Program-made: the position numbers and the translations under genes
Assembly: GCA_001643675.2 (NCBI GenBank)
Contig: LSRY02000031.1
Coordinates: 620,001-684,000, forward strand
Length of the DNA: 64,000 bases
From: Monocercomonoides exilis PA203
Lineage: Eukaryota > Protista > Preaxostyla
Direction: 5' to 3'
Shown here: positions 1-64,000 of the stretch, piece by piece
Numbering within the stretch: position 1 is the first letter of the stretch
Layout of the letters: each line of letters opens with the position of its first letter
Notes under the pieces: model-generated
Database searches by the model: none
The model's input: the letters and a program-made list of their open reading frames with translations, nothing else
What the model was told of the DNA's origin: nothing

Positions 1-204
1 TCGGTTTGAAAAATCGTGTTCGATGTTTGGAAAAAAGCACTTGAAAAAAATCAAATATTTTCAAGAAGCATTTGTCTTTCTTAGATCTCGAACATCGGCT
101 TTTTAACATTTTGCAATGCATTAGTCTTTTCCTTCCAAATAAACTTGAAAAAACATAAAAGCTGTCTAATTTTTTTTTTGACAAGTTCCATTTGTTTAAT
201 TTTC

Positions 205-615
205 AAATGGGGGAAAATACGGACTTTCAAGCTTTTTTTGCACAATGCAAGAAAAAATTGCTTCACTTTGAACATTTTTAAACTCACCCAGATTTCAAAA
301 ACAATTTGATTTTCATTACTGCAAACAAACATCATTGATGTTATCACAAAATGTTTTGTGACCTCACATGTATTTCAAAAAATAAACCAATTTTTTTTCA
401 AAATTCTTTGATCACAAAAAGATTATCTGATGTGCATAATTATTTTATGAAAAAGCTTGAAGTCTCATATTTTCCCCCAAATAAAGTTTAATTATCATAT
501 TTCGATCAAATTCAAATCCTCATTCACCAAATTCAGATGTTATATAAACAAAATCTTGACAATGTCATTATTACCATTTTTGTGAGTTTCGTGAGTGGGA
601 ACTGAAATTTGATCG
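205..615. repeat. Dispersed non-coding repeat, inverted relative to copies at ~50050-50085 and ~50780-51050
   Basis: Reverse complement of 205-480 aligns with 50780-51050 (e.g. TCAATGATGTTTGTTT.CAG..ATGAAAATCAAATT..TTTTGAAATCTGGG); rc of 586-615 matches GATCAAATTTCAGTTCC at ~50051. Boundaries approximate. Confidence 0.7.
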
Positions 616-1401
616 AAATATGATATTTAAACTTTATTTGAAAATTCAACAAAAGGAACTTTACAAAAAAATTTAGACAGCTTTTTAATTATCAATATCC
701 CGAAAAAAGTTATGATTTCAAAATAATTACCAATGGAGAAAATTTTTTGAATCGTTTTGTCATCAATGCAAAAAATTTTTCTTATTGATGCTGCAAATAG
801 AGAAATACATATCAAAGCTTTTTTCACAAAAGAAAAATTGATATATGCATTCTTCCCTTTTTCATGACTCAGAGAATAAAATATTTCCGTTGAATTCAAA
901 TTCCCAAAGATAAAGATGAAAACCTGTTTTATAAACGAAGCAGAAAGAAATCAGAAATATATTGTAATTTTGTAATTTTCATCATAAATCACTTTGAAAT
1001 AGTTTGTTATCAATTGAATTTAAAACCAATTCAAAATTTGATAAAGTTTAAAATTCTTTCCAATTCGTTTCTCGTTTTATAACAATAACAATCGATATCC
1101 AACATACATTGATTTTTCGAAGTGAATTCAACAATTCCAAATTGTTCAGTGAAGCGAAAGAAAACTCCTTGAGGTGAGAAAAATGATAAAGTGAAAAATT
1201 GAAATTGAAAAATATCAAAAAGATAGGCAGCAAACAGTATGGCAAGGCAAGTGAAGTGGAAAAGAACATTAATTCCGTCATCTTCTTTATTGCTCTTTAT
1301 TTAAAAATCGAAAAAAAATTTCAAAAACTTTATTTTTCACCTTGTCACAATTCTTTGTATGCCCATTTTCACTTTCTTTCTCTTCAAATACCATCTCTTT
1401 C

Positions 1402-4400
1402 TCACTCAGCAAAGAACCTTCGCTTTTTGGCAGCATGCTCCACCTGCTTCTTAACCAGCGTATCTGCCCCTGAGCTGTGCTTAAACGAAGGATGAGAGGC
1501 ATCCAGCGAATACGATCCATCGTCAAACAAAGCAGAAAACCGCTTGTCTTCTCCTATTTCACTCACAATTTCTGCTTCATCTCTCTTTTTCAGCGGCTTT
1601 TGCTGCTTTTCTTTCCCTTTCTCCTTCTCCTTTCCTTTTCCTTTTCCCTTTCCCTTTCCGCTTCCTTCTTCTTTCTCTCCCTCTTTCTCCTCTCCTTCTT
1701 CTGGCAGCCCCAGAAGCCTCCTTCTTTCTCGCAATGCCTCTCTTTCGGCTATCTTCCTCTGCTCTTCTGCCAACTGCTTTGCCTGCTTTCGCTCTTCAAT
1801 ACGCTTCTGCTTCTTCATCTGCCTGTGCGAAATCTGTCTTCCTTCTCCCTCTCCTTCCTCTCCTTCTTCCCTTTCATTCAAGAAATCTAATTCTTCTTTC
1901 TCTCTTCTCTCTTCTTCTTTTCTCCTTTGCTTCATGCCTTGCTTGCTCAACGCTTCCTTGTAATACTCCTTTTCTTTCTGAGCCATCTTTCCATCTTTTC
2001 CCATTTCGCTCCTTTCCATCTTCCTCTTTTCCGGCAGCTCCGACAGAAAATCATCTTCAAATTGCATTCTATTGCTATTTTTGTCTTTCTCTCTTCTTCC
2101 TTCTCTTCCTCCTCTTTTCTCATTCGCATTCTCAAACTTCTTTCCTTTCTCTCCTTTTTCTCCCTTTCCACGCTTCTCTCTTCCAAATACAGACCCAGTT
2201 CCTGCTTTCGCATCTGCTCCTTCTTCCTTCTCAAACCCAAAATCGTCCTCTTTGTTCATCTCTCTTTCTTTCGCCCCGTCGAAAAACAGATCTCTCCCAA
2301 ATCCCTTCGTCGGGAGCACTTTCTGTGTGTATTCCTTCCCTTCTTTCTTTCCTTTCCCTTTTCCTTTCTCTTTCTCTTTTCCTCCTCCTTCTTCTTCTTC
2401 GTTCAATGGAAGTGCCAATGTTGGAATAAACTTGATTTTGAATCCATCGTCTTTCACTTCTCCTTTCGCTTTTTTATCCGAATCAGATTTTTGTGGTTTT
2501 TGTGCTTTTGATTTATTCTTCTTTTTCTCTTGTTCATCATCTTCCTCCTCTTCCTCCTCCTCCTCCTCTTCTTCCTCTTCCTCTTCTTCCTCTTCCTCTT
2601 CACTTTCGCCTTCACTTTCACTGTCGTTTTCTGACTTTTTCTTCTTCTTGTTCACTTTTTCGTCTTCCATTCTTTCTGCAGGTAGCCCAAGCATCGCTCT
2701 ATACTCTGCCTCACTTAATCCAAAAGTGCTTTTCTTTTTTTCTTTTTCTTTTTCTTTTTCTTTCTTTTCACTTTTTCCTTCTTGTTTTTTCTCTTTCTCT
2801 TTCTCTGAATTTGCTTTCTTCACTTGCTTTTCTTTTTTCTTTTTCTTTCCTTCCTTCTCTTCTTCTTCTTCTTCCTTCATCTCTTCCTCCTCTTCATCTT
2901 CATCTTCCTCTCCTCCTTCCATTTCTCCTTCCACTCCTCCTTTCTCCTCCTCCTCCATCATCATCCGATCATCCTCCTCCACCTCAGATGGCGATGCCAA
3001 GTATTCTGCAAAATCCACCTCGTCTAGCTCAGCCTCTGTGAACTTCCTTGATAGCAGCTTCGCCCTCTTCGTGTCTGTCCTGTCCCACGTGTCTTCCACT
3101 TTCGTGCTGCTCAGCGCTGCCGACTTGAACGATGGCGGGTGATATTTCCCTGAAAGATGCTCAGCATCTTCAGATGTGAAGGATTCGCTGGGGAAGATAA
3201 AATGCATGAGAATAAGAAAAATAAAAGTTAGTGTCACATAAGATTTCATTACCAAAAATTTGAAAATATAAATACACGATAAAATAAATTAATGATAATA
3301 AAAATTTAACCTTCTTAAATTCCTTCTTCTTTCACTCACTCACCCATTCATCCATTTATTCATTTATTCACATACACCACCTCCTTCGTGAATGTCTCCT
3401 CGTCTGGCACAAATCTCAGGTCCATCACATTTCCTGTCGACATAATCTCCACCCCATCGCAGTTGTTGTACAGATGATCTGCCGTTTCTGCGCTGTCACA
3501 CTCGACAATCGCATAGAAATACCGCAATTTCGCTGCCTCATACTCCCTCAACCGCTCCATCTCTTCTTTCTCTTCCTTCTCAAGTGTCCGCTTGTCTTTG
3601 AAATGAGATGACAAGTTGATTTCATCAGCATCTTCTGAGTCGTATTCGTCAAGTGACATCGAAGAATCGTTGCTGCCTTCTTCTTCTTCTTTCTCTTTGT
3701 CTCCTTCCTCTTCGTCTTCGTCTTCTTCATCATCTTCTTTTTCTGAGCTCACGCTTTCATCATTCTCTTCTTCGTCTTCATTATCTTCTTCACTGGAGTT
3801 ACCATTCTCTGAATCATCATCGTCTTCTTTGTCTTCGTCTTCATCATCATCTTCCTCACCATCTTTTCCTTTGCCTTCCTTTGCCTTCAGCTTTTCTATC
3901 ACATGAAGAACATGCTTAGGTCCATATGTGATATCTTCCTTGATCATCTTCTCACCAAAGTCCGAAAGATACAGCTTCACACTCTTGATTGATCCAGTCG
4001 CAGGCAAAAATGACTTAAGAAGAAGATAAATATCTTTCGTCTAAAATGAAGATTTCATTTGCATTAGAAATTTGATGCAATTGAGTTGTGGATTGGATAA
4101 TTGTTTTTTATATAAGGATTTCATTTCGAATAAAATTCGAATATTTGAATAAAAATGATATAAACATGTCAAATAATTCTGAATTTATAAAAATAAAAAT
4201 AAATAATCACACTCGTATTTCCTCCCAGTCACAATTCATAACAGCTAATCGATTTGTTTCTTTGTTAGCCTTTGGAGCATCTAGCCCATAGATTTGTTCA
4301 AACATAGTCGGTGCCCCATCGTCGATGTCCTCTTCTACCATGTCTTCAATTTCCATGCTTGTTGTGCTTTCGCTTTCTTCCTCAGATTCCCCTTCTTCCT

Positions 4401-4989
4401 CTGATATGTCCATATCTTTTTCACTTGTTTCTTCTTCGGATTCTTCTGATAATTCCTTTTCATCTTCGGATTCCACCTCTGATTCATCTTTGTGTGTTTT
4501 GTGAGATTTTTTTGATTTTTTAACTGATTTCTTATGTGTTTTTAACTCTTCATCAGAAGATGAAACTTCGTCCCAATTTTCCATTTCCTCTGACAAAGAT
4601 GAATATTTCCTTTCTCTATAAAGAGAAAATATTTAAAATAGCATTTTAATAATTATACTGCCAACATACGGTTCTTCATTTGCGTTTTCATGTGATTTTA
4701 TATTATAAAACTTTCTCAGACGATCAGCTGTTTTGCTCTGTGATGCTTTTCTTCCTCGTTCATCGATATTCGCTATCAAAAATAAAAAGAAATTGTAAAT
4801 AAGATAAATTAATTTTAATATTGTATCAGAACCTGAAGTTGAGAAAGAAGGATCATTAAACATTGCATCGAATCTTGAGTCAATTTCAACTTTTTTCTGT
4901 TTCTTTTTCATTGGTTGATATCTTGGATCATGTTTAGCTGATGCAAATCTGGGATCACTAATTTCAGGTATTTTTCTACTTCGTGGCAT
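1402..4989 (-). CDS. ESF1: Pre-rRNA processing protein ESF1 (multi-exon; joins ORFs 4633-4989, 4207-4596, 3360-4007, 1402-3255)
   Basis: N-terminal DPRF..HDPRY..KKVEIDSRFDAMF; TNRLAVMNCDWEEIR; SVKLYLSDFG; LREYEAAKLRYFYAIVECDS..YNNCDGVE..DLRFVPD; C-terminal NUC153-like DKRFSALF...SHPSFK. Confidence 0.93.
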
Positions 4990-5027
4990 TCGAAATAATA
5001 ATTATTTTTATTTCAAATTAAAAAAAG
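4990..5027. promoter_or_regulatory. Very short divergent (bidirectional) intergenic region between ESF1 and FKBP
   Basis: ESF1 ATG at 4989 (-) and first FKBP ATG at 5028 (+) are 38 bp apart. Confidence 0.55.
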
Positions 5028-6021
5028 ATGGGTGTATTACCCATATTCACTTATCAATTATTGATGGTTTTGTTTTTGTTGCTTTCTGCTGTTGCATTTT
5101 GCGCAGATCCTCCGCTGTCAACAAATGATCCTTTATATGTACCCCCAAGAAAGCGTCCATATTCAACATTACAAATTGGAGTGACAAAGAGAAGCGACAA
5201 CTGCACAAACAAAGTACAACGGGGAGATGAAGTTGAAGTGTGATGATTGTTCATTATTTTAATTATTAGATACGTGCATTATTTTTATGAAAAAGATTGC
5301 GTACAATTTGACTTTATTCACAGCGAAACGTCGCGTGGATTATACAAAGCCAAATGAATCGTTTATATTTAAGACAGGCTATTCTCAGACGCTTGATGGT
5401 TTGCTTTTTTAATGAAGATAATTTTAAACTTAATTTTTCTTTGATATTTTTGGCTTTTTTTATTTTTTCAGGATTAGATCAAGTTTGTGAAAATTCTATC
5501 AATTTTATTTTATTATTTTTTGACTTATGAAACCAAAATAATTTACACGTGGACTTTATAAAGGGTGTTCTTGGTATGTGCATCGGAGAGAGACGCAGGA
5601 TCCTTATCCCTGCCTCCCTTGCCTATGGAATGAGAGGAGCCGATGATGTTGTACCAGGTATTCTCTTTGGTTATTAGAAATTTTATAACAAACCAATATG
5701 CATTGTCTTTTAACGCAAATAGGTGGATGCGCAATCATCATGGACGTTGAGTTGTTGGATATGTTTCCACTTGAGTTTGATGAGGAAAAAGCAGATAAGT
5801 TTTTGAAACGGAGAATGGAGTTAGAAGAAAGAGCAAAAGAAGGTGATTGGGATGAATATTTAGAACCAAAACCTTTTGATCCACTTCGATACAATTTAAT
5901 ACGTCAAGTTGGAGGCGTTATGAAGAGAACATATCATGCACCTCCTCGTCCAACTCTTCCAAGAAGAGTGCGTGAAAAACCAAGAAAGAAACGACCTCAA
6001 CTTGAAGATTTGGAGATTTGA
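5028..6021 (+). CDS. Secretory-pathway FKBP-type peptidyl-prolyl isomerase (FKBP2/FKBP13-like); exons 5028-5237, 5296-5398, 5472-5482, 5564-5657, 5723-6021
   Basis: Hydrophobic signal peptide; LQIGVTKRSDNC..GDEVE; spliced [40 protein letters not shown] matches the FKBP fold; all introns are GT-AG and keep the frame. Confidence 0.88.
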
Positions 6022-6257
6022 TGGCATTGTCTTATCTTTCGCTGATTTCTTCTTTTTTTTCAGTTTTATTTTTGTTCAATTTGCGTGTTATATTTTCTCT
6101 CATTTGTAAAAACTAACATTTTAACTGCTTAACCTTCATATCAGCTTAACGACTTTTTTATTCCAATGCTATAATCAAATTCATTATCCATAATGCGAAC
6201 TTAAATAATAACTTATAAAAATTTTTTTATTGATCAATTTTCCCTTCATTGAAAGTG

Positions 6258-7717
6258 ATGGAATCTGTTTGGGTTCCAAAGCCTGGAACCTCTCGATGGT
6301 CAACTGAAAGGAGGCCATCATATTTTACCCCAGGAACGGTCACACATTTGGAAGGAGAACTGAGCAGAGAAGCAATTGATTTCTTTGCAATGAAGCAAAG
6401 ATTGAAGGAAGTCACGAAAAAACTTGAAACTGGAGACTTTGATGGTGAGCTTGTACCAAGAGGTCAAGAATTCGCTCCAGTATACGATGAAAGTGGAAAG
6501 AGGTTGGTTGGAATGAATGAAAAAACGAAAATAAGACTTCAGTTGGAAAAGATGTCATTATCTGAAATAACTATTCCTCTAAATCCTGTTCACAAGGTTT
6601 GAAAATACATTATTTTTTCATCTTTATTTTTTAATTTTTATTTTGATTGAATTTGTTTTTAATTACAAATTATTTTCAATTTTTCAAGTTACAAGCTTCG
6701 ATGGAAACAAAGGTTGCTCCAAGGAAATATAGAAAACATTTTCTTCCTGAAATAAATGATCCTCATCTTAATGTACTTGGATTGCTACTTGGACCACGTG
6801 GGCAAACCTTGAAAGAAATTGAAGCAACATCACACACAAAGATCACTTTTCGTGGAAAGGGATCAAACCGTACGAAAAGAGAGGTCGGGAAAATATATCC
6901 AGGTTCTGATGAAGAACTCCACGCGTACATCCAAGCAGATACAGACGAGCAAATCAACGCAGCAGTCACTATCATTGATCAGCTTTTGATGCACCCTGAC
7001 ATGCAAAATGAGTTCAGAAGGCAGCAGCTTAGAGAATTAGCGAAGCTAAACGGAACAGATATGTCCGCAGGGACACAGGGCTGCTCAATATGTGGGTCGA
7101 CGCTTCATTCTGCAGAGGAGTGCCCGCAAAAGGACAGAGAAAAGAGAGGAGGAGAAGGAGGATTTTTGGGTTCATTAATTGGAGGTGAGATTGGAGCAGG
7201 CAGCGCCGATGGAGGAGGCGAAGAAGAAGCGAAAGGAATGATGAATTCTGAAGGCAAAGGAAATAGTAGTAGCAGCAGCAGTAGCAGTGAAGTTGATACA
7301 GAAAAGGCATATGAAGACTTTCTGAAGGAGATTGGGCCAGGGACTGATGGCAAGAATGCTAATGAAGGAGCGAATGCGTCTGGGGTGCCGATGGGGATGG
7401 GGGGAATGATGGGGATGGGGATGGGGATGAACATGGGAATGGGCATGGGCATGCCGATGATGATGGGGATGGGATATGGTGCTGGGGGAGCTGGAGGAGC
7501 AGGAGGAGCAGGAGGAGCAGGAGGTGCGGGAGGTGCTGTAAGTTCATCTGGATTGGAAGGGAAAACAGGAGATGGAAAAGAAAGTGGAGGGAAAGAAGGA
7601 GAAGAAGGAGAGGATAAGAATAAGAGTGAAAAGGAGGAAAACACTGTGGATCCGCTGGGGGTGCTGCAGAAACAGCTGGAAACGCTTTACACTCCTTCTT
7701 TTGATCCATGGGCTTGA
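6258..7717 (+). CDS. SF1: Splicing factor 1 / branchpoint-binding protein (BBP/MSL5); exons 6258-6596 and 6689-7717
   Basis: SRW ULM-like motif, PVYDESGKR, KH domain GLLLGPRGQTLKEIE..KITFRGKGS, QUA2 RRQQLRELAKLNGT, zinc knuckle CSICGSTLHSAEEC. Confidence 0.92.
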
Positions 7718-7718
7718 G

Positions 7719-7777
<59 letters not shown>

Positions 7778-7810
7778 AGAAAGAAAGAAAGAAAGAAAGA
7801 GAAAGAGAAA
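7718..7810. repeat. (AG)n/(AAAG)n microsatellite
   Basis: Directly visible immediately after the SF1 stop codon. Confidence 0.9.
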
Positions 7811-8380
7811 GAATTATTGAATATCACTTCATTTTACTCTTTTTTTATTTTTTTTTTATTTTTTTTTTCAAAATCAATTCAATTTGATGTTTGCTCAGCA
7901 AACTTCTATCTTTCTTTTGTTATAAAGTTATGTAATAATCAAATTCAATCTATTTGCTTTATTTTTCTAATGAAAATGAAAATGAAATGAAAATTTAACA
8001 ATTGCAAAATAAAATATATTAAAAAAATATAGTAAAAATTAAAAAAAAACCTCCAAAAGAAGTGAAAATGCAAGAACAGAAAGCGAAAAATCTTTTCAAA
8101 GATAGATAATTGAACAAAAACATTCAAAAAAATTTGCAACTTCTCAAAGATCAGACAAAACATAAGCATTTCAGATAGAAAAAGAATAAGATCAATAAAA
8201 AAAATTAAAATCAAACATCTTTTTTGACATGAATATTTGAAATGTTATTTCATACGCGCGCAAAAATATATATTTTTTCTCCCTCTCACCCTCTCACTCT
8301 CACCCTCTCGCCCTCTCACCCTCTCATTCATCCAGTCATTTATTTATTCATTTCTATACAATAACAACCAATTCAACTTC

Positions 8381-11300
8381 TCACCAAAGTGCATCCTTCG
8401 TCAGAAACAGCTGCTCTTCTTCCTTCTGCAGCCATATGCATATCTTCATCAGCTCATGCGCAATCACTTCCTTTGTCGTATTCCCATCAAACGCACACAA
8501 AAGCACTGAATCTCCTCCGTCCCCTCCAAACAAGCCCCTCCCCACCCTCCTCCCCATCTCTGGCCCAAACAACTCGTCTCCTGCCTTCTCATCCATCTGC
8601 CTCGCCTCTCTCTCCATCTCCGCCGCTGCCACCTCCGACCGGCTGATCTTCACCCCTCCAACAGAAGTGCCAACAATACTGCCATCTTCACTTCCTCCTC
8701 CTCCTCCTCCTCCTCCCGCTGCTGATATATTCCTCACCAGCCCCGCCACACTCGCTGCCACTTCCCCAGCCACTGCCATCTGCTGTGGCGGAGGCTGTCC
8801 GTTTTTGCTCCTCTCCTTCTCTTTCTTCTTCTTCTCTCTCAGCGCCACACTTCCTCTCAGAAAGACTGAGGCACCAACGAGTGTTTCTCCGGATGGATGC
8901 ACAGCACACACAAACGTGACCACAGGAAGTGGCTGATACGTCGGTGGCAGCTGCGAAAGAGGCAAGTTTACGTTTTGAGCAGACGATGATAAAGAAGATG
9001 ACGACAAAGAAGAAGAAGAAGAAGAAGGCGATGGTTTATTCACAGAGCCCGCACTTCTCTTTTCCCTCTTCGCCTCCAGCTGTGCATTCGCCACAAACGC
9101 TGCCGATGCGCCTTGCTTCGACGGCGGGGGCAGCAGCTGCGGAGGCTGCGGGGTGACTGCAGTGGCATACTGCATCGGATACACACTCAGAGGAGAAGGC
9201 GGGAGAACAGGAGAAAACACACCAGACGCTTTGGAAAGCGTCGTAGGCGACGTGAAATGAAGAAGCGCCTCAGTCACTGCGGGGTCAGCTGGCTTCTCGG
9301 GAATAGGATCGGGCACAGGCGCGGGAGGGGACGGGATAACCTTCGGCTTCTCAGAGCTTTCGTCTCCTTTTCCTGCAATTGATGCTGATGTTGAAGTTGT
9401 TTGTGATTGTTGATTCTTTTCTCCTTCGCCTTCTCCCTCTCCCGTCTTCTTCTTCTCTTCCTCTTCTTCTTTTTCCTTTGCCTCTGCCTCAGCCTGTTCA
9501 CTGCTCCTCTCGTACTGCATGCCCATCTTCGATGTGATCCCCATCCTCTTCATCCTTTCCTTCTCCTGCTGCGCTCTCACTCTCTCCTTCTCCCTCTCCA
9601 CCCGCACACGATACACCCCCAAACAGCTCGCCGACTCAGCGTCGCTCGCCATCAGCGAGTAAAGCCACTGGTATCGCTGCAGCAGCCTCTTCTGCTCTCC
9701 TCTCGTGTGGAAAGGAGGGCAAACACCTGAAGCCACGTGCTGCCGGAGCGTCTGGTTGATAAAGAGGAAGTGGCGACAATGCGGAGACTGCGGGGACGAC
9801 GGGGAAGAGGCCCATGATGTGGAAGAAGAGGAGGAGGAAGAGGAAGAGGAAGAAGAAGAAAGTGATGTGGGAGCAACTGAAGAGAGGACAGAGGAAACAG
9901 AAGGCTGGTTGACAGGGAGAGTGGATGTGAAGGGATAGAAAAAGGAGAAGGTGAAGTCAAAAGCAAAGCGCGCTTGTGTGCTGAGTAGGTTGGACTGCTG
10001 AAGAGAAGATGTGTCGTCATCTTCATCAAGCTCTTCTTCCTCCTCTTCCTCTTCTTCTTCTTCCTCTTCTCCTTCTTTTTCTTCTTCTGCATTTTCCTTT
10101 TCTTCGCCTTCTTTTTTGTTATCACAACCTTCGCCTTCGCCTTTGTCTTGCTCGCCTTCTTTCTTTTCTTCTGTATTTTTATTGTCTTCATTTTCTCCTT
10201 CCTTATTCTCTCCTTCTATTTTCTCTTTCTCTTTCTCTTTCTCTTTCTCTTTCTCTTCTTTCTTCTTCCTCCTCATCTCCTCTCTCATCTTCCTCCTCAT
10301 TTCCCTCCTCTCCATCCTCTCCTCTCTCTTTTCCTTCATCTTCTCCATCTTTATCCTCTTTTCCTCCTCCTCTTCTTCTTTCCTCATCAAACTCTTAATC
10401 CCCGCAAAATCCCCTTCTTCAAACACAGACAGCGGAGTCAGCATCTTCATCGCCTCCTGCATCAGCGCCTGGAACAGCCCGTTCTGCTGTATGAACTGCA
10501 CAAAGTCCGCCGAGTACTTCTGAAGAGCCGCCAGCGACGACGCATCGGACTTGTTGGTGATGAGTGTGATGCACAGAGGAAGAGGGCACAACGCTGCTTT
10601 GTTCAGAAGACGACGAGGTAGCGCGTTTTCTCTGCTTGCTCCTCCTCCACCGCTGTTGTTGTTGTTGTGGCTGGCCTCTGCAGATCCGTCGGCTGGGTCG
10701 CCTGGGACAGTGCCTGGAGACTGATAGTAAGGTGATGGTGATGCGAATGGAGAAGAAGAAGAAGAAGAAAATGATGAAGAAGATGATGATGAATAAGAAG
10801 AAGAATTGCTGGAAGAAGTCGATGCAGAAGCAGAGGATGACGAAGAAGAAGACGAAGCAAGCGGCGACGGGGCGTCAGCCGAGCTTCTGTGGGGGTACCA
10901 GTACTCGTACTTTATGTGTGCGTGCAGAAACCCCTCAGATGAGAAGTGGGGGAGGCAGATGGAGGGGAAGGACTCTTCGTCTTTCATCGTGGCTGGCGTG
11001 TTCAGCGTGTTCAGCAGCACAATCACGTCGCCTGGGTGCAGCGGCGCCCGGTGCTTCGAGTGGCCCATCATGATGACATGCCGCCCGATGCTGATCACCA
11101 CAAACAGCAGATAGTCGGGCGTGTCCTGCTTGTGTATCCGGTTCGTCAGCGCCTTCCTGACTGAGTGCGTAAGCGGGAAGACGCTAAATGTCTCCGAAAA
11201 ATAGGACGGGTCGAGGTTCATAGAGCGGACTACATCATCCAAAAGTCCTTCCGAGCCAGCAATAAGTCTTCGCAAGTCCATTGATGCATTTCGTTCAAGT

Positions 11301-11704
11301 TGTTTTTTTCCTCGATTTGACATCACAGATAGAAGAGTCTGCATCAAAAAATAGCACTGCGTTCGAACAATAGCTTCTGGTTCATCGTTTCGAGTAACAA
11401 CAACAGTGTAAAATGGATCTTCAACAACAAATACGATTCGATGAGATCCGCATTCAATAGAACGAATGAGATCGCCTTGATTCGATGAAAATGAGACCAT
11501 CATCTGGAGAACTCCAAAAAAAGGCGCAAGGTCATTTTCGTCACCATACCTTGAGTAGATTGGCTTTGCTGCATTTGTCATAATAAAAATATGTTTTTTT
11601 CTGCGCTGCCACCTCAAAGAAGTGTTGTCTTCTTTTCCTTTTCGATACAAATGCCGCTTTTCTTTCCATTCGAGATGATATAATCTGTCTAAATGTGCTG
11701 ACAT
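8381..11704 (-). CDS. MON1: Vacuolar fusion protein MON1/SAND (Rab7 GEF subunit), single exon, 1107 aa with low-complexity inserts
   Basis: W..RKKHIFIMTNAAKPIYSRYGDE, DLIRSIECGSHRIVF, DLRRLIAGSE, PSICLPHFSSEGFLHAHI, C-terminal WLQKEEEQLF. Confidence 0.92.
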   Translation of the reverse strand: MSAHLDRLYHLEWKEKRHLYRKGKEDNTSLRWQRRKKHIFIMTNAAKPIYSRYGDENDLAPFFGVLQMMVSFSSNQGDLIRSIECGSHRIVFVVEDPFYTVVVTRNDEPEAIVRTQCYFLMQTLLSVMSNRGKKQLERNASMDLRRLIAGSEGLLDDVVRSMNLDPSYFSETFSVFPLTHSVRKALTNRIHKQDTPDYLLFVVISIGRHVIMMGHSKHRAPLHPGDVIVLLNTLNTPATMKDEESFPSICLPHFSSEGFLHAHIKYEYWYPHRSSADAPSPLASSSSSSSSASASTSSSNSSSYSSSSSSSFSSSSSSPFASPSPYYQSPGTVPGDPADGSAEASHNNNNSGGGGASRENALPRRLLNKAALCPLPLCITLITNKSDASSLAALQKYSADFVQFIQQNGLFQALMQEAMKMLTPLSVFEEGDFAGIKSLMRKEEEEEEKRIKMEKMKEKREERMERREMRRKMREEMRRKKKEEKEKEKEKEKEKIEGENKEGENEDNKNTEEKKEGEQDKGEGEGCDNKKEGEEKENAEEEKEGEEEEEEEEEEEEELDEDDDTSSLQQSNLLSTQARFAFDFTFSFFYPFTSTLPVNQPSVSSVLSSVAPTSLSSSSSSSSSSSSSTSWASSPSSPQSPHCRHFLFINQTLRQHVASGVCPPFHTRGEQKRLLQRYQWLYSLMASDAESASCLGVYRVRVEREKERVRAQQEKERMKRMGITSKMGMQYERSSEQAEAEAKEKEEEEEKKKTGEGEGEGEKNQQSQTTSTSASIAGKGDESSEKPKVIPSPPAPVPDPIPEKPADPAVTEALLHFTSPTTLSKASGVFSPVLPPSPLSVYPMQYATAVTPQPPQLLPPPSKQGASAAFVANAQLEAKREKRSAGSVNKPSPSSSSSSLSSSSLSSSAQNVNLPLSQLPPTYQPLPVVTFVCAVHPSGETLVGASVFLRGSVALREKKKKEKERSKNGQPPPQQMAVAGEVAASVAGLVRNISAAGGGGGGGGSEDGSIVGTSVGGVKISRSEVAAAEMEREARQMDEKAGDELFGPEMGRRVGRGLFGGDGGDSVLLCAFDGNTTKEVIAHELMKICIWLQKEEEQLFLTKDALW

Positions 11705-12202
11705 TCAAGTCTAAATGCAAAAATAAACAATTTTTTCTTTCAAAAAACAAAAACGTGAAGAAAAAATGAATAACGATTTTAATATATGGCCATTGTACCT
11801 ATTCAATATCTATTTCCGTGTATTTTTTTTCAAATTTTAAGTTGTTTCCTCGTTAAATAATGATCCTTCAAGCAAATTAAATATTTACTAATAATGGTTA
11901 TTCACTATATTTTTTAAAAGATTTTTTTTTCTTTTTGATTTTTATTTCACTCAATTATTTCTTTTGAGTTGCTTCATTATTTAATTTTGCTGTATTTTTT
12001 TCTTTTTTTTTCTTTTTTTTTTTAGTGACGGACGAGTCAAAAAATGATTTGTCAGGTCAGACAGGCTTACAAAATTCCCGATTTTATTTAAACGGGAACT
12101 GAAAAATTGCTTCATATAAGTTAGTCCAATTGATCGGTAAGTTATATGTTTTATTCAACAAAAAGTGATATTGGGCAATTTAACGAATTGTTATTATAGT
12201 TA

Positions 12203-12595
12203 GTGTTTATAATAGTGGACACTTTCAATAACTGTGGACAGTCGCATTATCTCAACAACCGTTGATAGTTGCTTTTTGACAATAAACCCAATTATTCCCT
12301 CGATGAATATGAACTTATAAGACATACAAAAATGAAACAACTTGTTCTGCACAATTAAGAAAAAAACATTTTATCTTTTCGGAGAAATTCGGAGAAATAA
12401 GATTTTTCAAGTTTCTCCGAAATTTAAAATGTTTTTTTCTTAATTCTGCAGAACAAGTTGTTTCATTTTTGTATGTCTTATAAGTTCATATTCATCGAGG
12501 GAATAATTGGGTTTATTGTCAAAAAGCAACTTTCAATAGTTGTTGAGATAATGCGACTGTCCACCATTATTGAAAGTGTCCACCATTATTAACAC
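12203..12595. mobile_element. Foldback/MITE-like element: ~190 bp near-perfect inverted arms with a ~20 bp spacer
   Basis: 12203-~12389 is the reverse complement of ~12412-12595 (e.g. GACAGTCGCATTATCTCAACAAC / GTTGTTGAGATAATGCGACTGTC); duplicated GTGGACA subterminal motif in each arm. Confidence 0.8.
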
Positions 12596-12893
12596 AAATT
12601 GTGTTCTTTTTTAAACAATTGTTGTTGTTTGATGGTCAGGGTTATCACAAAAATCTTCTTTTAAAAGTTGTTGAATGTTAAAAGGTTGCATCTCGAATAT
12701 TATTTAAAGGGTGTTGATATGATGAAGGAGTTTTTCATCAATCCTCCTTTTTTATGATGGGAATTCGAAAAAAGAAAACGTGAAAGCTGAACCATTTGAT
12801 GTGTAGAAATAGCACAACTGGGTTAAAGCGTTGGATAAGGGTGAGAATACAAGTTTGATTGCTCCTGCATTTTTCTTCTATTTCTCCTTCTAT

Positions 12894-13023
12894 TTCTTCT
12901 TCTTCTTCTTCTTCTTCTTCTTCTTCTTCTTCTTCTTCTTCTTCTTCTTCTTCTTCTTCTTCTTCTTCTTCTTCTTCTTCTTCTTCTTCTTCTTCTTCTT
13001 CTTCTTCTTCTTCTTCTTCTTCT
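12894..13023. repeat. (TCT)n trinucleotide microsatellite, about 43 units
   Basis: Directly visible pure run. Confidence 0.95.
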
Positions 13024-13639
13024 GTTCAATCAGCACATCACAGAATAATCTCTTCTTCTTCTTTCTCCAAATTGTTTTCTTTCCCATCTTTGCCATCTTT
13101 CACTTCTTCCTCCTCTTCCTCTTCTCCTTCTCCGTCTTTTTCAATTCCTTTTTCATCATCTTCTTCTTCTTCCTCTTCTTCCTCTTTTTCTCCTTTTCTT
13201 CCTCCTCCTCTTCATCATCATCTTCTTCTTCATTCAATAATTCATCTTCTTCATAATCAATTTCTTTTTCTGTTTTTGATGAATTTTCTTCTTCTAATTT
13301 CATTTCAATTGCTTCTTCTTCTTCGATAAGAAACAAAAAATGTTTTTGCATTCGTTTCATTCAACTTTAGTCAAATTCAGGGCTAAGCCTCATCTTTCAC
13401 TTTCTTTTCGGAAGCACAAAACGTATATTCATTCTATTACAAAATGCAGCCAAAATTAAAAAACAATAGAGATGATTTCGAGTCAAAAAAAAAGCTGATC
13501 AGTCGGAGCGAAATCAAAAAAGGAGGATGATTTTGCCTTTTTTGTTTGAAAACTGACAGAAACACAGATAAAAAAGAAAGAACGTCGAAGCAATCCTTTG
13601 ATGAAATTGATGAATTCTAAAGCAACCTCTGATAAATCT

Positions 13640-14640
13640 CACAGCTCGAAAACAATAGCGAATTGAGAAAATAAAATGAGAAAGGAAAGCAATTAAGAGT
13701 GAAGTGCTTGTTTGAAGGAAAATTCTGTGAAACAAGAGAATTTATGCCCGACAAGCATTGTTGATTTCATCAAATGCACATGTGAGATGTTTTCTTCTAT
13801 TTTGTGTTTCATCTCCGCCACTTTCTTCGACTTTTCCTTCATTTGCACATATATTCACTATTTATCTGCTCATTCAATAATATTTTCCAACGTTCTTCAC
13901 CTTCGTCAGAAGACCCATCGCATTGTGTGTGTACTTGCAGGACTTCTTTTATTGCCAGCAATTCATTGCTTTGATACCAGGATGATCATTCACATATTCA
14001 TTGTCAGCTGTGTGCCCGTTGAGAAATATAAACAAATCGACATCCCAGTCTTTGAATTCCTCTGTTCTATCATGTCCAAAAATCGAGTTGTCTTTCCGAG
14101 TGATGCTTGCCATGAAGGTGAAGGAAGACTCGTTCGCAGATGCGAAAAAGAATTCACGAGCAAAATGCACATCTCTTCAAACACTGGCCTTGTTGGCTGA
14201 AAACACGAAATTGGTGATGGAAAAGGAGGTTTCTGACACTTCTGAATCATCCTTGGACTCGCTCATGAGTGCCCCGCCTCTTCCTCCAGAACTTGTATCC
14301 TGGCTCACATAGCAGATGGAGAAATTTGTGTTGCTCATTGAAAATGTATTGTCAGGGGCAGATGATGCAAATAAGATGCGCTCGACATTGGTTGTAGTTT
14401 GTTGGCTCAGCTGTGATGAGTTGATGTTTGCCATGGAGCAGTTGAAGTTGTTGAGGGAGAGAAAGAGAGCAGACAGAGAAGAAGAAGAAGAAAGTTGAAG
14501 TACTTTTGAAGAATGACAGAAAATTCATTTGGTGAAGAAAAAGTGATTGATGATGGATTTTCAAAGGAAATGGAGTTGAAATAACAATGGAGGATTTTGG
14601 ATGAGGGAAAAGAAAGGGAAAAGAGAAGGAGGATTTGTGT
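13640..14640 (+). pseudogene. Probable degraded coding fragment of unknown family
   Basis: Coding-like composition with reading frame broken by stops (…PPELVSWLT*QMEKFVLLIENVL…); no recognisable domain. Confidence 0.25.
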
Positions 14641-14958
14641 GGAGAATGGAGAGAAGCAACGAGATTGAATCACCTATTGCAACAAAGATTTCAATGGTAA
14701 CTTCATTTCATGCTCTTTTTGAGAAAGGGTTGTTGGCGTGCATTGCTGGTTTGGGGATTTAAATGAGATGATGAAGCTGAATAAACAGAAGAGAACAAAC
14801 GGGATGATCTCTTTCAAATTTATGCTTTTTATTTATGAAAAATGGTTTTTTTTCATTTTTCGAAAAAGAGAAATGAGAAATATGTTTTGCATCAATCCTT
14901 TTCTCGTAATGATGAATTTGTCATTTGAACATGGGAATTTTTTTTTCATTTTTTTATT

Positions 14959-15040
14959 TTATATTTAAATTTAAATTTAAATTTATATTTATATTTATAT
15001 TTATATTTATATTTATATTTATATTTATATTTATATTTAT
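14959..15040. repeat. (TATATT)n/(TAAATT)n microsatellite
   Basis: Directly visible. Confidence 0.85.
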
Positions 15041-16040
15041 TTTTTTATTTTTTTTTTGAAAGGAAACATTCAATTGAAAAAGTATTTTTTTTAAAGAAAA
15101 AAATTCGAACTTATGAAATGGACGCTAACATATTAAATTTATTTTTGAAAATTGTTTTTCATGAATAACACACAATTCTTTCAATGAAAATATAATCATC
15201 TCTTAATTAATTCTAATATCAAAGACATTGAAAAGAATGATTTGTAAAGAATTCTACCTTGGATTTAAATAGATGGAAACATAAAAAAACAGAAAAATAA
15301 ATGAAAACATTTCCAACAATTGAAATGGTAGTTGCTGATAGAAAAAAGAAAAGAAATACAAACAACTGAATAAAAATAATTCTGGTGAGGAACATGAATA
15401 TATACAAATAAGATGAACAAAATATAGACAAAAAGATTTTCTAATAAGAATAGAAAACCAAAGTTAAAACAAAGAGTGATGATAATAAAGATGAAGTCCA
15501 TTTCAACACAAAATTAAAACACTTTTTATATTAAACTGATTGTGAAAAATGATGAATATTTCAATATTTGTTACTGCACAAAGCAGTCGAAAACACAAAA
15601 GTCGGAGTTACAATAAAAGAAACATTATCACAGAAAACGAACTGACCCTGAGTGTGCATTTGCCCTTTGCTCAAACACTCGCTAAGTTAGCAAGTCGCTC
15701 CTCATGCAAATGCAAAGGGTCAGGCATTTTCCCTGAATCAATTAATCTTTTCCAAATTAATGAAAGTTCGTCTTTCTGGAAGTATTGTCTCTATTTGGCA
15801 GTTTGTTTTTTTGATTATTTTGTCCAATGCTGAACCTGCCTTTGTCTTTTCTGGCCGTTCATTTTTCATGTCCCATCCAATAATTCTCTTTGAAACACTT
15901 TCTTTTTGCAAACTCCTGCCTTTCAGCCAACTTCAATTTCAACTTCTGTTGTTTCAGCTTTCTATTTCACTTTCCTCATCTCCCAATTGTCGTTCAATTC
16001 ATTTGTCGTTCTCTTCCATTTCTTGTTTTTTCCGTTGTTT

Positions 16041-19000
16041 TTATTCAAATTTCATATTTTCAGGCTCGTCTTCAGTTCCAATTTCCTTGGATTCTCTTTC
16101 ATTGCCTTCGCTCTCTTGCATCAGCCCCAATGCATCTGTCACCGTGAGCATCGCTGCTCCTGGAGGAAAGTTCCCAATCAGATCTCTCTTCACATCTCCC
16201 AGTGATATGCGATCCACACTTTCTGTCCGAGTGCATGCAATGATCAATCCACCCAGATTGCTCCCTTCTGTTTTCAAAAAGTCTGGTTGCTCCCCATTCA
16301 CAATCTTCTGCCCTGCCACCACTCCCTCATACTCCCCAAACGGGATCTCCAGCGTCACACACTCCCACACCATCATCCCAATCGAGAACACAACCGACTC
16401 CTTCCTCGCCCCCATCTTCTTGTTCATCTGCAGCTCTGGCGCCTTCCACCTCAGGCACTCTTTTTTGAAGGCATCCTCATCCTCTTCAAATGCCGATGAG
16501 GGAAGGGAGTCATCATCATCATCATCACCATCATCGTCACTGGCAGATGTTACAACTGTTGATGATGAGATGGAGGATGAATCTGAATCATCATCTGACA
16601 ATAAGTCAGAGTGCATCACAATACAAATCACCATGTGTTCTGAGAACAACACAATGTGAGGACTCAGATTATTCAATGATTGAAGAGGGTTTTCCATTTC
16701 ATCAAAGGAGTGGAGTGCCCCATTCGCCACCCAGAACAGGATTTGAGCAGCTGTTTGTTCTCTTTCTTTCAACGAGCCAATCGCCATCTCCTTCTTCGCA
16801 TTCCTTCCATGAAGCAACATGAACAGCGAATCCCTCAAATCCACAATCAGCTTCTCATGAGGTGAGGAGCACGCCATGGCATCCACCAAGTTTGACATCG
16901 ATGAAGTGGTCGGGCACAGATCCTCACCACGAACAAATGTTGAATCTGAATCAGTTGAACATGTCGAAGATATTGATGGTGATGGTGATCTCTTTCGAAT
17001 CTCTTCTTCTTCAACCTTCTCAAGAGCCCAATCAGGAATCTTGTCTGAGTCTCTTCCCAGAATGTATTCAGTTGATCCACTCTCAGACAGAAGATGCTCT
17101 GATGACTCTGAGTGTCCCAATCTTTTCTCATACACTCTCTTCTTTATCCTCTCTTCATTCTTTTTCTCTGCCTCCCTTTCCGCTCTCCTCCACTGCTCCT
17201 CAGGTGACATCTCCATTGTCACCATCTCAAATGCCTTTGGATTCTTTTTCACTGTGTCATTCACAATCTCTTCCAATTCCTCTGTTCTTCTCTTTTGTTT
17301 CCTCCATCTAACAATGAATATCACTGTCACAATTAGAATAATCAATAATATCACAACAAGCACGATAACAATCAACAACAAATACGATTTCCTTTCTTTT
17401 CCTCCTTCAGCAAGCTTTCCTTCTCCATTTGCTTTTGATTCGCTTCTGTTTTTAACAATGAAAGAATCAGTTGATGATGGATTATTTCCATCCCCAAACT
17501 GAATGCACACACTCACTTCCACCCCTACTCCTGCATCCGTTATCGTCTCTTTTGGCAGTCTCCCTTCAACTTCTGTCTCTGACACACATCCACTTTCACC
17601 AAACTCATGCTGCTCAATCTGCTTTTCTTCTCCCATTTGCTTCACAACCATGAATGACAAGTCGCATGGAAGCAGCTCCTTCCCTTTGAACACAACCTCC
17701 ACTTCTTCTCCCACTTCCTTTGCTTCAACACTCTCCAACACTGGAATGAAGAATGGGGATGCTCTTTCAGATGCAATCCCTTCAAAATTGCATCCTTCAT
17801 TCAGAATCCAAAGTGATGTGTTTTTCTCTTGACCGTCTCCTCCTTTCAAACTGGAAATAGCCAATGAGGCAGAATCAGAACAAATAATGTTTCTTCTCAC
17901 TGATGGGTAATTCTCAATCGAAGGATTGTTGTTCTCAAACTCCCCTTTCACAATCGTCACAGATCCTCCACTCACACTCATCCCTCCCTTCGATGAGTTG
18001 CAAATCGTGGTGTCTCTCACAACTGCTTCACTCTTCGACAAGTCAACAACTGATCCATTCCATTTGCACACTTCATCAGAAATCTCATTCCTTTCTGTTC
18101 CTGAAGCAAGATTCCCCTCAAACATACACGATTCAATCAAAATCTTCTCTCCCAATGCTATCGCCACTTGGCTCCCCTTTGGTGACTCTGATGTGCACTC
18201 ATGAAAAGAGCAGTTGCACATCTCAAATCCACTCATCGGATGACTTGTGCAAACAATGCAAGACCCATCACTCGATCGGCTGATGTTTGTGAATGATGAC
18301 AACATCAATGATAAAACGAGTGATGAATGGCTGTTTTCAAGTGAGATCAGGCTTCTCTCTCCAAAATCAATGTTTGTGGCTTCCAACTTCGAAACACTCA
18401 CTTCCTCACTTTTCCCACATTCAATCAATGAACTCTTGCATTCCACATCATCCACTCCCACATCCTCAAATGTTGCCTTTTCTGAGTGCAATATCTCGAA
18501 TACAGCCTTTGAGAATTTCAAGTGGCCAACAATGCACTTTTCTGCCTCAAATACCCCATCTTCAACAACAATCAGAGAAAAGTCAAAAATGGTCTGTGTA
18601 TTTTCCGTTGTTCTGCTCTCTGATAAGAATGAAACAGATTCCAGAATGAGAGATCCATTCAGCTGGCGTATCAAGCACGAGCAGACAATATTCTCCGTTC
18701 CACCAAAAACAAATGACACCTTCTCAAATCGAACAGATTCCGAGGTTCTCACAACTTCCTCATTCCCAAGCTCAATCTCTCTCACTTTTATCTCCCCATT
18801 CCTGCTCGCCTCCATCGACTTGATCGTCACTCTCTCAGCTGAACACAAACCAGTCAATTCTGTCTCATTCCAGATCAATAACTGTGAATAATCCGATGGG
18901 ACGATGTGGCTCACCCCAACATTCAGCGATGAGCATGCACCCTTCATCTCCCCACACTGCTTGCTGTCGCTGCTGTTCTCCACAATCGATGAAACAAATA

Positions 19001-22000
19001 TAAATTCGCTCCTGAACACAAACACTCTCCTCAGCAGATCCTCTTCATCCCCATAATTGTCTGCTGTGCACCCCCATATCGCCAGCTCCCTCACAAATGG
19101 CTCCCCAAAATTTATCAGGAACTGTGACTCACTTATCTGCGAGTCAATGTCTGTGCACTTCACAAACACATCTCTCCCCTTCGATGCAACATTCCTTCGG
19201 AATGTGATGTTCGACAGCACAAATGGCAATGCCTTCTGTGAGACACTCTGCGATTTCAAAAACAGTCCTCCGCCTCTCCCGATGTTCGAGCAGAAACACT
19301 CTGTCACATTCGTGTGATTCATCTCCAATCTCCCCCTCTCATTGAGAAGGAAAAATACGCCTCCTCCTTCATGAGAACTTGTCGATCCACACCCATCAAT
19401 TGTCGAGTTCCATATTTTCAATCTCACTTCATCTGGCACATCACAACAAAGCAATGAGGGATTGGTTGACACACTGTGCTTCACATTCACAAATGAACAT
19501 TGCTCAAATGGAATATTCCAAATTTCTCCTTCATTATCATTCCCCCTTCCAGAAATCACACTTTCACTCATCGCAATTGCACTTTTCCCGCTCAACGAAA
19601 TATCTTCAAATGTCACATTGTTCATGGCAATCACACAATCAGCTGATATGCTCATTATCTCATGCATCGTTGAGAATCCAGCTATTTCTGTCTTTTCAAT
19701 AGAAACAATTCCTTTCAATGCACTGATCAACACAAATAACACCTCACTTTCAGCATTGCCAATTGTGCGAATCGAACAGCTGACAACACTCGTTTTGATT
19801 GCTTCTGTTCCTGCTTGGATAAGGATGCTTTCTCCGTTGTTAAAGGAACTGGGAATCAGAATCCCCAATTCACTGAACTGAACAACCCCTTTGCATTCAA
19901 CAACAGCATCCCCATTCCCTTCAATCTCTTTCACAAAATGGATTTTGTCTGACTCCCCATTTGTTCCTTCCACCTTCATCCCATTCATCCCAATCACACT
20001 CCTCGCATCGCAAATCCCCTGAACTGCGATTGATTCAATCCCCAAGTTACTCCCTCGCTTCACTCCATAATCAACAGATCGGCATGGATACTCCAACAAC
20101 CCACACACAACAACATTGTTTCCCTCATCGGCAATATACACACTCGATCCCACAGATTTCCAGAAATAGATCAGCGGGATTGCACACTCTTTGTTTTCTC
20201 CATCATACCCCTTCATCGAATCTTCGGTCAATTCCTCCAGTCTGTCCTTCACAAATGGAAGTGTTTCGTTCTTGATGCTCTTGACAAGCGATGGAGATGA
20301 AATGAACAGATCCTTCCCATATTTCGCATTGTTTGGTTTATCAGATGAAAAAACTTGTGAGGATATCACAAACCCTGCCTCTTCCTCGTTTATTATCTTC
20401 AACATTATTCCTCCTCCATATCCAACACTTCCCTCTTCATATGGTGCTGTGCAACAATAAAACGAACACATATTAATCAACAGATTCGTTTTCGAAGATG
20501 CCTCACAAAAGAGTGCACCTCCTCCAATCTCATTTCCCTCTTCTTCTTCAACAGCACACCCTTCAAATGTGCAGTCATCTATTTTCACTTTGAAATCTCT
20601 TCCATCATCATTATCATCATCATTGTTCACAATGCTGATGCATCCTCCACTTCCCTTCGAACCAGTGATCGATGAAAATGTGCATCCCGACATCTCTTCA
20701 ACGATCCCCTTGTGGCACTCAACAACACACCCGTCTCCAAATGTGACCACTCCAAAATTGCTTTTCGTCATATTCATCGAAGGCACACTTTCAGCATTCC
20801 CTTCAACAACAAATATCGATGAATCTCCAATTTTCATATTCTTTGATCCAAACTCACTCACCTCCACAGCCCCTCCAACAGCCTTCACAAACACTGTCGA
20901 AACAGTCTCAGTGCCTCCTTCCATCCCACATCCATTCAGTGTGAGCTTCCCTGAATGACATTCAAACACACTTTCATGAAACATCAGCGATTTCTTCAAA
21001 GAAAAAACAATGCCAGTCACAGATACTGGCATCGAGTTTTCAATCAATCCACTTTGAGCTCCCTCTTTCTGATCACAAACATCACACTTCATCTCATCCT
21101 CTTTGGATGCGATGCTCCATTCATGTGAAGTCAACCCCAGTTCCTCCTCAAAGACAAATGGCTCAAGAAGAGCAACATCCTTTTTCTTCCCTTCAAAATG
21201 GAGCGACACTGCCTTCGAAATGGATGAACACGGAAACTCTTCAAATCCACACTTCGAGAAATCATGGCTCAATGATCCTCCTCCCACAAACGCTGGCGCA
21301 GAAAAGTTGTTCCACAAATAGACACACAGTGGAATTGGGAACGATTCATCCCCATTTTCATATCCTTGCATCTTGCTCTTTGTTTCCAACGAAGCTGTCA
21401 ATGAAGTGATCTTCCCACTTGTTGCTGTTGATTCCAGATCGATCGAGTCAACAAAAATGTCACTTCCCCATCTGGCTCTGTTTCCTTCAAATCCTGATGA
21501 GATCAGAAAGTCTGCATTTGTGTCTCTCACTTTCAACCCAATCCCTCCTCCTCTCCCTTGAGTGGCCGAGGCATAACAGTTCTTCACAATGCCTCCTTTC
21601 ACATTCAATGAACTCCCACTTCCCACTTCAACCATCATTCCCCCTCCAAACTCAGAGTCTTCGCTTCCACACCCATCAATTGTGCATCCATCAAGAGTTA
21701 TCGAATATGACCCTTCACTCACACTCATCAGTGATGATCCTGCTGTTGTTCTCACAATGTTGCAGAACACACAGTTATCCAGAGACAATGTCACAGAAGA
21801 TCCTTGAGAAAGTGATATCACACTTGTGGTGCTGAATGTTCTGCCCCATCTCACATCTTGCATCTTCAACTCTCCCCCTTCCACATTCACAAGTGAGTTC
21901 TGAATGCTCCTCTCTTCTGAATGAGCTGCATCCATCGAGATGTTCATTCGCTTCACATCCATCAACCCACTTCCCTCAACCTCAAACAGTCTGCTTCTTC

Positions 22001-23813
22001 GGTTATTTTCAAACGATGTATTGTGAACAACTGACAGATCACTCACAGCCAATTCCCCTGTTCCAACACAAAACAGATTCAATCCATTTCCCTCGAATTT
22101 TGTTTCAATGGCTGAGCCAGATGGCGAAACTCCATTCACAGTGATTGTTTTCTCCCCAACATCAATTCCTTTTTCTTCCACAACCGTTCCACTCAACACC
22201 TTTATTTCCTCCACAAACCCCACAATCATTTGGGATAGACAATGGCTAATGGTCAAACATGCACAGGATTCATCCAATCCGCAACTGAATGTGTCTTTGG
22301 CATTCTCTTGATTCTCCTTTGAAGCAACAAATCTGCTTCTTCCTCCTTCATTGGGAAGCCAATCGCTTTTATCCCCATCTGCATAATATCTTACCCCTTC
22401 TGTTCTTGTCGAATAACAGAAAGCAATTTGGGACTTTGTGCTATTGTCATAAATGCAAATATCGTTTCCAAGAGGAGCACTGTTATTGTGGAAAAAACAA
22501 AACCACAAAAGATTTCCACTGTGACCATTAGTCCTGAAACCTACAGCTCCGCCTCTCCATTCTGAATGGCATCCTTGAAAAAGGCAGTTATGTGAAACAA
22601 TTCTATCAGACATATACCAATTATCAAATCCCCCTCCATAAGAACTTGTTGAGTTATGACCACTGCAATTTTGGAAATAACAATTCAAAACACAATCTTT
22701 TGTATTGAAAGCCTTTGATTCCCAAATTCCAAGTCCTCCAGCATCATTTCCAGACCAACCATCCTTAAAAAGACAATTGTCAACAAATACTTGAATTGTT
22801 ATTCCACAAATTTCCGCTCCTGCTCCTCCAAAATCAATTGATGACACACAATAGCACTCAACAAATGTGGAATGTTTCACAGTGCATTCTGCAATTTTCA
22901 AAGCAAATATTCCCCCTCCTCTTGTGGATGTTGCATTGCATTTCACAAATGACGAATTCTCCACTGTCAGCGTTGCACTCGAATTATCATGCACATAAAG
23001 TGCTCCACCGCATGCAGCAGAGCATTCAATCCATTCAGCATTCTTGTATGTCTGTGTCACAGTGGCTTCAACCCTTTCTGTATTCCTCACTTTCCGATCC
23101 ATTCTTTCATTCTGAACAAATGTGCAATTGCAACACAAAAATGAACCAGATCCTTCTGTTCCACTCACAATCCCTCCTTCAAGCACATTCATTGATCGTT
23201 TAACATCACAATTCTCCATTGAACTCATCTTCATTATCCTCTCTTTTCCAGTTTGTATTTCCTCTGTCTCACAATATTTCTTTGTGATATTCGCAAATTT
23301 GCAGTTTTGAATACATTCAAAACTTCCTGAACCATCTCTCAGAAAACTTCCTCCACTCCCACAAAACTCAACATCCTCAAACTCACTGTTTCTCACAAAC
23401 AACGAAGACGAATCACCCCCTTCCATCTTCACCACACTCCCCATCATTCCACATTCATGACCATTCCCAATTCCCAAAGTCGCGTTTATCAGCCTGCATG
23501 TCCCTCCATTCCTCACATAATTTCCATTCCATTCATCGTTTCTCACAAACACACTCCCCTCAACCTGCAGCAATGATCCTGCTCTTATTTCAATCATCAC
23601 ACAATTATCTGGCTTTTCAAGCAATATTCCCTTCATTTCAACTGACGAGTTGTGCATTTCGCAAAACATCCGAACAACACTTCCTCTCTCCAAAATTCCA
23701 CTCTTCTCCATTCCACGAACATGGAAATCATCATATTCATTTCTCAATCTATCATTTCTGTCTTTGCTACAAATTACTGAGGACAAACACACAAGAAAAA
23801 CGAAGGAAATCAT
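16041..23813 (-). CDS. 2590 aa type-I membrane protein: signal peptide, beta-helix-like (Pmp/pectin-lyase-like) GG/FxxN repeats with CG-x4-PC modules, one TM helix, cytoplasmic kinase-like (probably pseudokinase) domain
   Basis: Intronless ORF; MISFVFLVCLSSVICS; GGALY, GGGIF, FHNNSA, FEGNRA..GSDIF, FRRNVA..GRDVF; TM YLLLIVIVLVVILLIILIVTVIFIV followed by RWRKQKRR; kinase C-lobe motifs RWKAPE, VFSIGMMVWECVTLEIPF. Confidence 0.85.
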   Translation of the reverse strand: MISFVFLVCLSSVICSKDRNDRLRNEYDDFHVRGMEKSGILERGSVVRMFCEMHNSSVEMKGILLEKPDNCVMIEIRAGSLLQVEGSVFVRNDEWNGNYVRNGGTCRLINATLGIGNGHECGMMGSVVKMEGGDSSSLFVRNSEFEDVEFCGSGGSFLRDGSGSFECIQNCKFANITKKYCETEEIQTGKERIMKMSSMENCDVKRSMNVLEGGIVSGTEGSGSFLCCNCTFVQNERMDRKVRNTERVEATVTQTYKNAEWIECSAACGGALYVHDNSSATLTVENSSFVKCNATSTRGGGIFALKIAECTVKHSTFVECYCVSSIDFGGAGAEICGITIQVFVDNCLFKDGWSGNDAGGLGIWESKAFNTKDCVLNCYFQNCSGHNSTSSYGGGFDNWYMSDRIVSHNCLFQGCHSEWRGGAVGFRTNGHSGNLLWFCFFHNNSAPLGNDICIYDNSTKSQIAFCYSTRTEGVRYYADGDKSDWLPNEGGRSRFVASKENQENAKDTFSCGLDESCACLTISHCLSQMIVGFVEEIKVLSGTVVEEKGIDVGEKTITVNGVSPSGSAIETKFEGNGLNLFCVGTGELAVSDLSVVHNTSFENNRRSRLFEVEGSGLMDVKRMNISMDAAHSEERSIQNSLVNVEGGELKMQDVRWGRTFSTTSVISLSQGSSVTLSLDNCVFCNIVRTTAGSSLMSVSEGSYSITLDGCTIDGCGSEDSEFGGGMMVEVGSGSSLNVKGGIVKNCYASATQGRGGGIGLKVRDTNADFLISSGFEGNRARWGSDIFVDSIDLESTATSGKITSLTASLETKSKMQGYENGDESFPIPLCVYLWNNFSAPAFVGGGSLSHDFSKCGFEEFPCSSISKAVSLHFEGKKKDVALLEPFVFEEELGLTSHEWSIASKEDEMKCDVCDQKEGAQSGLIENSMPVSVTGIVFSLKKSLMFHESVFECHSGKLTLNGCGMEGGTETVSTVFVKAVGGAVEVSEFGSKNMKIGDSSIFVVEGNAESVPSMNMTKSNFGVVTFGDGCVVECHKGIVEEMSGCTFSSITGSKGSGGCISIVNNDDDNDDGRDFKVKIDDCTFEGCAVEEEEGNEIGGGALFCEASSKTNLLINMCSFYCCTAPYEEGSVGYGGGIMLKIINEEEAGFVISSQVFSSDKPNNAKYGKDLFISSPSLVKSIKNETLPFVKDRLEELTEDSMKGYDGENKECAIPLIYFWKSVGSSVYIADEGNNVVVCGLLEYPCRSVDYGVKRGSNLGIESIAVQGICDARSVIGMNGMKVEGTNGESDKIHFVKEIEGNGDAVVECKGVVQFSELGILIPSSFNNGESILIQAGTEAIKTSVVSCSIRTIGNAESEVLFVLISALKGIVSIEKTEIAGFSTMHEIMSISADCVIAMNNVTFEDISLSGKSAIAMSESVISGRGNDNEGEIWNIPFEQCSFVNVKHSVSTNPSLLCCDVPDEVRLKIWNSTIDGCGSTSSHEGGGVFFLLNERGRLEMNHTNVTECFCSNIGRGGGLFLKSQSVSQKALPFVLSNITFRRNVASKGRDVFVKCTDIDSQISESQFLINFGEPFVRELAIWGCTADNYGDEEDLLRRVFVFRSEFIFVSSIVENSSDSKQCGEMKGACSSLNVGVSHIVPSDYSQLLIWNETELTGLCSAERVTIKSMEASRNGEIKVREIELGNEEVVRTSESVRFEKVSFVFGGTENIVCSCLIRQLNGSLILESVSFLSESRTTENTQTIFDFSLIVVEDGVFEAEKCIVGHLKFSKAVFEILHSEKATFEDVGVDDVECKSSLIECGKSEEVSVSKLEATNIDFGERSLISLENSHSSLVLSLMLSSFTNISRSSDGSCIVCTSHPMSGFEMCNCSFHECTSESPKGSQVAIALGEKILIESCMFEGNLASGTERNEISDEVCKWNGSVVDLSKSEAVVRDTTICNSSKGGMSVSGGSVTIVKGEFENNNPSIENYPSVRRNIICSDSASLAISSLKGGDGQEKNTSLWILNEGCNFEGIASERASPFFIPVLESVEAKEVGEEVEVVFKGKELLPCDLSFMVVKQMGEEKQIEQHEFGESGCVSETEVEGRLPKETITDAGVGVEVSVCIQFGDGNNPSSTDSFIVKNRSESKANGEGKLAEGGKERKSYLLLIVIVLVVILLIILIVTVIFIVRWRKQKRRTEELEEIVNDTVKKNPKAFEMVTMEMSPEEQWRRAEREAEKKNEERIKKRVYEKRLGHSESSEHLLSESGSTEYILGRDSDKIPDWALEKVEEEEIRKRSPSPSISSTCSTDSDSTFVRGEDLCPTTSSMSNLVDAMACSSPHEKLIVDLRDSLFMLLHGRNAKKEMAIGSLKEREQTAAQILFWVANGALHSFDEMENPLQSLNNLSPHIVLFSEHMVICIVMHSDLLSDDDSDSSSISSSTVVTSASDDDGDDDDDDSLPSSAFEEDEDAFKKECLRWKAPELQMNKKMGARKESVVFSIGMMVWECVTLEIPFGEYEGVVAGQKIVNGEQPDFLKTEGSNLGGLIIACTRTESVDRISLGDVKRDLIGNFPPGAAMLTVTDALGLMQESEGNERESKEIGTEDEPENMKFE

Positions 23814-25622
23814 TGTTCCAATGTAATTATGGGTTCATGATCCCATATTTCTGAAAACAACCCATTATCTTTCCAAATATCAAAAAACATTATATCCTGC
23901 ACCATGTCCATTTTATGAACCCAATTCTCTGCTTTTATTTCCATTTTTCTGAATCGTTCAATTTTTATATTTATTCCAAGAAACTGCCACCTTCAATTGA
24001 TTTTTTCTTTTTTCTTCAATATTTTTGAATTTCATCTTTCCCAATAAATTCTGTTTGAATGAACTGCCTCATCCACTCAGCTCCTTTTGCATCTCTGGGC
24101 ATCTTCATCAAAATATTGGCTTTCATCTCGAATATCAATGCTTTCTTCACCTAATTTCAAATTTTCCTGAAAATACATATAAAGATATAAAAATATCAAA
24201 AAATAAAAAGAAATAAAAATAAAAATACCAAGAAATAATTCTGTATGCTCCAAAGCTGCACATTATTGCTTTTGCTTCATTCAGTAAAAATTGCTTCAAC
24301 TTTTCATCGTATCTCCAAAACAATATTTTTCCTGCAATTCTTTTCAGAGGAATTCTTTTTTCTTTTTTTCAAAAGAGAAATTGATTTTTGATTCAATATC
24401 CTCTGTTCTTTCTCTTTTCTGATTTTTCTTCATTTTCTACATCTTTTGACCCTCGTTTTGCTCTCTTCTATTTCATGTCAAATTTTTTCAAGCCTTCTTC
24501 TTCTTTGATGCATTCAATGTTTTCCATCAGAACTGTATTCAACTTTATTTTTCTTTTTTCTAGTTTATTTTCGAATAAATCTCGTTTCAGAGCATTCTCG
24601 ATTTGCAATCCAATGAAATTCTTCCTTTTTCAGATATTTTCTTACTCCTTCAAAAATTTCTCAATTCAGCCTTTTCTTGCCTTTAATGAACATTCACTAT
24701 TGTTTTTTGATGAATAAGAGGAGATTTGGTAATTGCCAATCGTGATTACTGCTCTTTTCCAAAAATAAGTTTTCTATATTCACATTTCCGCTATAGAACT
24801 GTTATGTTATTTACATCTTTATGCAATCGGAGAAGGATTTGAAGGTCTCTGTGATTAATGATCAAAATAATCCATTTTTTTGATGATTTAATAAAAATGC
24901 ATAAAATATAAATCTAAAATAATTTTCATAAAAGAAAACGTCAAACCTCAAATTCATTCTGCATTTCCGTTGTTTTTGTTCTTGGTCTGTTTTCTCTTCA
25001 GATTCGAGTCTGACAAAGCAATCATTTTTTTTGCATTTTCGGGCTAAATGCAGCATTTCTGAGGCAAATGAAATTTGTCTAAAAATAAACGAAAATAAAA
25101 GCAAACAGTAACGCAAAATATGACTTTTTCTCAGGAATCACTTGGAACGGCCTTGAATGAATCATTTTTCAAAAATATGCCATTTAGTTATTGATATCAT
25201 TAAGTTGGTGTAATAGCAGAGTTTCTGCAAAAATATTATTTCTTGAACAAAAGGGACAGTGAATAAAAACATTTGTGCAACATCTGTCTTCAAAATGAGT
25301 AATTTTCTGTTCATTTAAATAACTGAAACAAACTGGTGATTCCCTCTTCATCCATGTAAAAATGAAAAATAAATAAATGTTAGTCCAGGTTTCATCATGA
25401 AACAATCCTCAATATATTAAAAAAATGCAGGAAAACGGAAAAGAAAAAGTGCAGGATTTCTTATGTTATTATGGGGAATGACATATATTTTTAATTGTTT
25501 TTCTGTTATTTCCAACTTCAAAAAAATTCAACATATTTGTTAAGGATGAGTGATATCGGTATGATAAATCATTGTTATTGTTTGTTTGCAAAAAATAAAA
25601 TAAAATAAAATAAAATAAAATA

Positions 25623-26048
25623 CAGTCAAGCTCGGTTGTAATCACAATCCATTTTGCACGATTTTTTGTGATAATAACCGAACTTGATTATAACTGAAAC
25701 TGTTTTTTCATTGAAATTTTTTTCTGAAAAAATTTTTTAAGACGAAAAAAACAATTTTTTCAATATTTATCGAAATCCACACATTTGTTTCGATTTTTAA
25801 ATTTGCAATGTTTAAATGAAATTTTTGTTCATTATAAAGCAGAAAAAAACAACTTTCATTTTTTCAAAATTTTCAAAATAGACAGCAAAATATCCATTAA
25901 TTTTCAAAATTGTGATTATTCTCGATTTTGGTGTGATTATATCCGATGAAATTACACATAAAAAAATGCAAAATTTATTGATGCACGAAAAAATGTGATT
26001 ATTCGTGGTCTTGATTACAACATATGTGATTATAACCGAGTTTCACTG
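25623..26048. mobile_element. Non-autonomous pogo/Tigger-like (Tc1/mariner superfamily) MITE with TA target-site duplication
   Basis: TA|CAGTCAAGCTCGGTTGTAATCACA ... TGTGATTATAACCGAGTTTCACTG|TA; inserted in a (TAAAA)n tract; internal TGATTATAACCGA-like repeats. Confidence 0.85.
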
Positions 26049-28949
26049 TAAAATAAAATGAAAAAAAATAAAATAAAAAAATAAAATAAAAAATAAATAT
26101 AAAAAAAATAAATATAAAAAAATTAAAAAGATCCAAACAAATAGTAGTGTTTTCATTCTCTGAATTGGATATATCTTCAAATTGTCTCCTTTTTCTTCTT
26201 TTATTCTTTTTTTTCTGATCAGAAGTTAATAAACCTTCCTCTTCGAATATACGACTGATTTTATTTCTGTGAAACATAATTATCTGCATTTCTTTTTTTT
26301 TAAAGATATGGGTGATTTTTTTTGATATCATAAAAAATTCCGACGTTTGATCAAAAAAATTTTTCATTAAGGGTTGGGTTGATTAGAAAAAATTTTTGTA
26401 AAATAATGAGAAAATATAGTTCAACATATTATTATTATTAATTATTTGTTGATACATATTTGTTTTCAGTTGTTTTTGTAACTTATTTTGAAAAAAAAAA
26501 AAAAATTATTCGAAAATATCGAAACTGAAAAAAACAGAACAAAAAAAATGTTCTCTTGTATTATAAACATGAAAACAATAAAAACAATACGAAATCAATC
26601 AATTTTTTATATATTAATAAGTTTTATGATGTTATTGTAAAGAATTATTAATTTTTATTTTTAAGATCTTAAAACTTTTGTTTTAAAAAGAACAATTTTC
26701 AATAATAAACATTGAAAAATATGATGGAAACACATAATATTTGTAGAATAAACTATTGTTTATTGTTAATAATTGTTTTTAAATTAATAATTCTGGAAAT
26801 TAGTTATTCAAATTAATTGATCAAAGCTATTGAAAAAAAATACAAAGAAATTATGAATAAATAAATAGAAATACAAATATTTCTGTTTCAGATACAACAA
26901 AATGTTTTGATGAACAGCTGGCTTTATTTCTTAACTATTATCCACCTCTTAGGAATCGCCTTCATTGTTCACTGAGTCCCACTTTCATTGTTTCTCTTTC
27001 AGCTGATCCGCTTTTCGCTCGATGCTCCTTTTTAACACAAACTTCGCAATAACCCCTTTCATATGTGACTGCGGAGGCAGCAAAAAGGGAGTGGGTATCT
27101 GGATCATTGCACTTTCGCTTCAGCATCCTAGTTACAGTCATTTATCCTCATCAATTCTCCATCCACTTTTGCGAAACTCGCATTCCTCTTGCTATCATCC
27201 CTTTGAGGTGTTTAAGCTTCTCTCATTTGCTGTTTTCTACAAACCCAGAGCAGAATTCGTATTGAAATCTTCAAACTTCACAATCATTATGCTCTCATAA
27301 GTCTGGCGATATCCAGCTTGCTCTTGTCAGCGGTGTGAGCGAAGAGTTGCAATGTTGTGCATCAACTTCAACCTCACGCCTCCACTTTATCATCTTCTGC
27401 TGTTCCAAGCTGATATTCTGCTGACAAAATATATGCTTCTCTATCTGCCAGTTCGGCTCCGCGCTTGTCCACCTGGGACCCACATCCACAGCCGTCCTAC
27501 ACATCAACCACCAGAGTTGCCTTTCCAATATTCGAATTAAATCTGTTTAGAAAAATATTGTTCTTGATGGCTTTAACTCTGCCAGCTCGCTGATGTTCAT
27601 TTCTCAATTTCTGTCACATCTTTTCACATTATTCAAACTCTTTTGCACGGTCTTCCCTCTTCTCCATCCTTTTCGGATCTCTTGCTTTTATCTCCTGACT
27701 CTTTTCTCCAACAGAGATGCATCTGAACCTCAACTCCAAGCTCCATTGTTTTCGAAAAGAAAATCTGCCAGACAGCTTCTTTAGCATGTTCTACTCTCTT
27801 CGACGACCATTTTGCTGAACCAGCTCGTCATCAACACGCTTTATCATTTCAAAAAAAAACCCAACGGATCTCGCAAATTTTGCTGATACTCTGAAAAAGC
27901 TTTCCACATTTTGTGTATAACAGTGGTGCTTATATAATTGCACCTCGGCTTCACTTGAAGCCTGCTCGGTAAACAGAGAATATCCACAGTATTCACAAGG
28001 CTCTATCAACAACTGGTCAGAAATGAACATACGAGTAACCACATTTGAAACACAAAATTAAAAGGAATACATTCGCAAATTGGATTTTCTTCTTATCATT
28101 TTCCAGAGTAACACAGCAGTCACAGTCTTCTCAGTTAAAGGAAGCATGTGCCCCCAACAGCTGTTTGTTCGCCAATAACAAGGCAGCTGCAATCAGTTAT
28201 TGTTATCAAAATGGAAACAACATACAGTCATATGCCTGAATGTTCAACCTTTTTTCACTCTGATGGTTAACAGGAATTCCAGCTTTTTTCTTCATATGGC
28301 TCCTCATTTATAGATATGCCCTTCACTGCGTGGATGATCAGTGCCTTTCCCTTCTTTTCGTTGTTGATCTCTTTATAAATCAGGAAAAATCCACAGACAG
28401 AATGATTCAAATAAATAACAATTGCACCTTTCTCAGTAGTAGTATTACGTTCTGGCTCTTCTTCGTCTTCTGTTCCAGCTTCTCCCATTTTCCAGTTAAC
28501 TTCTTTCTTTTTTATCTCTTCAATTTTTTTCAATCCGATTTCCATTCATCATTCATTGTAAAAACAACTCTTTTCGTCTCTTTCTCTTAATACTCATCAT
28601 TAACTTATAAATCTTTTTCGCATTATTATCTGTTTCATTTCTTCAGAAATGAACATCATCTTCATTTCAATTATTATTTCTTGTGCACATGCGAAAAATA
28701 TAGAAATTCAATCAGTTCAAGTGAACGATGATGACGATGAAGGTGTGTGATATGTTTTTTCAGCACAAGAAGAAAAAGACGAAGAAGAAGAAGAAGCTAG
28801 CAAATTGAATAATGAAAAACAAATTCGCACTTTAACTTGGCATTTTCTCAGAATGTTTCAGTTCTTTTGAAATACAACTCTTTTCTTCATCTTTTTCTTT
28901 TGTTGTTCTTTCAAAAAAGATAAGTTTTCCGAATTGTCATCTTCTCCTT

Positions 28950-30480
28950 TTTCTGCAGTTGAAAATGTGCTTTTATTGTGAAACACATCTGCGAAGCTTT
29001 CAAATTGAACAGCCTGCCGATCAAAAGATAGATCATCTCAAATTAACAGCATCTTCATTACACAACAAAAAAATGCGATTCTGTATTCTCCCTCATCCAC
29101 ACATTCCTCTGCTTCGCTCCACTTTTGAAGTTTTATTCGCTTTCAATCTTTTTCTTCTTCCGATACGAGGCAAATGCCTTCCGCTTCTTCTCAGCCTGCT
29201 CCAGCGCCTTCTTCTGCTCGTCTTCGAACTTTGACCGCTTTTTCTTTGAGTTTTCTTTCTCTTCCTCTAGCAGCTCCTCTCTCTTCTTCACTGCCTCATT
29301 CTTCTGCATCTTCTCCATCTTCGGCTATATCGCTTTCTCCAACTCAATTCGTTCGATGTGGTTTGGAATAGCCGACAATTTTGGCTCAGGAAAGCACATT
29401 GACGAAGAAGGAACGGGATGCAATATTTAATTGGTGAAAGTTGGGGTATAGGTGGAAGATGGAGATATAGATAACTTTGAAAAAAGATGTGAAAGTGATG
29501 GTGATGAAGAATGTGAAGCATTATCAATATGATAGAAATCAGATGGAATTTGTGAGGATAGAGAAGAAGGTTATGATGATGATAAAGAAGAGGAGGAAGG
29601 AGAAGAAGAGAAGGATGCTGATCTAGTTGATTGGAGCGTTGACTGAAGAGTCTGATTTGGTCCATTTAACGTTGTGTTAATAGCATTTTGCTGATTAAAA
29701 GGCAAGCTTATAATTCTTTCTGCTTCTCTTTCTCTTTCTTCTCTCAGATTCTTTTCTTTTATTCGCCTCAATCTTTCGTCAAATTTCATTCTCGCCTTCG
29801 TTCATTGCTCCTTTCACTTCATTCCATCTTTCACTTTCTCCGCTATCCACTTGTCATCAAAAAGCGCAATGTGACATATAGATATCAGAATCAGTATTCT
29901 TTCTGGTGTCAGCAACGAATTTGGCGAAAGAAAAACTGTATTCTTTTTCTCCTCTTTCCTCCTCTTCATCCCTTCCAATGAAGCATGAATGCTGCTTTGT
30001 GGAGCCTTTGTGTGTTTGCTGGAACTTTGTGGAGAAATCAACGAAGAAATCTGAGGGGAAGATGAAGACGATTCCTGTGATTGAGAATTAGATGGGCTTA
30101 ATGCTTTGTTTGCAATTGTGTTCTTTGATCCGAAGGAATAATCTTCGTCTTCTTGGAACAGAACCATGTCATCCTTGCTGCATTTCTTCCTTTTCGCTGT
30201 CATTTTGTCTTTTCCTTTGGATCACTGAAAAACGTTTTGTTGCTCTGGAAAAAGAAGAAGAAGATGATGAAATCACTGAATACGTGTAACGAGCATGCCT
30301 GCCTTTCAACGAAGCTGACTTCTATGCTTCAGAATTGCTGCAATTCAGCTAGCTCAGCTCGCTTTTCCATCTCTCTTCTTCCTCTTTTTCTTCGACACAA
30401 AATTGCTCATTTCCTCTTTCATTTTTCCTCATTGCATTCTCCCCTACTGCTTCTGCTTCCTGCTTTTTAACAATTTAGCA
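28950..30480 (-). pseudogene. Degraded coiled-coil/low-complexity gene fragment
   Basis: Consecutive short minus-strand ORFs (29814-30203, 29571-29789, 29133-29318) with K/E-rich protein-like text separated by stops and frameshifts. Confidence 0.3.
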
Positions 30481-32369
30481 TTTGGGAGAAAATTTTTGAA
30501 AAAGCACCACAGATCAAAAAACATCACCCATTACAGTTAAAGAAATTCAATATTTTGAATGAAAATTTATTCAAACTCTTTATAATTAATCACAAATTGA
30601 CTTTTTTATCAGAATATGTCTTTAAAAAATTTTTTGATTTAAAAACATATTTGGATCAAAATGAATTTGTTTTAACCACTTGAATACGTTTTCTTCACTA
30701 AAAGAACGCTCAACAAAATAAGATAATTGAAGCGAAATACGTTACTGAAAATTTCCTTTGGATAAGAAGGATGAAAGTGCTTGAATTCGTATCAACACAA
30801 TGTCTTTATATCTCCAAGCTTTTGATGTCTTGAATTTGAGCAATATCAAACAAATCGCTTTAATTATAACATATTCAATCAAATCATTTTATCAGGAGTT
30901 AAATTATGGAATCCAAGAATATTTTCAGAGATTATTGCATTTTTTACGTGTTGCACAATTCTGAAGTGGAATTTAATCGAATGGTAATTATCTGCTGTTC
31001 TCTGTCATTAATGCGGGCAGCTGGAAACTTAAATGTCACAACAGATCTTTGCGTTTCTTGTCAAGATTCGATTTTCCTTTTTTATTTTCAAAACGGAACA
31101 GCATGCCATGAAATCTTGAGTATATTTCTCATAAAGAACAGTCGTCGTTCCTGTCTTGTTTTTTCTTCATATGGTCTGGCCAATGCAGTGCTGAGAGATC
31201 ACACTTTATGAATCTTACAGTTTTCTCATCGGACAATTTTTAATAATCAGAAAAGAGCAAAAGCTAACCAATTAATTACTATGCCTTGAATTTCATTTTA
31301 CGCAAAACTACAAAAAATTCTTTTTTCTTGTCAAAGGCATTCAGTCATTCGAAGTCAAAAAATGGAACTCCTTCATCTAATCATCAATGGATGCATTTGA
31401 ACAACCGTCTCTCATGATAATTAAAGGTCACTGGAACAGGAAAAAATAGACATGCGATTGTTGAATGTTACTCATGGAAATAGACGCTCTTCAAAATCAG
31501 AGTTTGCGTTAGCACAAAAAATAGTAATAATGGAACGTTGCAGATAACACACGAAAATCAGATAATAGCTTTTTCAGCAGTTTTGATGTTTTTATTATAT
31601 TCAAAAAGCAATTCATCACAAAGGTTTTTTTTTTATTTTCTTTCTCTTTTTTATTTTTAAGTTGCATTTATTGAGATTGTTAGAAGAATCTCCAGAATTC
31701 TGCTCCAAGGAAGAGAAAGAAGAACATACACATACACAGGAGCCTGGAAAAGTGGACAATGAACGAAGAGTCATTTTATTCATTGGAACAAACTATCGAA
31801 AATATGATGAACTGCAGTCGCAATGAAAGAACATGTGAAATGGGCTTGCGTTCGAAGCGAAAGAGATAAGTTGTCGTGAAAGGAAGAATTTTCGGAAGAC
31901 AATTAAGAGGTCTCTTCTCCCACAGAAGACACGGAATTTATTGAAAATCCAAATTTTCTTCAAGCAGAGCCACATAAAGATCTTATGCATTCGTCCACTG
32001 CGAATCTAGATAGCCTTGAAACGCTATATGCAAAGCAAATAATATCCCAAACATTTTTTCCCAGTGGTTGAAGAAAAGCAGTTATGCATTTTGCATCTCA
32101 CTGATCAACAGACAAAACATCTTTCTCGGTAAAAATGCTCCAATCGCTACAAACTCATCTTAAGGCTCTGTTTGCCAAACCGAGTATAAATGCAGTTATG
32201 CTTCAACTGAAGGCAAATGTCCGTTCTCATCCCTTTCTCTTCTCTTCTTTTCTCCAACTCTCCAAAAGCACATCGAACCTTCTACCTTTCTTCTCCTTCA
32301 ACACATTCATTTCGATCATTCATGACTTCATCATCTTCATCCTATTCCTCATCTTTTTCCTACTCTTCT

Positions 32370-33835
32370 CTAGTAGTGACCAGTCTCTCTTTCCACCCCA
32401 CCCCATCGTTCTGAGATTGCCATGATGAGCCGCATAAGAACAATGCACTGTCTACTCCACCGGATCTATCTCAACCGCTGTGCACAAATAGCTGCTGCTT
32501 CTGGTGCTTCACGTCCTTCTTCTTCTTTTTCCTCCATCTCGTTACGTGGATTGTTTCACAACAAATTCCTGACAGGGGAAGAGCTGCAGATGAGGAGGAT
32601 GAGGCAGCAATTCGGAAGAAGAAGGAAAAGACAATATTTTGTTCTCCCACCAGATGTGTTTGAGGCGCTGCAGCTGTTTGCAGAGTTTCGGATGGTGGAG
32701 CGGTATTCGGAGAATCTGGAGAAGAGGAAAGGAGAAAGAGAGGGAGCGAAGGAAAGAGAGAGAGAAGCAAGGAACGAGAGGAGAGAGGAGAGAAGAATAA
32801 GAGAAATGATTAAGATGAGGAAGGAGTTGAAGCCTGAAAATGATGTAAAGAATAATGATGATCAAAATGAAAATAAATTAAAAACAGAAGAAAACGAGAG
32901 TTTATCATTGATGAGAAGAAATTCTTTGAAGGAAACGAAGAAAAATGAAGAAAATGAAGTTTTTCATATAGCTCCATCTTCAGCCATGAAGACAGGAGAA
33001 GAAAGATGAGACACAAACAGAGATAAAAACTGCTTCGGCTGATGAAACTGCAGGAAATACAGAAAAAGAGGGATGAGAAAGAAGAGAAAGAGAGGAGGCG
33101 GAAGAAGAAAGAAGAGCGAGAGCGCAGGAAAATGGAGAAAATGGCGAAGAAGATAGAGGAAAAAGACAAGAATCTGTTTAGCAGCATCCAGGAAATATTA
33201 CAATCACACCTTGGGTCAGGCACACAGATCAACCAGAAAGAGAACAAAATGGCAAGCGATGTGCCACAAGAGGCGAAAGAAAGCCAAACGCCAATTTTGA
33301 CAAGAGAGCTGAAATCGGACAGCGAGCTGAATGATTTAGCAAATTCCGACATAGAATATTTGAGCGATGAACTGGATGTGCCTTGCCGTTATGAGCGTAT
33401 CAAAAGCGAGGAAAACGGGCAATTTGTGTGGAAGATGCGAAAAGTGCCTGTGTATGCGGCAGTCGACACGAGGCAGACGAGAACGTGGTTGAATCTGATG
33501 AGTGCGCTGAAGAGTGGGCTGAGGCAGAACAGTGCAGAATTGCGAAGAGGAAGCATAAGTGACTCACAGAAAGGGAAGGAAAGGAGAAGGGAAAGTTTCA
33601 CCTCTGTTGTTTCAGAAGGAGAAATGGATAAGAACCTTTTGTCAGAGCTGCATGCATGGGAAAAGAGATGAGCTGTCTTTCTCAAAGTTGGCGTCTGACT
33701 TCACATCTCAGAATTCAATGGTGATGGATCTGATGCAGAAACACCCTGCCCTCAATTTTGTTGCGCCTTTTGATTCATCTGCTGATTTTTTTTAACTGAA
33801 AATACAAATATTGATCTGCATCCTCTTTCTCACTG
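32370..33835 (+). pseudogene. Pseudogenised copy A of an unknown multi-copy gene
   Basis: Colinear with 44745-47030 (YLNRCAQ, YFV.PPDVFEAL.LFAEFRMVER, LSDELDVPCRY.RIKSEENGQFVWKM); frameshifts and stops. Confidence 0.6.
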
Positions 33836-36348
33836 CAAATTACTATTCATCATCTGCTTCTTCTCCTTTCATTCTCTTGAGATCTTTACCACCGCCACCG
33901 TAGATCATTCAATGAGCACATTACGCTTATGGCTTCAACATCTCATTCATCTTCGACAACAACTGCTTCTTCTGCTGAGAGAGAAGACATTGAGCTGGAG
34001 AGCTGAGTTCTGAATGCGTTCTTACAGTGTGTATGAAGGAGGTCAAAATGAAAGAAGAAGAAGAAGAGAAGAAGGTAAAGAATGATATAAAGGGATATGA
34101 TGGATTTGTAATAAAATTCTGTGAGTCTTTCGATTGAGAATGAAGCAAAGGTGAAATATCAATGTTCTCTGCAAGTCAAAGATTTACAGAATTTTGCGTA
34201 CCTATTAATCATCCGATTCTTATCACCGCATCCGAGTGCTGGAAGAAGAATGCGAAATCATTGACTTTGTTTGATAATGTCCAATCAAATGAAGTTTTTG
34301 CTCCACTTCCAAACACTTCTCCTCTTGCTCTGCTAGCGGCTTATTCAATCTATGAAGAATTTATTGCTTTCCCCGAAATATTTTCGATCTTTTTTTCGGT
34401 AATTCTCATAGACATTGGAACCCTATGAGCCACATCCTCACCATTGATTAAATATCTGACTCTTCACTATCTTCTTTTTTATCTTGTTTGGAGTGCTGGT
34501 CAGACTGTATCATTCGCACCGTCTCAACGCAGATGCTCATGAGGCAGCTCATCATTTGCTCCTCTTACAGACGTGTATGTTCAACGCAAGTGGAACGACG
34601 TGTTGTTGGAGATGATTAAAGTTGAGAAGAAGTAGATGAAGGAGAAAAATTCGACGAGGTGCATTTTATGTAAAGCACATGTGTTTCATAATGATGATAA
34701 AAAGCTGATTGTTTTTATAAAAAAAGTCGGATCTTGTGTGGATGCAACAACATTATCCGAAATAATATCATTACAAAGATAATTTCAAGATTTTCTTTCT
34801 TATTAACTTATTATTGTTAACTTTAAATAACTGTATTTTTCCAACACCTTTTTTAATCCAAGTTTCATTCTTTTAAAAAGATATTTCTTTTGTTATCAGA
34901 AATACATCCAATATTTTCTAGTCATTTGCAATAAAGTTCTATTGCAGATAATATTGCACTCTTTTGAATGAAGATAAGAAAAATTATTGGAAATAAAAAA
35001 TGTGAAGCTTATTGTTTCGATAAAGCATATTGAAATCAATTTTGTTTAAAATAAAAAGGAATTTTGTTGGTTTTTACATTGTGCAGTGAAATCAAAACAG
35101 CAATTCTTTTGATAGAGATGTGAAAGAAGAAAAACCAAGGTTAATTTGTTCGAATGATTTAGCTTTTTTTGATAAATTTTTCGTTGTTCATTGTATGATA
35201 AATGAAATCAAGGAAGTTACTGTCTGTAGATATTCATGAAAATAATGTAGAATAACACACAAAAGGAATAACAAAATTTTTTAATAATGATTATTGTGAT
35301 TTAAATCAAAAACATGATTTATTGTGGGACAGATCAGACTAAAAAAAAGTGATTTTTCAAAAATTTTCACCCATTTATATTCTTCATCTGAAACGACATT
35401 TCCTGACAATTGTTATTCTTTGAAGAATAAATAACAAAAGATGTTCTTCTTTTATCTTCTATCTCCAAATGGACCATTCAATCAACGATTCTTTTTGATG
35501 TTCCATCTTTTCCAATTTTGAAAAGAATTCTTATGTTCAATTCTTTTTTCACTTTCTCTTCCTCCTTCATAACCTTATGAGCTTAATAATGCTCCTCCCT
35601 CCTCTTGTCCAGCTTCTTTTCCATGTTCACCCTAATCTTCCCTCTCCTCTTCCTTTTCCTGCTCTGCGCTGCTTCAATCAATTTCAGCTTCATTTTCCTT
35701 TGTTTCTCAGTTGTAAGCGAAATGATTTTTGAATACTGGTTGAACAAAGATGTCTCCATACGCCTATACCCATTCCTTTTCATGCTCTTCCTTAAGGTCG
35801 TCCAACAGAATTCCATGTAGTTCTTAGAGAATTGTTTATGCTTTCGTCCACCATCTTTAAACTTGTGCTCTTTGAATTGAGACTTCTGCTTTTTTTTTTC
35901 ATTCTTTATTTATTCTCACCAATGAATATTATTTTCTTCTTGTCTGCCCTTCTTCACTCCACTCTTCTCCTTTGTTCTCTTGCGCTTTCTGCCTCTGCTC
36001 CTTATGGAACTCTTTCCACACTTTCTCTCTCCACTTCCTCGAAAAAATCATCTTGCTCATCTTCATTTCCCTCAATTTAGCTTTCATCTCTTCAAGATTC
36101 CTGTATAGCTTTATCCTTATTTCACGTGTATTCTTCCACTTTCTGCTCTTCTTCATTTATTTTTGTTCTGTGTGTGGAGCTTATCCAGTACTTAATACAG
36201 TTCTTTTCTTGACTTTTCTATCTTTCACACAATGCTTTTGTTCCGTGACATTTCATTTTTCCGATTCACTTCCTAATGAAAAAAGCAATTATATATATTG
36301 ATAATAATTTCATATCACACGGTAACAGCAATACAATAATTGATTTTT

Positions 36349-36949
36349 GAGTATTTTGCAAATTGATAATAAAAACAAACTTTGTCAAAAATGAACAACA
36401 GTTATCAAAGTCACATTGAATAGTATTTATGTTTGTATCAGCAAAAATTGTCTATGTGCCAAACAAAATAACCAGTTTCTAAATAAATAGGTCAAAATTC
36501 TTATATTAATGAAAAATAACAACGATTTGTTCCAAACCTTTTATACAGCTTTGTCATTACAAGTCAGACGTCCTCACATATTAAATATATAGAATGACTG
36601 AAAAAAAATAAGAAAAATCTTCGAAGACAGTGCATGGGAAACAATTCATTTCACACAACACTTCATCCCAAATAAAAAATATGTTAAAAAACAAATTATT
36701 ACCAACTTTTTCCACTAACAGATTTTCAAAAAAAAGCATCAGACATGTTTATTATCGTTATTTATTCACACTGAGCAAAATAGATCATGGTATTCTTAAT
36801 GGCGCCATTAATAATAATTTGTATTTTTTATGATCAAAAATTTCAAAAATTTTTCAAAATTTTTTATTTTTGTTTCATTTTATTTGTGAATATTATTGCT
36901 TTATTAATGCAAACATGTCATCAGAAATTAGTTTTGAATTTTTTATTGT
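36349..36949 (+). repeat. Left terminal inverted repeat
   Basis: Base-by-base reverse-complement match to 41947-42545; identical 67-aa spurious ORFs at 36630(+) and 42063(-). Confidence 0.92.
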
Positions 36950-37762
36950 TTGAATAAAGGAGAAAATATGTGTTTTTATTTTTCATTGAATTTTCATTTC
37001 AAATGAGAAAAATATCTTTGAAAAATAAAACACTTAAAAATTTTTTGTTTTTGAATGAACATGTTTATAATTATTGTTCTATTCAATGTATAACTGTTTT
37101 GATATCAATATCTTCATTGTTGAGTAACTACAACGGTTGATGTATATTCAGTGATGAGAAAAACATTAAAATAAATTCATTGCTAATTCGATAACAATCA
37201 TAAAACAAAATAACACACAAATAACAACAGCACTTCTTTGTATTAATCAGCTTAAATATAGAAAGCAACATATATGTTTCTTTTTTTGTTGCATCACTTT
37301 CAATGAAACATAATTCTATCACATCATCATGAAACAATTACCAAAAATCAACTAAATATCAACAATTTTGAACAATAAAAAATATAAGAAGAAATAGCAC
37401 AATTTCAACAAATTCGTGGTATCAAAGACAATTCAAAACACAAAAGAATACAAATACTTTAGGTGTAAAAACAAACTTGACTGTTAATCCTTTGTTTTCC
37501 ACCTACTCCACCCTTTCTGATATAACTCTTGTCCTAACTCAAAAAGATCAAATTCAACAGAGAAAAAAGGCAGACACAGTGATGAAACATCACTTCACAC
37601 CCTCAGCTATTCTCCTTTCCAAAAATCTAATCCAAAAATCATTGAAACACTTCACAACACCCATCAAAAAATGAATCTCTATTAAGATATACATATATTA
37701 ATTTCGGGACAATTACCAAGTGAAAATAGGGACATTATAGGGACAGAAACAGTGAGAAAACA

Positions 37763-37908
37763 ATCGGATTCTAACTATTGTGTACCTGGGAGGCTGTTCG
37801 TCGTATCCAGGTCCGGATAAAGCAGCCCGAAGGCTGCAATATCTAATACGAACAGTCATGTCCAGCACCCTTCCGATAGAGTGCCAGCTAAGCATACACA
37901 ACAACTAG
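37763..37908 (-). ncRNA. Structured RNA element (multi-branch fold plus likely pseudoknot) immediately 3' of the transposase stop codon
   Basis: 15-bp closing helix with G-U pairs that work only on the minus strand, GCAGCC-UUCG-GGCUGC hairpin, 10-bp stem with AUCGGA loop complementary to downstream UCCGAU; GC-rich island in AT-rich DNA. Confidence 0.6.
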
Positions 37909-37912
37909 TTTC

Positions 37913-40900
37913 TTAAAAAGGGACACTATTAATACAATTTTGAGATTCATTTAAAGATGAAGAGTCAAGAAGAAGATCAAATCTTCTTGAAAGAAGATCT
38001 TGAGAAGATTGAGAAAGAAGAGAAGAGTTAGATGATGTGATATCAGAGTGAAATGACTTTCTTGAACGTTGAACTTTTTCTTTCATTGTTGAAGATTCGA
38101 GGGCAACCAGAGAGCGTTGAGGAAGATATCCAACAGCAGATGCGCAGACAAATGAGCCCTTGCGCTCAAAGTATAAATAGTCCTTCATGTGAGGGACTGA
38201 CAGTGATGGCCATGAAATTTGCTGAGATGGTACATACTCTTCAAAGTACATCTCATGCACACACTCCTTGATAGATGTTGACGATGGGGAGTTGTTTGAT
38301 GAGGATGATTCAAAAATATTCAATTGTGAAGATGATGAAACAGATGTTGAAACATTCATATTGTTTTCGAAGAAGTTGATTAAGTCATGAAGTGTAGTGA
38401 TGTGTTCAGTTGATAGATTGTTGTCGATTGAATTAACTAATGCACCAAATTCACTATCACATATATTCTTTCCGTGGTGCTCAGCGAAGAAATTGAGTTG
38501 TGTATTTTTCTTTTTAAGAAGTTTTGATTGTTTGGAGAGGATGAAGTGAAGAAGGAAGCGATTTCGGTTGTGTGGACCTGAATCGCAGAAGAACTTAAAA
38601 GTGTGAGTGTCTGAGAAGAAGTGTCTTTTGATCACAGATTCCAGACACTCAATAACAAATCTGTGATCATTTGAGAGGCAGTCGGAGAAGAAGTTGAAAG
38701 TTCGTTTTATTTGTTGATTATTAATTTTTTGAAGAGAGATGATTGTGAATTGAGATACTTGTTGATAATTGAAGAATTCTTGTTGAAGTTGATTTTTTCT
38801 GATGGGGAGTTTCCATTTCTCTTTGAAGTCGAAGACGAAGACTGCTTCTCCCTCTTTCAAATTATCAACAGTTGATTGATAGTGTTTGCGTTGCATTTCT
38901 GCAACAAGACGATGTTGTCGAAGAAGTTTGAGTGTATGAAACTCTGTAGAAGAAAGTTTATTTTTGTTTTGAGATGACTTTAATTTGTTCTCAAGATAGT
39001 TCAACTTCTCACACATGCCGCAGAGGTCTGTGCGCCTTTTTGCTTTGGAGAAGTTGGTTGTGAGTTTGTAGAAGTGTGACAAAGAAACTTTAATATTTGT
39101 TTCTTCGGAAAACTCTTTCCATAATTTCGTCTTTGGCTTGAAGATTAATCTCTTTTCATTGGGAGAAAAGATGCCCGTTTTCTTTCTTCTTTCTTTTAGT
39201 GCTTCCAATCCATAGTTAGTTGTTATTGATGAAGAAAGTTGTGGAATGGAAGAAGAATGATGTGGTGGTGTGATAAACGATGATGATGGAGTTGTGTCTG
39301 TGTTTGTGTTGTTGATATTAAAAGATTGAGAAGAGGAGGAAGAAATAGAGGAACCACCAAATTGAATAGTTGGATGCGTAGATAGTGAGTTTTCTTTTAC
39401 GTAGAATGAAAGTGAAGGAGTGTAACCCTGTGCGTAAAGTTCTTTCCAAGTCTTAGTCCAATTGTCACTATCAAATTGTTTAATATCATCATCGTTGCAG
39501 GTGATCCACATCTTTCTAATTCCTTTCTTTCTTTCCACAACAGCAATGTAATGACCATTACTGTTATCAAACTGTTTGTGAAGAACTTGACCAATGAAAT
39601 GATAGAATGTTGTTTCTTTATTGTTGTGAAATGTTGAATCTTTTTCATTTGCATATCCTTTGCAAAATGAACGTTTGTTCGACAGATCAGTCTCGACAAG
39701 AAGCGTTCGAGAAGGTGGAGAACTTGCAGGATCAGTACATTCATGGGAGAGGGCAAGTACTTCTGGAAATGAAATCATTTCTTCCCACCTTGCAGTGCAG
39801 CATTTTTCTTTGCACTCTTCACAATATACACAATTTTTCCCATCTAGTATTTCAGTTGAAAACAAAGAAGACAAACCATTGTGAGTTGATGAAGAATTGA
39901 TGATTATGCTATTGTTGATGTTGTCGATGTGTGATGTGAGTTTTTGACATTTAAAACATTTGAAATGAGAAATCAAAATAGGACAGAAGCAATCTTTCTT
40001 TATCAATCCATCTTTTTCGAAAAGTCTATGAAGATTATCGAATGCCTCTGACACATTCTGCTGCTGCTTGCTTCCGTATCTGCAAAAATTTTCCCATTTG
40101 CTAACAATTGATGGGATCCATGAATGTACTTTTTTTCCATCTTTGAGGATTTGATTGCAAATACTCATCATTTGAAATGATAATGTTTGTTTTGAGCGTG
40201 TTTTTGAAATGATTGATGGTTTTTGTGAAGTGATTGAAGAAAAACACTGAAGAAGAGAGGCAAGATAACATGTGTTGCCTAAATTGATTAATCCTTTAAA
40301 ACTAGTGTTTGTTATGTTTGTTAAGTTTTGTGAATGTGATGAAGGAAATGGAGATGTTAACGGATTAGAAGGATGAAGATTCATTGTGTTGTTATTTGAA
40401 ATGTTTTTTAATGATCTATTATTGTTTGTTAATTCGTTTTGATTTGATTGAGGTGATTGTGATGGAGTAATTGAAATGTCATTATTTTTTGGAAATGTTG
40501 AGAGAAGATTTTGAAATGCCAGTGGAGGAATAAGAGAGGGAGAAGTGGCATATTCAATCAATTGACCACTAATCCACATATTTTCGTTGCTAAAGGATGA
40601 TGAAACTTTGTCTGTTGGAGGAGTATTATCTATTTCTTTCTTTTTCTTTCTAATTGATGATGATGATGAGGATGATGATGATGAGGATGATGAGGATGAT
40701 GATGATGAAGAAGACGATGATGATGAAGAAGAAGAAGATGATGATGAAGATGAGGATGATGAAAATGATGATGAAGTTTTTTCTTTGTAAAGTTTGTGAA
40801 TAGGAATCAGTGATGGAGAAGAATGACGATGATGAAATGAATTTTTTTGTTTAATTCTTATTGTCTTTCTTTCAGCACGAAGTGGAGTGCTGATTGGATT

Positions 40901-41766
40901 ATTTACTGTTTGAGAAGGTGTATTATTTGTAGAAGAAGGTTTCACAGATGGAATGACATTGGCATAGTTGCTGCTTTGATTTGTTTTTTTCGATGACGAA
41001 GATTGTTTTTTGTTTGAATTATTTTTTTCTGTAATAATAATATCATCCCATGCAGATTCCTCTATGAACTGTGCGTAATCTGGAATTTTTTTTGATCTTT
41101 TCTTGGCTGATTGTAATGAAGTTGATGCCTCTGTGGAATGGGCCAACATCCAATTGTTGCCCTTTTCCCAATCTTGTTCATTAAGACCTTAAAAAAAAAT
41201 AAAAAAAAATAATTGAAAAAATAAAAAAGCTGTAAAAAAAAGAAATCATTATAAAATTTAATACAAACCACTTTTACATGATGGTGGGTGAGGCAATTGT
41301 GCTGGTATTAAAAATCCTTGGTTTTTTGTAAGAGTTTGTTTTGCATAATTATACTTTCCTTCAGTAATGTCAAATCCATAGTCCAGAAGCTCAGATAATG
41401 ATGCATTGCGCGTCAGTGCTTGTAGGATCATCGTTTGCGTGTGTAATTGTGCGTTCTTGTACACAACTGAGAGATCTTTCAGAAGTATTTCGTAATATTC
41501 TAAGTTTTTTAAATAACAAAAAAATAAATATTAATAATTAATGAATATAATAATAGATAAATTAAAGTTATTAACAATCAAAAAATTTTGAAGTCCAAAC
41601 CATTCAAGGATTTCAGCAAATCATTAATTACTGAAGATGATTTTCTGTAGTTGTAAAACAGATAGACGAGCAATGAATCAACGTCATCTCCACCGATGCG
41701 TTGGATTTCTTTCCACAGAACGTTGCATCGTGAATTTAAAGTTGACTCTTGTTTTGAAAATGACAT
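37913..41766 (-). CDS. Sola-like DDD transposase with embedded ubiquitin-specific protease (peptidase C19) domain; exons 41766-41601, 41499-41269, 41187-37913 (~1223 aa)
   Basis: USP: GLINLGNTCYLASLLQ, QQQNVSEAF, CFKC/CEEC, GHYIAVV, WITCNDDDI. Transposase: IKVSLSHFYKL, TDLCGMCE, VFVFDFKEK, FFCDSGPHNRN, FFAEHHGKNICDSEFG. Two GTTTG...AG phase-1 introns join the exons in frame (3672 nt). Confidence 0.85.
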
Positions 41767-41946
41767 TTTTTTGATAATTACAATTTATTATGGAATTATT
41801 ATCAATAAATAATAAAAATGACAACTCTACTTTTATCACTTTTATTGAATTTTCAATAAAAAAATTTCGACAAACAATTACAAATAAAGACTTTTTAACT
41901 CAAAAAATAAATAAAAATTTTGAATTTATATTAAATTACAAATTGG

Positions 41947-42545
41947 ACAATAAAAAAATAAAAACCAATTTTGGATGACTTGTTTGCATTAATAAAGCAA
42001 TAATATTCACAAATAAAATGAAACAAAAATAAAAAATTTTGAAAAATTTTTGAAATTTTTGATCATAAAAAATACAAATTATTATTAATGGCGCCATTAA
42101 GAATACCATGATCTATTTTGCTCAGTGTGAATAAATAACGATAATAAACATGTCTGATGCTTTTTTTTGAAAATCTGTTAGTGGAAAAAGTTGGTAATAA
42201 TTTGTTTTTTAACATATTTTTTATTTGGGATGAAGTGTTGTGTGAAATGAATTGTTTCCCATGCACCGTCTTCGAAGATTTTTCTTATTATTTTACAGTT
42301 ATTCTATATATTTAATATGTGAGAACGTTTGACATATAACGACAAAGCTGCATAAAAGGTTTGGAACAAATCGTTGTTATTTTTCATTAATATAAGAATT
42401 TTGACCTATTTGTCTAGAAACTGGTAATTTTGTTTGGCACATAGACAATTTTTGATGAAACAAACAGAAAGACTATTCAATGTGACTTTATTAATTCTTG
42501 TTCATTTTTGACGAAGTTTGTTTTTATTATCAGTTTGTAATACAT
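41947..42545 (-). repeat. Right terminal inverted repeat
   Basis: Reverse complement of 36349-36949; the last few bases are degenerate. Confidence 0.9.
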
Positions 42546-44744
42546 TATGAAAAATGCATGCTTTTTATTTTGAATAAGATTTTGAACAATCAACTTTGAA
42601 CTTGCTCTTATTCTCACTAACCAACATTTTTTAGAGGGATTTGCTTGTTGACTTCAACGACAATTTTGTTTGTGTCTTTATTGGTGATCTGCAGCGAATC
42701 GCCTGTCGAACAACATTGGCTTTAATAAGTGAGAATACTTAAGTTTTTTGTACATTTGAACCCATTCAATAAAATTACCAATAATCTCTACATAAAATGT
42801 TATGAAAGAGCGATTTTTCATTTGATGCTGTTTGTTGATTTTTTATTTTTTTGATAATATTGCTTTTATCTCATTTCTTGTTAATCAAATTGATCTTTTT
42901 CAATATTTTATTTCAATAAATACAATCAATTAGTTTCAAAACATAAGTCAATTCCTCATCTTATAATTTTTTCAATCAGTTTTGATTGAGAAGAATGTGC
43001 AATGAATCTTTTCAATGTGCTCTTTCCAGCATTTCTGTTGCTATTGGAAATAGAGCAGATAAAAAAGATTGAACTGGGAACCAAATACACCGCCTTTTCT
43101 GCTACGACTGTTATCTCTGTGATACAGCTGACTGTTCATCCCCTATACATCCAGACTTCCTCTTCTCACAAACCACAAAACATTTCTTCTTTTTGTCGTC
43201 AATGTCTTTTTCTTCTTCTTCTTCCTTTCATAACTGTCGTCCACAAACCGCTTTATTGTTTTTATGATCGAAAAAGTCGAATGCACATCACAAAAAGCAG
43301 AAATTCTCTCCTCATTCAAACAAAAGACCTCCTCTTTTCACTGACACTCCATTTCTTTTGTTAATAACACTCCATTCAGATTCTTCTGAACTTCTTCTAA
43401 TCTTCCTCTCAATAGTTCCATTTGGTATCGACACTTCGTATTAGCTCCCACAAAATGCTCTCTTTCATATAACAACTCTTTTAATGGCATCTCTTTCATG
43501 GACTTCATCGCAACAACAACCAAAGCTGCCAAATGTTCGCACATCACATTCTATAACAGATCTTCAACATTTTCCAAATCATCGCAACGTTCTTCTTCTT
43601 CTTTTTTGATGTCCTCCTCCTGCAGAATGGGACATTAATAAACAGATCGCTCAATTCTGCACATCGTATTCATATGCTTTCACACCTTAAGCGCATTCCT
43701 CAATCAATAACGTCGTTTCTTCCTTCCTCTCTCCAAGCTTTGTACCACCGCTACTGGGTATTTCAAGCACACGTATTTAAAAACAAAAACACAACAGACA
43801 GAAAAATGGAGTCTTTTGCATCATTTTTCTTCTATTACTTACAGCTGCGTCGGATGATGAGTTGAAGAAATTGTTGTTCCCTATGAGAAATTTATCAATG
43901 ACAAATAGGTTAGATGATGAAAGATAATGTCAGAGAAGGAGAGAGAAAGTGAAAAAGAAGGAAGAGAAATTGAAAAGACTGAAGATGAAGATAAAGAGAT
44001 ATCTGCGGAGCAATGCAGATAAAACATCATTTTCTTAATCTGTTTCTTTCTCTATTTCTGCTTTATCTTCTTTTCTTTCTCTTTCTTATAGTTCCTTCTC
44101 ACTCACTGGAATGGATTCAGATACTGGCAGATATATAGATACAAAAAATGACTCAAAACTGTCTTTTTTTATTCTATCGTACGGACAACTTCTTATGAAG
44201 ATGGAACAGAAGGAAGATGTTATGATAAAGAAGATGGTGAAAATGGACAATAAGGAAATGATAAAGAAGATGATTGTTTAATCTCAACTTCTTCTTCTTC
44301 TTCTTTTGATTCTTCAACATCGTCATCAAAAACAGCAGAAGTCGAATTCTTCAAGAAAGAAAAAATAGAAAACGATTCATCTTCATCTTCATCTTCCTCT
44401 TCATCCGAACAGTCAGAAGTGAATTCTTCACAAGAAAGAGCCGAAAAAGCAGAAAATGATGAAATCATCGAAGGCTTCAAAAGAAAACATGCGCCACGTA
44501 TACATCTTCCTGTGATCCTTCCGCCTCAAGAAGCAACTCTTCAGAATCCGTCTTAGGTGCTTCGAAGTCAAAGACAGAGAAAAAGCAATCAAAATTCAAC
44601 ACAAACCTTTTTGACACATTCGATTGCTGGCATTGGCACAGGAAGAGGAACATCTCCTTCTTCAATGAAAAATAAATCTTTTCTTTCTCTTCCTCAATCA
44701 TCTCCTTCACCCTCTCCTTCATCTTCATCTTCCTCTTCTTCTCC

Positions 44745-47030
44745 AGCAGTAACTGACCTCTCTCTCCATCCCAAACCACCTCATCGTTCTGAGATTGCTA
44801 TGGCTCGCCGCATAAGAGCAATGCATTCTCTCCTCCGCCGACGCTATCTCAACCGCTGCGCGCAAGTTGCTTCTGCTTCATGTTCACAGTGCTCTTCTTA
44901 ATCTACTTCTTCCTCCTCGTTTCTTCGCTCTTCCAGAAACAGAATTCCGACAGGCAAAGAGCAGCAGATAAAGAGGATGAAGCAACAGCTCAGAGGAAGA
45001 AGGAAAAGGTAATATTTTGTTTTCCCACCAGATGTGTTTGAGGCGCTGCCGCTGTTTGCAGAATTTCGGATGGTGGAGCGGAATGCTGAGAATCTGAAGA
45101 AGAGGAAGGGAGAAAGAGAGAGAGCGAAGGAAAGAGAGAGAGGAAAAAAGAACAAGATTATTTATTAAGTTGAGGAAGGTATTGAAGCCTGTAAATGATG
45201 AAAATAACAATGATGAAGAAAATGATAATAAAACAAAAGCAGAAGAAAACGAGAGTTTATCATTGATGAGAAGAAATTCTTTGAAGGAATCGAAGAAAAA
45301 GAAAGAAACTGAATGCCTTTCTGTCAGCTCCATCATCAATGATGAAGAACAACGAAAAGAGAAGAGACACAAACAGAGAGAAAAAAAGAGATTGATGCGA
45401 AAGTGTTTCCAGGCACTTGAGTTTCAACGTGATTCTGTTGTGAATGAAGTGCTTTTGATGTTCAGACAAAACAAGCCGATTTCTCCAGCACCGATTGACG
45501 ACTCGATAAAAAGACCAGGAATTAATGAAAATGCTGCAAAAAGTGAGGGTGGTGATAAAGAAGATGAGAAAAAAGAGAAAGAAGTCAATAATCCTGTGAA
45601 TGCAGATGGAAACAAGGAAGAAGAGAAAGGATATGAAGAAAACAATAAAGATGCGACGAAAAAGGATAAGATGATTCAAACAACGATGAAAACGAAGAAG
45701 TGAAATTGGAGGATTCAATGAACAACACCAAAGAAGCTGTTTCTAAAGCAATGAAAATAAAACGGAAGCAGAAAAGAAAACTAATGCAAAAGAGTCCATA
45801 ACAAACAAAAAAGAAGAAACACATTCCGAAGAGCCTTAATGAGAGCCTTTTTCATAGGAAAAGCAGCAAAAACAACTCCCTTTCCCCCACCTTCACCTTC
45901 ACATTCTCCTCAACCTAAACAACATTCTTCAGCAAGAGATGCCTTTGCAACGATACACTTTGCACGAGGGAAGCGAAAGGAAGGCGGATGGAGATGGAGA
46001 GAGGAGATGTTGGTGCAGCAACAATGCTATTGTCACCTGCTGTTGGAGGAGGAGGAATTGGAGGAGGAGGAGGAGGAGGGGTGAAGTTTGGTGTGATGGG
46101 GATGAAGGATTTGAACAAAGAAGTGACAAGGGCGATGCAAGATGAGTTTCAGAATGAGAAAGTGAAAGAGAACGATGAAGAAGCGAAGATCACATTTAAT
46201 ACATTGGAATCTGATGATCAGAGAGAAAACCTGCTTCGGCTGATGAAACTGCAGGAGATACAAAAGAAGAAGAAGGAGAAAGAAGAGCAGAAGCACAGGA
46301 AAATGGAAAAAATGGCGAAGAAGATAGAGGAGAAAGACAAAAATCTGTTTTGCAGCATCCAAGGAATATTATAAAAACATCTTGATACAAACCAGAAGGA
46401 GAACAAAATGGTAAGCGATGCACTGCAAGAGGCGAAAGAAAGCCAAACTCCATTTTTGACAAGAGAGCGGTAATTGGACTGCATGCTTAATGATGTAGCT
46501 AATTCTGACTTTGATGATTTGAGCGATGAACTGGATGTGCCTTGCCGTTATGTGCGTATCAAAAGCGAGGAAAACGGGCAATTTGTGTGGAAGATGCAAA
46601 AATTGCCTGTGTATGCAGCAGTCGACGCGAGGCAGACAAGAACGCGGTTGGATCTGATGAGTGCGCTGAAGAGTGGGCTGAGGCAGAGCCGGGCAGAGTT
46701 GAGAAGAGGAAGGGGGATGAAGTGGAGGGGCTAGTGGACATCCAAAGAGGAAGCAGAGGCTGCACTCATGAAAAGAAAGGAAAGGAGCAGGGAAAGGATC
46801 AACTCTGCTGTTTCAGAAGGAGAAAGGGAAAAGAACATTCATCCAGAGCAGCGTGCCTGGACTAAGAGATGAGCTGTCGTTCTCAATATTGGTATCTTTT
46901 CTCACTTCGCAGAATTCAATGGTGATGAATCTGATGCAGAAATGTCCTTCACTCAATTTGGAAGCGCCTTTTGATTCAACTGCAGAATTTGACGCAAATT
47001 CAAACATTGCTCTTCATCCTCTTTCTCACT
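44745..47030 (+). pseudogene. Pseudogenised copy B of the same unknown gene as 32370-33835, with ~0.8 kb of extra internal sequence
   Basis: Shared peptide blocks with copy A; in-frame stops (RRKR*YFV, IQGIL*). Confidence 0.6.
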
Positions 47031-47885
47031 GAACTTCATCACTTGTCAATTCTTCCTTGTTTATGAACATCCAACAACAATCTTCTCCTTCTCTCTGAAC
47101 ATCTTTATCTCCTTCCCTTTTTTCTCAAACTGTTCATCCATCTTCAACTAATTCAGCTATTCCAAGCCTCCTTCCGCTATCACTTCCTGCCTTAACTTCT
47201 TCGTCTCCTTCTTTTTCATTCAACTCCCCTCGAATTCATCGTCAGGCCTCATCTTTCATTTCTATTCAGAATCACAGATAATTATTTATTCTAATAATGA
47301 ATAACAGCTGAAAGTTTATTACGACGGAAGCGATTCTCCACAAAGCAAAAAATAGTTTGCACGTTATCAACAACTGAATCAATTCTGGCCTTTTCATTTG
47401 GAAGCTGAAGCATATGAAGTGAAAAGGAAATGGCATAAAAGCAATTTTTCTTTGGAATGAATAAGTTTGAAAATATCCTTCGACTGATTACACATCTCCA
47501 AAATTACAGCGAATTGTTGAAAATGAAACGATGAGTGAGAAAAGCAATTTTGAGGAAAAGGCTAAAGTGAAGAGAAATTTTTTGAGCCTCTAGCGCTGAT
47601 TGGATACAAGTTAGTTGGAATCAGAAAATTGAAGAAAGTATAATCTGAGAAAATTTTTAGATATGCTTGAAGAAATGTATTTTGAAGATACGACAGCAAT
47701 GAATCTTTTTTCATGAGCTTAATTTGTAGTTGATGAAGAAAAGAAAATAATTGAGGTAATGACGAAGAAATGTTTTTGTTTAGTTGATGGTATGAGTTTC
47801 AGAAAAAAATAATGATGATATATACTCCAATTGAAAAAGCTATGATAGCTTATGAATTTTTCTATGATATGGAAAATGAAAGAAT

Positions 47886-48155
47886 TTATATGAGAACCTG
47901 AAAAAATACATCTTTTCCATAAATTTTTGTGTCAACTGTGCTGAAAGTGAGTGTTTGAGTTTGAGTAAATATTGAGGTGAGGAGGGTGAGGGAGGCGTCT
48001 TGCAGGAGGGAAATGAAGCCGGTGAGGGCATACTCGATGTTGGCACATGGGGTCTGTTGGGGTCTGCCACAGGCATAAGCATCAGTTCCTCTGTTAGAAA
48101 CGATTTTATTCAAAGTGATAAAGAGGATCCAGATATTGAACTTGACTTTATCCAA
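47886..48155 (-). pseudogene. Fragment or single exon of a CG-x4-PC repeat surface protein related to the 2590 aa protein family
   Basis: GTDAYACGRPQQTPCANIEYAL resembles DFSKCGFEEFPCSSISKAV and NVVVCGLLEYPCRSVDYGV; no continuation recognised. Confidence 0.45.
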
Positions 48156-50470
48156 TGTTTACTATTTCATCTAACGCTTGATGAATTCGATGAAACGAAT
48201 AAAATGAATGGAAATTTGATGGACTAATAAAGGAAAGGGAAAAAATTGAATAATAACTATTATCAACAAATTGGTTTCAATAGTTTTGTTTTCCTATCAT
48301 TTTTTCTGTTCTTCTTATGAACTTTCTCTTTGCAATGTTTAATTTTGTCAATAATGAATTTTCAATTTTTTTTTCCTTTTGAAGTTTTATTTATTCGTTA
48401 AAAGTTAATTTAAATTAAACTTGATCAAAAAATTCTTTTTAATGAAAAAAGGTATGGATTATTGTTTAAGAAAATTAAACAAATAAATGTTTTATCAATA
48501 CATGCTGAATACCCATGAAAAATCAATTCTTGTTATCAGAATAAAAAAAACTATTTGATCAATAAATACCACTATAGATTTTATTTTTTCGATTTTTGAT
48601 CTTTTTTTATGATTTCAAAAAAAATCACCCATATCTTATTCTTCTTTTCTTCATCGTTTCCAATCCTTCGCTTTTATTTTGCTCTGCTTCTTCTTCTGCT
48701 CCATTTTCATTGCCTGCTGAAACTTTTTCATCCATCATCTCTTTTCTCTTTTTCTCAACCACAGGTATTTGTGCACCTTTTTCTTTCTAATGGTGTTTCT
48801 CTATTGGAGAAAAATCACCAAATACGCTTTTCTTCAGATCTGTTGAGGACAAATGTGAAGAAGACGATGTTTTATATGACGAAGCTGAACCGCACAATTT
48901 GGATGAAACAGGAGCATCTGCAACAGGATGAACTCCAGTGTTCAAAAATGAAGAGATTTTAGTAAACGGAAAAGTTGCAGCCTATAAAGATTCTAACAAC
49001 ACTTCTACCAAAGCTTTTCGATTTGATAAATTGAAAAGTTTCCAGGTCGAACAAATGAATTCTTTATTTTTTTTTCAAATACCTAATTGTCACATTGTTG
49101 CAAAATGTGTGCCAAATGTGTGATTGTTTTTAATATCATATTTTTTCTTTCAAAATTTTCGGTTCGAAAATTTGTCTTTCATTACAACTTTAAAACAATG
49201 AATAATAAAAGGGGTTAATAAACCATATTTATTATTATTTGAGCAAAAGTATATTTTTTTAAAAACAGTTGTGGCAAATACTCAAATTGAAGATAAAACC
49301 TCTTTCCATCGACAAACAACCTTTGAATAATTAGCACCCCCATAAAAGTTATGAATTTTAAAAAAAAATCACCCAAATAATAAATTTTTTATTAAAATTT
49401 TTTGGTTCAAATATCAATTGATGATTATTTATAAATGAACACTGAAAAAATTGGATATATTCAATGATTCTTTAACTCCTTTGTCTATTCTAACTTTGAC
49501 TTTTGCAATAATTATCATGCATTCAACATTAGTGTATTTTTTATTTGACAAATGACGAAAAACCTTTAAATATTCTTCACACAGAAAAAAGTAATAATTT
49601 GGTTAATAATCATTTATTTTCAATAAGAAGCATTTGAAATATAGCAATTTCGATTAAAATTGTTGAAAGAAATACTGAGCTGCTCTTATTGATAGATTTT
49701 AGAAATTTTAAAGTTTTCAATGAACAAAAATTGAAAATGCAAAAATTCTTGAACATCATCAGAAACAATGGATAGTGGAGAAATCTGAACGACAGTTGAC
49801 GGCTGTATCAAGATCACAGACTTTTTTATTAATCACACAAATGAAAACATATATGAGTTGTTTTCATTGTTTACGAAATTGGTGAATTCATTGAAATGAA
49901 ACCATCAACGGTTATCGAGAAAACGTCATGATCCTAATTTTTTTATTGCACTCCTGAATGAACAAAAACAAAACAAATTGGTCTTTGATTTTTGTGAAAA
50001 TACAACTTTTGCATTATTTTCAAAAAAAAATACTAAGATTTTTTGTTTTTGATCAAATTTCAGTTCCTATTCATGAAATTAAAATAGAATGGTTTTCATT
50101 GCTTCAGAAAGATAATAAATCCATATAGAAAAAAATTAAGAATGTGAGATATTTTATTTTATAAAATATTGAGAAATTCTTTTATTTTGATAAATCAAAC
50201 AGAAGTGATTTTTTTTTTAAAAAAAAATTATTTCTATTTCTTTGACATGAAAATGAAATTTTCATATCAAAACTTATTTATTTTCAGTGTTTGTTTTTAT
50301 TTTCAAGTGCAACCGCTCAGACAAAAAATTAATATTAAAATTGCACACACATTTGTACAAACAAATTAAAAAGCTCGTGGAAAAAGCACTATAACAGAAT
50401 GATAAATAATAATCGATTTGTGTATCAATAACAACAATAAACATTTTGAAAAAATTTGTAATAATCAGAA

Positions 50471-50472
<2 letters not shown>

Positions 50473-50547
<75 letters not shown>

Positions 50548-50556
50548 GGTGTGTGT
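50473..50556. repeat. poly(T) followed by (TG)n microsatellite
   Basis: Directly visible. Confidence 0.9.
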
Positions 50557-50730
50557 GAAATTCTTCATTTTACAAATTTTGACAAACGCTGTCATCTGAC
50601 AATAATCAAATATTAACACTTGAATCACACAACACAGGTTAGTCGTATCATTAATTAAAAATTTTTAATCCATTTCGAAATTGTTTTTTTATTTTCGGAT
50701 TTGTATAATTTTTGGTTTCTATTCAACAAT

Positions 50731-51495
50731 TACACCAAAAATTATTCAAAATGAGAATTTTTGCATTCAAAAAAAAAATGGACAAAATATTTGACTTCAG
50801 GCATTTTCATTGAAAAATTATGCATCTTCGATGAACTTTTTGTGATCAAAATTTTTGAAATAAATGGGTTTATTTTTTTAAATACGTCTGAGGAAGCAAA
50901 ACATAATGTTATTATATCAATGATGTTTGTTTACAGATATGAAAATCAAATTTATTTTGAAATCTGGGAAAGTTTAAAAATGTTATAAGTGTGACAATTT
51001 TTTCTTGCTTTGTGCATAAAAATCTTGAAAGTCCGTATTCTCCCCCAAATTGCATTCAAAATAATAATTTTGCAAACAAAATGAGAACTTTTGTGTTCAA
51101 AATGGAAAAATTACTAACGAATTGATAATTTTTTCAAATGAAATAATAATTTTTGCATTCGAATTAATAATTGTTGCAAACATAACAACAATTTATTCGC
51201 ACTCTCACCAAATTTTGTGAAAATCAGTTTGCCACTTTTGAATCAGAAATAATTTTGTGTTATCATTATTTTCTTTCACGGAAGAAAAATTTTTGAAATT
51301 TTTTATACTCTGACAAAAATATTAATAATTTCAAATAATTTTTATTCATATGAAAACATAAGTTATTTTCATTTTGAATGCAAAAATTTTTATTTTGTTT
51401 GAAAAATTATTATTATGAATGAAATTTTTATTTATTCGTTTGCAAAATTATTAATTCGACTGCAAAAATTCTCATTTTGAATAATTTTTTATGTA
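50731..51495. mobile_element. AT-rich MITE/foldback element with ~35 bp TIRs and subterminal repeats, containing a piece of the 205-480 repeat family
   Basis: TACACCAAAAATTATTCAAAATGAGAATTTTTGCA at 50731 versus TGCAAAAATTCTCATTTTGAATAATTTTTTATGTA ending at 51495. Confidence 0.65.
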
Positions 51496-51615
51496 TAATA
51501 AGTTGAATTGAAAAAATAATTTATCACTTTTATATTAAAATCCTTTGTATATTTCATAAAAAATAAACTATTTATCATTAATCAGAATTATTTTTGAAAT
51601 TCAAATCTATTACCT

Positions 51616-54600
51616 TCACAAATCTTTTGGTGATTTCTCATTTTTATATTCATCTTCCTCTTCGATATCCATTTCCCCCGTTTTTGAGGACTTTGCTGCT
51701 TTTTCGTTATCTTCCTTTGCAACTCTCTTCTTCACCACAACCACACCCTCACATATGTCGGATATTGGTTCCCCTATCAAATACATCCATGAAAATAAAA
51801 AAGAAACCATAGAGAAGGATGAAAGGAGGAAATGAGATATTATAAAAATATGTGTAAAAGAAAAGCGCATTTCATCGTATTTATGATTACAGAAAATTCA
51901 TTGAATAAAGAAAAATCAGATTTCCATTTAAAAAAATAAAGAAAAGGATATTAAATATACACACATTCGAGATCTGTGATTTCTATTCGCTGCCCTGCCT
52001 GAAGCACAACAGGAGATGTCATTGTTTGGAATCCTGTCACAACATTAGGTTTACCAGGCTAATCATAAAATATTTCAATACATTTTTCGAATGATAAATA
52101 AAAAAAAAACGATAAGAAAGAAATCACAAAGAAAGGAGGTTTTAAATGGAATAATCACTCCATAATTTTTCGAGAAAGAAAATGAAGCACACAAGTCCAG
52201 CAACATCTGTTGCCTGTCCAATTCTGAGTGAAACCTCTTTGCTCATATTGTCATCGCCTACGACAGTCATGCATCTTGTCCTGATGGCTGGATAAAGTGT
52301 GTACAGAAGGAATTGATGATGTGCCAGAAGATCTGATAGATTGCACAAATAATAAATATAATTCAAGTAAAAATTAGATGCAAATGCATTTGAAAGAAGA
52401 AGAAGAAAGAAAGAAAGAAAGTGAGTAAGTAAGAAAACAAAAGAAAAAAAATTTTTTTGAAAAGGGAAAATTGCAATTATAATTATTTAACTATTATAAA
52501 TAGCAATCAAACAATCAGATGTATGTGCAATAACGTGTGCAAAAGTGATAAGTCCAACAAGACCAGGGCGGCAAACGAGATGGCCGTCCATCATCAGAGG
52601 AGACAATGTTAGTGTTCCTTTGCCCAGATGAACCAAAGCCTGAAGCAAAAAGAAAGAATTGAACAAATTGAAAAAAAGATGAAGAGGAATGGAAGAAAGA
52701 TTTCATTAATCGAATACAATGCATTCAGATTAATTGAATAAGAAATTTAAAATGATTGAAGCAAAAAGAACCAATAAAAAATAGAAGGAGAAAAATATTT
52801 ATATACATTTATTTATTCTCCATAATAATTACATTTTCACACCTGTCCAATCCTGCAAATAAACAAGAGTTTTGCGTCCTTCGCATGATACGCCGACAGT
52901 TCTCTGAACAGCTTGGCTGTGGCGCCATTGTTCGTCCCAGCCGCCATAATGCCCAGCCCCAACATTGCTGAGTAGCAGACATCTTTCGAAGCATCGTGTG
53001 TCATTCGAGACAAAAAGGGAAGTGCACCAAGAGTCGGATTTCCAACAGACAGAACTCCCAATGCAATGGGAATCCATTTTTTCATTTCAGGTGTACCATA
53101 TCTGATTGTAGAAGTATTCAGAAAATTGATATTGAAAAAAAAAAAAATAAATAATAAATAAATTATCAATTAAATGTATTTGTCACAGCAAATAGCCAAT
53201 CACACTGTATCATTCTTTCAAAGTGCCTAAGCGCCATTTCTGTTCCAATCTTTTCGCCCATCGCAACAAGCGCTACACCCAACACAGCTGATTCTTTGTG
53301 AGGCTCTACGCACATCTCAAGCATGTGCTGTATGACAAGCACATTTCCTGTTCCAGCATACGCACACGCCTCGATCTAAGCGGAGATGAAAAGTGAATTT
53401 GAAAAATAAACAGTTCAAAATTTACAGAAAAATCATAAAAAAATTTCTTTTGCTGATTTCAAAAAAGGAATAGTCAAACTGCAATTGCTGTGTAATCTCT
53501 TACTCCTTCTGGAAGGTCTTTGCAGTCTTCGATCGTTTTCTGAGCAGTACTGCCCGTCTGCAAGTAAACAAGCCCCAGCGCAACAGAGATGAGTGGAAGT
53601 GTGATGTGTTCTGAGGCACCTCGGCTGTTGAGAACTTGGAAAATGGCTTGCTCAATCTGAAAATTGAAGAATGAAAAAGATGGATGATTTAAATAGTTTG
53701 TTGTTTGTGTGTTGTTTAGAAATAATTTGTGAGGAGGAAAAAAATGCAGAGAATGAGAAAGAAGGAAATTTTAAGACGAAAATGAAAATATAATTAAGCG
53801 ATCAAATAATGACATCCAGTTTTATTTCCCTTTAAAATAGCAATCGATAACATCCATCCATCAACATACAGCGTCGTTTGCAGTGCCGGCAAACACCATT
53901 CCACACGAAAGAGCAGACATCGCAACAACTTCCATGTTCTCTTCTGGATCCATCAGAGGCTCTGGTAACATATCAAGCTCGACACGTGCAGTGCATGAAT
54001 AAGCTATGCCCAATCTGATTGGAAAAGCAATGAAAATAAATATATTTATTGAAAAATTATGAATTGACAAATCAAATATAAAAATGGCGTTAGCAAATCG
54101 TTTATACGGGAAAAAAAGGAGAATGAAGATAAATAAATTTCTTTATAAAAAATAAAATGATATATTTTTTACAAACCCCAAATAAGCGCAGCATCTCTGA
54201 AGTGTGTCTTCGTCGCTCAGATGATCCTGAAGCAGCCCAAATGCTGTGTCGAACTCATTGCACACGCCCGCAGACATCACCCCAACGCCCAGCAACGCCC
54301 CGGCCTTTGCGAAGGGGTTATCAGAGTAGTTGTAGATGTCAATGGACGACGAGCCAGTCTCCACATCCCACAGCATGATGCTCCCGATGGCTGCAACTGC
54401 ACATGTGATCCCAGCTTCCTTGTGGCGGAACACCCAATCGCTCTCTATTAAAGTTATTTTTGAAAAAGTCGCAAATAAAAATGACAGTTAGTAATTATCA
54501 TTTGAAATTATTGAGAAACTTGAAAATAAAAGCAAGTTTATTTAAAATATTATGAAACGTAACCTTCTTTCAAAATGAGTGTATCAGTGCCGAATCCGCA

Positions 54601-55355
54601 GTTTACGATTGCTGAAACAAACGTTTTTGCAAGATTTTCCAAAATAGAATCCACTTGAGCAGGTGGATCGAATCCAGCCATATCTTGCGAAATTGAGAAT
54701 ATTTGCAAAGACAAAAAAAAAAAAAGAAAAGAAAAATCCCATTTATATAAAAATTCTACAACAAAATTAAAAAAGAGAGAGATACTTCTAGTCTCTACAA
54801 GATGTGTTTTGAACACATCTTCTGGAGATTTTGGCTCCAACACATCCAAGAATTCAGCGTTCTGATCGGAAACAATTTATCTTCAAAAAAAGTCTGTACA
54901 AACAATAGAATACATACTTTCAAGTGCAAGCTAGATCTCAAAGATCCTGACATTATTTCATGGGATTGGAAGTCCTGATGAATATTTGCGTAAATACAAT
55001 TTTTAACAGAATAACTTCGGGAAAATGAATCCTAAAGTGCATCGCATACTGGAATACGCTGTTGGGTTTCTGCCATAACAAAAGCAAGTTGCCTCTCTTC
55101 TGGAGATCCAACCTCGACTTTTGAGTAGACTTCCTCCAAAAGTTTGACATCGTGTAATTTCATTGCAATAACAATGGCGTATGTTAAATGGTCTGTTTTT
55201 AATGCGAGACGATAAAGTGAACGCCATTTTTCTTCATCTTCTCCCTCTGCCAAGTAACGAAACAATTCAGAAAAATAAAAAAATACACGTGGAAATGACG
55301 CGTGGTCTGTCACCAGTTCGTCGAGCTTATTCTCGTACTCGTCCAAATCTGTCAT
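51616..55355 (-). CDS. RPN1: 26S proteasome regulatory subunit RPN1/PSMD2 (many exons), apparently lacking the N-terminal ~200 aa
   Basis: EPKSPEDVFKTHL, DSILENLAKTFVSAIVNCGFGTD, IGSIMLWDVETG, AYAGTGNVL, AMGEKIGTEMALR, GTNNGATAKLFRELSAYH, LRIGQATDVAG, VTGFQTMTSPVVL. Confidence 0.92.
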
Positions 55356-55496
55356 GACAATTCTACTGTTTATAGTATTTTTAATACAAGAATGATGAAC
55401 AATTGAACAGCCGACGAGTAGCAAACCTGAAATAAACCTAACAATATTATTGTAACCATTATTTATTTTGTTTTTCCAAAAAGCCTTAAAGCCTTC

Positions 55497-55928
55497 ATGT
55501 TTGAAGAACAAATACTATCATCAGAGAAGTCCAAGCAAACAGCTGCTAAGTGGATGTGGATATTTGGATTTTTTTTCATGCCATGGGCCTGGGGAATGTG
55601 TGCTCTGTGCTTTAGAAAATATTGGTTCAGTGTGAAGTATCCAAAAATGAGATTCTGTTTGCCTTTTTTTGAAAACATAAAATAAAAATCCTTTATATCA
55701 ATCACCACAAAATATTTTTCAACTTGATGATATTTATTGATTGCTTTTATGTTTTTAATGATAAAACTCCAAAATTTGTTAGACGTTCGATTCTCGTTCT
55801 GGGGTTTTTTAATTGAATCTATAATTGTACTCGCTTGGTTTATTACATATCTTTGTGTATATCCGCATGCTGGAAACGGATTTCAATCGTTTTCTGTAAT
55901 TCACACAAAAATTAGTCTTTTCGAATAA
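55497..55928 (+). CDS. PEN2: Gamma-secretase subunit PEN-2 (presenilin enhancer 2); exons 55497-55656 and 55783-55928, 101 aa
   Basis: Spliced MFEEQILSSEKSKQTAAKWMWIFGFFFMPWAW...YVRFSFWGFLIESIIVLAWFITY parallels PEN-2 GFAFLPFLW...YVWRSAVGFLFWVIVLTSWITIF; typical length. Confidence 0.8.
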
Positions 55929-56374
55929 TGCCATCTTGATGTTGAATTTTTTCATTTGTTTTGTGTTTGCGAAAGGTTTATAACATGTAATCATTTCACA
56001 TTGAACATATTATGAATTTTATTTTTATGCAAATACTTTTTCCAATACAAAGAGAATAAATTTTAGTTATTTTTATTAGATGTTTCGTTCATCTTAGAAC
56101 TGCGAAGTTTGTTATTGAAAAATGGAATCACGTCATTGATATTTATGAAATATATCCTGTGAAAAATTTATCCAACATTTTTATTTTGAAAAAATTAATA
56201 TTGTTGATGTTGCTAAAAGAAAAATTCCATATTGAACAGACCTTGCAGCATAAAAAATTAAAAGTTTCTATTTGGAAAAGATATGAATAACTTTTCTGAG
56301 ATTGTAAAAAAATGTGAATTATTCAAAGCGTGATGGGCTAAGATCGATTGAATATCTACTTACTTTCTTTAACC

Positions 56375-58743
56375 ATGGGATGGAAAAAAGGTTAGCGTAT
56401 TTTTATGCTTATTATGTAATTATAGTGTTTCTTTAGGTGACACTCAAGTTGCACTGCAGTATTCTCTCGCAAGAGTGAAGAAACTAATTCCTGGAGTTTG
56501 TTTTACCGTTTCATTTCTATTTCAACAATTTTTTAAGAAAAATGCAGTTGCAGAGCGTAGCAAAAGAGAGGTTATTGCTCTTTTGAAGGAAGGAAAGATG
56601 GAAATTGCACGCATTCGAGTTTGACATTTTTTGGTTTTTCATAAAAATTTCAAGCTTTTTCAACCTTTTTAAGATCGAAACGATGATGAAAGAACGAAAA
56701 GAATCTGAGGGATATCAGATTTTGGAGATATATTTGGAAAAATTTTTGGCCAGACTCGATTTTCTTTCAACACAAAAAGTGATTCCACCCGACATGGTTG
56801 AGAGCATTTGTGGGTTTGAAATTTGTTGAGAATATAATTGCTTTAATTTGTTATTAATTTGTTTTTAAGGATTGTGTATTTAACAAATCGAGTGGAAGTT
56901 ACTTACTTGACAGAAGTCAAAAAACAAGTTGAAAGGCAATTTGGAAAAGAAATTATGAATAGGATCATGATGGGTGATGAAACTTTGGTTAACAAACGGC
57001 TTATGATGAAGTTTTCCGTTCAACCGCCTGATGGCGAATCTGTTTTGGCTGAACTTGAAAAAATATCAAAAGAAAATGGCATTCCATTTGAAAGTCCATC
57101 AAGCCTTGCTGCGGAATGGGGTATATCAGAATCGACGAAATCAGATGACGAAACAAATTCAGTGCCTGTAGCAGATGAAGATCCCGCACATTCAAAAGCC
57201 TCTGCTTCGGCTTCAGCATCAGACCGGATTCCTTGCTCTCCATCTGTTGCTCCTGAAGCCAATACACAGCAGCCCCTGCAAATGCAATCACAGCCACAAA
57301 TGCCGCAACCCGCAAACCCCTGTCAAATTGCGAACTATCCTGTCATCCCTCCACAGCCCATGTCACAGCCGTTTCCCGCTCTGTTTGCCCCGTCTCAGTC
57401 GCAAATGCCACCTCAGATGCAAATTCCTATGCAGTCTCAGGTGCCGCAGCCGACGTTCATTCCTGGCCAGCAGCCTTTCATGATGCACCCGGCGTCGCCT
57501 GAGGCAATCTTCGGAGGAGCTGCTGCTGCCATGTTTGTCCCTCCCCAGTTCGCTCAATCTCCTTCTTCTTCCTCTTCCTCTTCTTCTTCTTCCTCCTCCT
57601 CCTCCTCTTCTTCTTCTGATCCAATGCAGTCCCAGCAGCCCCTCAGCATGCAGACGTATCAGAGTGCTGTGCCCCTGTCGTCGTATGGCCCGATGGGCGG
57701 CAGCGGCACAGTGAATGACCCGTATGTGCCTCAGACAGGAGGAAGCCCTCTGGCTTCTTTGCCTTTTCAACAGCAGAATCAGCAGAATTTGATGGCGACG
57801 AGTGAGAAAGAGGAGCCGGCGGTGCCCAACCCGACTGGGTATGCACAGCCGCCCAGTCAGTTTGGGGGGATTGTCGGTGGAATTGGAGGAATTAGCAACG
57901 CATTTGCATCAGCCCCGTTGTCTGATTCTTGTTTTTATTCACCTTCCTCTTCTTCTTCCTCTTCCTCTTCTGATTCATCATCATCTTCCTCTTCCTCTTC
58001 TTCCTCATCGAATGCTGATGTGGATCTATCAACAGAAGGGGACGAGCTGATGAGGCGGATGCAGAGTTTGATATCAGCCAACCCAACTGTGCCCTTGTCA
58101 ACGAATGACATGATGCCTCAGCCATATCCAGAGGAAGGGAAAGAAGGCAATCAAAGCTCTTCTTCTTCTTCTTCTTCTTCTTCTTCTTCACTTCCTCCTC
58201 CACCTTCTTCTTCTTCAGATTATACTTTTGTTGATCTTGCCTCAGGAATGCCAGGCGCTTCTTCAGATGTCTATGCTCATCCACAAGAACAATCAGAAAG
58301 CTTGCCACAAAACACACAAAACACACAAGGATCACAAGAACAGCCGATGATGCAGTCTATTTATTCGCCAGAGGCCTATCAGAATGTGCCATCCTCCACA
58401 AATTCGACAGCAACAGTTGAAGGAGGAGAGGAAAGAAGAGACGAAGAAAGAGCAAAAGAAGAACCAAGCACTGGAGAAGTTCATGATGGAATGCAATCTG
58501 GCAGTGGATTTGGATACGGACAGCAGCCAGCAAATGAAAAGTTTGATTCTAATTTTTCTTGATTTTTCTTATTTTTTCTAAATTTTTATTGCATTTCTAA
58601 TAATTCTGATGCATTTAATACTATTTTTTCTTTTTATTCTTCTGATATATCTTATTCATCCAATTTTCTGATTTCCTTTTCCCAATATTTCTGATTCTTC
58701 TTATTTTTCAATTATTTCAATAACCTTCTCTCTCCCTCTCTCT

Positions 58744-58784
<41 letters not shown>

Positions 58785-59100
58785 TCTCTCTCTCTTTACA
58801 TTCAGTGAGTCCAATCCATTCAATGCTGATCATCTCTTCCACTCTGAGCCACACGCATACCCACAAGCACCCGATCCATATGTTGCCCCTCATCTTCAGG
58901 AATATTCCTATCCCTCTCAATCAATGCAAAATGAACAAAATGAACAATATCAGCAGTATCAGCAGCATCAGCAGCATCAACAGCAGAGGCAGCAGCAGTA
59001 TTACATGAGCGGGGGAATATCGTCAATGGACTCCTCGTTGGAAGAGCTGTACCGGCAGGCTGGAAGCTCGGCGAACCCGAACCAGCCGCCGGCGTTGTGA
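56375..59100 (+). CDS. IST1: ESCRT-III-associated IST1 homolog; exons 56375-56390, 56437-56495, 56538-56618, 56674-56813, 56870-58540, 58806-59100
   Basis: KREVIALLKEGKMEIARIRIETMM, ILEIYLEKFLARL, VNKRLMMKFSVQPP..LEKISKENGIPF; Pro/Gln/Ser-rich tail; frame-consistent GT-AG introns. Confidence 0.88.
58726..58795. repeat. (CT)n microsatellite forming the polypyrimidine tract of the last IST1 intron
   Basis: Directly visible just before the CAG acceptor ending at 58805. Confidence 0.8.
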
Positions 59101-59666
59101 TAAGTCAGAACAGTAAAATTAATAATAATAATGTTAATAATGATGATGATAATGATAATGATCATAATAATAATAATAATGATAAAAATTATAAACCATT
59201 ATCCTTATCCACTGCCACCACGTCATATGGATTAAGCTTTTTTTGCTAATGGCATTCTTTTGATTCTTTATTTTTATTTTTTTATTGATTTCGTTTCTAA
59301 ACATCATATTTTCTATTAACTATCCATTTTTTTTACCTTTTTGAATTTGTTTTGGAGAATTCCTATAATTTGAATAAATATTTCTTTCCATTATTTTTTA
59401 CTTAAATAATTGGTATATTTTGAGACGGTTTTTGAATTATCACCATCATTGGCTTTCATTTCCATTATCTAACAAAATGAAAAATATTTTTTGAGGAAAT
59501 CAACAATCATAAATATTATTTTGTGTCATATCGCTTCATTCTTAACAATGCTCAATAAATGATAATTTTTTTGTTTCTTTATTTTAAAACATAAAGCTTT
59601 AACACATTTTTCTTAATTATGATTAGATTTTTGATCCCAATAATTAGCCCACAATTAAATTATAAA

Positions 59667-60182
59667 ATGTCTTCATCTCCAACTTCTCCTTCGAATAATG
59701 ATTCAAATGAATTTGAAAATCCTCTTCAACCAGAAAAGAGAAAGAGAATGAAGGCTGCTGAAGATATTGAACCGGATCCAGAAGAACCAGAAGTGCCACC
59801 AAAAAGAAAGGAACCAGATGTCTGGGAGGTTTGCAGCTTTTAAAGTTGTTTATATTTCTGAAAATTTTTACATAATATATGATTTCTTATGTTATTGATT
59901 TTCTTTTCATTTTTATTTTCGAAGCTTGGCAATCAAAAACGAATTTCAATATCTGAGTTCAAAGGAAAATACTATGTTGATATAAGAGGTAATTTTCATC
60001 TTTCATTTATATTTTCACTTATTTTTATTAATGTTTTGACGAATGAACCAGAGTTTTATACTGATCCTGCAGGAGATCTCAAGCCAGGAAGAAAAGGAAT
60101 ATCTCTCAAGCCAGAGCAATGGGATCTTTTATTATCCTACGCAACAGAAGTTAATCAAGCTCTCAAGAAAAAACAACGTTAA
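59667..60182 (+). CDS. SUB1: Transcriptional coactivator PC4/Sub1 (ssDNA-binding); exons 59667-59828, 59925-59988, 60052-60182
   Basis: LGNQKRISISEFKGKYYVDIREFYTD..GDLKPGRKGISLKPEQW. Confidence 0.92.
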
Positions 60183-60545
60183 TTTTAACAAATTATTTTT
60201 GAAATTAATTTTGAAATTGTCATCTGTCGTCATCATTCTTTTAAATTGCATTTTCAGCTTCATTTTCCATTTCTCTATTCAACTTTCCTATTTGAGTATT
60301 GCTCTATGTATTTTTCATGCTTTTCTTAATGTTTCTTTGAATATCTTATTTTTAATCCATTTCAAATTTTAAAACTTTTATAGTATATCAAAGGATCAAA
60401 GATCAATAAAGAATTTGTTTTAATTCAAAAATTGCTGTTATTGCAAAATACTTTAAATTTTGTTTTGAAAAACAATTGCAATTGTACTGGTTTGCTTCAA
60501 TATTGAAAATTTAATGTTTTATATTTGTTCATAAATACTGAAAAG

Positions 60546-63500
60546 ATGATAAAGCAGCCAACACCTTATTTTACGGCTGTAACATCACATTCTCGCCAAC
60601 CATCTGCGTCAGTTTTAGAAAATCTTATTCAAGAAAAGCAAAGAAAGATTGAACATCTTTCTCAAAAAGATAGGTTTTTGCTGAGCTTTATTCTTGAATT
60701 TAAAAAAATAACTTCTTTTCATTAAAATCATAAATGTTTTTTAATCATGATTATCAATATTATTAGTGCAATTAAAAGCGATAGAACAAAGGAAGGCTCT
60801 TCTATTATCAGTTCAACTCCAGAAACCGATCCATATAAAAAAATTTCGCATATCTCTTCAGGGAATTCTCGTCTTAAGGCCTCATCGTCTGCAAAAGAAC
60901 CTTCATACAAATTTCTTTCACAAATGAAAAATTCACAAGAAAGGGCTCTTACTCCCCCAAATTTATTAATGCACCAACAACGAGAAAATAGTTTCAATGA
61001 AAAAGATAAAGATCAAAGTTATACGAGCAAATCAGCCTCTGAAATGCAGATCTTAGCAGAAAAGAAAGAACTTGGCAGGATCACAAATCAAAAAGGAGAT
61101 GCAAATTCCAATGAAAGTTTGGAGAAAGGATTTTCTTATGAAGATAACAAAAAATGCGAAGATTCAACTGCCATATTAGCAAGAGTGGGCACTTTCATAG
61201 AAGAACGCAGAAAGCGAGAAGAGGAAAGGCGGAGAAACGAGCTACGGCAGATGGAGGGATTTTCTAAAGAAGCGAATGATGACTTTTCAGAAGAAAGGCT
61301 TAGAAGGGGAAAAGAAGAAAGAGCAGGAAATGACGAAAGTCAACAAATCACACAGCAAAATGAAGCAGTGAAGGAAAATCCAAATGAAATCGTGAGTGAA
61401 AAGAAAGAAGGCACCTCATTTGCTTCTGAAAGCTCCAAAGATCTTATAAGAGAAAAGAGGGGAGATGTTGAAGCAACTTCACAGTGTCATCCTTCAAACA
61501 CACCATCGTCAAATAAGAACACTGAATCACAATCGCAATTGTTGCCTCAATCACAATCTCAGACTCAACTTCAACCTTCTTCCACTCGTCAAACACCCCG
61601 CCCTCGTTCTCAATCTTCTTCCTCTTCCTCCTCTTCCTCTTCCTCTCTCCCTCTTCGTGCCTCTTCTCCTTCTCAACTTCCTTCATCATCATCAACTTCC
61701 TCTTCCTCTTCCTCTTCCTCCTCCTCTCCAACCCGCACCCCTCCCCCTCTTTCAAGCAGCATGCAGTCTTTTCTCAGCCGCGCACAGAAACAAGAGGCGC
61801 AGCGGCAGGCGAAGCTGACTGTGCTGAAGAGAGAGGAAGAGGCGAGGAAGAAAGAGAAGATGAAGAAAGAATTCACATTCCATCCTTCGATTGAGAAGTC
61901 ACAGAGGACGGCATGCTTGTCTGTGGCTGGTGGAGGAGCAATGGGGGGAAAAGAAGGAAGAGAAGGAGGCAAAGTGAGATGGAGAAAACCAGAAGACGAA
62001 GATGCAATTCAACCGGCTAACAACAACACATGTGTGCCTTCAAGTGACAATACATTGGATGCTTCAGAGAGACAAAGAAACAATCAACAGCCAAATTCAG
62101 TTTCAATTTCAATTTCACAGCCATTGTCTTCCACAGCTTCTCGCTCTCCTTCTTCGCAGCTCATCCAACTTTTGTCTCTTTCTCCTTCTGTTTCTGCTCA
62201 GCTATCATCAAACTCCTTTCAGAGAAGACCCAGTTCGCCTGCGTTGTCATTTCCTGCTTCTTCTTTTTATCCTTCTTCTTCTTCTTCTTCTTCAAATTCT
62301 TCCTCATCTTCTTCTACTGCTACTGCTGTTCCTATGAATAACACTCTCAACACTTCGACAGTTTCTGCTTCTTCTTCTTCTTCTTCTTCTTCCATTCCAT
62401 CATCATCATCTTCATCATCTTTACCTTCTTCTTCTTCTTCTTCTTCTTCTTCTTCTTCTGTTTCATTCACACCTGAATTGCTATCACTCACACACATTCC
62501 CACACACCTCCTTCCTCCTTCTCAGGGGCCTCTTTCAACTCCTCTTGGATTGCCATTGAATTCTTCTTCTTCTTCTTCTTCCCTTCTCACTTCGCAATTG
62601 CCTCAGCTTTCTGTTCAACCACAACAGATTTCTTCTCTTTCTTCTTCTTCTTCTGCTCCTTCTCTTGTTCCTTTCACTCAAACACAAGCATTTCCATCGC
62701 AATCTTCTTCATCTTCTTCTCTTTCTTCTTCTTCTTCTTCTTCTTCTTCAAGGCAGTCTCTTTCAGATCCACTTCACATCTTCAAATTCTCTCCTTCGCC
62801 TCCTCCTCATTCGCATTCATCACATCCAGACATTTCATCATCATCTTCTTCATCTTCTTCAACAAATCCTTCCTCTTCCTCCTCCTCTCCCTCTCCTCCT
62901 CCTCCTTCTTCTTCTTCCTCTTCCTCTTCTTCCTCTTCTTCTTCCGACCTTCCCTTCGAAGAGCGCCTTCTCAGATGGGGGCAGAACAGAGATGCAGCAA
63001 ATGCGTCGTTGAGAGAGAAGATAAGAGCGAAAGAGATGGAAGAAGCAACATTTCATCCTCATCTTGTGACTGGAAGCAAACAATACAGACAAAAATATGC
63101 AAAGGGGAGAAAAGAAGAGAAGGGGGAAAAGAGGGAAAAGAGGGAAAAGGGAGGAAAAGGAAGGAAAGAAAAGAAGGAGATGAAAGGGAAGAAGGAGAAG
63201 AAGGAGACGAAGAGTACAAGTGAAGATGAAATTGAAGAAGAAGAAGAAGATGATGATGAGGAGGAGGAGGAGGAGGACGAAAAGAATCAATCTCCACAAA
63301 TTTCTCCTTCATCATCATCTTCTTCCTCTTCTTCCTCTTCCTCTTCTTTCTTCACAAAACAACCAATTGTAACTTTTTCTCCAAATGGAACTAAATCAAC
63401 AATTCCACAGTTTTCCACGCCTCAAACAACTTCTTCTTCATCTTCTTCTTTTCCTTCTTCTTCTTCCTCTTCTTCTTCTTCTTCTTCTCTTTCTCCTGCT

Positions 63501-64000
63501 CTTTCTGTCTATCTTTCGCAGAATCCATTTGACAGGCTGTCAAAATTTGTGTATCCAAAACAGTGTTTAATGGCACAGACAATGCAGATGACAATAAAAG
63601 GGCAAAATAAACAAGAAAACAGAGAAAACAGAGAAAATCAATATAATCAATATAATCAGGAAAATGAAGAAAACGATGAAAACAATGAAGATGATGAAGA
63701 TGATGAAGATGTGCAGCAATTCCAAAGGATTGAAAGAGGAGGAAGAGGAGAAAGAGGAGGAGGAAGAGAAGGAAGAGGTTATTTGAGCAAAGAGAAAGAA
63801 ACAGAAGATATCGAAAGAAGCAGAAACGCACAAGAAATGTTTCGATTAAACAGAGAAACGCAGCCAAATTGCTTGAAAACGCCTTCAAATGACCCAAATA
63901 CAGGAATGCTGACATCCAGAAGCAATCAATACAACACTTCTTCTTCGTCATCAACATCATCTTCTTCTTCTTTCCCTTCTTCTTCTGCTTCTTCCACATC
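60546..64000 (+). CDS. Large Ser/Glu-rich low-complexity protein with TFxP motifs; continues beyond the window (exon 1 60546-60673, exon 2 from 60767)
   Basis: Frame-consistent intron; coiled-coil segments ending in KEFTFHPSI and EEATFHPHL; absent from the ORF track probably because no stop lies in the window. Confidence 0.6.

Follow-up and report, generated by a model that had tools for sequence, protein, structure and literature searches.

A USP-transposase gene between inverted repeats

The window, by which we mean the whole 64-kb stretch of Monocercomonoides exilis PA203 DNA analysed here, contains a pair of 594-nt inverted repeats that enclose one intact minus-strand gene of 1223 codons in three exons. 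Its predicted protein starts with a conserved N-terminal part, followed by a serine-rich linker and a ubiquitin-specific protease (USP) domain; behind these come a CxxC motif and a DDD core of the Sola2 type with an RNase H fold. Gene and repeats form a cassette with the following features:

36333..36949, plus strand: left arm of the internal inverted repeat (self-match in the window copy from 36356)
37913..41187, minus strand: exon 3 with the stop codon (AG acceptor 41189-41188; ORF 37913..41149)
38330..39052, minus strand: Sola2 transposase core (aa 700-940; RRTDLCGMC, FDFKEK, CDSGPHNRN, HHGKNICD)
39464..40294, minus strand: USP/peptidase C19 domain (aa 286-562; PF00443, E 1.2e-14)
41268-41188 and 41600-41500, minus strand: introns (GT..AG, phase 1)
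41269..41499, minus strand: exon 2 (231 nt, phase 1 at both ends; from conservation across 18 copies)
41601..41766, minus strand: exon 1 (start codon at 41766; from the conservation pattern in 18 copies)
41947..42540, minus strand: right arm of the internal inverted repeat (self-match)

Besides the USP domain, the CxxC motif and the DDD core, exon 3 encodes an S/N-rich linker and a C-terminal tail. Both the USP and the transposase domain lie within one ORF of 1078 aa (37913-41149). Upstream of the Met of this ORF, the residues GLNEQDWEKGNNW are conserved in all lineages. The exons were used as separate queries, one by one. The contrast between exon-like and intron-like conservation in 18 copies supports the three-exon model, in line with the one intact spliced gene that an earlier note on this DNA had described; expression and splicing are judged from conservation alone. 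A likeness seen by eye between exon 2 and the N-terminal region of Sola2_PPa-1 was dropped, as BLASTP gave it no support.

Termini of the outer element

The earlier note had taken positions 36349-42545 for a transposon bracketed by repeats of ~600 bp. The repeats are real: the two arms (36356-36949 and 41947-42540) are 594 nt long and 95% complementary in the window copy. Judging by other copies the left arm extends to 36333, and the right arm lacks these outer 23 nt. However, the repeats are not terminal. Nine copies were inspected for a target-site duplication flanking the repeats, and none has one, whichever terminus is assumed. The flanks beyond the repeats neither continue the inverted repeat nor form a larger, diverged palindrome, and the sequences immediately outside recur together with the repeats. 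At 36333 the identity to other copies rises from ~80% outside to 85-99% inside. The orientation of the gene cassette relative to the outer termini varies among lineages. The 594-nt repeats are thus internal and bracket a gene cassette, and the transposon itself ends at 26310 and 48630, with terminal inverted repeats (TIRs) of only ~30 nt.

The same 594-nt repeats also surround a different cargo, a stand-alone USP gene, in seven units of 4.2 kb. BLASTP gave no match between the window protein and this stand-alone USP; a HMMER-scored genome search aligned the two over the full length, with 30% identity and an E value of 6.6e-22.

The outer element spans 26310-48630, that is 22.3 kb, or 17.4 kb without a nested, non-autonomous relative of 4.9 kb. 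Its features are:

26306..26309, no strand: left target-site duplication (ATAT, read from the sequence)
26310..26339, plus strand: left TIR (GGGTGATTTTTTTTGATATCATAAAAAA...; 35-nt inverted match, 97%, to 48603-48637)
30484..35372, plus strand: nested 4.9-kb relative (TIRs GGGAGAAAATTTTTGAAAAA and GGGTGAAAATTTTTGAAAAA; G-type segment; without transposase)
42541..48600, plus strand: right-hand body (C segment to ~44697, then G segment with K/E-rich ORFs)
48601..48630, minus strand: right TIR (reverse complement GGGTGATTTTTTTTGAAATCATAAAAAAAG)
48631..48634, no strand: right target-site duplication (ATAT)

The outer TIRs start with 5'-GGGTGATTTTTTTTGA and have one mismatch over the first 21 nt. 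The terminus pattern has two matches within the window. Both ends are sharp: at least 40 genomic copies start within a few nt of 26310, most of them within ~4, and more than 30 stop at 48632-48638. The ATAT duplication of the window copy is weak on its own because ATAT is the commonest tetranucleotide flank; the weight for target-site duplications is carried by non-palindromic pairs elsewhere in the genome. A candidate terminus at ~36135, where two flank classes meet, was rejected: the divergence profile has no jump at this position, and the ends were found further out.

The USP-transposase gene is the only recognisable enzyme of the outer element. A Pfam search of the right-hand body (42541..48600) returned no family. 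The C and G segments recur beside USP-transposase genes in other lineages.

The nested relative is flanked by an ATTT duplication (30480-30483 and 35373-35376). In L015 (C12) and in other copies the site is empty ('...gcATTTaaattcttc'), and the equivalent of 30483 joins 35373 directly. The relative inserted after the window copy split from its closest sister.

Sola2 membership of the transposase

The core carries the DDD module with CxxC that had been noticed in the sequence. The three residues are D774 (38828-38830, in FDFKEK), D856 (38582-38584, in CDSGPHNRN) and D898 (38456-38458, the last residue of HHGKNICD), which correspond to the acidic residues first placed near 38829, 38583 and 38457. 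The CGMC motif occupies aa 710-713. The triad is invariant in 42 diverse homologues (alignment A1) and in 21 copies.

An RNase H-like DDD fold had been expected after the USP, and the AF2 model of the core shows it, with the element order b1-b2-b3-a1-b4-a-b5-a and a pLDDT that exceeds 85 in the core. In the model D774 sits on b1, D856 follows b4 and D898 opens the next helix; these are the canonical sites. VIA-align Z scores range from 8 to 10.6 over retroviral integrases, Mos1/Metnase, IstA and TnsB (PFV integrase 10.6, Metnase 10.0, Mos1 9.9, IstA 9.1). Foldseek against the PDB gave weak matches, with Hermes and IstA at E ~2e-3.

A phmmer search with the window protein gave 661 homologues at E≤1e-3. 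Among database proteins, those most similar to it are MONOS_ entries. Most matches of a profile built from alignment A1 were M. exilis copies, with a few metagenome proteins besides, and the named members in cluster look-ups of the transposase are Monocercomonoides, Blattamonas and Heterostelium. The protein P0126 of Heterostelium (Polysphondylium) pallidum PN500 matches the window transposase with a phmmer E value of 7.9e-15, and it carries CDFKENISLG, FWCDNARHFKS and NRTDMCPMC, the exact strings of Sola2_PPa-1 in supplementary file 3 of Bao and Jurka (2013). Because P0126 matches the window transposase and its strings are identical to those of the published Sola2_PPa-1, the window transposase is homologous to Sola2. 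Sola2-1_HM and Sola2_DFa-2 have matching motif blocks as well. By this homology the transposase is a Sola2 transposase. The resemblance to Sola2/3 proposed earlier can thus be narrowed to Sola2, on the homology to Sola2_PPa-1 and the 4-bp AWWT duplications.

Zator and ISAzo13-like elements were considered and rejected: PF07592 is absent from the query and from the 42 homologues, and the duplication is 4 bp rather than 3 bp long. PF07592 also occurs in 11% of the members of one look-alike Atlas cluster (DUF7869), which is the only Zator/ISAzo13 link.

The USP domain

The match to PF00443 scores 55 bits against a cut-off of 23.9 and covers positions 2-241 of the 254 in the profile. In the numbering of the 1078-aa ORF, the Cys box GNTCY is found at aa 291-295, the His box GHYIA at 532-536 and CNDD at 551-554, and the predicted catalytic residues are C294, H533 and D553. 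The zinc ribbon (CxxC...CxxC) has four invariant Cys. The full USP/C19 domain read from the letters is therefore present, with its motifs where they had been reported. Sequence matches in the PDB are USP12/46/34 (E 2e-6 to 5e-4). An AF2 model of the domain built from 13 close copies has a mean pLDDT of 36; the fold is predicted from the Pfam match, the PDB sequence matches and the motifs. We take the domain to be most probably an active thiol deubiquitinase in the service of the element.

Copies in the genome and selection

We searched the M. exilis PA203 genome (82,301,135 bp in 101 contigs). The terminus pattern has 1616 + 1620 matches (~3,200), compared to 5 + 7 (12) for a control pattern. 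Termini were paired from their coordinates and four flank bases. Matching AWWT flanks were found for 26 of 27 neighbouring plus/minus pairs, including six ATTT/AAAT and two AATT pairs. TIR-flanked copies with target-site duplications, which the earlier note had called for, hence exist at the GGGTGA termini but not at the ~600-bp repeats.

Terminus pairs that enclose USP-transposase genes are spaced by 17-22 kb, as at C12:173488-190455 and C11:761809-781631. At least 43 copies in the genome have the fusion, so the USP is not confined to the window copy. Many elements of 3.5-7 kb have the same termini and no transposase. Among 19 relatives from outside Monocercomonoides, a USP domain was found in none.

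All 21 intact copies keep C294, H533 and D553 as well as D774, D856 and D898, and the CxxC motif is also invariant. Purifying selection acts on both domains, with dN/dS ratios of 0.21 (USP) and 0.05 (transposase core). For the same pairs dS is ~1.1 in the USP half and ~0.4 in the transposase core, which means that either recombination gave the two halves different histories or the two dN/dS ratios can be compared less directly than they seem to.

Competing explanations

We are confident, though short of certain, that 26310-48630 is one copy of a giant cut-and-paste transposon of the Sola2 superfamily that carries the USP-transposase gene. The identity step at the outer end of the repeat could suggest something else: that the 6.2-kb unit within the 594-nt repeats is an independent transposon with long TIRs, nested or inserted site-specifically in a larger, unrelated repeat. 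Such a unit would also fit the stand-alone USP gene enclosed by the same repeats in the seven 4.2-kb units, and the three unrelated flank types that adjoin repeat ends. However, gene conversion explains the step equally well, because the flanks are mosaics too. None of the examined repeat ends has a target-site duplication, and the right arm is shorter than the left by the outer 23 nt. In the examined copies of the window lineage the unit has a constant place between the A-flank and the C/G segments; in other lineages the gene also lies beside C-like and G-like segments, and the flanks co-diverge with it. Finally, Sola2 is the only type of transposase present, and ends of the Sola2 type occur at 26310 and 48630 rather than at the repeats. 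We consider an independent 6.2-kb transposon unlikely.

Strong purifying selection and the many intact ORFs would also be expected if the USP-transposase genes were a domesticated, expanded and immobile host family, spread by segmental duplication in repeat-rich or subtelomeric regions. Several copies do lie near contig ends, several share long flanks through duplication, and further families of M. exilis are hugely expanded and overlap with its 'unclassified repeats' (PMC8767320). Yet the same selection pattern is seen in active autonomous transposon families, and the elements that contain the genes have their TIRs and duplications intact. The ~3,200 termini point to massive and partly recent mobility. 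A related element entered the window copy after the split from its closest sister, and its sites elsewhere are empty. The DDD triad and CxxC are invariant. An immobile host family is very improbable, even more so than an independent 6.2-kb unit.

In the Sola2 transposon that we favour, the transposase would bind the ~30-nt GGGTGA... termini, excise the element and reinsert it at AWWT sites. The elements of 3.5-7 kb that share the termini and are without a transposase would be mobilised in trans. Within a copy, the cassette arms are kept 99-100% alike (95% in the window copy), probably by gene conversion. The USP might remove ubiquitin either from its own transposase or from host proteins present where the element transposes. 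It is possible, although we lean slightly against it, that the Sola2 transposase needs an active USP in cis. The USP would then counter ubiquitin-dependent restriction or turnover and would have helped the family to reach ~1,600 elements, with the stand-alone USPs supplying the function in trans. If the USP does act in cis, it would make this transposase the first of the cut-and-paste type to bring its own deubiquitinase.

Comparison with known systems

Sola2 elements of 10-15 kb, with short imperfect TIRs and 4-bp duplications (ATAT, AAAT, ATTT), have been described (Bao and Jurka 2013, PMC3627910). Those of dictyostelids (DFa-1/2/3 of Dictyostelium fasciculatum and PPa-1/4/5 of Polysphondylium pallidum; PMC3627910) have a homologous transposase, with the common blocks RTDxCxxC, DFKEN, S..LNH(C/D), W.D...HF(K/R) and (Y/H)HGK...D. 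They share with the M. exilis element the short imperfect TIRs, the AT-rich 4-bp duplications, a very large size (10-15 kb in dictyostelids and 17-22 kb in M. exilis), extra cargo and non-autonomous derivatives. In contrast, the M. exilis element has different terminal sequences (5'-GGGTGA...) and holds its gene in a cassette of 594-nt repeats. The cargo also differs. Dictyostelid Sola2 elements encode Fanzor1 as a separate passenger protein, whereas in M. exilis the USP is inside the transposase polypeptide. P0126, which is of the PPa-1 type, has no Pfam match and hence no USP. The known range of giant Sola2 elements is thereby widened from dictyostelids to metamonads.

Ulp1/C48 SUMO-protease domains occur in Mutator-like and CACTA elements, usually as separate ORFs. 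As in M. exilis, a protease for a ubiquitin-like modifier is combined with a DDE cut-and-paste transposon. The protease belongs to clan C48 and acts on SUMO, compared to C19 in M. exilis, and it is usually encoded separately rather than fused.

Deubiquitinase-type domains are also carried by Helitron-like elements. VTD and OTU domains are present in Helentrons, where the deubiquitinase activity of VTD has been shown biochemically (PMC9741609). The earlier note knew of no described USP-bearing transposase. For DDD/E cut-and-paste transposases we likewise found no description of a USP domain in the literature, but UCH/PF00443 domains are reported to be stably captured in HLE2 subgroups of Helitron-like elements (PMC11417382), so the statement has to be qualified for transposon proteins in general. 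As in M. exilis, a ubiquitin-directed cysteine protease resides stably in the coding region with its catalytic residues conserved. The role suggested for the Helitron-like deubiquitinases, as for the M. exilis USP, is to shield transposition proteins from ubiquitin-dependent degradation. Helitron-like elements, however, move by a rolling-circle RepHel protein with an HUH endonuclease and a helicase and have no DDD/E transposase, while the M. exilis element is a cut-and-paste Sola2 with a predicted deubiquitinase.

With the M. exilis fusion, USP joins OTU, VTD, UCH and Ulp1 among the ubiquitin-family proteases of mobile elements, in this case as part of a DDD cut-and-paste transposase. That unrelated transposon classes recruited such proteases independently suggests that ubiquitination by the host generally restrains transposition. 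The USP-Sola2 family offers a compact system, in a single polypeptide, for testing this idea. In the M. exilis genome, 35% consists of 'unclassified repeats', and the Sola2 family with its ~3,200 termini may make up a sizeable part of them.

The ends of the element

The window holds a real, well-defined mobile element, built around a gene for a USP-transposase (a ubiquitin-specific protease, USP, domain fused to a predicted transposase). The main features are as follows.

Features of the window
8381-11704, minus: host gene for a MON1/FUZ-type longin protein, flanking the element
26310-48630: the whole element
30484-35372: nested 4.9-kb non-autonomous Sola2-type element with a related terminus pair and ATTT flanks, absent from sister copies
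36356-36949 and 41947-42540: inverted 594-nt arms
37913-41149, minus: uninterrupted USP-transposase ORF of 1078 aa, between the arms
41766-41601, minus: exon 1 (sequence reading and alignment of 18 copies)
41499-41269, minus: exon 2 (same evidence)
41187-37916, minus: exon 3 (same evidence)
56859-58562, plus: host gene for an Ist1-like protein, flanking the element

The repeat finder reports the 594-nt arms as 95% complementary, with 4997 nt between them. An earlier note had proposed searching the host for further copies of repeat and protein. Such copies do exist in the genome: the repeat was found at least 38 times and the gene at least 43 times. The same note took the repeats of about 600 bp for the terminal inverted repeats (TIRs) of a transposon. 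This is incorrect: no target-site duplication was found at their ends, and the real ends are at 26310 and 48630.

The sequence beyond the repeats is likewise repetitive and falls into three unrelated classes. In the right-hand body, both the C segment (from 42541; flanks mapped by coordinates) and the G segment (44698-47100; at least 40 copies, 77-81% identity) recur next to USP-transposase genes of several lineages. The boundaries are sharp. On the right, upwards of 30 copies stop at 48632-48638; on the left, at least 40 start within a few nt of 26306, most of them within about 4. Positions 26310-26330 and 48610-48630 are inverted copies of each other with the pattern GGGTGATTTTTTTTGA(T/A)ATCA, which matches only twice in the window, and ATAT flanks both termini. 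The repeated flanks, the lack of a duplication and the outer TIR pair rule out 36349-42545 as the whole transposon. Hence the core idea of the note, a mobile element with a USP-transposase, stands, but its boundaries do not.

A large family with paired termini

We searched 82,301,135 bp in 101 contigs for the termini. Together with a 4-nt A/T flank, the pattern has 1616 forward and 1620 reverse matches, compared with 5 and 7 for a reversed control. In the published ONT assembly of M. exilis PA203, 35% is 'unclassified repeat', and the genome paper leaves the repeats described here unclassified (PMC8767320).

Among the first 100 exact termini listed, 27 neighbouring plus/minus pairs lie at most 25 kb apart. 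The 4-nt flanks agree in 26 of these pairs (18 ATAT, 6 ATTT/AAAT, 2 AATT). The commonness of ATAT cannot account for the eight concordant pairs with other flanks. Pairs that enclose the USP-transposase gene have termini 17-22 kb apart, for example C12:173488-190455 (the nearest sister of the window copy, without the nested insert), C11:761809-781631 and others on contigs C5, C7, C8, C9 and C18. Many of the remaining pairs span 3.5-7 kb and are presumably non-autonomous elements.

The USP-transposase gene

The 1078-aa ORF matches PF00443 (UCH/USP) at aa 286-562 (Pfam, E 1.2e-14), and its C-terminal half has no Pfam match. By sequence, the closest solved structures to the USP domain are USP12, USP46 and USP34. 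The USP motifs and three acidic residues listed in the note are placed exactly to the base. Upstream of the Met an open, conserved frame continues for 13 codons in every lineage (GLNEQDWEKGNNW).

Comparison of the 18 aligned copies yields a predicted gene of three exons, with 3669 coding nt (1223 codons) and two GT..AG introns of 101 and 81 nt, each in phase 1. The exons show wobble-type conservation and no frame-breaking gaps; the introns are poorly conserved and contain indels. The intact, spliced gene suspected between the repeats is thus upheld as a comparative gene model. The short upstream exons, searched singly, gave no Pfam match.

The C-terminal half is a predicted Sola2 transposase

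With aa 600-1078 as query, exhaustive HMMER searching finds 661 proteins at E<=1e-3, the named ones from Monocercomonoides, Blattamonas and Heterostelium. A Pfam scan of named homologues gave no family in ten. Ten positions, numbered on the full protein, are invariant among 42 diverse homologues: D708, C710, C713, H746, D774, D856, H892, G893, K894 and D898.

The AlphaFold model of this half has a mean pLDDT of 71 (core 85-97). Its core runs b1-b2-b3-a1-b4-a-b5-a, and the three Asp occupy canonical catalytic positions. Foldseek by itself returned weak matches. VIA-align against 48,161 chains places the core closest to foamy-virus, SIV and HIV integrases (Z 10.6-9.7), Metnase and Mos1 (Z 10.0-9.8), IstA (Z 9.1) and TnsB (Z 8.3), the top matches having an rmsd of ~3 A across 141-180 residues. 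Judged by its modelled fold, the C-terminal half is a transposase, in agreement with the RNase H-like DDD fold expected beforehand. ESM Atlas clusters that look alike in features and shape carry DUF7869, which 6 of the 42 homologues reach weakly.

Majorek et al. (2014) give the cores of Sola1-1_AP, Sola2-1_HM, Sola3-1_HM and Zator-1_HM in their supplement. The blocks DF(A/K)EN, S..(x)HD and NFF...HG of the USP-transposase family recur, among these four, in Sola2 alone. Six blocks match the Sola2_DFa-2 and Sola2_PPa-1 transposases (supplement of Bao and Jurka 2013, PMC3627910): RTDxCPxC, DFKENI, E(F)Y, S(D/Q)VLNHC, FW(S/C)D...HFKS and (Y)HGKS..D. Furthermore, aa 600-1078 matches P0126, a protein of Heterostelium (= Polysphondylium) pallidum PN500, at E 7.9e-15, and P0126 contains exact Sola2_PPa-1 strings. 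Hence a statistical match, beyond likeness by eye, supports homology to a named Sola2 transposase. Sequence homology thus assigns the transposase half to Sola2, which narrows the resemblance to Sola2/3 noticed earlier. Dictyostelid Sola2 elements measure 10-15 kb and have short imperfect TIRs and ATAT, AAAT or ATTT duplications (Bao and Jurka 2013, PMC3627910). In size, short TIRs and 4-nt duplications the M. exilis element agrees with this description.

Maintenance and spread of the USP domain

All 21 intact copies retain the Cys, His and Asp boxes, the four zinc-ribbon Cys, the CxxC motif and the DDD triad, at a USP-domain identity of 58-98%. Median Nei-Gojobori dN/dS (about 200 pairs) is 0.31 in the N-terminal part, 0.21 in the USP domain, 0.21 in the linker, 0.05 in the transposase core and 0.23 in the C-terminal tail. 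For the same pairs, dS in the USP half (~1.1) exceeds that in the transposase core (~0.4) about threefold. In some copies aa 621-1078 are 89-96% identical and aa 1-625 only 57%. This unequal identity and dS point to modular recombination, by which the halves were evidently brought together in new combinations.

In the M. exilis genome, a stand-alone USP query draws 275 candidates, of which 128 are scored matches; many of these matches lie in 1000-1200-aa ORFs. The domain family is hugely expanded there, with several subfamilies at 25-36% identity and open frames from ~360 to ~1300 aa (one of 5878 aa at C80:1108789). None of the 19 scanned transposase homologues from outside Monocercomonoides has a UCH domain. 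A USP profile built from the M. exilis copies matches M. exilis proteins only, among 173 collected.

Our literature search found no paper on a DDD/E transposase that contains a USP domain. The remark in the note that it knew of no USP-bearing transposase needs qualifying, since UCH domains are reported as stable captures in Helitron-like HLE2 elements (PMC11417382). Helentrons carry VTD and OTU deubiquitinase domains, with activity demonstrated for VTD (PMC9741609). The fusion of Sola2 with a predicted deubiquitinase is a new form of a known theme, transposons carrying ubiquitin-family proteases.

The internal repeats

The two arms of one copy are 95-100% alike (99-100% in several copies), and arms of different copies differ by 4-10%. 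Copies become more alike across the repeat's outer boundary, and their flanks have a mosaic make-up; both features point to gene conversion. The gene points to the left outer terminus in the window copy and most others, and to the right one in C11:761809-781631 and the C7:1423939 copy. The simplest reading of these orientations is that the gene cassette can invert.

The repeats (95-96% identical) also surround another gene in seven 4.2-kb units, namely loci L013/L003 (C20:1025127-1029311) and six sister copies. The cargo encodes a stand-alone 614-aa protein that lacks a transposase but has a USP domain (PF00443, E 1.3e-10). All seven share flanks at 96-100% identity, indicating a single origin event. 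On C20, C2 and seemingly C65 and C39, a large rearranged element houses the unit beside a USP-transposase gene, and a 3.4-kb segment with a CFAP65-like Ig-domain fragment (PF24816) separates the two.

Other insertions and surroundings

For the nested element, sister copies provide a comparison of filled and empty sites: locus L015 and others continue '...gcATTTaaattcttc...' straight across its position. The nested element lacks a transposase; its G-type segment at 32328-33835 shares 79-86% identity with 44698-47031. Another family element (C68:182892-183439; L042 5055-5602) truncates the C68 USP-transposase copy, with a GGGTGA terminus ~740 nt past the stop. G-type segments carry a ~430-nt insertion at one position (C19:804137-804568, C91:699186-699623, C20:1004597-1005017, C25:199130-199560). 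About 22-25 nt of target lie on either side, as judged from coordinates only; either a small mobile element flanked by a long duplication or an overlap of alignments could explain this.

The two ordinary host genes lie roughly 8-15 kb from the element. A 2590-aa ORF (16041-23813, minus) is without clear family. Tandem repeats of 6-nt period occupy 12870-13023, and related low-complexity stretches occur at 2500-2950, 10030-10380 and 62360-63515.
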